Of a DNA stretch of 64,000 nucleotides, positions 1 through 64,000 are shown one piece after another. The stretch is from Mobula hypostoma (taxonomy: Eukaryota), in contig NC_086108.1 in assembly GCF_963921235.1 (NCBI RefSeq), positions 12,152,001 to 12,216,000 of the forward strand, given 5' to 3'. Both the position numbers and the translations under genes were made by a program. Under the pieces are notes generated by a model, which had not been told where the DNA came from, searched no databases, and was given only the letters and a program-made list of their open reading frames with translations. Position 1 is the first letter of the stretch. Every line of letters begins with the position of its first letter.

Positions 1-385
1 AGGCACTCGGTGTTACCTGGATGCCATCATTGTTACCGGTGAGGATGACAAGGAACATCTCCAAAATCTCAAGAGAGTGTTAAAAGATTAGAAGTTGATT
101 GGGCTCAGAGCACGACGTGACAAGGGTTAATTCTTTAAGTGGAGCATTACTGACTGGTGTCGCACGGTTGACACACAAGGACTACACAAGAGTGCTGAGA
201 AAATTCAAGTAGTGGTGACCAAAGGACATTTCACGGTTGCAATCATTCTTAGGATTTGTCAATTACTATAATGGATTCCTGCCAAACCCAGCTACTGTGC
301 TCACACTTTGAACTCATTACTGCAGACTGGGAGAAATGGCCATGGACAAAACAGTGTGAGGTAGTTTTCCAAAGGATAAAGTAAA
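1..385 (+). pseudogene. pol: Decayed Gypsy-type reverse transcriptase fragment, running off the window start
   Basis: Hand translation gives YLDAIIVTGEDDKEHLQNLKRVL...EKIQ...LQSFLGFVNYYNGFLPN...WPWTKQCEVVF, i.e. Ty3/Gypsy RT palm and thumb motifs, with frameshifts and stops. Confidence 0.85.
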
Positions 386-557
386 TAAACCAAAGACAAC
401 AGATGGTAAAACAAAGATCTTTCTTATTCCTTTAGACTTGCAGGAGTTCCCAGTCATTTTTATGCCATGGATCAATGCTATTGAACAAGGGGTCCGTGGA
501 CCCAAGGTTAAGAACACCTGCGAGCATCCTAGGCCCTTACTCCCTAAGGGGTACCAG

Positions 558-3500
558 AAGACCATGACATAGGGGCAGAAATAGTCTATTCGTCCCATCG
601 AGTCTGCTCCACTAGTCCATTATGGGTGATCTTGGATCCCACTCAACCCCATACACCTGCATTCTCACCATAACCTTTGATGCCCTGACTGACCAGGAAG
701 TGGTCAACTTCCGCCTTAAATATACCCACAGACTTGAACTCCACTACAGTTTGTGGAAGAGCATTCCACAGGTACACTATTCTCTGGCTAAAACAATTCT
801 TCCTTACCTCTGTTCTAAAAGGTCGACCCTCAATTATGAGGCTCTGCTCTCTAGTTCTGGAATACTCCCACCACAGGAAACACCCTCTCCACATCCACCC
901 TATCTAGTCCTTCCAACATTCGATAGGTTTCAATGGGATTCCCGCGCATTCTTCTAAATTCCAGTGAGTACAGGCCAAAAGCTGCCAAACACCCCTCATA
1001 TGTTAACTCCTTCATTCCCAAAATCATCCTTGCAAACCTCCTCTGGACTTTCTCCAATGGCAACACATCCTTTCTGAGATATGGGGCCCAAAACTGTTGT
1101 CAATACTCCAAGTGTGGCCTGAGTAGTGTCTTAAAAGTCTTAGAATTATCTCCTTGATTTTATTTCTATTCCCCTTGAAATAAATGCTAACATTGTATTT
1201 GCCTTCTTTACCACAGACTCAACCTGTAAATTAACTTTCTGGAAATCTTGCACAAGGACTCCTAAGTCCCTCTGCATGTCTGTTGTTTGAATTTTCTCCC
1301 CATTTAGATAATAGTCTGCACTATTGTTCCTTTAACCAAAATGCATTATCGTACATTTCCTAACACTGTATTCCATCTGCCACTTTTTTGTCCATCCTTC
1401 CAATTTGTCTAAGTCCTGCTGCAATCACATTGCTTCCTCAACACTACCTACCCCTCCACCTGTCTTTATATCATCTGCAAACTTTGCCACAAAGCCATCA
1501 ATTCCATTATCCAAATCATTGACAAAAATGTGAAAAGCAGCAGTCCCAATACTGACCCCTGATGAACACCACTAATCACTGGCAGCTAACCAGAAAAGGC
1601 CCCTTTTATTTCCACTCACTGCCTCTGGCCTGTCAGCCATTCCTCTATCCATACCAATATCTTTCCTGTACTGCCATAGCATTTTATCTTGTTAAGCAGC
1701 CTCATGTGTGGCACCTTATCAAACACCTTCTGAAAATCCAAGTAAATGACATTAACTGCCTCTCCTTTGTCCACCCTGCTTGTTACTTCCTTGAAGAACT
1801 CTAACAGATTTCACAAGATCACAAGACAAAGGAGCAGAAGTAGGCCATTTGGCCCATCGAGTCTGCTCTGCAGCTCCCCCATGAACTAAACTATTCACCC
1901 ATCTAGTTCCAATTTCCGGTATTATCCCCATATCCCTTGATACCCTGACTAATTAGATACCTGTCAATCTCCTCCTTGAACACCCCCAATGATTGGGCCT
2001 CCACAGCTGTATGTGGCAATGAATTCCACAAATCCACGACCCTCTGGCTAAAAAAATTTCACCTCATCGCTGTTTTAACTGGATACCCTCAAATTCTAAG
2101 ACTATGGCCTCTTGTCCTGGACTCACTCACCAAGGGAAAGAAGAAGATTATTTCTTCTTCCGAAATGTACAACTGTACATTTGTCAACGTTGTATCTCAT
2201 CTGCCATTTCTTTGCCCACTCTCCTGAACTAACTAAGTCTCTCTGCAACCTTTCTGTTTCTTCAACATTTCCTGCTCCTCCACCTATCTTGGTGTCATCC
2301 GCAAACTTAGCCACAAAACCATTTAATCCATAATCCAAATCATCGATATACATCGTAAAAAGAAGCGGCCCCAACACCGACCCCTGCGGAACACCACTAG
2401 TAACCGGCAACCAACCAGAATAGGATCCCTTTATTCCCACCCTTTGCTTTCTGCCTATCAGCCACTGCTCCACCCATTTCAATATCTTTCCTATAATTCC
2501 ATGGGCTCTCATCTTATTAAGCAGCCTCATATGTGGCACCTTATCGAAGGCCTTTTGAAAATCCAAATACGCAACATCCACAGCCTCTCCCTTGTCAATC
2601 TTATTCGAGATTACCTCAAAAAATTCCAATAGGTTGGTGAGGCAGGATCTTCCCTTCATGAAACCATACTGGCTTCGGCCCATCTTGTCATGCACCTCGA
2701 GGTATTTCATAACCTCGTCCTTGAGGATTGACTCCAATATCTTTCCAACTACCGATGTCAGACTAATAGGTCTGTAATTTTCTTTTTGCTGCCTCCTTCC
2801 TTTCTTAAATAGCGGAACTACATTTGCGACCTTCCAGTCCTCTGGAACCATGCCAGAGTCTATTGATTCCTGGAAGATCATTTCCAATGCTTCCACAATC
2901 TCCAAAGCCACCTCCTTCAGAACCCTTGGGTGCACCTCATCCGGACCGGGAGACTTCTCTATTCTTAGTCCACTTATCTTCCCAAGCACTTTCTCTCTAG
3001 TAATCTTGACTGTACCTAATTCTATTCCCTGATACCTCTGGCTATCAGGTATATTGCTCATGTCTTCTACTGTGAAGACTGATGCAAAATACTCAATCAG
3101 TTCCTCTGCCATCTCTTTGTTATCCATTATAATTTCTCCAGCATCATTTTCAATCGGTCCCGTATATACCCTTGTCACTCTTTTACTCTTCATATATTTA
3201 AAAAAACTCTTAGTATCCTTTTTTATGTTAATCTCCAACTTCCTTTCATAATTCATCTTTTTTTCCTAATAACTTTCTTAGTTTCCTTCTCTAAGTTTTT
3301 AAAAGTCTTCTAGTCCTCATTTTTCCCACTAATTTTTGCTTCCTTGTACACCGTTTCTTTTGCTTGTATTTTTGCCTTAACCTCTCTCGTTAGCCACATT
3401 TGTGCCATTTTTCCATTCATGATTTTCTTTTTTCTTGAAATATATTTTTCCTGCATTTTCCTTATTTCTTGTAGGAATTTTATCCAATTCTGTTCTGCCG

Positions 3501-4740
3501 TCCCTCCATTTAGCTTACTTTTCCAATCGACTTGGGCCAGTTCCTCTCTCATACCACTGTAATTTCCCCTGTTCCACTGAAATATCAATACACCTGATAC
3601 CAGCTTCTCCTTTTCAAATTTGAAACTGAACTCAGTCATATTATGATCACTGCTTCCAAGGGGTTCCTTTACCTCCAGCTCCCTAATCACCTCGGGTTCA
3701 TTACACAGCACCCAATCCAAAACAGCCGGTCCCCTGGTGGGCTTCTGGACAAGCTGCTCCAAAAAGCCATCCTGTAGGCATTCTACAAACTCCCTCTCCT
3801 GAGATCCATTACCTTCCTGACTTTCTCAATCCACTTTCATATTAAAATCCCCCATAATTATCTTGACATTTTCCTTCTGATACCCTTTTTCTATTTCCAG
3901 CTGCAACTTGTAGTCCACATCCCGGCTGCTGTTTGGAGGCCTGTATATAACTGCTATTAGTGTCTTTTCACCCTTGCCATTTCTTAATTCTACCCTTAAG
4001 GATTTTACCTCTTCTGATCCTACGTCCCTTCTTTCTATTGATTTGATATCGTTACTTACCATCAGGGACACGCCACCCCCTTTACCTACCTTCCTATCTT
4101 TCATATACACTGTGTATCCGTGGATATTCAGCTCCCAATCACATCCATCATTTAGCCATGACTCGGTGATGGCCACAATGTCATATCTTTTAACCTGCAG
4201 CTGTGCAGCAAGGTCATCCACTTTATTTCTAATGGTGCGTGCATTTAAGTATAGTACATTTAGATCAGTATCTGTTGCCGATTTTGCTATATTTCTATTT
4301 TGCAGCAAATTATCCTGTATATTCATCGGCCTGTCCTTCTTGCCATCTTTGCTGCACAGTATTTTTGACGTATTTCTATTTTCCTCTTCCTCAATCTTAA
4401 TGCCTTGGTTTCCTTCCCCTTGCCAACTTAGTTTAAACCCTCCTTAACAGCTATATTAAACAATCCCGCCAGGATATTAGTACCTTTTGAATTCAGGTGT
4501 AATACATCTTTTTTGTATAAGTCATACCTTCCCCAAAATAGATCCCAATGATTCAAGAATTTGTGTGGGAAGATTTCCCTTTACAGATTTCCCATGCTGG
4601 TTTTGACTTATTTCATCATTAGTCTCCAAGTAACCTGAAACCTCATCCTGAATAATAGACTCCAACACTTTCCCAACCACTGAGGTTAGGCTAACTGGCC
4701 TATTATTTCCATTCTTTTGCCTTCCTCCCTTCTTAAAGGT
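558..4740 (-). mobile_element. 5'-truncated CR1 LINE (outer copy: 558-1811 plus ~4563-4740), split by a nested CR1
   Basis: ORF2 C-terminal motifs (LEKVQRRFARMI, FSQRIVYLWNALP) and NNRPVSLTSVVGKVLE at 4522-4794. The sequence reads through when 1812-4558 is removed. Confidence 0.85.
1812..4558 (-). mobile_element. CR1 LINE, inner copy: ORF1 tail, APE and RT, with an internal deletion near 2135 and a (TCTTGTGA)n tail
   Basis: ORFs 3826-4326 (YLNARTIRNK, AITESW, YRPP, GDFN = APE) and 2123-3256 (NYRPISLT, DFQKAFDKVPH, GVPQGSVLGP, FADD = RT). Tail cacaagatcacaaga at 1812. Confidence 0.92.
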
Positions 4741-5177
4741 ACCAACGAATCCAGTCTCTGCTGTTGTGTAAGTGGAAGCACAGAGCAATCCCACACTCTG
4801 CTATATGAAAATAAGTCAATAACCTGTTTAAATGTTAATTTAATTTAAATTAAATTAAATGAAGGTTGATTGGAAGCCCGATGGCCAAAGCCTGTAGGCC
4901 TGGAGGCCTACTCTGGAGTTAGAAGACAGTCCATGTGTGGGCGTGGGTGGGAGAGAGGAATGGGGCGTTTCGCTGTCATTGTTTTATTGCTCGTTGTGCT
5001 CTCTGTTGCTCTGCTGAGCATCATGGGCATGCAGAACGTGTGGCAACACTTGCGGGCTGCCCCCAGCACCTCCTTGGTCTGTGTGGGTTGTTAATGCAAG
5101 CGATGCACTTCACTGTATATTTCGCTGTACATGTGATAACTAAGTTTCAATCTGACTCTAAATCTGAATTTGAATAT

Positions 5178-5867
5178 TTAGATTATGAGAACACTCAGTT
5201 CTCTCTTGTTGTCATTTAGAAATGCATACATGCTTCAAGTAATGATACAATGTTTCTCCGGAGTGATATCACAGAAAACAGGACAAACCAAAGACTAACA
5301 CTGACAGAATCACATAATTATAACATATAGTTACAGCAGTGCAAAGCAATACCATAATTTGATGAAGAACAGACCATAGGCACAGTAAAAAAAAGTCTCA
5401 AAGTCCCGAGTCGATCGACTCCCGAATCCCCGATAGCAGGCAGCAAAAGGGAGAAGCTCCCTGCCATAAACTTCCAGGCACCGTCAACTTGCCGATGCCT
5501 TGGAAGCAGCCGACCCCAGCCGACACTGAGTCCATCCATCCGAAAACTGCGAGCTTCCGACCAGCCCCTCCGATACAGCCTTCCGAGTGCCATCCTCTGC
5601 CGAGCGCCTTCCATCTTGCCCCGGCTGCTGAAAAACGCAAAGCCGAGGATTTTGGGGCCTTCTGCTCCGGAGATTCTGGTTACCACACAGTAGCAGCGGC
5701 AGCGAAGCGGGCATTTCAGAAGTTTTCCAGATGTTCCTCCGTGCTCTCACGTCTGTCTCCATCAAATCAGAATTGTGCATGGTCCCCTACTTGACAGATA
5801 ACAGACATCACCACCGAAGTGGCCACGCACGCTGCCGTCGCACCGCTCTCTTCTCCTCCTCCTTTGA
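5178..5867 (-). mobile_element. CpG-rich non-autonomous retroposon, family unassigned, inserted into the (TCTGAA)n-like tail of an older repeat
   Basis: Flanked by gaatat at 5172-5177 and 5868-5873. The (tctgaa) microsatellite continues on both sides, and CpG is retained. Confidence 0.6.
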
Positions 5868-6114
5868 GAATATGAATCTCAATCTGAATCTGAAATATTA
5901 TGGTTCAATAGGTCCTGGAAGATTAACAGTTTGGCACAGACTAGATGGGCTGGTGGGCCTGGTTCTGTGTTCTGGTGTCCTTTGACTCTATCACTCAATG
6001 CTAATGGCCAGCACAGTGGTAAGAGTATGCTTCATTATCCACTGAATGGTGGTACAAAATGGCTAGGGAATTCATGTGCAGAAATCGCTCCCAGCAACTG
6101 CACTAGTTAAAATA

Positions 6115-7085
6115 ATTGCACAGACCCTCAGCCAAACCTCACCTGGAGCAACTACTGACACTGGAGAGGGTTCAAAGGAGGTTCACGAAAATATTTCCAG
6201 GATTGAATGGCTTGTCTTATGAAGAGCATTTGATGGCTCTGAGCCTGTACTCACTAGGATTCAGAGGGGAGACCTCATTGAAAGCTATTGAATATTGAAA
6301 GGCCTTGTCAGAAGAGGTGTGGAGAAGATGTTTCCTATGTAGAGTGAGTCTAAGACCAGAGGACACAGCCTCAGTATAGAGAGGTATTCTTTTAGAACAG
6401 AGATGAGGAGGAACTTCTTAAGTCAGAGAGTAGTGAATCTGCGGAATTCATTGCCACAGGCAGCTGTGGAGGCCAAATCATAGAACCACAGAACATTACA
6501 GCACAGAAACAGGCCTTTTGGCCCTTCTTGGCTGTGCCGAACCATTTTTCTGCCTAGTCCCACTGACCTGCACCTGGACCATATCCCTCCATACACCTCT
6601 CATCCATGTACCCGTCCAAGTTTTTCTTAAATGTTAAAAGTGAGCCCACATTTACCACTTCACCTGGCAGCTCATTCCACACTCCCACTGCTCTCTGTGT
6701 GAAGAAGCCCCCCTGCCCAATGTTCCCTTTAAACTTTTCCCCCTTCACCCTTAACCCATGTCCTCTGGTTTTTTTCTCCCCTTGCCTCAGTGGAAAAAGC
6801 CTGCTTCCATTCACTCTATCTATACCCATCATAATTTTATACACCTCTATCAAATCTCCCTTCATTCTTCTACGCTCCAGGGAATAAAGTCCTAACCTAT
6901 TCAACCTTTCTCTGTAATTGGGTATATTTAAGGCAAAGGTTGACAGATCCTTGATTAGTCAGGACATGAAGGGATACGGGGAAATTGGGGCTGAGAGGAA
7001 AAATGGATGAGCCATGATGAAATGGCAGAGCAGACCCGATGGGCCAAATGGCCTAATTCTGCTCCTACACCCTATGGTCTTGTGG
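6115..7085 (+). mobile_element. CR1 3' fragment with an opposite-strand CR1 3' fragment nested at 6481-6917
   Basis: The outer copy reads gaggccaaatca|ttgggtatatttaagg across the insert. Inner ORF 6554-6904 has RLGLYSLERRRMKGDLIEVYK. Confidence 0.85.
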
Positions 7086-7204
7086 TTTAAATCCATTCCA
7101 CAGGTGGAAGAGATTGGCTCTGATGTTGATACAAGTGTGAACTATTGGAGTGATAATGCAAGAGGAAATATTAAACTTCAACTTCTTCAAGGACAAATGC
7201 TAGT

Positions 7205-7495
7205 TCGTATGGATTGGTAACATCCTCTCCACACTCACCACCAGCACAGGTACACCACAAGGTTGTGTGCTTAACCCCCTGCTCTATTTGTCTTATACTT
7301 GTGACTGTGTGGCTGACTACAACTCAGATACCTTTTTTAAGTTTGCTGACAAGAGCACTGTTGTTGGCCGAATCAAAGGCGGTGATGAATCAGCAGATAG
7401 GAGGGAGATTGAAACTCTGGCTGAGTGGTGCCACAGCAACAACCTCTCGCTCATCGTCAGCAAAACCAAAGCGCAGATTATCAGCTACAGGAGGT
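7205..7495 (+). mobile_element. Rex1/Babar-like (L2/CR1 group) LINE RT fragment
   Basis: PQGCVLNPLLY...DC...FKFADKSTVVGRIKGGDESADRREIETLAEWC...KTK. Related fragments at ~13500-13810(+), 13820-14285(-), 15555-15975(+), 19440-20215(+), 36860-37175(+, APE N-terminus), 38545-38805(-) and 55300-55770(-). Confidence 0.8.
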
Positions 7496-7810
7496 CCTCC
7501 AGCATCTTGTGTGTGTCCTGCTCAAAAATTCCAGGGTTTGCAGCATGTCTTCAGTCTCCATTCTGTTGGTCCATTTTCAAAACGTTGAGGAAGTCTAGCC
7601 AGCCTGATTTCACCCTGTGTGATCTCCACCAGTAGAGGTTTCATGCTGAACAGGTTTAGGGATTGTGTGTGAGAAAGGAAAGCGAGCCCAATGGATACCA
7701 CTTGGGATAGAACCTCGTCTAGCCACAAGTTTCTAGGTTAATTATAGTTAATTAAATAACAAAATAAAAATTCCCTGAATGTGGAAATCCAGCCTGAAAC
7801 ATTAATAGTT

Positions 7811-8092
7811 GCTCTCTCTCTCTCTTTCTCTCTCTCTCTTTCTCTTTCTACCTCATCTCTCTCTCTTTCTTTCTCTCCCCCCTCTCCCTCTCCCTTTCTC
7901 TCTTTCTCCATCTTTCTCTTTCTTCCATCTCTCTTTATTCCTCCCTCCCTTCTCACTCATTCTCTATCTCTATCCCTCTCTTTTCCCTCACCCACTCTCT
8001 CCCTTTCTCTCCCTCTCCCTTTCTTTCTCTTTCTCTCCTCTCTCTCTCCCCTTCCCTCTCTCTGTCTCTCTCTCTCCATCTATCTATCTCTC
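7811..8092. repeat. CT-rich polypyrimidine/polypurine low-complexity tract
   Basis: About 280 bp, almost entirely C/T on the + strand. Confidence 0.95.
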
Positions 8093-8269
8093 TTAAAAGT
8101 TACCAAAACTGCTGAGTTTTGCAGTGTTTGATTTTATTTCCCCTTTCCTATATCTGCAGGATTTTGCTTTGCCTCCCACCTCCCCCACTCCCAACTTAGT
8201 CACCCCTTCTCCTTGCCCTTCCTGTTCCTCACCTTGCTATATGTTCATTTCTTTCCTTTGAGATCCCAG

Positions 8270-8550
8270 TCGGGTGGTGGGGTGGAGATACATCTCTACC
8301 AAAGGAGGTGTAAGGCACTACCTCCCTCCGCTAGCCTGCTAGGCACCCCTGTAGCACCAGCATAGCCACCCACCCTGATCAGGATTACGTGAAGCCATGG
8401 GAGCAGGTGGTGGATGGTCGTACGAGCAGTTGGTGCCTATCACAAGTCCTGGGTATGTGACCATTAACGCCAGGTAGACAATCTCTGAAGAGCACTGATA
8501 ATGGCGGGGGTCACCCATCTTGTAAAGACACCACCCAGAAGAAGGTTCTT
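8270..8550 (+). mobile_element. RTE-associated SINE or non-autonomous RTE; other copies at 20700-21001 plus 24910-25000(+), 30750-31085(-), 35815-36260(+)
   Basis: Shared body (ggagatacatctctaccaaaggaggtgtaagg...gacaatctctgaagag). Complete copies have the RTE/BovB-like ggcaatggcaaaccact motif and a (GAT)n tail. Confidence 0.75.
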
Positions 8551-9224
8551 CTGTGGAAGAACTTGTCATGAGAAAACTGAACAAACGAATGAGATCCCAG
8601 TGCCGCACTGGCAGTGTATTGAGGGTGGTCGTGGTTAGGAATCTTGCCTTGTGTTTCCCGTGAGTCATTGCACGCACTGCAGGGTCTCATCCCGAAGTGT
8701 ACACCATCCTTCTCCCTCCACAGGAGATGCCTGACTGCTGTGTGCCTGTACTTTTTCACGTTCCATCCCACTGCAGGTCTGGCTTGTCACCCTAACTATT
8801 TCAAAGTATATTTAAAGTGCATTTATTAACAAAGTGTGTATGCACTATACAACCCCGAAGTTTGTCTTCTTCACAGACAGCCACGAAGCAAAGAAGAACA
8901 GTGTAACCCAGACATTCAAATCTCATCAAACATCAAACTGTCCTGTCCACACATGCAGAAAATCACACAAATGCAGCAAAAAAATCTAGTGAAAATACAG
9001 AATATAAAGGTCAAAACCAAAAGACATATTTCAGTACGGTTCAGCGTGGTGTTCATTATCTGTGGGACGACCAGATCCAAAATCGCCCAAAAGTAGTAAT
9101 AAGAACAAGCAGCCCGAACTAGAACACAACCGAGAACACATCATGAACCTGAACTAGAGTCCAATTCTGCAATCCGTGTAGAGTAAACCTTGCTCAGGCG
9201 TCATCGGCCAACAGCATTCACAGT

Positions 9225-9620
9225 CATAGTCATAGTCATACTTTATTGATCCAGGGGGAAATTGGTTTTCATCACAGTTGCACCATAAATAATAAATAGT
9301 AATAAAACCATAAAGAGTTAAATAGCAATATGTAAATTATGCCATTAAATTATGAAATAAGTCCAGGACCAGCCTATTGGCTCAGGGTGTCTGACCCTCC
9401 AAGGGAGGAGTTGTAAAGTTTGATGGCCACAGGCAGGAATGACTTCCTATGACGCTCTGTGTTGCATCTCGGTGGAATGAGTCTCTGGCTGAATGTACTC
9501 CTGTGCCCAACCAGTACATTACATAGTGGATGGGAGACATTGACCAAGATGGCATGCAACTTAGACAGCTTCCTCTTTTCAGACACAACCGTCCAGTTCC
9601 ATCCCCACAACATCACTGGC
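9225..9620 (-). mobile_element. Young Rex1/Babar-like LINE 3' end with (TATGAC)n tail
   Basis: Encodes RLIPPRCNTERHRKSFLPVAIKLYNSSLGGSDTLSQ*, identical to the copy at 55769-56313. Confidence 0.85.
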
Positions 9621-11239
9621 CATTGAGAGAGAGAGAGATCACTGAAACACAGGGACCTTCCCTCTGGGAGCAGCAAGTGAGAGAGCGAGAAACTGCCCCG
9701 CGCAGACTCGTTCCTCCAGCAGCAGCGAGAGAGAGGCTGATTGATGACGTTGAACACTCGCTCACCTTCCACCCCCACCTTGATGATCTCAATCTTCCTT
9801 GGCACTTTAACTGGCGAGAGGTGGCGTCGATCAAGGGCTTGCTCCCCATCTCCTGGCTTCCTGGCCACCATACCATATGCTTTGGTCGCAGCCTCATGGA
9901 AAACTCTCACTGACAGCAAAGCACCAGATTGCCTGATCAAGTTTCAAAGTACATTTATTAGTAAAGAACGTATAAATTATACAGCCTTGAGATTTGTCTG
10001 CTTACAGGCAGCCACCAAGTAAGAAACCCAAGAAAACCCAATTAACAAAACTAAAGACCAACACCCATTGTGCAAAGAAAGGGGAAAAAAAAGAGGTTCC
10101 AATCATGGAGACAATATAAGTGAGCCACACATTATGAACCATAATGAGTCATTAGATTTGAACCCCAGAGCAGCCCAGAGTAGGCCCAAAGCATTGGTAT
10201 CAGCCAGCGCATTAGCAGGCACGGAGCACAGCAACTGGAAGCAGTCTTCATAACCTCAGCGCTAGAGAGAGGGGAGTGAACATCACGGGAGAGCAAGCCA
10301 AATCGAGCCCAACATCGTCCAGGCTCAGCTTTTGCCTGCCAGCCCAAAGCCACTCTTGATTTCTTCAGATCAGCTCAGCTCCCAGAGCAATCCATCCTCG
10401 CACCCGGGCGTATGGGCATCGGAACTCCTCTGCCTCAACTGCCCCTCTCTGAAAGGTTCACTGTGCGTATCAGTACAATTCATCCCTCAAATTCAATTTG
10501 TCTTCGCTCGTCTCCTCAGTGCTTGCAGTGATAATTTAGTGCACTTTACTTCAGAAAAGGTGTTATTAGTAATATTTTTAGTCTAATTCCTTGTCGTTTG
10601 AGCCATCGCACCCATTCGGATAAGAATCTCAAACCTTACTCAGTCTGAGGTAACACAGCCAGAATGTAGATAACAGGCTCTAAGAGCAGCAGAACCACGT
10701 CTGAAATAAATACCTGCATTACATTAGTCAGGTGCAAACATGGCACAAATGGGGCCAATGATAAATCACCACACCTTTACCACTAGACCCTGGTGAGGGT
10801 GAGGAGCCCAGGGAAAGGTCTAGAATCTTTTCTCCACCAAACACCTCAATTTCTTGACATTTACAATTTCCTCATGTAACAAGTTCAACAGCAGCTTGTT
10901 GAATTGTCATTTCACTATCCAGTGTTGTAATCTTTAAGCACGACACATCCTTAAACAGACTGTTAATGAAGCAATATTTCAACTTGGAGATCTAACTTAC
11001 ACTGTTCATCTATCTAATTGTGTTAGCAATGGCTCATTGTGCCTGAGTCAGCTGACAGAAATGGGCAACGCAAAGTCATTATAAAAATCAAAGACAACTT
11101 GAAGGAATGTCTTGGAAAACACATTAAAAGACAGTTGCGTGTTAAAACCTTATGCCACTCATCAGCACGGAGGAAAAGTGTACCTTGACATATGTCTTGT
11201 ACCATGATACTGCTGCAGAGAAGCTAATTTTTATGATGC

Positions 11240-11930
11240 AACACACACAAAGCGCTGGAGGAATTCAGCAGGTCAGGCAGTATCTATGGAAATGCTTAGA
11301 CAATCAGCATTTCAGGCCAAGTCTCTTCTTCAAGACTGAGAAGGAAGGGAGAAGATATCAGAATAAAAAGGTGGGAAGAGGGGAACCTTAGCTGGAAGGT
11401 GATCGATGAAGCCAGGTGGCTAGGAAAGGTCAAGGGCCAGAGAACAAAGAATCTGACAGGACAGGATGGTGGACCATAGGAGAAAAGGAAGGAGGAGGGG
11501 ACCCAGGGGGAAGTGATAGGCCAGTGAGAAGAGGTAAAAGGTCAGAGTGGGAATAGAGGAGGGAGGGAGTTTTTTTTTACTGCAAAGAAAAATTGATATT
11601 CATGCCATAAGGTTGGAGGCTACTCAGACATAATATAAGGTGTTTTTCCTCCACCCTGAGAGTGGCTTCATCTTGGCACAAGAGGAGGCCATGGACCGAC
11701 AAGAATGGGAATGGGAATTAAAACGTTTGACCACCGTGACATCCCGTTTGTGGTGGATGGTGCGGAGGTGTTCGACAAAGCAGAATCCCAAGTTATGACG
11801 GATCTCACCAATGTAGAGGAGGCCACATCGGGAGCACCAGACACAATGGATGACCCCAGCAGATTCACCGGTAAAGTGGTGCTTCAGCTGGAAGGACAGC
11901 CTGGTGCCCTGAATGGAGGGGAATGGGCAT
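11240..11930 (-). mobile_element. Penelope-like element 3' fragment: GIY-YIG endonuclease tail plus terminal repeat with a degenerate hammerhead motif (11301-11338)
   Basis: Minus strand reads YIGEIRHNLGFCFVEHLRT...LRVEEKHLILCLSSLQPYGMNINFS, followed by cagtc-ttgaaga-...-gaaatgct-gattg. Confidence 0.85.
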
Positions 11931-12319
11931 ATTTATGACATTTGTATCATGTGTATGTATGCCTATGATAACAATAAACATGAAGAATCCAATTGAATTC
12001 TGATGTTGCTGATCCTAGGTTCTTTTGGAACTCAACAAAGACACTTAAAACTTGTGGCTTCACAATTGTTTCATTAAATGCTAATAGAACAAAGAGAATT
12101 GGAAATGGAATAATGAGAGGCAAATAGCTAAGAATAAGGAACAGTATAAAATGGCAGAGCAATTTGCTCAGCCCTTCTTATACCATAGATAAGAGATATT
12201 CCATCCAAATTTGTAGGTAAGAGTTAACCAATCAGAAAGCCCCTATTCAAATAATGTTTTACCGAAGAAGCTTCCAGAATGATACAAAGAATTATAACCT
12301 CTAGAGTACAAGCTGAACA

Positions 12320-12600
12320 ATGTACATACAGCGACCACTAGGGGAGACACTGAACAATTGCACATACAAGCTGTGACCACTAGGGGACACACTGAACAAT
12401 TGCACATACAAGCTGTGACCACTAGGGGACACACTGAACAATTGCACATACAAGCTGTGACCACTAGGGGACACACTGAACAACTGCACATACAAGCTGT
12501 GACCACTAGGGGACACACTGAACAATTGCATACACAAGCTGTGACCACTAGGGGACACACTGAATGATTGCACATACACAATGTGACCACTAGGGGACAC
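12320..12600. repeat. 42-bp minisatellite, ~6.5 copies (gctgtgaccactaggggacacactgaacaattgcacatacaa)
   Basis: Direct reading, and the 14-aa periodicity of the overlapping ORFs. Confidence 0.97.
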
Positions 12601-14379
12601 CCTGTATAATAATATACATAGCATGACCACCAGGAAACATACCAAACAGTTACATGTGTAGAAGTAGTTATATAAATACCAGCAGGCAATTAATTATTAA
12701 ACTGCAAAGAAGATTACAATTATACAGACCAATCCAATAAGCTAAAATTGGAGAAAGCTCACAGTGATGGCCTCAGGTGGAATGGTGAGGGATAGGAGAG
12801 AATGGTCACAGTGATGGCCTCAGGTGGAAAGGTGAAGTGACAGTACTGGAGGTTAGAATTAAACTGTGTCACAGGTGTTGAGAGGCAGTGAGTCCTAACC
12901 CCAGTTTTACTTACATATATTTCCTAGTCCTAAACACATAGTATCTCTGAAACATTGATCAAGCTGCCCCCACATGCAGGGAATGTGGGCCTCGGGAGTG
13001 TGGTTTGACCACTGCCCCCAGTCCTTCTCACATGCGGGGAATGTGGTTTGACCCTGAGCCCTCACTGTCCTGGCAATCTGCACTGATGTCCGTCCACAGC
13101 TGGTGATCCATCTTTGAGGTGGGGGCCCAGCCCAATCCCCTGCCTTCCTTCTGGGCATCTCTTACCCCATAATCTCCCAAGCCAGCAGTCTGGGAAATGT
13201 GAAACCAGCAGGCTCAACTACCTCGGTGCGGGGTAGGCAGCAAAATCAGTGCCGGATGAGTTCCAACAGCTTCCAAGTCAGTGCCCCACTATCAGCCGTA
13301 AGTTTTGTTCGGGGTTTAAAGCAGAAGTGTTTGTACAGAGAGTCATAAGGTGTTTAGAGGGCAATATAACCAAAGTAGTACAGACAGGAAAGCCAAGAGG
13401 GCAGTATGACATTATTATACAGGATGAGAATGCTCGGTGGGTTAATGATTGTTGTTCCATTGTCACTTATATTTCTGATAGAATTCAGTGATGAAGTGAG
13501 TATCTAGACCTGGGCCTCAATACCTCCTTGTGCGATTGGATCCTGGATTTCCTCACTTGTAGACCCCAGTCAGTTCAGCTTGGCAACAACATCTCCTCCA
13601 TGATCTCCATCAGCACAGGAGCACCACAGGGATGTGTGGTTAACCCCCTGCTCTACTCGCTTTACACCTATTGACTGTATGGCTAAGCACGGCTCCAACG
13701 CCATATCCAAATCTGCCGGTGACATCACTGTTGTGCGCTGTCTCAAAGGGGGCGATAGATCAGCATACAGGAGGGAGATTGAAAACTTGGCTGAGTGGTG
13801 TCAGAATGGACATATTTGACAGAATCAGAATCAGGTTTAATATCTCCGGAATAGGTTATGAAATTCGTTCTCTTTGTGGCAGCAGTACAATATATAAGAA
13901 CAGGGAGAGAGAGATAAACATGAATTACAGTAAATATATGTGTATATATATATATACACACACAGACACACACATATCAGAGTTAAATTAAGTAGTGCAA
14001 AAAATAGAAATAAAAATAATGAGATAGTGTTCATGGGTTCAATGTCTGTTCAGAAAACTGATGGCAGGGGGGAAGAAGCTGTTCCTGAATCACTGAGTGT
14101 GTGCCTTCAGGCTCCTGTACCTCCTTCTTGATGGTTAAAATAAGAAGAGGTCATGTCCTGGGTGACAGGGGTCCTGAATGATGGATGTCGTCTTTTTGAT
14201 GCATCGCTCCTTGAAGACAAAGCTTCGTGCCCATGATAGAGATGACTAATTTTACAGCTCTCTGCAGCTTACTTCAATCCTTTGTGACATTTCAGAGCCA
14301 TTTAGACAAGCAGGGAATGGAGGATATGGACCATATGTAATTAGACATGCTTTTTAAATTGGCAATATTTATTTATTTA

Positions 14380-14955
14380 TTGAGATAAGCGTGGAATAGG
14401 TACTTCAACCAATGGAGCCCAGAAATTTCCTGATTTCATCTTGGCCTAATCACAGGACAATTTACAATGACCAATTAACCTACCAACCAGTATGTCTTTG
14501 GGCTGTGGGAGGAAACTGGAGCACCCAGAAGAAGCCCACAAGGTCATGGGAGAACATACAAACTCCTTGCAGCCAGCAGTGGGATTCGAACCCAGGTTAC
14601 CAGTACTGTAAAGCACGTGGCCAAGTGGTTAAGGCATTGGACTAGCCACCTGAAGGTCGTGAGTTCGAGCCCCAGCCGAGGGAACATGTTGTGTCCTTGA
14701 GCAAGGCACTTAATCACACATTGCTCTGTGACAACACCGGTGCCAAGCTGTATGGGTCCTAATGCCCTTCTCTTGGACAACACTGGTGTCGTGGACAGGG
14801 GAGACTTGCAGCATGGGCAACTGCTAGTCTTCCATTCGACCTTGACCAGGCCTGCGCCCTGGAGAGTGAAGACTTTCCAGGCGCAGATCCATGGTCTCGC
14901 AAGACTAACAGATGTCTATAAAGCACGGGGCTAACCACTACACTACCATGCCGGC
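14380..14955 (-). mobile_element. HE1-like V-SINE, split by a nested CORE-SINE; other copies at ~32975-33157(+), 37340-37590(-), 40580-40890(-)
   Basis: V-domain motif gggtgctcc(a/g)gtttcctcccaca and a tRNA-like head with B-box ggttcgaatccc. Confidence 0.8.
14618..14918 (+). mobile_element. tRNA-derived CORE-SINE with a 9-bp TSD
   Basis: A-box tggccaagtgg, B-box gagttcgagcc, CORE-like gtgtccttgagcaaggcacttaa. taaagcacg occurs at 14609-14617 and 14919-14927. Confidence 0.9.
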
Positions 14956-15233
14956 CTAAGACAAGTTCATCTTCTTGCTATGGAAATGGATACACCTTCA
15001 GGCCCAGGACTGTGAGTGAGCTGGGGATGAGAGATCTCCTGATTGGAGGACCTTTGTGAATGGAACAGGAACCACAAGCCAGTAGTTCTGCATTCTCCAT
15101 TACCAAGGCAGATTTCTTATTCCAGATTTAGTTAATTACATGGATTTTCATTTCTGATACTGGGCTGGAATTTGAGCTTATGTATTAGGATATGCTATAC
15201 CATTATAATAACATTTGAACACATTCACGTGCG

Positions 15234-15234
<1 letters not shown>

Positions 15235-15285
<51 letters not shown>

Positions 15286-15305
15286 TTTTTGTGTGTGTGT
15301 TGTGT

Positions 15306-15344
<39 letters not shown>

Positions 15345-15345
15345 G
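15235..15345. repeat. (GT)n microsatellite; degenerate (CA)n also at ~16425-16600 and 16950-17250
   Basis: Direct reading. Confidence 0.95.
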
Positions 15346-17216
15346 TCCCCTTCTCACTCTCAGTCCACAACAGAGGCTCATATCAGAATCAGGTTTATCA
15401 TCACTCACATGTCATGATTTTTTTGCGACATTGTACAGTGCAATATATATAAAATTGCTACAGTACTGTGCAAAAGTCTTATGCCCCTAGCAATATACAG
15501 TGCATGTACCTGAGACATTTGTACAGTACTGTACATGAGTGCATAATATATCTGATGTGAGTAATCACATCGTCAAATTCGCTGACAACATGACAGTGGT
15601 GGGGCTCATCACCAACAATGAAACAGCCTACAGAAAGGAGGTGGAAGAGCTTGTGGCCTGGTACCAGGCAAATAATCCCTTTCTCAATGTCAACAAGACA
15701 AAGGAAATGGTTATCGACTTTACGAGAACTCATACCACTTGCACCTCTCTTCATGTTGGTGGCACGGCAGTGGAAACTGCGAGCAGTCTACAACTCTTGG
15801 GAGTGCACATCTTGCACAGACACTCATGCTGCCAGAACACCTCTTACACAATCAAGAGCGTTCATTAACGGCTCTACTTTCTGAGGAAGCTGAAGAGAGC
15901 TGGGCTTTGCACATCTGTACACATTCTACAGAAGCGCAGTAGAGAGCACCCTGACAAGCCGCAGTCCTGCATGAAACAGGTTATTTCTCAGCTCAAACTG
16001 CTGAGACCTGAGGCACTGGTAAAACCAAGCACACTCACTTCTTCATTGCTAGGAACTTTCAGACTATTCCAGCTGTGTTTAGTATTGTGGCTTTCTGAAG
16101 ATTGACATAGATATTGCTGTGTAGGCCTAATTACTTCATGCTACTGTGTAGTGACTTTGGGATGACATCAGTTGTCGATATTACTGTTGGGTCAAGGTTC
16201 CAAAGTCTTTCAATTTCCTTTTTTAATTCAGCGTATTTCTGGTGTTTTTCACTTACTGATTTCTGGTGTTATGTGTGTTTGAAATGGTTGTATCTATTCA
16301 GTAAGTTGTTCTTGCTTGTTGTTCTGTATTATTGTCTGTGCTGCATCGGACCCGACCTAACAACTATTCTACTCTCCTTTATCCTTGTGTACTGGGAATG
16401 ATATTAAACAATCTTGAATCTTGAATGTGTTTGTGTAAGCGTGCATGTGTTTGTGTATGTCAGTGTGTCCAAGCATGTATACACGTGTTGTATGAGCTCT
16501 GATGTATTTGTGTGTGCACAAATACATGTGCATATGTCTGTGCATATTGGTGGGAGCACGAACATGACGGTGTATCTGTGTGTGCAAACATGAGATTGCA
16601 TGTTTAATCGATTGTGTATGGTAACAATACAAGTCATTGCAAAAGCCAGACCATCCATCAATCTTGCAGATTATTATCTGTGCTTGTCCGTGGCACTTTA
16701 ATGATCTCTGTTCATGGACCATTGACTCACTTCAGGCTTTTCATTACCTGCATATCTTTAGTCCTTTGCTCAAACATCGCGTCCAGTGTGGACACCACAT
16801 TCTAAAAATGGTACTTGCTCAGAAGGTGAGAGGCCACTCACTGTGAGATGCTCACAATGATGGTATCAGTTATTGGAAGAGAAGTCAGGCCTGTTTTGGG
16901 GTGATTTAACTGAGGATTTCAAATTCTGAAAGATTTGTTAAAGGAAACACTCTCACTCACACTCATTTACTGATGCACAGATTCTCACACTCACAAACTC
17001 ACATGCATACTAGTACACGCACGCACATTCACACACTCGTACACACACGCTCAGACACACTCTCTCACACACAGACACTCCCACATGCATAGGCACACAC
17101 AAACACACTCGTACACACACACATTCACATGCACACACACTCATACACACACATGAGCACACACAGACTCATACACACACATTCACACACAAACACACAT
17201 ACACATATACACAAAC

Positions 17217-17252
<36 letters not shown>

Positions 17253-17859
17253 ACCCCTTTCCAAATCACAGCTGCATACTGTTAAAGATCTTCTTTTCCC
17301 TTTCAGGTTGTTAAATCTCTCTTCAAACTGCACTCTCCAATCACTGATCATCTCGCAACAGATAGCCAACTTTTCTACTTTAAAGAATCTTTTGAAAACA
17401 AATGGAAAATGTGATTGAATATGGCAGGTCTGTGGGGAGAGAGTAGAGAGAAGATCTGAGTTGAGAGTCTTTTAAGGAGCTGTCATGGAGTACAGTGGAC
17501 AGAATGGCCTCCTTTGGGCTATATTCGATGATCGATTCTATTATCTCAGTGAAGGATCTCTACGTGCTGAGCTACTCGAGTATGTTCACGATATCTACTG
17601 CTTATTTACTTATTATTGTTGTATCTTCTTTTAAATTTACACGGCTTGTTGTCTTCTGCACTCTGGTTAAAATGCCCTAGTTGAGCAGTCTTTCATTGAT
17701 TCTGTTATATATGTTGTCTATGCAGACATATATGTACTTTGATAATAAATTTTACTTTGAACTTTTGAACTTTGAGTATGACAGGTACCCACCAACGCCA
17801 ACATAGTACTGATCAGATGACCTAGTCTTACTGGTTCAATTGCAAGGATAAGCAATGAC

Positions 17860-18830
17860 CAGGGACGTCTGGGTGGCCAAACACTTTCATTCTGATTCCC
17901 ATTCCTGTTCCAGTGTGTTGGTCCATGGCCTTGGCTTGTGTCAATATCCACACTCAGGTGGAACAGCAACATCTTATATTCTGTATGGGTAGCCTCCAAC
18001 CTGACAGCATCAACATTGACTTCTCCTCCCGATGAACAAATTCTCCCCAACCTTCCTCTATTCCCCACTCTGACTTTTTACTTCTTCTCACCTGCCTATT
18101 ATTTCCCCCTGGGACCCCTCCTCCTTCCATTTCTCCTTTGGTCCATTCTGGTCTCCAGTCAGATTCTTTCTTCTCCAGCCCTTGACCTTTCCCACCCTCC
18201 TGGCTTCTATCACAACCACAGATTCGGCAGCACAGATTTGGCAATTGCGCTCATGAATATTCATGTGTCAGTTAATTATTATTTCATTGTGATAGCATTT
18301 AACTCCATTCATTCCGTCGTAGTACTTGTCAAGACTTGGACACAGCAACGTTTCACTGCCTGCTTGCATTCTGCCTTGCCTGAGAAAATGGACTGTTGAT
18401 TCAACTGACTCTGAAGACTAGTGGCATTGGTGTTATTCTTAGTTGTTCTTTTCAGCCGTAGTGTAGGCTTCGTTTTCCATTTGAGAGTTTTAGTTAATGG
18501 CCCTGTTTGGCCTAGCGTTTATTGTTTTCTTTTCGCTTTAACACTGTTCACATTAAAGTCTGTGAACTATCGACCTGCTTCAGTGTCTCTCACGCCATGC
18601 CATATCCGAACCTGTTGATGGCTTCACCTATCACCTTCTAGATATCCTTCTTCCCACCTCTCCCACCTTTTTATTCTGGCATCTTCCCCCTTCTTTCCCA
18701 GTCCGGAAGAAGGGACTTGTCTCAAAATATCGACTGTCTATTCATTTCCATAGATGCTTCCTGACCTGCTGAGTTACTCCACCATTTTCTGTGCGTTGCT
18801 TTGGATTTCCAGCACCTGCAATCTCTCATG
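17860..18830 (+). mobile_element. Penelope-like element 3' fragment with a degenerate hammerhead motif (18699-18736), interrupted at 18208-18620
   Basis: LRVEQQHLIFCMGSLQPDSINIDFS, then a pyrimidine-rich UTR and cagtc-cggaaga-...-aaaatatc-gactg. Same family as 11240-11930. Confidence 0.85.
18208..18620 (+). mobile_element. Solo-LTR-like insertion (~410 bp)
   Basis: Flanked by (tg)gcttc duplicated at 18201-18207 and 18619-18625. Starts tatcac (near TGTCAC) and has attaaa near its 3' end. Confidence 0.6.
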
Positions 18831-21001
18831 CTTATGAAATGTTACAAACCATCTTTAACATTCCGTGAGGAAAGACAGGATCAGAATTGTAACATCTCAT
18901 CCGAAACGTGCGCCTCCTGCAATGCAGCACTCCCACGACCGGCTCGAAGGGTAAGATTACTTTTCACAGAGTTCAAGTTGACATTAGTGACGATCAATGT
19001 CTTCTGTGGAGAATGAAATGGAAGATAAACCTCCTCCTCGCATTTCTTTATAATTTTTACATTCTCTAAAATTGAGAAGTGTGTTCGGATTTCAAGGTCA
19101 ACTACACTTCAAAAATACCTTTTTAATCTGCAGATAGGTCAAATATGAGTCATGTTTTTAATAATATAAGCTTCAACGAGAATTATTTATGCCATGCATG
19201 GAATAATTATTTATTAATAACATATATTTGATTCATAAATTGCATCCATTTTTTATGATTTTGGGAATTGTGAATTATTCTAATGAATTGTATTGAGTAT
19301 TTTTGACATAGTTAAAATCATAACTTAATTTGGTATCTGTCCCATCAGTGACATGGGTATCAGTTGCAGCTTCCAATGTCATGATCAATAAGCCTGTTGT
19401 TGTGTGTGAGTACAGAGGGACTGGGAAAAGGAGGGTCGATGTCATCACTCCTGCAGGTCAGTGAGATCCAGTCATTCTTCACTGCAAATACATGGCTCCT
19501 CGGCAGAGAGAGTTAAGTGCACCAAGCTTCTGGGATTTCACATCACGGATGACCTCACCTGCTCCTTTAATATCACCCCTCTGAACAAGAAGGCCCAGCT
19601 GTGCCTCCACTTCCTATGGAGATTGAGCCAAGCGAGAATCCCCCAAGCCCCCTCCTAATTGCATTTTACAGGAGCACCTTTGTGAGCTTTCTGACCGGCT
19701 GCATCTCCATCTGGTATGGGAGCAACCAAGTGTCAGACCAGAAGTCCCTACAAGGGACTGTGAGAGCAGCTGAGAGTGTCGTAGGCGTCTCCCTACCATC
19801 CATCGGGGATATTCATCAGGAGCACTGCTTGTGCAGGACCCTTAATATTATCAGGAATCCCAGCCATCAATCCAGCATCCTCTTTGACGTTCTACCATCA
19901 GGCAGGAGACTCTGATGCATTAAAACAAGAACAGTCAGGATGGGAAGCAGTTTCTTTCCTCAGGCCACAAGGCTTCTGAACTCCCAGCCACATCCCATTC
20001 CAAGTGTCACTAGTTAATCTCTTACATTGCTTACAATATTTAATTTATGTACAATACTTTGTTATTTATATGTGATTCATCTGCAGATTTTATCCTTACC
20101 TTCATAAGTTACTGTGTGTTATATGTGTGCTCTGCTGAGCTTAACACCCTGGTGTGGAGAAACGTGGTCTGGTTTGATGGTATTTAGTTAAACGACAATA
20201 AAGTTGACTTGACTTGACGTCATTCACTCATTCAGCTTTAGAGCAGGTGATCCATGCTGATCCTGAAGAATTTCCTATCTGCAATTCCCTGTTTAAAGGG
20301 TTAACAAGGCCCCTGTGAGCCCTCCTGCTTTAAGTGTTCATGCACCGAGTAGGTAGAACTCAAACCATGAACTGATGTTTAGTGACCCCATTTGCTTCAG
20401 GGTCAGAGTAGCCTAGTGATGTCCCATTTCAAGTAGAGGAGAGGGTTGCTTGGTCTTCCAATAAGATCGCTCTCCTCACTTTTCTGGGTACATTCCTGGA
20501 CATTAACTCTTACAGACTTGCCAATTCCAGTCTCAGGAGAAGAGGGGAATGGTGGGAAACTCCATCTCCCAGAAGTTCCAGGCTGGTCAGATTGTTTGTT
20601 CAGTCCTGAATGTCCACAGACCAGTTCTAACTCCGAACAGCCACCATACAGAGAAAAGCACACATCATGGCGAACTGGAGCCTTCACTAGAGTGGTGTTG
20701 ATGAGGTGGGTGGCAGGGTGGTGATACATCTCTACCAAAGGAGGTGTAAGGCACTCCTTCCCTCCACTAGCCTGCAGGTCACCCTTCTGCACCTGCTTAG
20801 CCCCAAGATCAGGGTCATGTGCAGCCATGGGAGCAGATGGTGGATGGTCGAATGAGCAGCTGGTGTAGATCACAAGTCCTGGTTATGCGGCCACTGATGC
20901 CAGGCAGACAATCTCTGAAGAGTATCAATAATGGCTAGGGTCACCCATCCTGTGAAGGCTTTGCCCAGAGGAAGGCAACGGCAAACCACTTCTGTAGAAA
21001 A

Positions 21002-24000
21002 GTTTAAAATCGGGAGAAGTTTAAAAGCAGATCATCTTTATCTTCAGCGTTTTGATCGAGGCACAACTGCCCAGGCGCATGGAAGTCAGTGATTTAGACC
21101 AGCGGGAAGTATTAAAAAAGAAGGCAGCTTGATAGAGCGGACATTAGAGTAGAGGGAGTCAGAGTCGGAGGGCTTTGGTGATGACGAGTCAAGGCGAGGT
21201 AGGTGAAGGATAGGAATAGGAAGTATGTCTGTGAGGCTGGTGTTCCGTACTGGGTGACAGATGTGGGAAGTCCGGGAGACTCCAAACCTCCGAGACGGCC
21301 ACATCTGCACAGGTGCATCGAGCTGCAGCTCTTTAGGGACCGGGTTAGGGAACTGGAGCTGCAGCTCGATGACCTTTGTCTGGTCAGGGAAAGGGAGGAG
21401 GTGATAGAGTGGAGTTATAGGCAAGTAGTCACACCGGGGCCTCGGGAAACAGGCAGGAGAGGGAAGGGCATGAGTCAGATAATAGAGAGCTCCACTGTGG
21501 CTGTTCCGCTTAACAGTAAGTACTCCTGTTTGAGTACTGTGGGGCGGGACGGCCTACCGGGGGAAGCAACAGTGGTAGCGCCTCTGGCAGAGAGTCAGGC
21601 CCTGTGGCTCAGAAGGGTAGGGAAAGGAAGAAGCCAGCAGTAATAGGGGACTCTATAGTTAGGGGGTCAGACAGGCGATTCTGTGGACGCAGGAAAGAAA
21701 CACGGATGGTAGTTTGCCTCCCAAGTGTCAGGGTTCGGGATGTTTCTGATTGCGTCCACGATATCCTGAACTAGGAAGGAGAACAGCCAGAGGTTGAGGT
21801 ACATATTGGTATGAACGACATAGGTAGGAAAAGGGAGGAGGTCCTGAAAAAAGACTACAGGGAGTTAGGAAGGAAGTTGAGAAGCAGGACCGCGAAGGTA
21901 GTAATCTTGGGATTACTGCCTGTGCCACGTGACAGTGAGTATAGGAATAGAGTGAGGTGGAGGATAAATGCGTGTCAGAGGGATTGGAGCAGGGGGCAGG
22001 GATTCAGATTTCTGGATCATTGGGCCCTCTTTTGGTGCAGGCGTGACCTGTACAATAAGGATAGGTTGCATTTGAATCCAAGGGGTACCAATATCTGGCA
22101 GAGAGGTTTGCTCAGGCTATTGGGGAGGGTTTAAATTGGAATTGCTGGGCAGTGGGAACTGAACTGACGAGACGGAGGAAGGGGCGGTTGACTCACAATT
22201 AGAGAAAGCTTGGAGACAGTGTGAGAGGGAGGATAGGCAGGTGACAGAGAAGGGATATGCTCTGACCGATGATTTGAGATGTGTCTATTTTAATGCAAGA
22301 AGCATCATGAACAAAACGGATGAGCTTAGAGCGTGGATCAGTACTTGGAGCTATGATGTTGTGGCCATTACAGAGACTTGGATGGCTCATGGGCAGGAAT
22401 GGTTACTTAAAGGGCCAGGTTTTAGATGTTTCAGAAAGGACAAGGATGGAGGCAAAAGAGGTGGGGGTGTGGCACCGCTGATCAGAGATAGTATCACGAC
22501 TGTAGAAAAGGAGGAAGTCATGGAGGGATTGTCTACTGAGTCTCTGTGAGTGGAAGTTAGGAATAGGAAGTGTCAATAACTCTACTGGATGTTTTTTATA
22601 GACCATCCAATAGCAACAGGGACACTGAGGAGCAGATAGGGAGACAGATTCTGGAAAGGTGTAATAATAACAGGGATGTCATGGTGGGATTTTTAAATTT
22701 CCCAAATATTGATTGGCATCTCCCAAGAGCAAGGGGTTTAGATGGGGTGGAGTTTGTTAGGTGTGTTCAGGAAGGTTTCTTGACACAATATGTAGATAAG
22801 CCTACTAGAGGAGAGGCTGTACTTGATCTGGTATTGGGAAATGAACCTGGTCAGGTGTCAGGTCTCTCAGTGGGAGAGCATTTTGGAGATAGTGATCACA
22901 ATTGTATCTCCTTTATCATAACATTGGAGAAGGATAGGAACAGACAAGTTAGGGAAGTGTTTAATTGGAGTAAGGGGAAACATGAAGCTATTAGGCTGGA
23001 ACTTGGAAGCATAAATTCGGAACAGATCTTCTCAGGGAAATGTACAGCAGAAATGTGGCAAACGTTCAGGGGATATTTGCGTAGCATTCTGCATAGGTAC
23101 GTTCCAATGAGACAAGGAAAGGATGGTAGGGTACAGGAACTGTGGTGTACACAGGCTGCTGAAGATCTAGTCAAATAGAAAAGAAAAGCTTACGAAAGGT
23201 TCAAAAAACTAGGTAACGATAGAGATCTAGAAGAATATAAGGCTAGCAGGAAAGAGCTTAAGAACAAGGATTAGGAAAGCCAGAAAGAGCCATGAGAAGG
23301 CCTTGGCAGACAGGATTAAGGAAAACTCAAGGCATTGTGAAGAGCAAGAGGATAAGTCATAAGAGAATGGGACTGGATGAGGTGCACCCCAGGCTACTGT
23401 GGGAGGTGAGGGATGAGATTACTGAGCCTCTGGCAATGATCTTTGCATCATCAATGGGGATGGGAGAGGTTCTGGAGGATTGAAGGGTTGCAGATATTGT
23501 TCCCTTATTCAAGAAAGGGAGTAAAGATAGCCCAGGAAATTATAGACCAGTGAGTCTTACTTTAGTGGTTGGTAAGTTGATGGAGAAGATCCTGAGAGGC
23601 AGGATTTATGAACATTTGGAGAGGCATCATATCATTAGGATTAATCAGCATGGCTTCGTCAAAGACAGGTCGTGCCTTACGAGCATAGTTGAATTTTTTG
23701 GGGATGTAACTAAACACATTGATGAAGGTAGAGCAGTAGATGTAGTGTATATGGATTTCAGCAAGGCATTTGATAAGGTACCCCATGCAAGGCTTATTGA
23801 GAAAGTAAGAAGGCATGGGATCCAAGGGGACCTTGCTTTGTGGATCCAGAACTGGCTTGCCCACGGAAGGCAAAGAGTGGTTGTAGACGGGTCATATTCT
23901 GCATGGAAGTCGGTGACCAGTGGTGTGCCTCAGGGATTTGTTCTGGGACCCCTTCTCTTCGTGATTTTTGTAAATGTCCTGGCTGAGGAGGTGGAGAGGT

Positions 24001-24910
24001 GGGTTAGAAATTTGCGATAACACAAAGGTTGGGGGTGTTGTGGATAGTGTGGAGGGCTGTAAAAGGTTACAGCAGGACATTAATAGGTTGCAAAACAGGG
24101 CTGAAAAGTGTCAGATAGAGTTCAACCCAGATAAGTGTGAGGTGGTTTACTTTGTTAGGTCAAATATGATGGCAGAAGATAGTATTAAAGGTAAGATTCT
24201 TGGTAGCGTGGAGAGATCTTGGGGTCCATGATCATAGGATACTCAAAGCTGCTGCACAGGTTGACTCTGTGGTTAAGACAGCATACGGTGCATTGGCCTT
24301 CATCAACCATGGGAGAGAGTTCAAGAGGGCCGAGAGGTAATGTTACAGCTGTATAGGATCCTGGTCAGACCCCACTTGGAGTACTGTGCTCAGTTCTGGT
24401 CACCTCACTACAGGAAGTACATGGAAACGATAGAAAGGGTGCAGAAGAAATTTAAAAGGATGTTGCCTGGATTGGGGAGCATGCCTTATGAGAATAGATT
24501 GAGTGAACTTGGCCTTTTCTCCTTGGAGCGATGGAGGATGAGGGTTGACCTGATAGAGGTGTATAAGATGATGAGAGGCATTGACCGTGTGGATAGTCAG
24601 AGGCTCTTTCCCAGGGCTGAAATGGCTAACATGAGAGGACACAGATTTAAGGTGCTTGGAAGTAGGTTCAGAGGGGATGTCAGGAGTAAGTTTTTTTAAC
24701 GCAGAGAGGGTGAGTGTGTGGAATGGGCTGCCAACCACTGTGTGGAGGCAGATACGATAGGGTCTTTCAAGAGACTCCTGGATAATTACATGGAGCTTAA
24801 AAAATGGAGGGCTATTGTTAACGCTAGGTAACTTCTAAACCAAGTACATGATTGACATAGCATTGTGGGCCAAAGGGCCTGTATTGTGCTGTAGGTTTTC
24901 TATGTTTCTA
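21002..24910 (+). mobile_element. Near full-length but disabled CR1 LINE: ORF1 (Zn finger, coiled coil, SGNH esterase) and ORF2 (APE-RT), with an internal deletion near 23368 and a TTTCTATG tail
   Basis: IGDSIVR, HIGMNDI and DRLHLNPRG (esterase); YFNARSIMNK, AITETW, FYRPSN (APE); DFSKAFDKVPH, GVPQG, RPHLEYC (RT). It splits an RTE-SINE, which resumes at 24910. Confidence 0.95.
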
Positions 24911-25334
24911 AAAATATGCTGAGAACAATCATGGTTATGGACAGTGGGAAGATCATAATTGCCCACATCAGATGACATGCCACATAATGATGATGATGAT
25001 TGTTTCGGGATGAACAGACAGATCCTGAGCTTTTTCATCTCCTCCATGGAGAGATTCCCATTTCATAACATCATAGGTCACTGCAGGCCAGGTAGCTTGA
25101 TCTGTAGAGGGATAAAAAATCAGTTATGAAAGAATGCTGGAGCAGACTCAGTGGGCCGAATAGCCTAATTCTGATCTAACGTCTCATGGTCTGAAGGCTG
25201 ATTGATTGTGTCCTGAGTCTGTGGAATGGTGTTCTCCTCACTCTTACCCCACACCCCTCCAATTCCTTCTTCCATTCTCTTCCCTTCCAAGGCTGTAATT
25301 AAAGCTGCCTTTGCTGCTTAGTCCAGTGAGTTAT

Positions 25335-25740
25335 ATCCTAACTGAGAGATACATATCCTAACCAAGAGATTGAAACCCTAACCGAGAGATCCAAATCCTA
25401 ACCAAGAGATCCAAATCCTATCTGAGAGATCGAAATTCTAACCGAGGCATTCTAAATCCTAACTGAGAGTTTGAAATCCTAACCGAGGGATCCAAATCCT
25501 AACTGAGAGATTGTAATCCTAACCGAGAGATCCAAATCTTAACCGAGAGATCCAAATCCTAACCGAGAGATTGAAATCCTAACCGAGAGATCCAAATCCT
25601 AACCGAGAGATTGAAATCCTAACCGAGAGATCCAAATCCTAACCAAGAGATTGTAATCCTAACCGAGAGATCGAAGTGCTAACCAAGAGATTGAAATCCT
25701 AACTGAGAGATCCAAATCCTAACCGAGAGATCCAAATCCT
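25335..25740. repeat. 20-bp minisatellite, ~20 copies (aaccgagagatccaaatcct, with a ttgaaat variant)
   Basis: Direct reading. Confidence 0.97.
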
Positions 25741-25741
25741 T

Positions 25742-27862
25742 TGGAGTCCTTGTGCAGGATAAAGGTTAAACTCCAGGATGAGTCGGTGGTGAAGAAGACG
25801 AATGCAATATTGGCATTTATTTCTAGAGGTATGGAATATAAGAGCAGGGATGTGTTGTTGAGGCTCTATAAGGTATTCATGAGACCACACTTGGAGTATT
25901 GTGTGCAGTTTTTGGCTCCTTATTTCAGAAAGGATATACTGACATTGGAGAGGGTTCAGAGAAGATTCATGGGATTGATTCCAGGAATGAAAGGGTTACT
26001 GTATGAGGAAAGTTTGACAGCTCTTGAGCTGTATTCCCTGGAGTTCAGGAGAATGAGGGGGGATCTCATAGAAACATTCCGAATGTTAAAAGGCCTAAAC
26101 AGATTAGATATGGCAAAGTTATTTCCCATGGTAGGGGATTCTAGGACAAGAGGGCATGACTTCAGGATTGAAGGATGTCCATTTAGGACAGAGATGCGGA
26201 GAAATTACTTTAGTCAGAGGGTGGTAAATCTGTGGAATTTGTTGCCACGAGCGGCTGTGGAGGCCACGTCTTTGGGTGTACTTAAGGTTCTTGATTAGCC
26301 AGGGCTTCAAAGAATATGGAGAGAAGACAGGAAGAATTGGATCAGCCCATTGGGAACAAAAAAACAAAATGCTGGGGGAATACAGCAGGTAAGGCAGCAT
26401 CTGTGGTGGGAAATGGACAGCTGAAGGAATAATTGCATAGCCTGTTTGCTAAACAGGGAGAAAATTCAGAAATCAGTGGTGCAAAGGGACTTGAGAGTCC
26501 TTGTGCAAGATTTCCTAAAGGTTAATTTGCAGGTAAAGTTGGTGGTGAGGAAGGCAAGTGAAACAGTAGCATTCATTTTGAGAGGACTAGAATATAAAAG
26601 TAAAGGTGTAATGCTATGGCTTTATATGGCACTGGTGAGGCCTGATTTGGAGTATTGTGAGAAGCTTTGTGTGCATTATCTAAGAAAAGATGTGCAGGCA
26701 TTGGAGGGGGTCCAGAGGAGCTCCATGAGAATGATCAGAGGAATGAAAGGGTTAAAATACAAGGAGCTTTTGAAGACCCACTGGAGTTTAGAAGAATGAG
26801 GAGAGATCTGAATGAAATATTGAATATTGAAAGGCCTAAACAGAGTGGATGTTTCATACAGCAGGGGAGTCCTGGACTAGAAAGCACAGCCTCAGAACAG
26901 AGAGATGACCCTTTAGACCAGAGATGAGTAGTTGCTTTATGCAGATGGTGGTGAATCTGTGGAATTTGCGCAAATGTCACTCCGCTCTGTTAGAAGGGAA
27001 GGAGACAAAAAGAAGTATATTGTAGGCCAGCTAGCCTGACAACTAGCCTGAGAAGTTGTTAGAGGTTTCTGAGTACTTGGAGGCACATGATAAAATATGT
27101 CAAAGTCAGTCTGGTTTCTATAAGGGGAAATCTTGCCTGACAAATCTGTTGGAATTCTTGGAGGAAGTAACAGGCAGGATTGACAAAAGAGAATCGATGA
27201 TTTTGCTTAAATGGATTTTCAGGCCTTTGTGCTGCACATGAGGTTGTTTGATAAGATAAGCGTGCATGGTATTATAGGAAAAGTTCTAGCATGGATAGAA
27301 GATTGGCTGACTGCCAGGAGGCCAAAGTGGGGAATAAAGGGAGACTTTTCATGTTGGCTGCTGGTGATTAGTCGTATTCCGCAGGGGTTGATGTTGGATT
27401 GCTTCTTTTCACGTTATGCCTTGAATGATTTGGATGATAGAATTGATGGCGTTGTGACAAAGTTTGCAGAAAATATGAAGGGTCAAGAAGTGCTGATGAA
27501 GCAGGACTTAGTCCTTCACAAGGACAGAGACAGATTGGGAGAATAGGCTAAAAGTGGCAGATAGATTACAATGCAGGGAAGTGTACAAAGCTGCACTTTG
27601 CTAGAAGGTGTAAAGGTGTAGACTGTTTTCTATACAGAGAAAGAAAATCAGAGATCTGAGGTAAACTGGGCTTGGGAGTCCTCAAGCAGGGCTCACTAAA
27701 GGTTTACTTTCAGGTTGATTCAGTGGTAAGGAAGTCAAATAATGTTAGCAATCATTTCAGAATCAGAATCGGGTTTACTATCACCAGCGTGTGTTGTGAA
27801 ATTTGTTAACTTAGCAGCAGCAGTTCAATGCAATACATAATATAGAAGGAAAAAAAAACAAA

Positions 27863-27935
<73 letters not shown>

Positions 27936-28550
27936 TGAGAGAACTGAAAAATAAAAGCAAAGGATGTAATGCTGAGGCTTTATAAATCACTGGTTAGGCA
28001 TCACTTGTGAGCAATTTTGGGCCCCTATCTAAAAAAAGATGTGCTGGCATTGGAGAGGGTCCAGAGTAAGTTCATGTGTATGATTCTGGGAACGTAAGGG
28101 TTAACATATGAGGAGAGTTTGAAGACTCTAAACTTGCTGGAGTTTCAAAGAACGAGGGGAATTCTCAGTGAAATATTTTGAATATCGAAAGGCCGAGATA
28201 GAGTGAATGTGAAAAGGTTGTTTCCTATAGTGGGGGAGTCTAGATCCAGAGGATGCAAGATCAGAATAGAGAGACATCCCTTTACAACAGAGAAAAGGAG
28301 GAATTTCTTTAGCCAAAGGGTAGCAAATCTGTGGAATTCATTGTCACAGACGACTGTGGAGGCCAAGTCATTGAGTATATTTAAAGTGGTGGTTGATAGG
28401 CTCCTGATTGATCAGTGTGTCAAAGGTTACAGAGAGAAAGCAGGAATAATCAGGCTGAGAGGGATAATAAATCAGCCATGATGGAATGATGGAGCAGAAT
28501 CGATGGGCTGAATGGCGTCATTTTGCTCCTATACATTAGGGTCTTATGAT
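25742..28550 (+). mobile_element. Cluster of three same-strand CR1 3' fragments (~25742-26360, 26440-26975, 27050-28550); the last is interrupted by a minus-strand LINE tail plus (AAT)n/(AAAT)n at ~27757-27932
   Basis: ORFs 25741-26298, 26446-26799, 27056-27546 and 28203-28481 carry RPHLEYC, GKSCLTNLLEF and FFSQRVANLWNSL. Confidence 0.9.
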
Positions 28551-29504
28551 GTTCTAGGGGAAGACCCCTAATTTGAAGAGGATAATGCTGAACTGTATCT
28601 ATCCAGCTGTGAAACAGGATGGTGATGGACTCACCAGTTTTACAGGGGACTGCAGTGCATTCCAGGTATGACGTTCATCTGTACCTCACCCTGAACCAGG
28701 GGTACTTCCTCTTTCAGCTCTTTGCTCCTGCCCACACAATGATTAATTCACCTGGCCAGGCACCAGCGAGCACTGCACAATACAGTGCTCATCACTGCTG
28801 AGGGGTGAGCTAGGTAGCTGTGTAAATGCAGGCGATGCTCATTCACCATTGTGTGCTGTGATTATTTTGTGCAAAGCAGCTTCATCAAATCTGTCTCAGG
28901 ATGAAAGTCCGGCCAAGGCTGTAAACATGATGGAAAGTGTTTTTTTGGAAGGAATGCTCATTTGACAAGCAATTCATTATGAAAGACAGTGCTGTTATGA
29001 GTAAAGGCAGCAAGTGGTTTGAGGTTTAAGGCAGCTTTTGACCATTCAGCATAGATTTATTCTTGTGTAGAATCTGCAGAACTTAGAGAAGACCAAAAAA
29101 AAATCCTTAATTAATCCATCTGCCTTTCTCTGCACTTTCATCTCCCAAGACTACTCAACGTAGCCAAGATAGGCAGAATATCCTGCAGCAGATCAGCAGC
29201 CCAGCTCAAGGACATGATTGTTGGGGGAGCAGGCTCTGATTCCACAGTTTCTACTACAGCCTTTCCCAGTCCCACCACTCACACACGATAGCAGAGAGAC
29301 CCTGAGCAACTCAACACAGGCAAGATGAGCACATTACCCTCGCCAGTTCAGCAGCCCAACATGGGGATTCAGTGGGAGTGCTGGGGGAAGCAGATACTGA
29401 TCTACCCACACCACAGTGTTACCTACCCTTCTCCCCACCCCACCACTCCCACACAGGGGCATAGAGACACAGAACTGAAATCACAGCAGTACACTATCAT
29501 TGTT

Positions 29505-30000
29505 ATAGAAACATACAGCACGGAAACAGGCCTTTCGGCCCCTCGTGCCCATGCTGGCCTCAACCCTAATCGCATTTACCGGCACTTGTAGCCTTCTCTA
29601 TCTTAGAGGTTCCAGTGCATATCTAAACACTTGTTTCATGTGTGAGATTCTCTGCCTTGAGCATCCCCTCTGGCAGCATGTTCCTCATTCCAATCACCTC
29701 TGAGTGAAAATATTCTTCCTTGCATTCCTTCTGAACCTTTTCCCCCTCATCCTAAGACTATGCACCCTAGTGTGTGACACCTCTGTCATGGGGAAAGGTA
29801 ATATTACTCTGTTCATGCCTCTCCTAAATGTGTCAAACTCTATTAGGTTTACAGCTCTCCACTCCCAAAAAAAAGAAACCCAGCCCATCTTTTCTCGTTG
29901 TGTAAGTGAAACACTCGACACAAGGCACCATCTTGGCAAATCTCCTCTGTACTCGTTACAGCATAACTACAAAGCAGCGTGCCTTTCCAATGTATTATAC
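29505..30000 (-). mobile_element. Old CR1 3' fragment; similar ones at ~32025-32405(-), 39110-39510(+), 41455-41860(+), 42330-42700, 54142-54545(+), 54897-55298 (with a minus copy nested at 55110-55270), 61770-62370(+), 62578-63085(-)
   Basis: Degenerate RGDLIE/RGH/FTQRVV motifs and the CR1 3' hairpin with 8-nt tails. Confidence 0.8.
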
Positions 30001-31729
30001 AGCCTACCATAACCTCCACACCACCCAGCACATGCCTTCTTCCCACTGCTGACATCAGGAAGGTGGTTCAGGAGCCTCAGGACTCACTCGACCAGGTTCA
30101 TGAACAGTTATTACCCCTTAACCATCAGGCCCTTGAACCAAGGGAGATAACTTCACTCGCCCTGTCATTAAAATGTTTCCACAACCACCGTACTCACTTT
30201 CAAGGACTCTTTATTTCATGTTCTCGATATTTATTGCATATTCATCATTATTATCAGTTCTTTCCTTTAGTATTTGCACAGTTTGATATTTTCTGTACTC
30301 TTGTTGAATGCTCTAGTTGGTGCAGTCTTTCATCGATTCTATTATGTTATTATTCTATACATTCATTGAGTATGCCCACAAGAAAATGGATGTCAGGGTT
30401 GTATATGGAGACGTATATGTACTCCGATGATAAATTTACTTTGAACTTTGTTCTTTCCTCTGCCTAACCCACTCTCAACACTGACTCTTCAGATATTGCC
30501 TCTGTTGCAAATATCTATCTTGGCTCTTCAACAGATCAGGCAGAAATCTCACATCCAAATTCAATCCATTTCAAGTGTGCATCAGTGAGTACTGAAAGGT
30601 TGGAATAGCAAAATGTCTTTAAAGATATTATTCTATTGTACTGTCAAACCAAACACTACAAATTAATTCTTAAATATCTTTGTCAGTTCTTGTCTGATAT
30701 ATAAAACTTGTGTCTACAAGTTAACAATATTCCTCAGTCTGCGCTGTGTTGTATGTGTGGGGGATCATGGTCTTCCCAAGGCCATGGTTGTTCTTGGCAA
30801 TTTCTTTCTAAAGAAGTGGTTTGCCATTGCCTTCTTCTGGGCAGTAGCTTTAAAAGACAGGTCAATACCCTAAAGAGTCTGTCTGCCTGGTGTCAGTGGT
30901 CACATAACCAGGTCCTGTGATATGCACCGACTTCTCATAAGATCATCCACCACCTGCTCCTTTAGCTTCACTTGACCCTGATCATGGGGAGGGGAAGCAG
31001 GTGCTACACCTTACCCAAGGGTGACCTACAGGCTAGCAGAGGGAAGAAGTGCCTTGTACTTCCTTTAGTCGAGACATATCTCCACACATTACGAACAAAT
31101 GATTCAAACAGATTTATTTGTCTGAGGGTGCTTTCATAGACTGGAAGATCTTGTTGTATTGCCTGAGCAAGTTCTGCAGGCGTGATTGGAAAGTCATCAT
31201 TGGAAGTGGGACTTTCAATGTCTCCTTCAGAAGCTGATGAAGAGATCAGTAAATGTACTTTGCTTAGTAAATATTTTGAATGGGATGGTTGTACATGACC
31301 AATGAAATGGTCCTTCTCTGCATCCCAGATGATGCCATTGTTGGAACCATTAACCATGGATCCAGGATTGATGATGGAGACTGGTGATCTGGAACTTTCA
31401 AATGGCTTGTTTTCAGCACAAGTCATTGAAGCTACGTATCTCACACTAAGGGGAAACACTGGAGATTACATCTTAATGCATTCATGTTCTTCACATTTGT
31501 TTAGAACATGAGATGCAAATATCATTGGCTTCTCCTGATCAAAACTGAGGACACAACTGGTCACTAATTTAACACATTAATGAATCAATGTATTATACAC
31601 TCGCTCGTAAACTCTGCCTACATCCATTCCCGAAGGGCCTTTCCTGTGCTGTAGTCTTCTATGTTCACCTTCTTCTTAAGGAGCTGATTCTGTGATGAAC
31701 TCCCCATTCATGGTTCCAGTAAGGGCATA

Positions 31730-32005
31730 ATCACCATCATCACCATCATCAGGTGCCATGCCCAGTTTGAGCTTTGACTGCCTTGGCCCACACACTCCTG
31801 TTTTGGGTCAAGTGGATCAATTCATTGGTATTCATTTCCAATTCTCTGGCTGCTGTCTCCATCATCATTTGCCTTTATCTTCCTCTTGCTTTCTTCCCTT
31901 CAATCTTTCTCATAATTACCATGCATTCTAACTCCTCTTTCCTAATCACATGTCCAATGAAGTTACATTGCCTTTTCATGATCGCATACATTTTTTCTCT
32001 TTTTG
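31730..32005 (-). mobile_element. RTE LINE 3' fragment
   Basis: IMKRQCNFIGHVIRKEELECMVIMRKIEGKKARGR is a typical RTE C-terminus, followed by a (GAT/GGT)n tail. Confidence 0.85.
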
Positions 32006-33169
32006 TGTGAAAGTGAAGTAAGGGCATAGAACCTAGATCAGTACAGCACAGGAACAGCCACTTTAGCCCACAACTTTGGGCCAAACCATTCGAACTAGTA
32101 ATCAAATTGCCAACTAATCTCTTCTGCCTACACAATGGCCAAAATCTTCCATTTTCCTCAAATTCTCGCATCCAGCTAGATGCCTCTGAAAAGTTTCTAA
32201 CATATTTGCCTCTACCACCACCACAGGCACCCACCACTGTGTAAAAAACTTGCCCCTCACATCTCCTTTCTCTCACCTTAAATGCATGCCCTCTGGCATT
32301 TGACATTTTGCCCAGTGGCACTGATGCCAGCCATCGTGAAGTGAACGCATAATGGGGCAACCAGGATTGTACACAATACTCCAGATGCTGCCTAACTAGA
32401 GTTCTACAACAGGATTGATTGAGAATGAATCCTGAAAAAACATTGGCGGTCTGATCTCTTGGCCTTCATGATAGCAGTAATTTTATCCTTAATTAGCAGT
32501 AATGAGCTGGCTTTTAATCAGTCTGATTTGAACAAATTTTAACTGCATGAAGGCACACTTGGATTGCTGAAGTTTCACATTCCCACGGTTCTGGCTCAAT
32601 AACTTCTTCCAAACTTTGTATTTGCATTGGCAATGAGAAGTGGTCCTGGTTGCAAAGTGAGCAGTCCATGCCTTGCAGTGTCTATCCATTGTGGACAGGA
32701 AGAGCTGTAATAAAGATTATGTTCTGTTTTAGTACAGGTCCCAATGTGTATCTCTGCTGAGGTCATCTTAACTCAGTTTATCTGTACTCAATTCGGTATA
32801 AGGATGTGACCATCTAACCTGGTGAAAAATGTAACTCCCACCAACCTTGCAGAAAAGCTTTGTGATCTCAGCTGGATTTATTATGATGACACTGACTTCC
32901 TCCCCGACTGACATCAGTGCAAAGCTGAGGCTGTATTCCACCTGGGACATGAGGACGATCTGAGTGTATTTGGATAGCATCGTGATGCAGCCTTGCAGCG
33001 CCAGGGACCCAGGTTCAAATCTGGCCTTGGGTGTTGTCCATGTGAAGACTTCCAGATTCTCGCTGTTACTGTGTGAGTTTCTTTTTAGTGCTCCGGTTTC
33101 CTCCCACATCCGAGAGACATAGATTGATAGGATAACTGGCTACTGTAAATTGTCCCTAGAAAGTCCTGG

Positions 33170-33835
33170 TTAAAGTCAAAGTACATTTATTATCAAAGTA
33201 TGTATGCAGTATACAACAATCTTCCCACAGACAGTCACTAAAGAAAGAAAACCATAGAACCTGTTCAAAGTAAAGACATAACCAGACCCCTCCCCACCCC
33301 ACCATGCACACGCACAAGAAAAAAAAATTGCACAAACGGCAACAAAAAAAGAACGAAAAACACAGAATATAAAGCACAAAATCGAAAGTCCAGGCATATT
33401 CAGTTCAGTATCTGCATGATCAAAATTGCCCAAAATAGCAACAAAAAAAAAGAGTGGCCGGAAACCGCAAAAGGCTGGTAGGTGGCACTCAATACCCACT
33501 CATCTTCCACACACACCTTGGTGATTTCAATCTCCCTTGGTGCTTTGATTGGTGAGATCATCAAGAAATGGAGTTGATCATGGGCTCGCACCTCTTGGCC
33601 TCGAGGTCACACATTTCACTCAAAGCCTCATGAAGCCCTCTCGGACACACAAAGAACCAGATCGCTCATCGGCCCGAAAACACACCTCCAAGACATAGAT
33701 CACAAGCTCCAAGTGTAGCAGAGCCATATTGAAAGATAGAGAGGATGTAAAAGAGGTGAAAGAGCTAGTTTAGTGAACCGTCTGGAGGATGTCACCCTTG
33801 GCTGCGTTGTTCACTGGCGCCATCTTCTTCCAGAA
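33170..33835 (-). mobile_element. Non-autonomous retroposon with a 5' AAGATGGCGCC (YY1-like) head and an aataaatgtactttga tail; similar elements at ~8800-9220 and 9940-10620
   Basis: ggcgccatcttcttcc at 33816-33831 and a tail shared with other fragments. No coding capacity seen. Confidence 0.55.
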
Positions 33836-34422
33836 CTAGTAGCCCTGAGCAAATGAACGGAAGAAGCTGAGGAAAAGTGTGTGTGGAATACAATGGGATT
33901 GATGAATGATTAGTGTAAATGGATTGTTGATGGCCTGCATGGACTCGATGGGCTGAGTGGTCTGTTTCCATGGTATGTCTCTACATAAGTCTATGGGTTG
34001 TGTCTTCACAGCGGGCTGCTTCCCTGGTAACGGCAAATTATTTTTCTAATTTGGCGAGCTTTCCTTCTACCTGGCATCAGTAGGGTTATGCAATGTTTGG
34101 CACCTTTGAAAACCTCTGAATTTGAATTAAAGTATTTCCAAGAGTAATTTCAGAACTTGAATTGAAGTGTTCCAAAAAGGAATTTCGGAGGGGTTGTGAG
34201 ATCCCTGAATGGGCTTTAGTCTTCTCAACCAATATCGCCCAGTAACTTTGCCCACTCTAATCAGGCACAACTAGATGCTGACCATTGTAATATTTCATGT
34301 GATACGTGTGCCCCAGTAGCTTCAGATCCTCTGTGTTGTGGCAAGATGACCGAATATGCTATCATACGCTCATCTATAGAATATGCTGCCACTGTGTCAA
34401 TCCACATTATCAGTGACCTGCT

Positions 34423-35744
34423 CATCACAATGGGGTGCTGGGAACGGACCCAAATGAGAGACACAGACAATGAAGTACAAGGAACAGGACTTGACTGGAG
34501 TAGGGACATGACAGGGTACAGGCAAGGAGCAAGGACAAGAACGCAGACTTGGGCTGGGGAAAGCAGGACCAGGACTATGAACCATGGACTAGGAGACAAG
34601 GCTTGGACTCCAAACCCGAGACTGGACAAGGATCCAGAACCTGGGTCTTGCCTTGGGCTCAGACCCCAGAACCAGGCAAGGACATGACATGGCTTGAGGC
34701 TGGGGTCTTGGGTTCTTGGAGCTTGGCTGGGGGATCGTCGAGGCCTGGGTTCTTGGAGCTTGGCTGGGGGATCGTCGAGGCCTGGGTTCTTGGAGCTTGG
34801 CTGGGGGATCGTCGAGGCCTGGGTTCTTGGAGCTTGGCTGGGGGATCGTCGAGGCCTGGGTTCTTGGAGCTTGGCTGGGGGATCGTCGAGGCCTGAGTTC
34901 TTGGAGCTTGGCTGGGGAATCGTCGAGGCTTGGGTTCTCGGAGCTTGGCTGCGGGATCGTTGAGGTCTGGGTTTCTTGGAGCTCAGAGACAGACTGGGAA
35001 CATAGAGCCGGGACTTATCCTTCAACAAGCCAAGACTCATCTTTAACATGACACTAACATGAGACAGGACGAACATAAACATAGAGCTGGGACTTATTCT
35101 AAGACAAGCCGGAACTCAACTTCATCTCCACACCAAGGTGGGACAGGTACCTCCATCAGATAACGGCAGAACGGCCGGACTTAACCCATAGAGGCAAGGA
35201 CAAGACAAGACAAGACAGGACCCCCCGCAGGGCAACGGCAAAACAGCCTGACTTACCCCACAGAGGCGAGGACAAGAAGAGACAAACACCAAAGAACAAC
35301 AGACAGTTCCATCTCTGCTCCGGGGAAGCTCCAAGTCTCAGTTCAGCCAGCAACCTCAGCTGGCTACAGAAGCAGCCAAATCCCTACCTAGCTCAGAGTG
35401 GCTGGCAGCCACTCAGCTGGCCCAGGAAACAGCCGAATCCATACCACAAAGACAGCTCCAACTACCAACAGTAAGGCACCATGAAGTGATGGTTCTCTTG
35501 CACGGCCTAAAGATTCCAAGTAGCCGCTCTAGCCTTCCACCAGCAGGTTGCTCCTGGGGGACTGGCAAGATAAACCAGCAGCCCACACTCAACGCCAAGG
35601 CTACTTATATTCCAAGCCCCAAGATGGGATTCGGGTGCCTATACTTAACTCAATCAAACGAGGGACAGCTGGAAGACCCGGAGCCCTGAGTCCACGGACT
35701 GGACCATGAACCGGAATGCGGACATCATGGACCGGACCATGACA
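34423..35744 (-). mobile_element. Solo LTR (1322 bp) with a 5-bp TSD and an internal minisatellite
   Basis: Minus strand begins TGTCATGG. ctgct occurs at 34418-34422 and 35745-35749. TATA-like tataagta near 35601-35608 on the minus strand. Confidence 0.75.
34705..34985. repeat. 37-bp GC-rich minisatellite, ~7.5 copies (ggcctgggttcttggagcttggctgggggatcgtcga)
   Basis: Direct reading. Confidence 0.97.
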
Positions 35745-36228
35745 CTGCTATCAATCACCATGTGACTTTAAAACCTTGTTAAGAACAGTTGTGGTACAAT
35801 TAAATACTTTAGTCCTGATGAGGCGTAGCAGGGTGGAGATACGTCTCTACCAAAGGAGGTGTAAAATATTCCTTCCTTCCACTGGTCTGCAGGTCACCTT
35901 TGGGCAAGGTGTAGCACCTGCTTAGCCAACCCTTCTCAAGATCAGGGTCACGTGAAGCCATGGGAGCAGGTGATGGATGGTCATATGAGCAGCTGGAGCA
36001 TATCACAAGTCCTGATTATGCGACCACAGACACCAGGCAGACAATCTCTGAACAGTATTGATAATGGCTGGGGTAACCCATCTTGTAAAGTCACTGTCCA
36101 GAAGCATGCAATGGTAAACTGCTTCTGTAGGAAAATTTGCCAAGAACATTCCTGGTCCTGGAAAGACCATAATCACCAATGTTGCATGACATGGCACGTA
36201 ATGATGATGTCATATGGCACGGCACATA

Positions 36229-36262
<34 letters not shown>

Positions 36263-38344
36263 GGCCTGATGAAGGATCTCAGCCTGAAATGTCGACAGTT
36301 TATTCATCTCCATGGATGCTGCCTGACCTGTTGAGCTCCTCCACTGCTTTGCGTGTGTTATTAAATATGACATTATCTACATCAGTTCTGATGTTCACTC
36401 AGCTTCTTTCTCTGGTTTTCCCTGTGGTCCAGCTCACTCGCTGTTTGTTGTGGGGTGGGATTGTAAGTACTTTGTCTCCTGAAAGGAATAAGCGTTTGGG
36501 GAAAGGCTCCAAAAATACTTGTAATACTGCTATCTGTTTCAGAAAAGGATCTCTTGCTGTGGCCACCATTTGACTCTGACCCAGCTTAGCCTTCAGTAAT
36601 TTAGCCACCACTTTCCTCCAGGTTCAAATCCAACAAGCCAGGGGAGACATCGGGCTCCTTGTGTTCCACATCTTGATCCAGTTAAGATTATAAACTGCTC
36701 ACTAACCTCTCTCTCACCACACAAGGTGTTGAGGTTAGGGCTAGGGTAACGTTAGGGCAAAGTTCTGCAGGCTGCATGCTTAACTTCTAAGTATACCTGT
36801 TTTGAATTACTCTCACTGCAATCCCAGTTTGTAATTCCCCTTTAAGCAATGTACTTGTTAATCAACTTAATGAACTACAGATTTCATGATCTTCTGAAGG
36901 ACTCGCCGAACTTAATTTTCAGTCAAGCAGGTACGGTACTTTTAAGTGAAGAGCATTCATCGTCACGGCTGGAGGCGAGGCATCCAAGCCAGAGGACTGA
37001 GAACCCCCCCCCCCCAACTGGAGAACAAGATTGAGAACCTGAGGACAAGATTGCTTTATCAGAGGAAAATCAGAAATTGTTGTATTCTGTGTTTTCTAAG
37101 ATATGGCTTACTTGCAGCATGCCAAATTCAGCAATCAGACCCAAATGGTTCTCCATTCACAGGATGGATTCACTGAGAATGCCCACAAGAAAACAAACCT
37201 CAGGGTTGCATATGGTGACATAGTTTGATAATAAATTTACTTTGAACTTTGAACTTTGAAAAACTCCTTGAAACAAAAGTGTCCTCTCAACAAATCTCAA
37301 GGTAACAATATCTATTTTTAAAAATTTACTTTTTGAGATATATTGCGGAATAGGCCCTTATTGCTGTGCTGCCCAGCAATCCCCCGATTTAATACTAGTC
37401 TAATCACGGAACAATTTACAAATTCCAAGTAACCTACCGATCAGTATGTCTTTGGACCGTGGGAGGAAACCAGAACACTCAGAGGAAATTCACGCATTCA
37501 GGGGGAAAATGTACAGGCAGCAGCAGGAATTGAACCCTGGTTTTCAGTACTGTAAAATGTTGTGCTAACTACTACGCTACTGTTCTGCCCCATGGCATCA
37601 CCACTTAGTGTCCTTGCATGCTTAACATAAAGCCAGTCAACCATCTCATATGCCATGGGTTAGCAAGTTATTCCATCTTCTCTTCTACCTATGTGAATGC
37701 AATGCCTTTGACTCTCAGAAGAGCTTTCAGATTTTAATTTGATCTCTCTGCAAAATTGAGGATGTGGAAGATAGTGGAAATGATGTTTATTCAAGTGAAG
37801 CTATGTCAAGATTAGCTGTTGCACCGCCCAAGCTGAACTGCATCTCGGCAACAAGATTAAAGCATCGCCTTGTGTTCTTGCTACCCTCGACTCCAACTCT
37901 GACGCCTCTGGCAGCATCTCCACAAGCTAGTAAGCAGGACTGTGAGTAAGGCTGACTGGAAATTTGTTGTCACTCTGACTGGAACTGAAAAATGGCCCTC
38001 TCTACCAAAGAAATCGCATTAGAGATGCACATCTGGCTGGGGTCAGCGCTGATTGTCCTCGGGCTCCAGGATTTGTGGAAGCAAAGCACTTTATTAAAAA
38101 AAATTCTCTTGCTCTCTGTTTCTTGTTATTGCCTCTCCTGAAGGCATGGGAGCCCCAACAGACCAGAAATACATTGCAGTAAATTGCATCAGAGAGAAGT
38201 GAGGCACTTGTTGACTTTAAGCTAATGGAGACATGCTGAAAGCAAACATATAAATTATATCTTTTATTCAGACTCACTTTAAACAAAATAAGGCTGATTA
38301 TCACAGTATATGAAATATTTTTGGTAAATATTAGAAAAATACAC

Positions 38345-38543
38345 CTACATACATCAGCAGAAACCTGATTGGATGAGGACTAACCAATCAAGAGGGATGG
38401 ACAACGGGGGTGTATATACCACTGGACTAGACATGCCCAGGCATCATCCTTGGTGAAGGTGGCAGAGTTTGTCATCGAAACATCAGTTCAAAGTGATACC
38501 TGTACCCGAATGAAAGCCCAAGAAGAGTTTATTCATCATATAT
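38345..38543 (+). mobile_element. Terminal repeat of a second Penelope-like family with a degenerate hammerhead motif
   Basis: gattgg and ccaat boxes, then tatata, then ttggtga-a-ggtggca/tgtcatc stem-gaaacatc. Confidence 0.65.
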
Positions 38544-41327
38544 GCCAGGAAAGCACAAGATCCCTGATGCCAGCAATAAGAACAAGGCAGGACTTGGGTG
38601 ATAGGGGTCTTTAATGCTGGATGCCACCTTGAAGGTGGCTCTTTGAAGATGTCCTGGATACTGCGCAGGCTAGTGCCCATGATGGAGCTGACTAAGTTTA
38701 CAACTCTCTGCAGCTTATTTCGATCCTGTGCAGTAGCACACTGGCTAGTGATGCAGTCAGATAGAATCTTCTCCATGGTACATCTGTAGAAATTTGCGAA
38801 TGTCATTCAGGCTTGTCCCAGTCCTGGTGAAGGGTGTCAGCCCAAAATGAGAACTGTTTCTTCATTTCCATTGATGCACTCTGACCTGTTGAGTTCCTCC
38901 CGCATTTTGAGTATGTTAAAGCATATTCAGGCTTTGACATCCTCTTGAGGACCACTGCCCCTACAGCCCTCCCAGAGCTCAAGCCTGCCTATTCTGACCT
39001 CTCTGTTCTCTTTGGTAGCCTTCCTTGCTGTCTATTATGCCCCCTATCTTGGTGTGATCCATAAATCTGCTGACCCAGTTTACCACATTATCATCCAGAT
39101 TGTTGATGATTGTTGAGGAATGTAGAAGATTGAGAGGAGATTTGATAGCGATATACAAAATTATGAGGGGTATAGTTAGGGTAAATGCAACCAGGCTTTT
39201 TCCGCTGAGGTTGGGTGGGACTACAACTAGGGGTCATGGTTTAAGGGGTGAAAGGTGAAAAGTTTAATGGGAACATGAGGCTATACTGCTTCACCAAGAA
39301 GGTCATGAGAATGTGGAACGAGCTGCCAGGTCAAGTGGTGCACAAGAGCTCTACTTCACCTTTTAAGAGAAGTTGGATAGTACATGGAGGTAGGGGTATG
39401 GAGGACTATGGTCCCAGTGCAAGTCGATGGGAGGAGGCAGTTTAAGTGGTTCGGAACATAAATGGACCAACGGGCATGTTTCTGTGCTGTACTTTCCTTG
39501 GACTCTATGGCTGTGGGAAGTGAGCACAGAGACCTCACCAAGCATGACAGTGCAGTAATCAGTGAGTGCAGGACTGACAGAAGAAACTGCTCTTCGATGT
39601 TGATTAAACCAAGACCTCTACTGAGGAGAAAGGGTCCCACAGCAATATCTTCAAAAGATCACGTGGATATCTCCCCTGTGTCGACCAGTGTTTCTCACTT
39701 AAGTAATGTTTCTCAGTGATGTTATCTGATAATTATCACATTGCCCTGGGAGGAATTAGCACATGCAGGCTGCAGACTATAGCTACATTACAGCAATGAC
39801 TGTGATTTGATAATGGTTGCATTGGTTGAAATGTTCCTGGGAAGGTGAGAGGTGACGTGATGGAATGCTCCCCACTTGCCTGGAGCAGTAGGGTTCCAAT
39901 AATGCTCAAGGAACTCAGTGCCATTCAGAAAGTACCCTGTTCGACTGATAGCCCAAACACCACCCTCACATTCATAAACACATCTATCTGTAAGACTTTT
40001 GCATAGTATTGTACAGAGGGAGTGGGTTGAGTACTTAGAGGTGCCTGAAAACAATGGGTTATCTCTGTGCCTAGGTTGTGAGAGGGTCGTCAAAAGGAGG
40101 GGTTTCATTCTGATGAACTCCCGCCAATTAACAGGGGATGTCAGCATCTTTCAGATGTTTTGCATGCTGCTGCCAACTGGAGCTGATGCATTTACCTGCA
40201 TTGTGCTGTAGCTAATAAAAAGCCTGTAATAGTTACATCATGTTCAAACATCCAGCTGACAAGAACACAAAACCGCTGAGTCTATAGAAGAGGAAGTTAA
40301 TCCTAGCCATGCTCTGTGTAGAATTCCTGCTGCAGTAGTGTCAGGAAGGGTGGAAGTGAGTTAGGTAGTGCTGATTGGGGATTCTTTTCAGAGTCTTCCA
40401 TTTGCATTTCCAATTCCAGGCACACCGGCAGAGATGGTCTGCATTGGAAAGTAGTTGGGAAACGGAGAACTGAAGCCAAGGAACTGGCATCTGCTGAACA
40501 CAATGCCTCCCTGCCACCCAGAGAACTGCCCTCTTGTCACAGGCATACAGGAGCAGAGCCTTTATGTTTTTATTTACTGAGAGTTACAGCACAGAAACAG
40601 CCTCTTCGGCCCATCCAGTCAATGCCTAACTATTATTCTGCCTCGTCCCATCAACCTGCACCTGGACCTTAGCTCGTGGACATTCAGCACAGTAAGAGGC
40701 CCTCTGGCCCCAGGAGTCGCACCACCCAATCACACCCATGCGCCCAATTAACCGACAAACCCATGTATCTTTGGAATGTAGGAGGAACTTGGAGCATCTG
40801 GAGGAAACCCATATGGCCACAGGGAACATGTACAAACTCGTTACAGACAGCAGCGGAACTGAACCCAGGTCAAGGGCGCTGTAATAATAATGAGTTTTTG
40901 GGCAATTCATTGAATGAATCATTCTGGAGAGAGGGATCTTTCACAGTTACAAATGAGCCAGGACTGGAGAGGGTGAATTTGGGAAAACCTATTTGGAACT
41001 TCTACCTTGGTCGCCCCAACCCAATCTCCAGCCCCTGAGACCTCTGCTCTCTTCAGGATCGTCTCCGAGTTCAACACCTCCATTTCAGGTGGCTGTGTGC
41101 CTGCTTCTGGATCCTGAGCTCTGGACACCTCAATCTTTCCATCCAACCTATAATCTGTCTCTTTGGCCACCCATCTGGTGTGCTGCCCCAGTGGTTCTGC
41201 CACAGACTTTGCTTGACAAAGTTTCTTGATGAAGACAGGGACTGTTGCCTATTAAAGGAGCTACCCAAATGTAAGTTGCTATTGTTAGATCTTGGGAGAA
41301 GCCCAGTGTCTCTGTGTTGACGATGAA

Positions 41328-41430
41328 ATTCAGTCACGTCACTATGGGCTACAGAGGGGCTCTGACATTTAGTCACATCACTATAGGCTGCAAAGGGGCT
41401 CTGATATTCAGTCACATCACTATGGGCTAT
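41328..41430. repeat. 39-bp tandem repeat, ~2.6 copies
   Basis: ttcagtcacgtcactatgggctacagaggggctctgaca and variants. Confidence 0.85.
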
Positions 41431-42725
41431 ATGCAGGTTGGTTTTCTTCTGAATATTGGTTGAGCAAGCTAGGGCTTTTCTCTTTAGTGCGAAGGAGGAT
41501 GAGAGGTGACTTGACAGAGATGTAGAAGATGGTTGAGGCCTAGATCAAGTAGACAGCCTGAGACTTTTTTCCTGGGGTGGAAAAGGCTAATACCAGGGGG
41601 CATAATTTTAAGGTGATTGGAGGAAAATATGCAGGAAATTTTAGAGGTTTATATTTTACACAGAAAATGATGGTGATAGAGGTAGATAAATCAGGTGCAC
41701 TGAATCAAACCTTGAATTGGTACATGATTGATGGAAGAATGGAGGACCATGTAGAAGAAAAGGAGTAGATTGATCTCAGAGCAGGGTAAAGGGTCAGCAC
41801 AATGTTGAGGGCTGAAGGGCCTGCACTATGCTGTAATGTTTTATTTCTATGTTCTACATTCATAACATAAACCAAAAATGCATGCATACAGTATCATTGT
41901 ATTTCTGTTTAATCTCAGCAATGTTCCCTTACATTTGTACTCCAAACCTCTGTTAAAACAAAGGCCATCTGAATGATTGTAGAACCTGATATTGTCCCTG
42001 ACATCAGACCTGCCTCATGAGACTTGCTCACTCAGCCACCTTAACCTAGTTCACCCATTATCAGCTGAAAGCCAAGGTTGGGTGTCATAGAAGTTCAGAG
42101 GAGCATCTAGGTGTGAGACCAGCATTTACTTATCGCTGGGTACCTTGCAAAACCAGCCTCTGAGAGAAGCATAAATGGATTTCAGACAGCATTTTCACAG
42201 TCTCTAATCCTTTGTCTAAGTGACATTTAATCCAAAAATAGCAGCACTCAGGCGAAGCTTGTCTCTGTTCATTCTGTAAAGTTAATGAACGTCAGCAGAC
42301 AGTGGGCACGGAGTGATAATAGGAGAGGTTTCATCCTCTTGTCCTGGAGTTGGTGGGAATGGGAAGTGTACTGGACGTTTGACAAAGACCCTTGTGCACT
42401 CATCAGCAACAGGTGATGTCCCGGAGGGCCGAAGAGTAGCAAATGTTGTACCTTTATTCTGTAAAGTAAACAAAGCTATTCCAGGTAATTGTTGGCCAGT
42501 GAGCCTTATTTCAGTGGTAGGGAAGCTATGGGAAGAATACTCAGGAATAGGAATTAGAGTCTTAATACAGCACAGAAACAGGCCATTCAGCTCATCTAGT
42601 CCATGCTGTACCATTTAAACTACATACTCCTGTTGACCTGCAGCGGGAGCATAGCCTTTCATATCTCTACCACCCATGTACCGATCAAAAGTTCTGTTAC
42701 TGGAGTTGTCATGTACTTTTCCGTG

Positions 42726-43288
42726 TGTAACAACCTGGGAAAGTTTTCACTGCTAATGTAATTGTTTCTCTGTAGCGCAGTGTTCGGGTTATGACTAGAG
42801 ATAACGGGGACTTTGGAAGGTGCACTGGCCAATGAGGGAAGGTGTTTTCTTTCTTACATGCCTGAGAGAAGGTTTCACAGGCTTTTCTGTTCGGTGAAAG
42901 ATAGAGAGAAAAGATGCCAGAACGGGGAAGTCGTAGACTGCAGGATGGAGTGGACTTGGAAGGGGGTCGGGAATTGACGACCCCAGGGAGAAATCAATGG
43001 AGAGCAAACAGACAGGAAAACACTGAGCTCCAATGTGCACATTAGACTATTTCATGACAATGGGCCCATCTTTCTTTTTGTTTTCTTTACTAACCCTGCA
43101 GTCAAATTAAGAATTATAAACCTCAATTGTTTAATTGCATATTGTGTACTCTTTGTTATTTCATGGTACTGATTTGTAACAGGGGAAAACATCACACAGC
43201 ATCCATCCAAACAAGATTTCTCAAGTTTGGCCTGCCCGGAGGCTGTCTTCCCCGAGATTAACGTCACTAGCTGAACCTGAGAGTTACA
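42726..43288 (+). repeat. 5' LTR (TGTAAC...GTTACA)
   Basis: 6-bp inverted termini; aligns with 53085-53620. Confidence 0.95.
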
Positions 43289-43292
43289 ATTT

Positions 43293-43310
43293 TGGGGGAT
43301 CGTCCGGGAT
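43293..43310 (+). promoter_or_regulatory. Primer-binding site, tRNA-Pro
   Basis: tgggggatcgtccgggat matches the canonical PBS-Pro TGGGGGCTCGTCCGGGAT at 17 of 18 positions, 4 nt after the LTR. Confidence 0.93.
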
Positions 43311-43685
43311 TGATTTTGTTGGATGCTGTGTGATTGCCCTGCGCATTGAAGCAGTAGGTTTTGTGTTTTAAGTCAGTGCTAGTATGAATGCTGCCAGGGT
43401 GGAGTGGTGGTGTTCATCTACAGGGATTACCGGTAACTAATCCATGCATGTTGAGCGGGGTAGATATTCGTACTCCGGAAGAATTGTGAATTCACCTGTT
43501 AAGTACTGCTAGAGTTGTCGACAAAGTTGCGATTTCAGGGTGGAGGTTTGATAAAATGGAAGGTGCAGCCCTCATTTTACTACAGACTAGCGCTGACGTA
43601 GTGGCAGTGGGGCAGTTCGAATTACAGTTGAGTTTCCCATAGCTGGGGGGTGGAGATTTCAAAGGCAGGGTTCTATTGTTTCTGA

Positions 43686-43893
43686 ACACAAAATATTCTG
43701 TGGATGCTGGGGTCAAAGCACCACGCACAACATGCTAGAGGAACTCAGCAGGTCGGGCAGCATCCATGGAAATGTCTACTCAATGTTTCAGGGTAAGACC
43801 AGTCCTGATGAAGGGTCTTGGCCCGAAACATTGACTGTTCGTTTCCACGGATGCTGCCCGACCTGCTGAGTTCCTCCAGCATGTTGTGCATGT
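43686..43893. mobile_element. 208-bp fold-back Penelope-derived mini-element with a 15-bp TSD
   Basis: ttctattgtttctga at 43671-43685 and 43894-43908; long inverted arms. Confidence 0.9.
43800..43837 (+). ncRNA. Minimal type I hammerhead ribozyme motif (best copy in the window; cleavage triplet decayed)
   Basis: cagtc-CTGATGA-a-gggt/cttg/gccc-GAAA-catt-gactg: stem I cagtc/gactg, stem II, and an intact core. Confidence 0.75.
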
Positions 43894-44096
43894 TTCTATT
43901 GTTTCTGAGAAGTGAGGGGTATGAGTGGTCAGATTTGGAATGTCCAATTAGTCCCTATCCCCCAGGGAAGTGTGAGAATTCTGAGTTAGCATCCACCCTT
44001 ACCTCTCTGGTGAATAAATGGAAAAATACCCAGGTCCAAAGTCCCGGTTATGGTAGGCTCTGCCTGTTCTCTGGAATAATGCCTACCCCTAAAGGG

Positions 44097-44320
44097 CACG
44101 TGGCCAAGTGGTTCAGGCATTCGTCTAGTGACCTGAAGGTCGCTAGTTTGAGCCTAGCTGTGGCAGCGTGTTTGTGTCCTTGAGCAAGGCACTTAATCAC
44201 ACATTGCTCTAGTGTCTGTGTGAGGAGTGGCGCCCCACACAGACTTCTAATCTGCACCTTGTAAGGGATGAAAATGCCCAACGCAGGCCTCTCATGGTCT
44301 GAATTGATGTTCCCCCCCCC
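44097..44320 (+). mobile_element. tRNA-derived CORE-SINE inserted in gag
   Basis: Same head and CORE as the copy at 14618. aaaggg at 44091-44096 and 44327-44332; gag reads through when the SINE is removed. Confidence 0.88.
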
Positions 44321-44752
44321 TCCACAAAAGGGAAGGAAGAGTATGAGACTTGGGCGAGAAGTCCTCTCAGTTGTTAGATGAGTGGCAGTGCTCTGATGAC
44401 GTCAAGCGACAGAGATTGGTTGAGGGTTTGAGTTGGGGGGCTGCTGACTTTGTGAGAGCCGTCAGGTCACAGTATCCCCTAGCAAATACGGCCAATTACA
44501 TGAGAACACTAGAAAATGCCTTTGGCATGGCAAGAAGCTCAATGGAGCTCATGCTTCAGGAGAAGGGGGAGACGCTTTCTGCCTACATCTTTTGGCGAGA
44601 GAGGCAGCTGAATTGCTTGCGGTGCAGAAGGGCCATTCAGGCAGCTGAGGTGGATCAGCTAAGAATGGACCAGATAGCAAAGGGTGCCCAGTCCCAGGAC
44701 CTGATCGCATGGGATCTCCAACTGTCCTGTAATACACGTCCCCATCCTTCAT

Positions 44753-47700
44753 TTGTATCGCATCCACCTCCACCACTGTTGCCGGCAGCCCATTCCACAC
44801 ACTCACCTGAACTGTGCCCTTAAGCCATTTCAGCCCTGGGAAAAGGTCTCTGACTAGCCACGAGATCAATGCCTCTCATCATCTTATACACCTCTATCAG
44901 GTCACCTCTCATCCTCCGCTGCTCCAAGGAGAAAAGGCCGAGTTCACTCAACCTATTCTCATAAGGCATGCTCCCCAATCCAGGTAACATCCTTGTAGAT
45001 CTCCCCTGCACCCTTTCTATAGTTTCCACATCCTTCCTGTACCGAAGTGACCAGAAATGAGCACAGTACTCCAAGTGGGGTCTGACCAGGGGCCTATATA
45101 GCTGTAACATTGCCTCTCGAGTCCTAAATTCAATTCCATGATTGATGAAGGCGAATGCACCGTATGCTTTCTTGACCACAAATTCAACCTGCGCAGCAGC
45201 TTTGAGTGTCTTATGGACTCGGACCCCAAGATTCCTCTGATCCTCCACACTACTAAGAGTCTTACCATTACTACTATATCCTGTCATCATATTTGACCTA
45301 CCAAAATGAACCACCTCGCATTTATCTGGGTTGAACTCCATCTGCCACTTCGCAGTCCAGTTTTGCATCCTATCAATATCCCAACATAAACTTTGACAGC
45401 CCTCCACACTATCCACAGTACCCCCAACCTTTGTGTCATCAGCAAACTTACTAACCCATCCCTCCACTTCCTCATCCAAGTCATTTATAAAAATCATGAA
45501 GAGAAGGGGTCCCAGAACAGCTCCCTGAGGCACACCACTGGTCACTGACCTCCATGCAGAATATGACTCGTCTACAATCACTCTACCTTCTGTGAGCAAG
45601 CCAGTTCTGGATCCACAAAGCAAGGTCACTTTGGATCTCATGCCTCCTTACTTTCTCAATATGCTCTGCATGGGTACCTTATCAAATGCCTTGCTGAAAT
45701 CCATATCCACTACATCTACTGCTCTATCTTCATCAATGTGTTTAGTCACATCCTCAAAAAATTCCATCAGTCTCATGAGGCATGACCTGCCTTTGACAAA
45801 ACCATGCTGACTATTTCTAATCATATTATGCCTCGCCACATGTTCATAAGTTCTACCTCTCAGGATCTTCTCCATCAACCTACCAATCACTGAAGTAAGA
45901 CAGATTGGAAGACAGCAAATATCCCGCCACTGTTTTAAAAAGGATGTAGGCAAAAGACGGGCAACTATAGGCCAGTTAGCTTAACATCTGTGGTCGAGAA
46001 AATGCTTGAAGCTGTCATTAAGGAAAAAATTGCGAAACATTTAGAAAGGAGTGGTTTCATTAAACAGACGCAGAATGGATTCAGAAAGGGCAGGTCCTGT
46101 TTGACAACCTTACTGGAGTTCTTTGAGGACATAATGAGTGCAGTGGATAGAGAGGAACAGGTGGATGCTGTATACTTGGATTTCCAGAAGGCATTTGATA
46201 AGGTGTCGCACAAGAGACTTATAAATAAGATACGGATACATGGAGTAGGAGGAAATGTATTGGCATGGATAGTGGATTAGTTAACCAATAGAAGGCAGAG
46301 AGTTGGTATAAATGGGTGTTTCTCCAGTTGGCAGTCAGTGGTGAGTGGGGTGCCACAGGGGTCAGTGCTGGGCCCGCAGCTGTTAACCATTTACACTGAC
46401 GATTTGGAAGACAGGACTGAGTGTAGTGTAGCAAAATTTGCTGATAACACCAAACCGTGTGGAAAAGCAAATTGTACAGAGGATGTGGAGAGTCTGCAGA
46501 GGAATATAGATAGGTTAAGTGAGTGGGCCAAGGTCTGGCAGATGGAATACAATGTTGGTAAATGCAAGATCATCCACTTTGGAAGGAATCATAGAAGAGC
46601 AGATTATTATTTAAATGGTGAAAGATTGCAGCATGCTGTTGTGCAGAGGGACTTGGGAGTGCTTGTTCATGAATCACAAAAAGTTGGCATGCAGGTACAA
46701 CAGGTTATTAAGAAGGCAAACAGAATGTTGGCCTTCATTGCTAGAGGGATTGAATTCAAGAGCAGGGAGGGCATGCTGCAACTATACAGGGTACTGGTGA
46801 GGCCATACCTGGAGTACTGTGTGCAATTCTGGTCTCCATACTTGAGGAAGGATATACTGGCTTTGGAGGCAGTGCAGAGGAGGTTTTGGTTCCAGGGATG
46901 AAGGGGTTAACCTATGAGAAGAGATTGAGTCGCCTGGGACTATGCTCTCTCGAATTCAGAAGAATGAGAGGGGATCTACAGAAACATACAAAATTTTGAA
47001 AGGGATATATAAGATAGAAGTAGGAAAGTTGTTTCCATTGGTAGGTGAGACTAGAACTAGGGACATTGCCTCAAGACTCAGGGGAGAAGATTTAGGGCGG
47101 AGATGAGGAGAAGCAGTTTTTCCCAGAGAGTAGTGAATCTGTGGAATTCTGTGCCCAGGAAAGCAGTTGAGGCTTCCTCACTAAGTATATTTTAGAAACA
47201 GTTAGATAGGTTTTTACATAGTAAGGGAATTAAAGGTTAAGGGGAAAAGGCAGGTAGATGGAGCTGAGTTTATGGACAGATGAGCCATTATCTTATTAAA
47301 TGGCAGGGCAGACTTGATGGGCCAGATGGCTTACTCCTGCTCATAATTTTTATGTTCTTCTGTTCTAATCTCCTGGGCTATCTCTACTCCCTTTCTTGAA
47401 TGAGAGAACAACATCTGCAACCCTCCAATTCTCTGCAACCTCTCCTATCCCCATGGATGATGCAAAGATCATTGCCAGAGTTTCGGCAATCTCCTCCCTC
47501 ACCTCCCACAGTAGTCTGGGGTACATCTCATCCAGTCCCAGAGACTTAGCCAACTTGATGCTTTCCAAAAGTTCCAGCACATCCTCTTTCTTAATGTCTA
47601 TATGCTCAAGATTTTCAATCCGCTGTAAGTCATCCCTACAACTGCCAAGATCCTTTTCCGTAGTAAATACTGAAGCAAAGTATTCATTAAGTATCTCTGT

Positions 47701-48178
47701 TATCTCCTCCAGTTCCATATACATTTTTTACACTGTCACACTTGATTGGTCCTGTTCTCTCACGTCTTATCCTCTTGCTCTTCACATACTTGTAGAATGT
47801 CTTGGGGTTTTCCTTAATCCTGCTCACCAAGGCCTTTTCATGGCCCTTTCTGGCTCTCCTAATTTCATTCTTAAGCTCCTTCCTGCTAGCCTTATAATTT
47901 TCCAGATCTTTATCATTACCCAGTTTTTCGAACCTTTCATAAGCTTTTCTATTCTTCTTGACTAGATTTTTATCAGCCTTTGTACACCATGGTTCCTGTA
48001 CCTTACCATCCTTTCCCTGTTTCATTGGAACATACCTATGCAGAATGCCACACAAATATCCCCTGAACATTTCCCACATTTCTGCCGTACATTTCCCTGA
48101 GGAGATCTGTTCCCAATTTATGCTTCCAAATTCCTGACTGATAGCTTCATATTTTCCCTTACTCCAATTAAATGTTTT
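44753..48178 (-). mobile_element. CR1 ORF2 fragment (44753-45901 plus 47366-48178), same subfamily as 21002-24910
   Basis: ORFs 44820-45641, 45648-45953, 47365-47724 and part of 47687-48472. Confidence 0.92.
45902..47365 (+). mobile_element. 5'-truncated CR1 nested in the minus-strand CR1
   Basis: ORFs 45990-46280 and 46338-46901; 3' hairpin and tatgttct tail at ~47305-47365. Confidence 0.92.
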
Positions 48179-50657
48179 CAGGAGTTTGATGTGGGTTGTT
48201 CCAAGAGCACTCGTCACACCATCCGGGTGACCAAGTACACCCCATTCAGAGAGAGGTCGCGGAGACTGGCCCCTGCAGAAGTGGAAGTCGCTCAGGAGCA
48301 GTTGTGTAAGTCGAAGGAAGCTGGGATCGTCACCAAGTCCCGAAGCCTCTATGCGTCTCCAATAATAGTGGCCAGAAAGAAGAACGGGAAAGTACGCATG
48401 TGTGTGGACTATATGACTTTGACAGGCGTACTGTCCCTGATCAGTATATGCTCCCAAGGATCGAAGACGCACTGGCCTGTCTGAGTGCTGTGAAGTGCTT
48501 CAGTGTGCTTGACTTGAGGAGTGGATAATACCAGATCCCCATGAGTGAGGCTGACAAAGAGAAGACGGCATTTATATGTCCCCTGGGATTCTCCCAGTTC
48601 AAATGGATGCCCCAGAGCATATCGGGAGCCCCTGCAACTTTGCAGCGGGTCATGGAGAAGACGATGGGGGATATGAACTTGCTTGAGGTATTGGTGTATC
48701 TGGATGACATCATAGTCTTTGAGTCCACCTTGGAAGAACATGAAACGAGGCTACTGAAGGTGCTGGGCTGCCTGAAAGTTGAAGGGTTAAAACTTTCCCT
48801 GGACAAGTGCCAGTTCTGCCAAACATCTGTTAGCTATGTTGGACACATAGTCTCACGGAATGGAATAGCTACAGATCCAGCTAAGATAGAGGTGGAGACC
48901 ACCTGGCCAAGGTCCCAGACTGTGAGCGCTCTGCGCTCGTTCCTTGGGTTCTGTGGTTACTATCGGAGGTTCATGAACAGGGCTACACGAAAGTAAGTCA
49001 CCCTTTAAATCAGCTTCTTAGTGGTTTCTCTCCCTTAGGGAAGAAAGGGATTGGGAAAAAGAAGAGGAGGGTAAAGAGTATCTCAGCCCATTGGAGCCCT
49101 TTGGACCAAGGTGGAATGTGAAATGTGAAGAGACTTTTCAGTCGCTGAAGCAGCTGCTGACCCAGGCGCCAGTGCTGGCTTTTGCAGACCCCTGCTTGCT
49201 GTATGTACTGCAAATGGATGCCAGCCGAGAGGGCTTAGGGGAGTCCTGTATCAGGATCAGGGCACCGAGGTGAGACCTGTTGCGATTGTCAGCCAGAATC
49301 TGTCACCCTCGGAGAAAAACTATCTCACACACAAGTTCGAGTTTCTGGCGTTGAAATGGGCGGTGGTAGATAAGCTGAGTGACTACCTCTACGGGGCCAA
49401 GTTTGAGGTGAGGACAGACAACAGTACTCTAACTTATATCCTGACCTCGGTGAAATTGGGTGCCACAGGCCATCGGTGGTTGGCAGTGATGTCTGCCTAT
49501 GATTTCAGCCTGAAGTACCAGGGGCTAGACAGAGGCGAAGAGTGGGAGAGCATTCCTGCCCCGGGGGTAAAGGAGGGGCAGGATTGGGAGGTGGATCAAT
49601 TAGGAGTTTCTGATGACGCCATTCCACAAGTTGTCTGTAGCCTGACTGCTCTGAAGACAAGTCAGTAGCCAGAATTGAGTTCTGGGGAAGTGGCAGCTGC
49701 TCAGCGAGATGACCAGGGCATCGGTACCATTTGGTCAGCGGTTAAAAAGGGAGACCTAGCTCAGGTGGAGAAGACAAAACACGTCGCGGTGCCTTCTTTA
49801 CTGAGAGAATGGCCCCAGTTAGAGTTGCAGAACCAGATCTCATACCGGGTCACCTCACCTCCAGACCGACCTCGGCATTTCCAGCTGGTTCTGCTGGAGA
49901 AGTATCAGAGGATTGTTTTGAAGTCACTTCATGATGATTTTGGACGTCTGGGGGTTGAAAAGATCTATAGATTGCTCAGAGACTGGTTTTACTGTCCCCC
50001 GATGAAATCGGAGGTCAAAGAATACTGCAAGTCATGCATTTGATGCATAAGGCGGAAGATGCTCCCTATGCGGGAAGCTCCTTTGTCCCACTTTCAGAGT
50101 GCGGTGCCCCTGGACCTGGTGTGTATGGATTTCCTGGTAACAGAACCCGATGCCAGCAACACAGCAAATGTCTTAGTCATCATGGACCACTATAGCAGAT
50201 ATGCGCAGGGGCTTTTCCTACCATGAACCAGAGGGCATCTACAGTGGCAAAAGTGTTATGGGAGAAGTACTTCATTTATTATGGCCTTCCCAGGTGAATA
50301 CATAGTGATCAGGGACAGGATTTCGAGAGCAGTCCCATCCATGAGTTACTGGGCATGCTTGGAATCGAGAAGTTGAGGACAACACCCTATCACCCACAGG
50401 GTGATCCCCAGCCCGAGAGGTTTAATTGGACCTTGCTAGACATGCTCAGGACCCTGGAGATCAGCAAGAAGAGCAAGTGAAGTCAGCATATTGGGCATCT
50501 GGTTCACTGTTACAACCGTGCACGAAATGAAGCTACTGGGTACTCGTCATATTATTTGATATTTGGGCGTGAGGCAATGTTGCCCATTGACCTTTGTTTT
50601 GGGACTGACGAGAGTGACTTACCCCCGAAGACTTATCTGAAGCATGTGTCTAACATG

Positions 50658-52165
50658 GGGAAAATGCTAGAGTCAGTTATCAAAGATGTGATAACAGCAC
50701 ATTTGGAAAGCAGTGAAATCATCGGACAAAGTCAGCATGGATTTATGAAAGGAAAATCGTGTCTGACAAATCTCATAGAATTTTTTGAGAACGTAACTAG
50801 TAGAGTGGATAGGGGAGAACCAGTGGATGTGGTATATTTGGATTTTCAGAAGGCTTTTGACAAAGTGCCACACATGAGGCTACTTAACAAGATAAGAGCC
50901 CATGGAATTACAGGAAAGTTACATACGTGAATAGAGCGTTGGCTGATTGGCAGGAAACAGAGAGTGGGAATAAAGGGATCCTATTCTGGTTGGCTGCCGG
51001 TTACCAGTGGTTTTCCACAGGGATCAGTGTTGGGGCCGAGACTTTTTACATTGTACATCAACGATTTGGATTATGGAATAGATGGCTTTGTGGCTAAGTT
51101 TGCTGACGATACGAAGATAGGTGGAGGGGCCGGTAGTGCTGAGGAAACGGAGAGTCTGCAGAGAGACTTGGATGGATTGGAAGAATGGGCAGAGAAGTGG
51201 CAAATGAAATACAAATGTTGGAAAGTGTATGGTTATGCACTTTGGCAGAAAAAATAAACGGGCAGACTATTATTTAAATGGGGAAAGAATTCAAAGTTCT
51301 GAGATGCAACAGGACTTGGGAGTCCTCGTACAGGATACCCTTAAAGTTAACCTCCAGGTTGAGTCAGTAGTGAAGAAGGCGAATGCAATGTTGGCATTCA
51401 TTTCTAGAGGAATAGAGTATAGGAGCAGGGATGTGATGTTGAGGATCTGTAAGGCGCTGGTGAGACCTCATTTGGAGTACTGTGGGCAGTTTTGGTCTCC
51501 ATATTTAAGAAAGAATGTGCTGACGTTGGAGAGGGTACAGAGAAGATTCACTAGAATGATTCCGGGAATGAGAGGGTTAATATATGAGGAACGTTTGTCT
51601 GCTCTTGGACTGTATTCCTCGGAGTTTAGAAGAATGAGGGGAGACCTCATAGAAACATTTCGAATGTTAAAAGGCATTGACAGAGTGGATGTGGCAAAGT
51701 TGTTTCCCATGATGGGGGAGTCTAGTACAAGAGGGCATGACTTAAGGATTGAAGGGTGCCCATTCAGAACAGAAATGCGAAGAATTTTTTTTAGTCAGAG
51801 GGTGGTGAATCTATGGAATTTGTTGTGGAGGCCAAGTCATTGGATGTATTTAAGGCAAAGATTGAAAGGTATCTGAGTAGCCAGGACATCAAAGGTTATG
51901 GTGAGAAGGCGGGGGAGTGGGACTAAATAGGAGAAAATGGATCAGCTCATGATAAAATGTCGGAGCAGACTCGATGGGCTGAATGGCCTACTTCTGCTCC
52001 TTTATCTTATGGTCTTATGGTCTTATGGTCTTATGGATCTGGGGTATGGAGAGAAGGCAGGTACAGGGTTCTGAATTGGATGATCAGCCATGATCATACT
52101 GAATGGTGGTGCAGGCTCGAAGGGCTGAATGGCCTACTCCTGCACCTATTTTCTATGTTTCTATG
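50658..52165 (+). mobile_element. CR1 insertion in the integrase, carrying two successive 3' ends
   Basis: ATG duplicated at 50655-50657 and 52163-52165. A (TCTTATGG)n tail ends near 52037 and a (TTTCTATG)n tail ends at 52165. Confidence 0.9.
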
Positions 52166-53075
52166 AGAAGAGACCTGACAAGGGCTTTTGAATTAGCTGG
52201 GGTCGTGGCTACCAAGCACAATCGAGGGAATAAGAGGAGGTATGATCAAAAGGTGAGGTTCTCCCAACTCCTGTCGGGAGAAAGAGTCCTCATAAGGAAT
52301 TTGGAGCTACCTGGAAAGCACAAGTTGGCTGACCACTGGGCGGCTACGCCCCGTGTGGTGGAGAGTCAGATGCCAAACCTACCAGTTTTCCGGGTGAAAC
52401 CAGAGGATGGGAATTGGCTTGTCAAGGTCCTCCAATAGAAACACCTTCTGCCTCCCGGACAAGAGGTGCAGGCTGACTCAGAGCCCAACCTGGAGCCTAC
52501 ACCTCGTAAGAGAACTCTGCAGCAATGTGGGGTGACTGCAGGACCAACAGCAGGTGAGGTTAGGCCGGTCCCCGCCACTGAGAGGGATACTGATTCAGAG
52601 GATGAGGGCCTGGAGGTGTGGTATGTGCTATCTTTTGCTAATTCCCCACTGAATGAGGAAGAGACTCCCAACCCTTCTCCTGCTGAGTCAGGTGAAATCG
52701 GGGAGGCTATCTGTGGACAGCCTGGGTTGCAGCAGGACCCTGCAAGGGATGAAGCGGTGCTTAGCCAAGGGACAGAGGTGTCCGAGTTGCAGGTGGGCAT
52801 GAGTGATAAGCGAGGGGAAGCCTCGCCAGGTAAACCAGTAGTATCCCCAGTAGTGTCAGAACATGAAGAGGTAGATGAGGGGGTGCGAAGGTCTCACAGA
52901 ATCAGGAGACCACCGGATAGGCTGGCCTATGTAGCACCGGAGGGGGGCGGGGAGAGTGTGGCCCCTATCATTTTGGGGGGTTATATCCTGCCTTTACACC
53001 TGGGTTGGACTTTGTGTTTTACAGGAAGATTTGGCAAACTATCTCAAAGTCATGAGGACATGACTAAATTTGGTC

Positions 53076-53084
53076 GGGGGAGAG
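53076..53084 (+). promoter_or_regulatory. Polypurine tract
   Basis: gggggagag directly abuts TGTAAC of the 3' LTR. Confidence 0.85.
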
Positions 53085-53620
53085 TGTAACGACCTGGGAA
53101 AGGTTCCCCTGCTAACATGATGGTTTCTCTACAGCTCAGTGTTTGGGTTATGACTAGAGATATCGGGGTTTTGGCATGTGTGCTGGCCAAGGAGGGCAAG
53201 TGTTTTCCTTTCTTGTGTGCCTGACAGAAGGATTTGCGGGCTTTTCTGTTTGGCGGAAGATGGAGAAAGAAGAGAAAGTCGTAGACTGCAGGACAGAGTG
53301 GACTTGGAAGGGGGTCGGGAGTCGATGCCGGGGGGAGATCGATGGAGAGTGAACAGATGGGAAAACAGTGAGCTCCAAAGTGTGCAACAGACTGTTTCAT
53401 AACAGTCTCTTTTTTGTTTTCTTTACTAACCCTATAGTCAAATCAAGAACTTTAAAGCTCAATCATTGAATTGCATATTGTGTTCTGTTTGTTATTTTGT
53501 GTTACTGATTTGTAACAGGGAACACATCATGCAGCATCCACCCAAACAAGGTTTCTCAAGTTTGGCCAGGCTGGAGGCTGTCTTCCCTGAGATTAATACT
53601 GCTATCCGAACCCGAGAGCA
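53085..53620 (+). repeat. 3' LTR with a damaged right end
   Basis: Aligns with the 5' LTR; ends gagagca rather than gagagttaca. Confidence 0.9.
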
Positions 53621-55768
53621 GGCTTGAAAAGGGTTATGTTGTTAGGCCCAGCGAATGGGTGACCCAGTTTGACTGGTTTGAATCAGTCAGTGTTGAAAAG
53701 AATAAAAGAAGTCAGTTAAAGGCACAAAGTTGAAGGTGAAGGCCATAAAACAATATTGTTTGTAGCTCCGGACTACAAAGGGAATCTAGATGTCAGTTAG
53801 ATCTCCTTGAGCCAATGAAACTGAAACGTCAGAGACTGGTCAGACAAAAAAAAAATAAAACTGGAAGATTTTGGGAGCTCAGGTGGTGACAACTCTCCGG
53901 AGAGCAACCATTGCAGGTGAGGAAGACCCACCTGGGACACGTGGAAATTAGATCAGGACCACAAGGAACACCTGGCCAGTATTGACTCCTTTCTTGGGTA
54001 TTACTTTTTCTATTCTTTGACTGTTCATTGAGGGTCAGGGATGCTTAATAGGTGTGCACACAAGTGTTTGGTTGTGTAAATTCACGTGCTTGTGCACTGA
54101 GTCTAACTGATCATTATTACTAAGGGGTAAATTGTGTAGCAGGCTCTTCTTTTTGGAGTGAATAAGGATGAGGCGTGAGTTAATAGAGGTAAACAAGATG
54201 ATAAGAGGCATAGATCAGGAGAGGCAGAGACTTTTTCCCAGGACAAAAATGAGTAATACGATGGGGCATAATTTTAAGGTTGATGGAAGAAAGTATAGCA
54301 GGGATGTCAGAGGTAGGATTTTTACACAGAGAATGGTGGGTGTATGGAACATGCTGCCAGGGGTGGGGGTAGAGGGAGATACATTAGGGGTATTTAACAA
54401 ACTCTTAGACACATGGATGAACAAAAAATGGAGGGCTATGTGGGAAGGAAGGGTTGGAAGGAGTTTGCGTATGTTAAAAGGTCAGCACAACATGGTGGGC
54501 TGAAGGGCCTGTAGTGTGCTATAATGTTCTATGTTCTATGTTAAGGACTGCAATTCTGAGGACAGCACTGCTACGCACCAGAGAGCCAGGTGTTTCCATT
54601 TATGCTTGAGATAGTTCATAAATCCATCATGGCTACATCCTCTAAATCCTCTAAATCCAAATGGAGAGACAAAGCAGTACGAGTGTCATATACTGGGGAC
54701 ATATCCCTGGCTGAGGCTTGGATCACGCAGAGCTCTCCACTGCTGAATCTGGCACTCTATACCCAGCTCTTACAGGGCAAAACACTTCCAAGATTCAAGA
54801 TTCAAGATTGTTTAATGTCATTTCCAGGACACAAGTGCAAAGGAGAGCAAAATAATTGTTACTCCAGATCCGATGCAGCACAAAAACAAAACACAAGGAA
54901 TATGAGGGGAAATGTCTTCACTCAGAGGGCGGTGAGAGTGGGGAATGAGCAACCACAGCAAGTGGTAGATGCAAGCTCAATTTCAATGCTGAAGAGAAGT
55001 TTGGCTAGGTACAAGGATGGGAGGGGTTTGGAGAGCTATGTTCTCGGTACAGCTCAAAGGGAGTAAGCAGTTTAGATGATTCGGCATGGACTGTTTCGGT
55101 GCTAAATTTTAGAAACATAGAAACATAGAAAACCTGCAGCACAATACAGGCCCTTCGGCCCACAATGTTGTGCCGAACATGTCCCTACCTTAGAAATTAC
55201 TAGATCTCCCCATAGCCCTCTATTTTTCTAAGCTCCATGTACCTATCTAAAAGTCTCTTAAAAGACTCTCTTAACAGTCATTTTTTATGACTATGACTCC
55301 AAAGAGCAAAATAATAAAAAAGTATAATAAATATAAATGTATAAGATAACCTATCTACTGTACATGGATTAATAAGGTGACACAAGGCCTAGGTGAGTCG
55401 CTGCTTAAAGGCGACTGACAATAAATGGTAAAGTGTAGTGGTTGGGGGTGCGGAGGGGTGGGTTAGCAGTGGAGATGCTGATCAGCCTTACAGCTTGGAG
55501 AACTGATTTTGAGTCTGGTGGTCCTGGCGTGGATGCTATGGAGCCTCCTCCCTGATGGGAGTGAGACAAACAGTCCATGAGCAGACTGGGTGGGATCCTT
55601 TATGATGTTGCTGGTGCTTTTCCAGCACCTATCTGTATATATGTCTTTGATGGTGGGTATACAGGTGCCAGTTTTAACTACCCATTGCAGAGTTTTCCTG
55701 TCCACATCAGTACAATTTCCATGCCACGCAGTGATGTCACTTGTTAGGACACTCATCTGGAGAAGGAT

Positions 55769-56313
55769 GTGAATATTAACATCTGCCGGACGATGCTGAG
55801 GATGTTCTACGAGTCTGTGGTGGCCAGTGCTATCATGTTTGCTGTTGTGTGCTGGGGCAGCAGGCTGAGGGTAGCAGACACCAACAGAATCAACAAACTC
55901 ATTCGTAAGGCCAGTGATGTTGTGGGGATGGAACTGGACTCTCTGACGTTGGTGTCTGAAAAGAGGATGCTGTCCAAGTTGCATGCCATCTTGGTCAATG
56001 TCTCCCATCCACTACATAATGTACAGGGTGGGCACAGGAGTACATTCAGCCAGAGACTCATTCCACCGAGATGCAACACTGAGCGTCATAGGAAGTCATT
56101 CCTGCCTGTGGCCATCAAACTTTACAACTCCTCCCTTGGAGGGTCAGACACCCTGAGCCAATAGGCTGGTCCTGGACTTATTTCCTGGTATAATTTACAT
56201 ATTATTATTATTTAATTATTTATGGTTTTATATTGCTATATTTATGCTCTATTCTTTGTGCAACTGTAACGAAACCCAATTTCCCTCGGGATCAATAAAG
56301 TATGACTATGACT
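55769..56313 (+). mobile_element. Young Rex1/Babar-like LINE 3' end with an open frame and (TATGAC)n tail
   Basis: ORF 55769-56164 is uninterrupted and is followed by aataaagtatgactatgact. Confidence 0.88.
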
Positions 56314-57289
56314 GTTGATGAGCACAGCCAAGCATTTTTCAGCCTCTTCAAAAAGAGGCAATGGTGAGCTATCCTGATTGTGGAAGCTGTGTAAGGGGAC
56401 CATGAGAGGCTGTGTGCATTCTCAGGAGTTTGAAGCTGCTCACGGTTCACACTGTTGAGCCACAGACAACATGAAGGATGTGCACAATAGACTTTTCAAT
56501 ACTCCAAAGACCTTCTCAAGGTCAGATGAAAAACACATGTAACAGCATTACCAGCTAATGGATTTGAAACCCCTTGATCACTTAAATTGAGGACAAAACA
56601 CAAGGGAAGGAGCTGACTGCTTGAAATATCTCTGACAGAAACACGCAGGGGTCATCACAAACAGTAGAAGGAGTGTGCAATATCTTAAAGCACACACCCA
56701 GCACCCTGTCTGCACCACCCACTCCAGCTGAGACAGAGACTGCAATTCCTTCACTAGCCCGATCCCTCACTTCAGCACCGATCTCAGAGAGGATACAAGC
56801 CCCAGATTCCAAGATGAGAAATTCTACAGATGCTGGAAATCCAAAGCAGCACACATAAAATGCTGGAGGAATTCAGCAGGGCAAGCAACATCTATGGAAA
56901 AGAGTGAACAGATGATAAGGAAAAGGAGAAGTCAGAGTAAGGTGGGGAGAGGGGAGGGAGAAGTACAAAGTGACAAGTGATAAGACTTCCTCCAGTATTT
57001 TGTATCTGCTGCCCCAGATCCCAAGAAATGGCCTGAGAAGAAAATACAATTTAAGAGACTGTCTGGTGAGATGTACAATCTTTCTTCAAGGCTGCCAGTG
57101 ATGTACGACTGAAGGAACTGGGGGTTAAGGGTTAGTTTGATCTTTTTCAGTATGAAGATTACTTGCACAGATTCAGTCAGCAGGTAGCTGATAACAAATG
57201 TCACAAGGCAGTCATGCAGAGTGACGGCAGCAGAGATATGATACAGAGTAATGGGAGCCTTCCAGACTGACGGCAGCACCGGGTATCCC

Positions 57290-60200
57290 GGAGATTTAAC
57301 ACAGAGTGATGGGAGACGGGCAGACTGGATATCCCTGAGATATACACAGAGAGATGGGAGACGGGCAGACTGGATATCCCTGAGATATACACAGAGTGAT
57401 GGGAGATGGGCAGACTGGATATCCCTGAGATATACACACAGTGATGGGAGACGGGCAGACTGGATATCCCTGAGATATACACAGAGTGATGGGAGACGGG
57501 CAGCACTGGGTACCCCTGAGATTTAACACAGAGTGATGGGAGACGGGCAGACTGGATATCCCTGAGATATACACAGAGTGATGGGAGACGGGCAGAGTGG
57601 ATATCCCTGAGATATACACAGAGTGATGGGAGACGGGCAGACTGGATATCCCTGAGATATACACAGAGTGATGGGAGACGGGCAACACTGGGTACCCCTG
57701 AGATTTAACACAGAGTGATGGGAGACGGGCAGACTGGATATTCCTGAGATAAACACACAGTGATGGGAGATGGGCAGACTGGATATCCCTGAGATATACA
57801 CAGAGTGATGGGAGATGGGCAGACTGGATATCCCTGAGATATACACAGAGTGATGGGAGATGGGCAGACTGGATATCCCTGAGATATACACAGAGTGATG
57901 GGAGACGGGCAGACTGGATATCCCTCAGATATACACAGAGTGATGGGAGACGGGCAGATTGGATATCCCTGAGATATACACAGAGAGATGGGAGACGGGC
58001 AGACTGGATATCCCTGAGATATACACAGAGAGATGGGAGATGGGCAGACTGGATATCCCTGAGATATACACAGAGTGATGGGAGACGGGCAGACTGGATA
58101 TCCCTGAGATATACACAGAGTGATGGGAGTTGGGCAGACTGGATATTCCTGAGATATACACAGAGTGAGGGGAGACGGGCAGACTGGATATTCCTGAGAT
58201 ATACACAAAGTGATGGGAGATGCTCAGACTGGATATACCTGAGATATAGTACAGAGTGATGGGAGATGGGCAGACTGGATATCCCTGAGATTTAACACAG
58301 AGCGATGGGAGACGGGCAGACTGGATATCCTGAGATATACACAGAGTGATGGGAGACGGGCAAACTGGATATCCCTGAGATATACACAGAGTGATGGGAG
58401 ACGGGCAGACTGGATATCCCTGAGGTATACACAGAATGATGGGAGACGGGCAGACTGGATATTCCTGAGATATACACACAGTGATGGGAGACGGGCAGAC
58501 TGGATATCCCTGAGATATACACAGAGTGATGGGAGACGGGCAGACTGGATATCCTGAGATATACACAGAGTGATGGGAGACGGGCAAACTGGATATCCCT
58601 GAGATATACACAGAGTGATGGGAGACGGGCAGACTGGATATCCCTGAGGTATACACAGAATGATGGGAGACGGGCAGACTGGATATTCCTGAGATATACA
58701 CACAGTGATGGGAGACGGGCAGACTGGATATCCCTGAGATATACACAGAGTGATGGGAGACGGGCAGACTGGATATCCCTGAGATTTAACACAGAGTGAT
58801 GGGAGACGGGCAGACTGGATATCCCTGAGATATACACAGAGTGATGGGAGACGGGCAGACTTGATATTCCTGAGATATACGCAGAGTGATGGGAGACGGG
58901 CAGACTGGATATTCCTGAGATATACACAAAGTGATGGGAGGTGCTCAGACTGGATATACCTGAGATATAGTACAGAGTGATGGGAGATGGGCAGACTGGA
59001 TATCCCTGAGATATACACAGAGTGATGGGAGACGGGCAGACTGGATATCCCTGAGATATACACAGAGTGATGGGAGACGGGCAGACTGGATATCCCTGAG
59101 ATATACACAGAGTGATGGGTGACGGTATGCTGGCATTTATAGCGAGAGGATTTGAGTACAGGAGCAGGGAGGTACTACTGCAGTTGTACAAGGCCTTGGT
59201 GAGACCACACCTGGAGTATTGTGTGCAGTTTTGGTCTCCTAATCTGAGGAAAGACATCCTTGCCATAGAGGGAGTACAAAGAAGGTTCACCAGATTGATT
59301 CCTGGGATGGCAGGACTTTCATATGAAGAAAGACTGGATGAACTGGGCTTGTACTCGTTGGAATTTAGAAGATTGAGGGGGGATCTGATTGAAACGTATA
59401 AGATCCTAAACGGATTGGACAGGCTAGATGCAGGAAGATTGTCCCCGATGTTGGGGAAGTCCAGAACGAGGGGCCACAGTTTGAGAATAGAGGGGAAGCC
59501 TTTTAGGACCGAGATTAGGAAAAACTTCTTCACACAGAGAGTGGTGAATCTGTGGAATTCTCTGTCACAGGAAACAGTTGAGGCCAGTTCATTGGCTATA
59601 TTCAAGAGGGAGTTAGATATGGCCCTTGTGGCTACGGGGATCAGGGGGTATGGAGGGAAGGCTGGGGCGGGGTTCTGAGTTGGAGGATCAGCCATGATCA
59701 TAATAAATGGCGGTGCAGGCTCGAAGGGCCGAATGGCCTACTCCTGCACCTATTTTCTATGTTTCTATGTTTCTATATACACAGAGTGATGGGTGACGGG
59801 CAGACTGGATATCCCTGAGATATACACAGAGTGATGGGAGACGGGCAGACTGGATATCCCTGAGATTTAACACAGAGTGATGGGAGACGGGCAGACTAGA
59901 TATCCCTGAGATATACACAGAGTGATGGGAGAGGGGCAGACTGGATATCCCTGAGATTTAACACAGAGTGATGGGAGACGGGCAGACTGGCTATCCCTGA
60001 CATATAACACAGAGTGATGGGAGACCGGCAGACTGGATATCCTGAGGTATACACAGAGTGATGGGAGATGGGCAAACTGGATATCCCTGAGATATACACA
60101 GAGTGATGGGAGACGGCAGCACTGGGTACCCCTGAGATTTAACACAGAGTGATGGGAGACGGGCAGCCTAGATATCCCTGAGATATACACAGAGTGATGG

Positions 60201-61250
60201 GAGACGGGCAGACTGGATATTCCTGAGATATACACAGAGTGATGGGAGACGGGCGGACTGGATGTCCCTGAGGTATACACAGAGTGATGGGAGACAGGCA
60301 GACTGGATATCCCTGAGATATACATAGAGTGATGGGAGATGGGCAGACTGGATGTCCCTGAGGTATACACAGAGTGATGGGAGACAGGCAGACTGGATCT
60401 CCCTGAGATATACACAGAGTGATGGGAGACCGGCAGACTGGATATCCCTGAGATATACACAGAGTGATGGGAGACGGGCAGCCTAGATATCCCTGAGATA
60501 TACACAGAGTGATGGGAGACGGGCAGCCTAGATATCCCTGAGATATACACAGAGTGATGGGAGACGGGCAGACTGGATATTCCTGAGATATACACAGAGT
60601 GATGGGAGACGGGCAGACTGGATGTCCCTGAGGTATACACAGAGTGATGGGAGACGGGCAGACTGGATATCCCTGAGATATACATAGAGTGATGGGAGAT
60701 GGGCAGACTGGATGTCCCTGAGGTATACACAGAGTGATGGGAGACAGGCAGACTGGATATCCCTGAGGTATACACAGAGTGATGGGAGACGGGCAGACTG
60801 GATATTCCTGAGATATACATAGAGTGATGGGAGATGGGCAGACTGGATGTCCCTGAGGTATACACAGAGTGATGGGAGACAGGCAGACTGGATATCCCTG
60901 AGATATACACAGAGTGATGGGAGACGGGCAGACTGGATATCCCTGAGGTATACACAGAGTGATGGGAGACGGGCAGACTGGATATCCCTGAGATTTAACA
61001 CAGAATGATGGGAGACGGGCAGACTGGATATCCCTGAGATATACTCAGAGTGATGGGATGTGGGCAGGCTGGATTTTCCTGAGTTATACACAGAGTGATG
61101 GGAGACGGGCAGACTGGATATCCCTGAGATTTAACACAGAGTGATGGGAGACGGGCAGACTGGATATCCCTGAGATATAACACAGAGTGATGGGAGACGG
61201 GCAGACTGGATATCCCTGAGTTATAACACAGAGTGATGTCAGCACTGGAT
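57290..61250. repeat. 45-bp minisatellite, roughly 70 units (acacagagtgatgggagacgggcagactggatatccctgagatat), interrupted at 59126-59774
   Basis: Direct reading, and the 15-aa periodicity of the overlapping ORFs. Confidence 0.98.
59126..59774 (+). mobile_element. Young 5'-truncated CR1 with an intact ORF2 C-terminus and a 25-bp TSD
   Basis: Open frame to the stop at 59678, hairpin, and (TTTCTATG)n tail. TSD at 59101-59125 and 59775-59799. Confidence 0.95.
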
Positions 61251-63689
61251 ATGACTCAGATGCAACGCAAATTCGTCTACTGATATTGTTTGCTATTGCC
61301 TTCTTTGCGCGGTGTCTTTACAATCCGGGTAACTCCAGCATTATCAATACCATGGCACCAAGTTACCCCTTTGGAGGTGGGGGGTGCGGTCTATGCAGAT
61401 TCTACACCTGTACTGCAGGCTACCAGAGGAAAGAGCAGCTTCCTTTCCTTCAGCAGAGATGTATCTCCTCCCAGCATCTCATGATGTCATTGAGCTGATT
61501 CAGTGGGGCAAGTGACCTTCCTGTGCTTATAACTTGCATGTCTATATGTTATAAATCCCAAACTCGCTATGGTGTAAATGAACATACACCTGCTCTTGGA
61601 CAGGTGAATCAGGATGTGGTAACACCATGGTCAAGTATCTGCATCCATACAAACTAAGTTCAGGATCATAAATGAAGTGTCAGTAATTGTCACTAGGATA
61701 CTACAGACTGTTTCAAAATTCCTCCCAGTTTCTGCTTTTTTCTTTCAAAAAAAAATCTGCCATCCTTGCCAGAACTGTTTAGACCACACTTGGAATATTA
61801 GTTGAGTTTTGGTCATCTTATTATACGAAGGATTTGGAAGCTTTAGAGAAGGTAGGGAAGAGATTTACCAGGAATCTGTCTGAATTTGAGAGCATATCTT
61901 CTGGAGAATCATTGAATGAGCTTGGGCTTTTCTCTTTGGAGTGAAAGAGGATGAGAGGTGACTTGATTGAGACGTACAAGATGATAAGAGGCACAGAGCA
62001 AATGGACAGCCAGTGACCTTCCCCAGCAATGACCAATACAAAAGGACATAATTTTAAAGTGATTTGAGTATGGGGTGGTGTCAGAGTAAGTGGCAATTGA
62101 TAGATTTTTGATTAGTTAGAGTGTCAAAAGTTGCAGGGTGAAGGCAGGAAAATGAGGGGATGTCAGAGGTAAGTTTTTTTTACGCAGAGAGTGGTAGGTG
62201 CAGATGTGGTGAGAGAGGCAGATTCATGAGGGGAATTGAAGAAATTAGATGATGGGAAAATGGGGGACAATGTAGGAGGGAGGGATCACATTGATCATAG
62301 AGTAGGGTAAAAGGTCGGCACAACATTGTGGGCCAAAGGGCCGGTACTGTACTGTAATGTTCTCTGTATCGGACACTTAACTGCCAGTGATGTCCTTATT
62401 GTGGCTGAGTCAGTCACACAAAACTAGAATATGAGGGATCAATCAGTTTGTAGAAGTCTGCCCCAGATTTTTGAGGTTCCAATCCCTTCCCAGTGCACCT
62501 CTAACATCCAGACACTAAAGTATTTTGCTTTTCCATTTCCGGATTGGCATAAGGTTGCAATGGGGGAAGGTACAAATAGACCATAAAACAATAGGACCAT
62601 AAGATATAGGAGTAAAATTAGACCATTTGGCTCATCAAATCTGCTCCATCATTTCATCATGGCTCATCTATTTTCCTTCTCAGCCCCAATCTCATGCCTT
62701 CTCCACATACCCCTTCATGCCCTGAACGATCAAGAATCTATTAACCTTTACCTTAAGTATACCCAAAGACTTGGCCTCCACAGCCGCCTGTGGCAACGAA
62801 TTCCACAGATTCACCACCCTCTGGCTAAAGAACTTCCTTCTCATCTTCGTTCTAAAAGGACATCCCTGTATTCTGAGGCTGGGTCTTCTGGTCTCAGACT
62901 CTCCCACCATAGGAGACATTCTCTCCACATCCGCTCTATCAAGATCTTTCAACATTCGATAGGTTTCAATAAGAACCCCCTACCACCACCACCATTCTTC
63001 TGAATTCCAGTGAGTACAGGCCAAGAGCTATCAAACACTCCCCATATGATAAGCCTTTCAATCCTGGAACCATCTTTGCGAACCTGTATGAAAATAATCA
63101 AGCACTCCATTTTTAACAACATTTCTGCATTCTTCAGCCACTCTCTGTCTGGGAGGCACGTGCAGAAGGAAGATAGAAAGGGTACAAGACCCACAGAGCA
63201 AGTGGAACGAACTTGCTTCCCCGAGTTCACAAACTGCCTGTTTAGTAATGACCAGCGACCGATATAAATCAGAAATGCATCAGATTGACATTTCATGTCG
63301 ATATCCAGACTCTTGCAGTAACAGGTTCCATAATGTGGTTCCAGAGACCTCTGGCTCAGAGTATGGCACCAACAACACTACACGCAAGGGCTGAGTTTGA
63401 TGTTGCCCTGATAAGCTTTGGCTTCTGTGCCCCAGGAGCATCACCAGAGTCTGCAACACTCTCCATTCCAACTGAGCTCACAGGATTTTTAATCAAATCA
63501 CAGCCTGCCTTTCCAAAACAAGGAGCGCAGGTAATGGAAGGCTAGCTTCCACAGCAACAACGTATGAAAATGGGGTATTGGTTTCTGTAGGTATGCTGGC
63601 AGCATTCTGATTCATCGCTCTCCTGATCCCATTACCATCTCCAGTTTATCACTTCTTGCCCCATAACCAGTGCAGTTGGGAGTGAGAAA

Positions 63690-63820
63690 TGCAAGAGAAT
63701 CTGCAGAATGCTGGACATGCAGAGTAACACGTGCACAATGCTGGAGGAGCTCGGCAGGTCAGGCAACATCTAGGGAGAGGAATAAACAGTCAATGTTTTG
63801 GGCCATGACCCTTCGTCAAT
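63690..63820 (-). mobile_element. Penelope-derived terminal-repeat fragment with a degenerate hammerhead motif (63787-63819); further fragments at 36261-36360(+), 38815-38915(+), 56812-57022, 26365-26425(-), 7495-7555(+)
   Basis: Shared motif gatgctgcctgacctgctgagttcctccagc downstream of the hammerhead-like core. Confidence 0.8.
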
Positions 63821-64000
63821 GAGGTACCTTGCAACAGGGAACACCACAAAGCGTAAATCTACAGCACAGGTCAAAACAGAACGAACTTTGTTGAAAACAG
63901 TACCTATCTATTTAATGCAAAGTTAAAACTTAAAAGTAAGTTTACTATCACAGTCCGTATATCTCACCATATATGATGTTGAGATTGATTTTCTTGTGGG

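Follow-up and report, generated by a model that had tools for sequence, protein, structure and literature searches.

A very large minimal hammerhead ribozyme family of likely Neptune-type Penelope-like elements in Mobula hypostoma: decayed window copies, and insertion ends that point to an uncut RNA template

Cervera and de la Pena 2014 (PMC4209133) described minimal hammerhead ribozymes (min-HHRs) in pseudo-LTRs of Penelope-like elements from metazoans and reported them as inactive as monomers and weak as dimers. The ribozyme of PAc (Poseidon), a Penelope-like element of Anolis carolinensis, is protein-assisted, and its reverse transcriptase (RT) primes internally on a main template of uncut RNA (Frangieh 2024, PMC11167929). 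Craig et al. 2021 (PMC8557442) give a CX2-5CxxC linker between RT and endonuclease as the mark of Neptune and Nematis elements and treat the role of the hammerhead in Penelope-like elements as an open question. Non-LTR retrozymes, which are non-coding, hammerhead-bearing derivatives of Penelope pseudo-LTRs, have been reported from one cartilaginous fish too (Li et al. 2026, 10.64898/2026.07.22.740005). We compared with these systems a window of 64,000 nt from Mobula hypostoma (NC_086108.1, positions 12,152,001 to 12,216,000), in which a preliminary description had read six segments of 33-38 nt as a dispersed minimal hammerhead family carried by Penelope-derived repeats. The analysis supports that interpretation overall and confirms that the six segments are degenerate remains of a minimal type I hammerhead, a form that lacks loop III, in the pseudo-LTR of a Penelope-like retrotransposon. 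The fuller reading that we favour, with moderate confidence, is that the window segments are decayed min-hammerhead copies in the pseudo-LTR of a likely Neptune element, the short copies being likely run-off cDNAs of an uncut RNA whose first base is likely the initial A of stem I.

Upon re-reading the window, all six segments were found where, and on the strands on which, they had been placed (coordinates are given with each copy below), each within a longer repeat, some 100-250 nt in length, that is common to all. With a profile made from 14 genomic copies, the window gave nine matches of at least 20 bits, namely the six segments, the stretch 43689-43801, which is an inverted arm, and two remnants without the ribozyme that are absent from the preliminary description, one from the pseudo-LTR of the same family (56815-56911, minus strand) and a short one from the region 3' of the cut site (26364-26407, minus strand); the same profile matched nothing in 600 kb of reversed control sequence. 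The bare core pattern occurred 4 times in the window against 9.1 expected, which is not above chance, none of the window copies passed a family-independent structure descriptor, and an Rfam scan of the window returned no hammerhead match at E up to 5. In most individual window copies the hammerhead core is broken, and 22 of the 44 lesions relative to the consensus are of CpG type (the four missing-5'-arm differences of the copy at 63787 excluded), in agreement with the earlier remark that the copies are decayed, often at CpG. The window copies are probably inert by-products that decay at about the neutral rate.

The focal copy (43800-43837, plus strand) is a minimal hammerhead relic whose core and stems I and II are intact and which has three CpG-type changes, in loop II, at position 16.2 and at H17; the 16.2 change breaks the ACGU palindrome. 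It begins the forward arm (43800-43893, plus strand) of a short fold-back insertion, an arm that runs from the ribozyme 5' edge to about 60 nt past the cut site. The adjoining inverted arm (43686-43799, minus strand) extends from inside stem II, with no CUGA box, to about +100, positions being counted from the predicted cut with 0 as the first base 3' of the GUC. Together, 43686-43893 forms a single 208-nt fold-back insertion flanked by 15-nt direct repeats (43671-43685 and 43894-43908, both plus strand), which are likely a target-site duplication. An RNA spanning both arms is predicted, by modelling, to form a long hairpin that would abolish the hammerhead fold. Elsewhere in the genome, the short inserts at loci L321, L323, L328 and L343 seem, by eye, to lie between direct repeats of some 10-13 nt, comparable to the focal 15-nt pair.

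Four of the six window copies are short forms, and two are longer and follow GIY-YIG remnants, as had been noted. The first of the longer copies, with its decayed hammerhead at 11301-11338 (minus strand; 10 changes, C3 and U16.1 lost), is 5'-truncated, has a pseudo-LTR match at 11236-11417 and lies downstream of a frameshifted GIY-YIG endonuclease remnant (11577-11932, minus strand) in two pieces, with 58% and 69% identity to the protein of the full-length element L081 described below. The second (18699-18736, plus strand; nine changes, U4 and G12 lost; pseudo-LTR match 18621-18821) has its 3' UTR split by an unrelated stretch and follows a frameshifted C-terminal GIY-YIG remnant at 17861-18035 (plus strand). 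Besides the focal copy, the short solo copies are those at 36261-36298 (plus strand; seven changes), which starts at the ribozyme edge adjoining a GAT microsatellite, at 38819-38856 (plus strand; eight changes, with A6, G12, U16.1 and H17 lost) and at 63787-63819 (minus strand), which starts within the CUGA box and is without the 5' arm of stem I.

The window also contains other repeats. A minisatellite at 57272-61238 comprises about 88 copies of a 45-nt unit, is interrupted by a LINE fragment near 59080-59740 and has long open frames that arise by repetition only; three more minisatellites (12333-12604, 25335-25740 and 34709-34983) have periods of 42, 20 and 37. LINE fragments with RT or endonuclease frames, which we take to be CR1-like, lie at 2123-3265(-), 3826-4443(-), 22567-23178(+), 44820-45647(-), 46281-46901(+), 47687-48499(-) and 51208-51876(+), and a tRNA-like stretch at 44094-44166(+), scoring 24.4 bits and under the Rfam cut-off, is probably the head of a tRNA-derived SINE.

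Pfam recognised none of three short window peptides, and a search for longer homologues of one of them found none, so the Penelope link was made via the genome's own full-length copy. Briefly, a GIY-YIG peptide from the window, used as a genome query, gave 91,733 first-look candidates, of which 150 were scored, and 20 long-frame loci were fetched. Locus L081 holds a complete unit, consisting of a ribozyme, a 1,043-codon open frame (stop to stop) and a second ribozyme 3,519 nt on, and this RT and GIY-YIG frame between two ribozymes bears out the proposed tie to Penelope. The protein (P0001) matched Pfam RVT_1 at E=6e-5 and GIY-YIG at E=0.002, both below curated cut-offs; its nearest Atlas clusters, at 0.98, are RT/GIY-YIG families, and a solved-structure search with it returned no match. 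Upstream of its GIY-YIG domain lies a CX4CxxC linker, and from this motif alone, which Nematis also has, the element is likely of the Neptune clade. Like the Neptune EN+ elements of Craig et al. [quoted passage not shown]

The same element resembles PAc (PMC11167929) in the position of the ribozyme at the pseudo-LTR/ORF junction, in its putative uncut RNA template and in a 30-40-nt tail bounded by two RT start sites, which here would be at about +65 and +102. It differs from PAc in carrying the linker of Neptune/Nematis elements and in having its start codon outside the ribozyme: in-frame ATGs lie at +60 (variable) and +138, and the ribozyme is without a start codon. Moreover, the evidence for PAc is biochemical, whereas ours comes from genomic sequence. 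Within L081, a 16-codon upstream frame lies at 4520-4570, 20 nt past the cut site and out of the main frame. Three pseudo-LTR copies of one compound insertion (L081 2446-8085) differ by 10-18 substitutions in about 586 nt, whereas between the inverted arm and the frame identity is 99%, which hints that one event drew on different templates. Among other loci, L091 and L119 (contig C1, near 170,000 and 2,960,000) have a common unrelated upstream flank and both start at +8, suggesting duplication or a composite repeat, and L084 and L085 are near-identical and about 100 kb apart.

To estimate family size, we scanned 60 pieces, each 10 kb long and placed at round coordinates of large contigs, in the 3.48-Gb genome. 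The profile gave 81 matches of at least 20 bits, 66 of them spanning the ribozyme, and none in the reversed control, corresponding to about 380,000 genomic copies (roughly 295,000-475,000) and upholding the earlier estimate of a very large family at about one copy per 10 kb. A descriptor search, which had been proposed as a check, left the window copies unrecognised and found 12 intact motifs in the same 600 kb against 0 in each of five shuffles, or about 70,000 genome-wide. The 38-nt consensus implied by the six segments has 76 exact genomic occurrences, against 0 for the control, and coincides with the majority sequence of 85 older copies; the young motif occurs letter-perfect 29,805 times, and the core C3UGANGA9 ... 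G12AAA15.1 ... U16.1 H17 is exact in all 76 + 29,805 of these copies. Two variants of a downstream 40-mer occur 38,504 and 19,486 times. Given the 29,805 exact young motifs, together with full-length open frames, the description of the copies as fossils of an active master is true of the window and not of the family.

Sorting 329 copies yielded four lineages that differ at N7, in loop II, at 11.1, at -33 and, in one lineage, at A6. Three of the four lineage majorities retain the entire core, both stems and the palindrome while the 5' flank varies between lineages. ACGU (the 15.1-16.1 palindrome) is present in all four majorities, consistent with the minimal, dimer-type design without loop III that had been recognised in the window. 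An extra A lies between 9 and 10.1, and the 10.1-11.1 pair is G-C in older lineages and, in the youngest lineage, G-U or, in a shifted register, A-U; of 53 sampled copies, 24 have G-C and 21 have G-U. The covariation that was to be sought in the stems did not appear: changes among the 329 copies, whose lineages are very close, were only one-sided (C-G/U-G, G-C/G-U, U-G/C-G) and none was compensatory. Selection on inserted copies was likewise not seen in the decay of old copies (25/296 core vs 66/555 non-core, p=0.13). A descriptor search of the fetched loci found no second hammerhead family; L303 and L306 represent a fifth lineage, which keeps the core and stems and has loop UUCG but differs in the 3' UTR and in the sequence downstream.

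By these features the family is a new, very large member of the known min-HHR Penelope kind, and its motif and window copies are ordinary. It has in common with the min-HHRs of PMC4209133 the type I topology, the CUGANGA/GAAA core with one extra base after A9, a 4-5-bp stem I, the absence of loop III, palindromic 15.2/16.2, the pseudo-LTR location and a majority of dispersed single truncated motifs. It departs from them in the G-U at 10.1/11.1 of its youngest lineage and in a lineage with A6C, and from the schistosome min-HHR families (stem II of 7-8 bp) in a stem II of 4 bp. The roughly 70,000 descriptor-intact motifs compare with 4,000 in coelacanth and 9,000 in Xenopus in that study, with differing descriptors; no shark entry was found in one of its supplementary files. 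Non-LTR retrozymes (10.64898/2026.07.22.740005) are also non-coding, hammerhead-bearing derivatives, but they form tandem arrays with a ribozyme per unit, whereas in the window the copies lie scattered, as solo or fold-back inserts, and outside all 11 tandem rows. In the literature searched there was no account of this family or of a start site at the ribozyme edge, although subscription journals, repeat libraries and bioRxiv supplements may have one.

The A6C variant offers a natural comparison. C stands at position 6 in 11 of 66 sampled copies (10/53 in the ungapped set), about a sixth, so that the lineage has roughly 60,000-70,000 copies; among the first 100 matches listed, position 6 was C in 27, G in one and T in none. 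Because A6C is linked to a downstream haplotype (13/16 vs 14/84) and, in L298, to a coding remnant, it was inherited from a master. In another hammerhead this change lowers Mg2+ cleavage by orders of magnitude (PMC7151607; PMC3088659). The spread of A6C suggests that insertion can do without cleavage, unless the machinery of another lineage carried it or other ions support cleavage.

Folding predictions gave stems I and II of the isolated motif pair probabilities of 0.84-0.99. The monomer is predicted to fold as a 12-bp rod, with its outer pair at -32 in young copies, in which core G5-G8 are paired with the palindrome and cleavage triplet; predicted energies are -10.7 kcal/mol for the rod vs -6.7 kcal/mol for the open fold, with an opening cost of 2-4 kcal/mol, and -1.7 kcal/mol for a trans ACGU duplex. 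Such a rod and weak trans helix, as modelled, would fit both the behaviour of min-HHRs (PMC4209133) and the protein-assisted anole ribozyme (PMC11167929). When the young-lineage sequence was extended to -47, a competing hairpin replaced both stems (predicted probabilities <0.05); among four older-type single copies this effect was predicted in one and absent in three. The suggested search with Rfam hammerhead models found no match in the window or in the intact copies L081, L001 and L011 (E up to 10 for the latter), and these models appear not to cover the loop-III-less form.

We hypothesize that transcription would start at A(-32), so that the RNA would open with the ribozyme, over roughly its first 36 nt, and that the element RT would prime internally at +65 or +102, as the anole enzyme does in vitro. 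Priming in the 3' copy would give long inserts, and priming in the 5' copy would give 100-135-nt inserts that end at the RNA start and often fold back as inverted pairs. The monomer, with no loop III and with a predicted rod that pairs core and cleavage triplet, would be unable to cleave; cleavage would need a second copy (the 4-bp ACGU helix in trans) and probably the element protein, and hence would be slow or late. It would strip the RNA of its 5' end and is likely not required for insertion.

Insertion ends were examined in 204 young copies, anchored 3' of the cut without ribozyme selection and all within the first 14 Mb of contig C1. Their 3' ends fell at +59 to +75 or +99 to +114, with six outliers, giving two clusters (~+65 and ~+102) about 37 nt apart. 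At the 5' side, plain junctions numbered 81 and inverted ones 97, and the other 26 were direct or unresolved. Between +18 and -80 there were 36 plain junctions, 12 of them at -29 to -34 (p=8e-7), a peak that was weaker in the replication set alone (3/11, p=0.025) and is flanked by a shoulder of eight plain junctions at -43 to -48 that counts against a start at -32. Genome-wide, we counted starts as a 33-mer preceded by two non-consensus letters, with two positions, -16 and -41, as controls: 1,298 starts lay at -32, 394 at 0, 78 at -16 and 92 at -41. Among the loci read, plain junctions made up 6/24 at -32, 1/30 at 0, 4/12 at -16 and 4/12 at -41, which normalises to 612 (239-1144), 17 (0-86), 43 and 48 plain junctions, respectively.

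The RNA 5' ends expected at the cut site by the preliminary description thus left at most a weak genomic trace, the dominant insertion 5' end being the base at which stem I begins. With inverted junctions included, cut-site starts exceed controls about 3.5-fold, which counts against a purely uncut template; with this excess, and with 2/81 plain junctions exactly at 0, some cut template may exist. We rejected the excess as proof of cleavage, since 29 of the 30 starts read are inverted or direct junctions. Eight of the 30 are stem I fold-backs whose other arm ends at -32 and whose arms have stem I letters in common, and, read by eye, most of the inverted ones have 1-5 letters in common with the other arm. 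No RNA end was seen in the 24 runs surveyed, all of them contigs and most only presumed to be RNA. In four of them, depth was heaped on ribozyme and tail and loose ends lay at L081:4468-4469, but we set both aside, because they may stem from DNA or from older lineages that differ in their upstream sequence.

The strongest rival, which we nonetheless consider unlikely, at something like one chance in a handful, places no promoter at -32 and regards that end as an RT stop or fold-back, in which the rod cDNA of a longer read-through RNA snaps into a hairpin after stem I has been copied. In its favour, the outer pair of the predicted rod lies at -32 in young copies, 17 of 24 young -32 starts are inverted junctions, and many junctions have stem I letters in common. 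Plain junctions, however, need no fold-back and peak at the same place. Furthermore, stem I of the older C6 lineage (that with A6C) is Watson-Crick to -33, yet its ends remain at -32 (290 starts vs 102 at -33, about 60 of the latter expected by chance, or about 7:1 after correction; 21/30 of the -32 starts are plain junctions), which favours a transcription start over hairpin stalling. The -32 peak, in plain junctions and in the C6 lineage, is therefore better explained by a fixed RNA start than by hairpin completion. A cap-derived extra G was inconsistent, at 15/21 C6 plain junctions vs 1/6 young ones and 49/100 overall among the matches listed (p=0.09), which counts against a capped start at -32. 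A(-32) matches the initiator consensus YYANWYY in both lineages. In Drosophila Penelope, an internal initiator-type promoter lies within the pseudo-LTR (PMC2377424).

We regard as improbable, more so than hairpin stalling, the model of Cervera and de la Pena 2014 (PMC4209133), by which efficient cleavage and ligation produce circular unit RNAs as the main template and rolling reverse transcription gives partial tandems. The intact core of the dominant young lineage, the spacing of the two L081 ribozymes one unit apart and the excess of total cut-site starts over controls all agree with it, and a ligated circle would show no end at the cut site. A circle, though, has neither a 5' end nor a sequence context at -32, leaving the main peak unexplained; the divergence among the L081 pseudo-LTR copies beside the 99% match of the inverted arm, at this one locus, and the wide spread of the A6C lineage also speak against it. 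That the motif is no longer a ribozyme here and is kept only through overlap with a promoter/initiator and an RT-binding leader is highly improbable, for although no stem change is compensatory, the youngest lineage has G10.1-U11.1 in place of G-C, an A6C lineage exists and old copies decay similarly in core and non-core, three of four lineage majorities hold core, stems and palindrome against a varying 5' flank, and minimal motifs related to this one show weak cleavage, in dimers or with protein.

Returning to run-off from an uncut RNA, we tentatively offer a joint reading that goes beyond it and that is possible though less than even: the hammerhead would be the extreme RNA 5' end and a position-dependent switch, cleavage would be dispensable, and the solo motifs, in their hundreds of thousands, would be run-off products primed beside the cap, with stem I as a second-strand fold-back primer. 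A motif at the 5' end would be free to fold and, helped by protein or a partner, to take off the cap. In young-lineage elements, the motif of the 3' copy would be turned off by pairing of its core with the 15 nt upstream of it, sparing the downstream RT priming sites; stem probabilities in this copy are predicted to drop from about 0.6-0.9 to <0.05 when these nucleotides are included. The family in this genome is very young and very large and offers insertion ends in their thousands for counting. These counts suggest that the template in vivo is uncut RNA, in line with the one in vitro study, and they yield exact predictions, namely a capped start 32 nt upstream of the cut and an upstream anti-core hairpin, for which the natural A6C lineage provides a built-in control.
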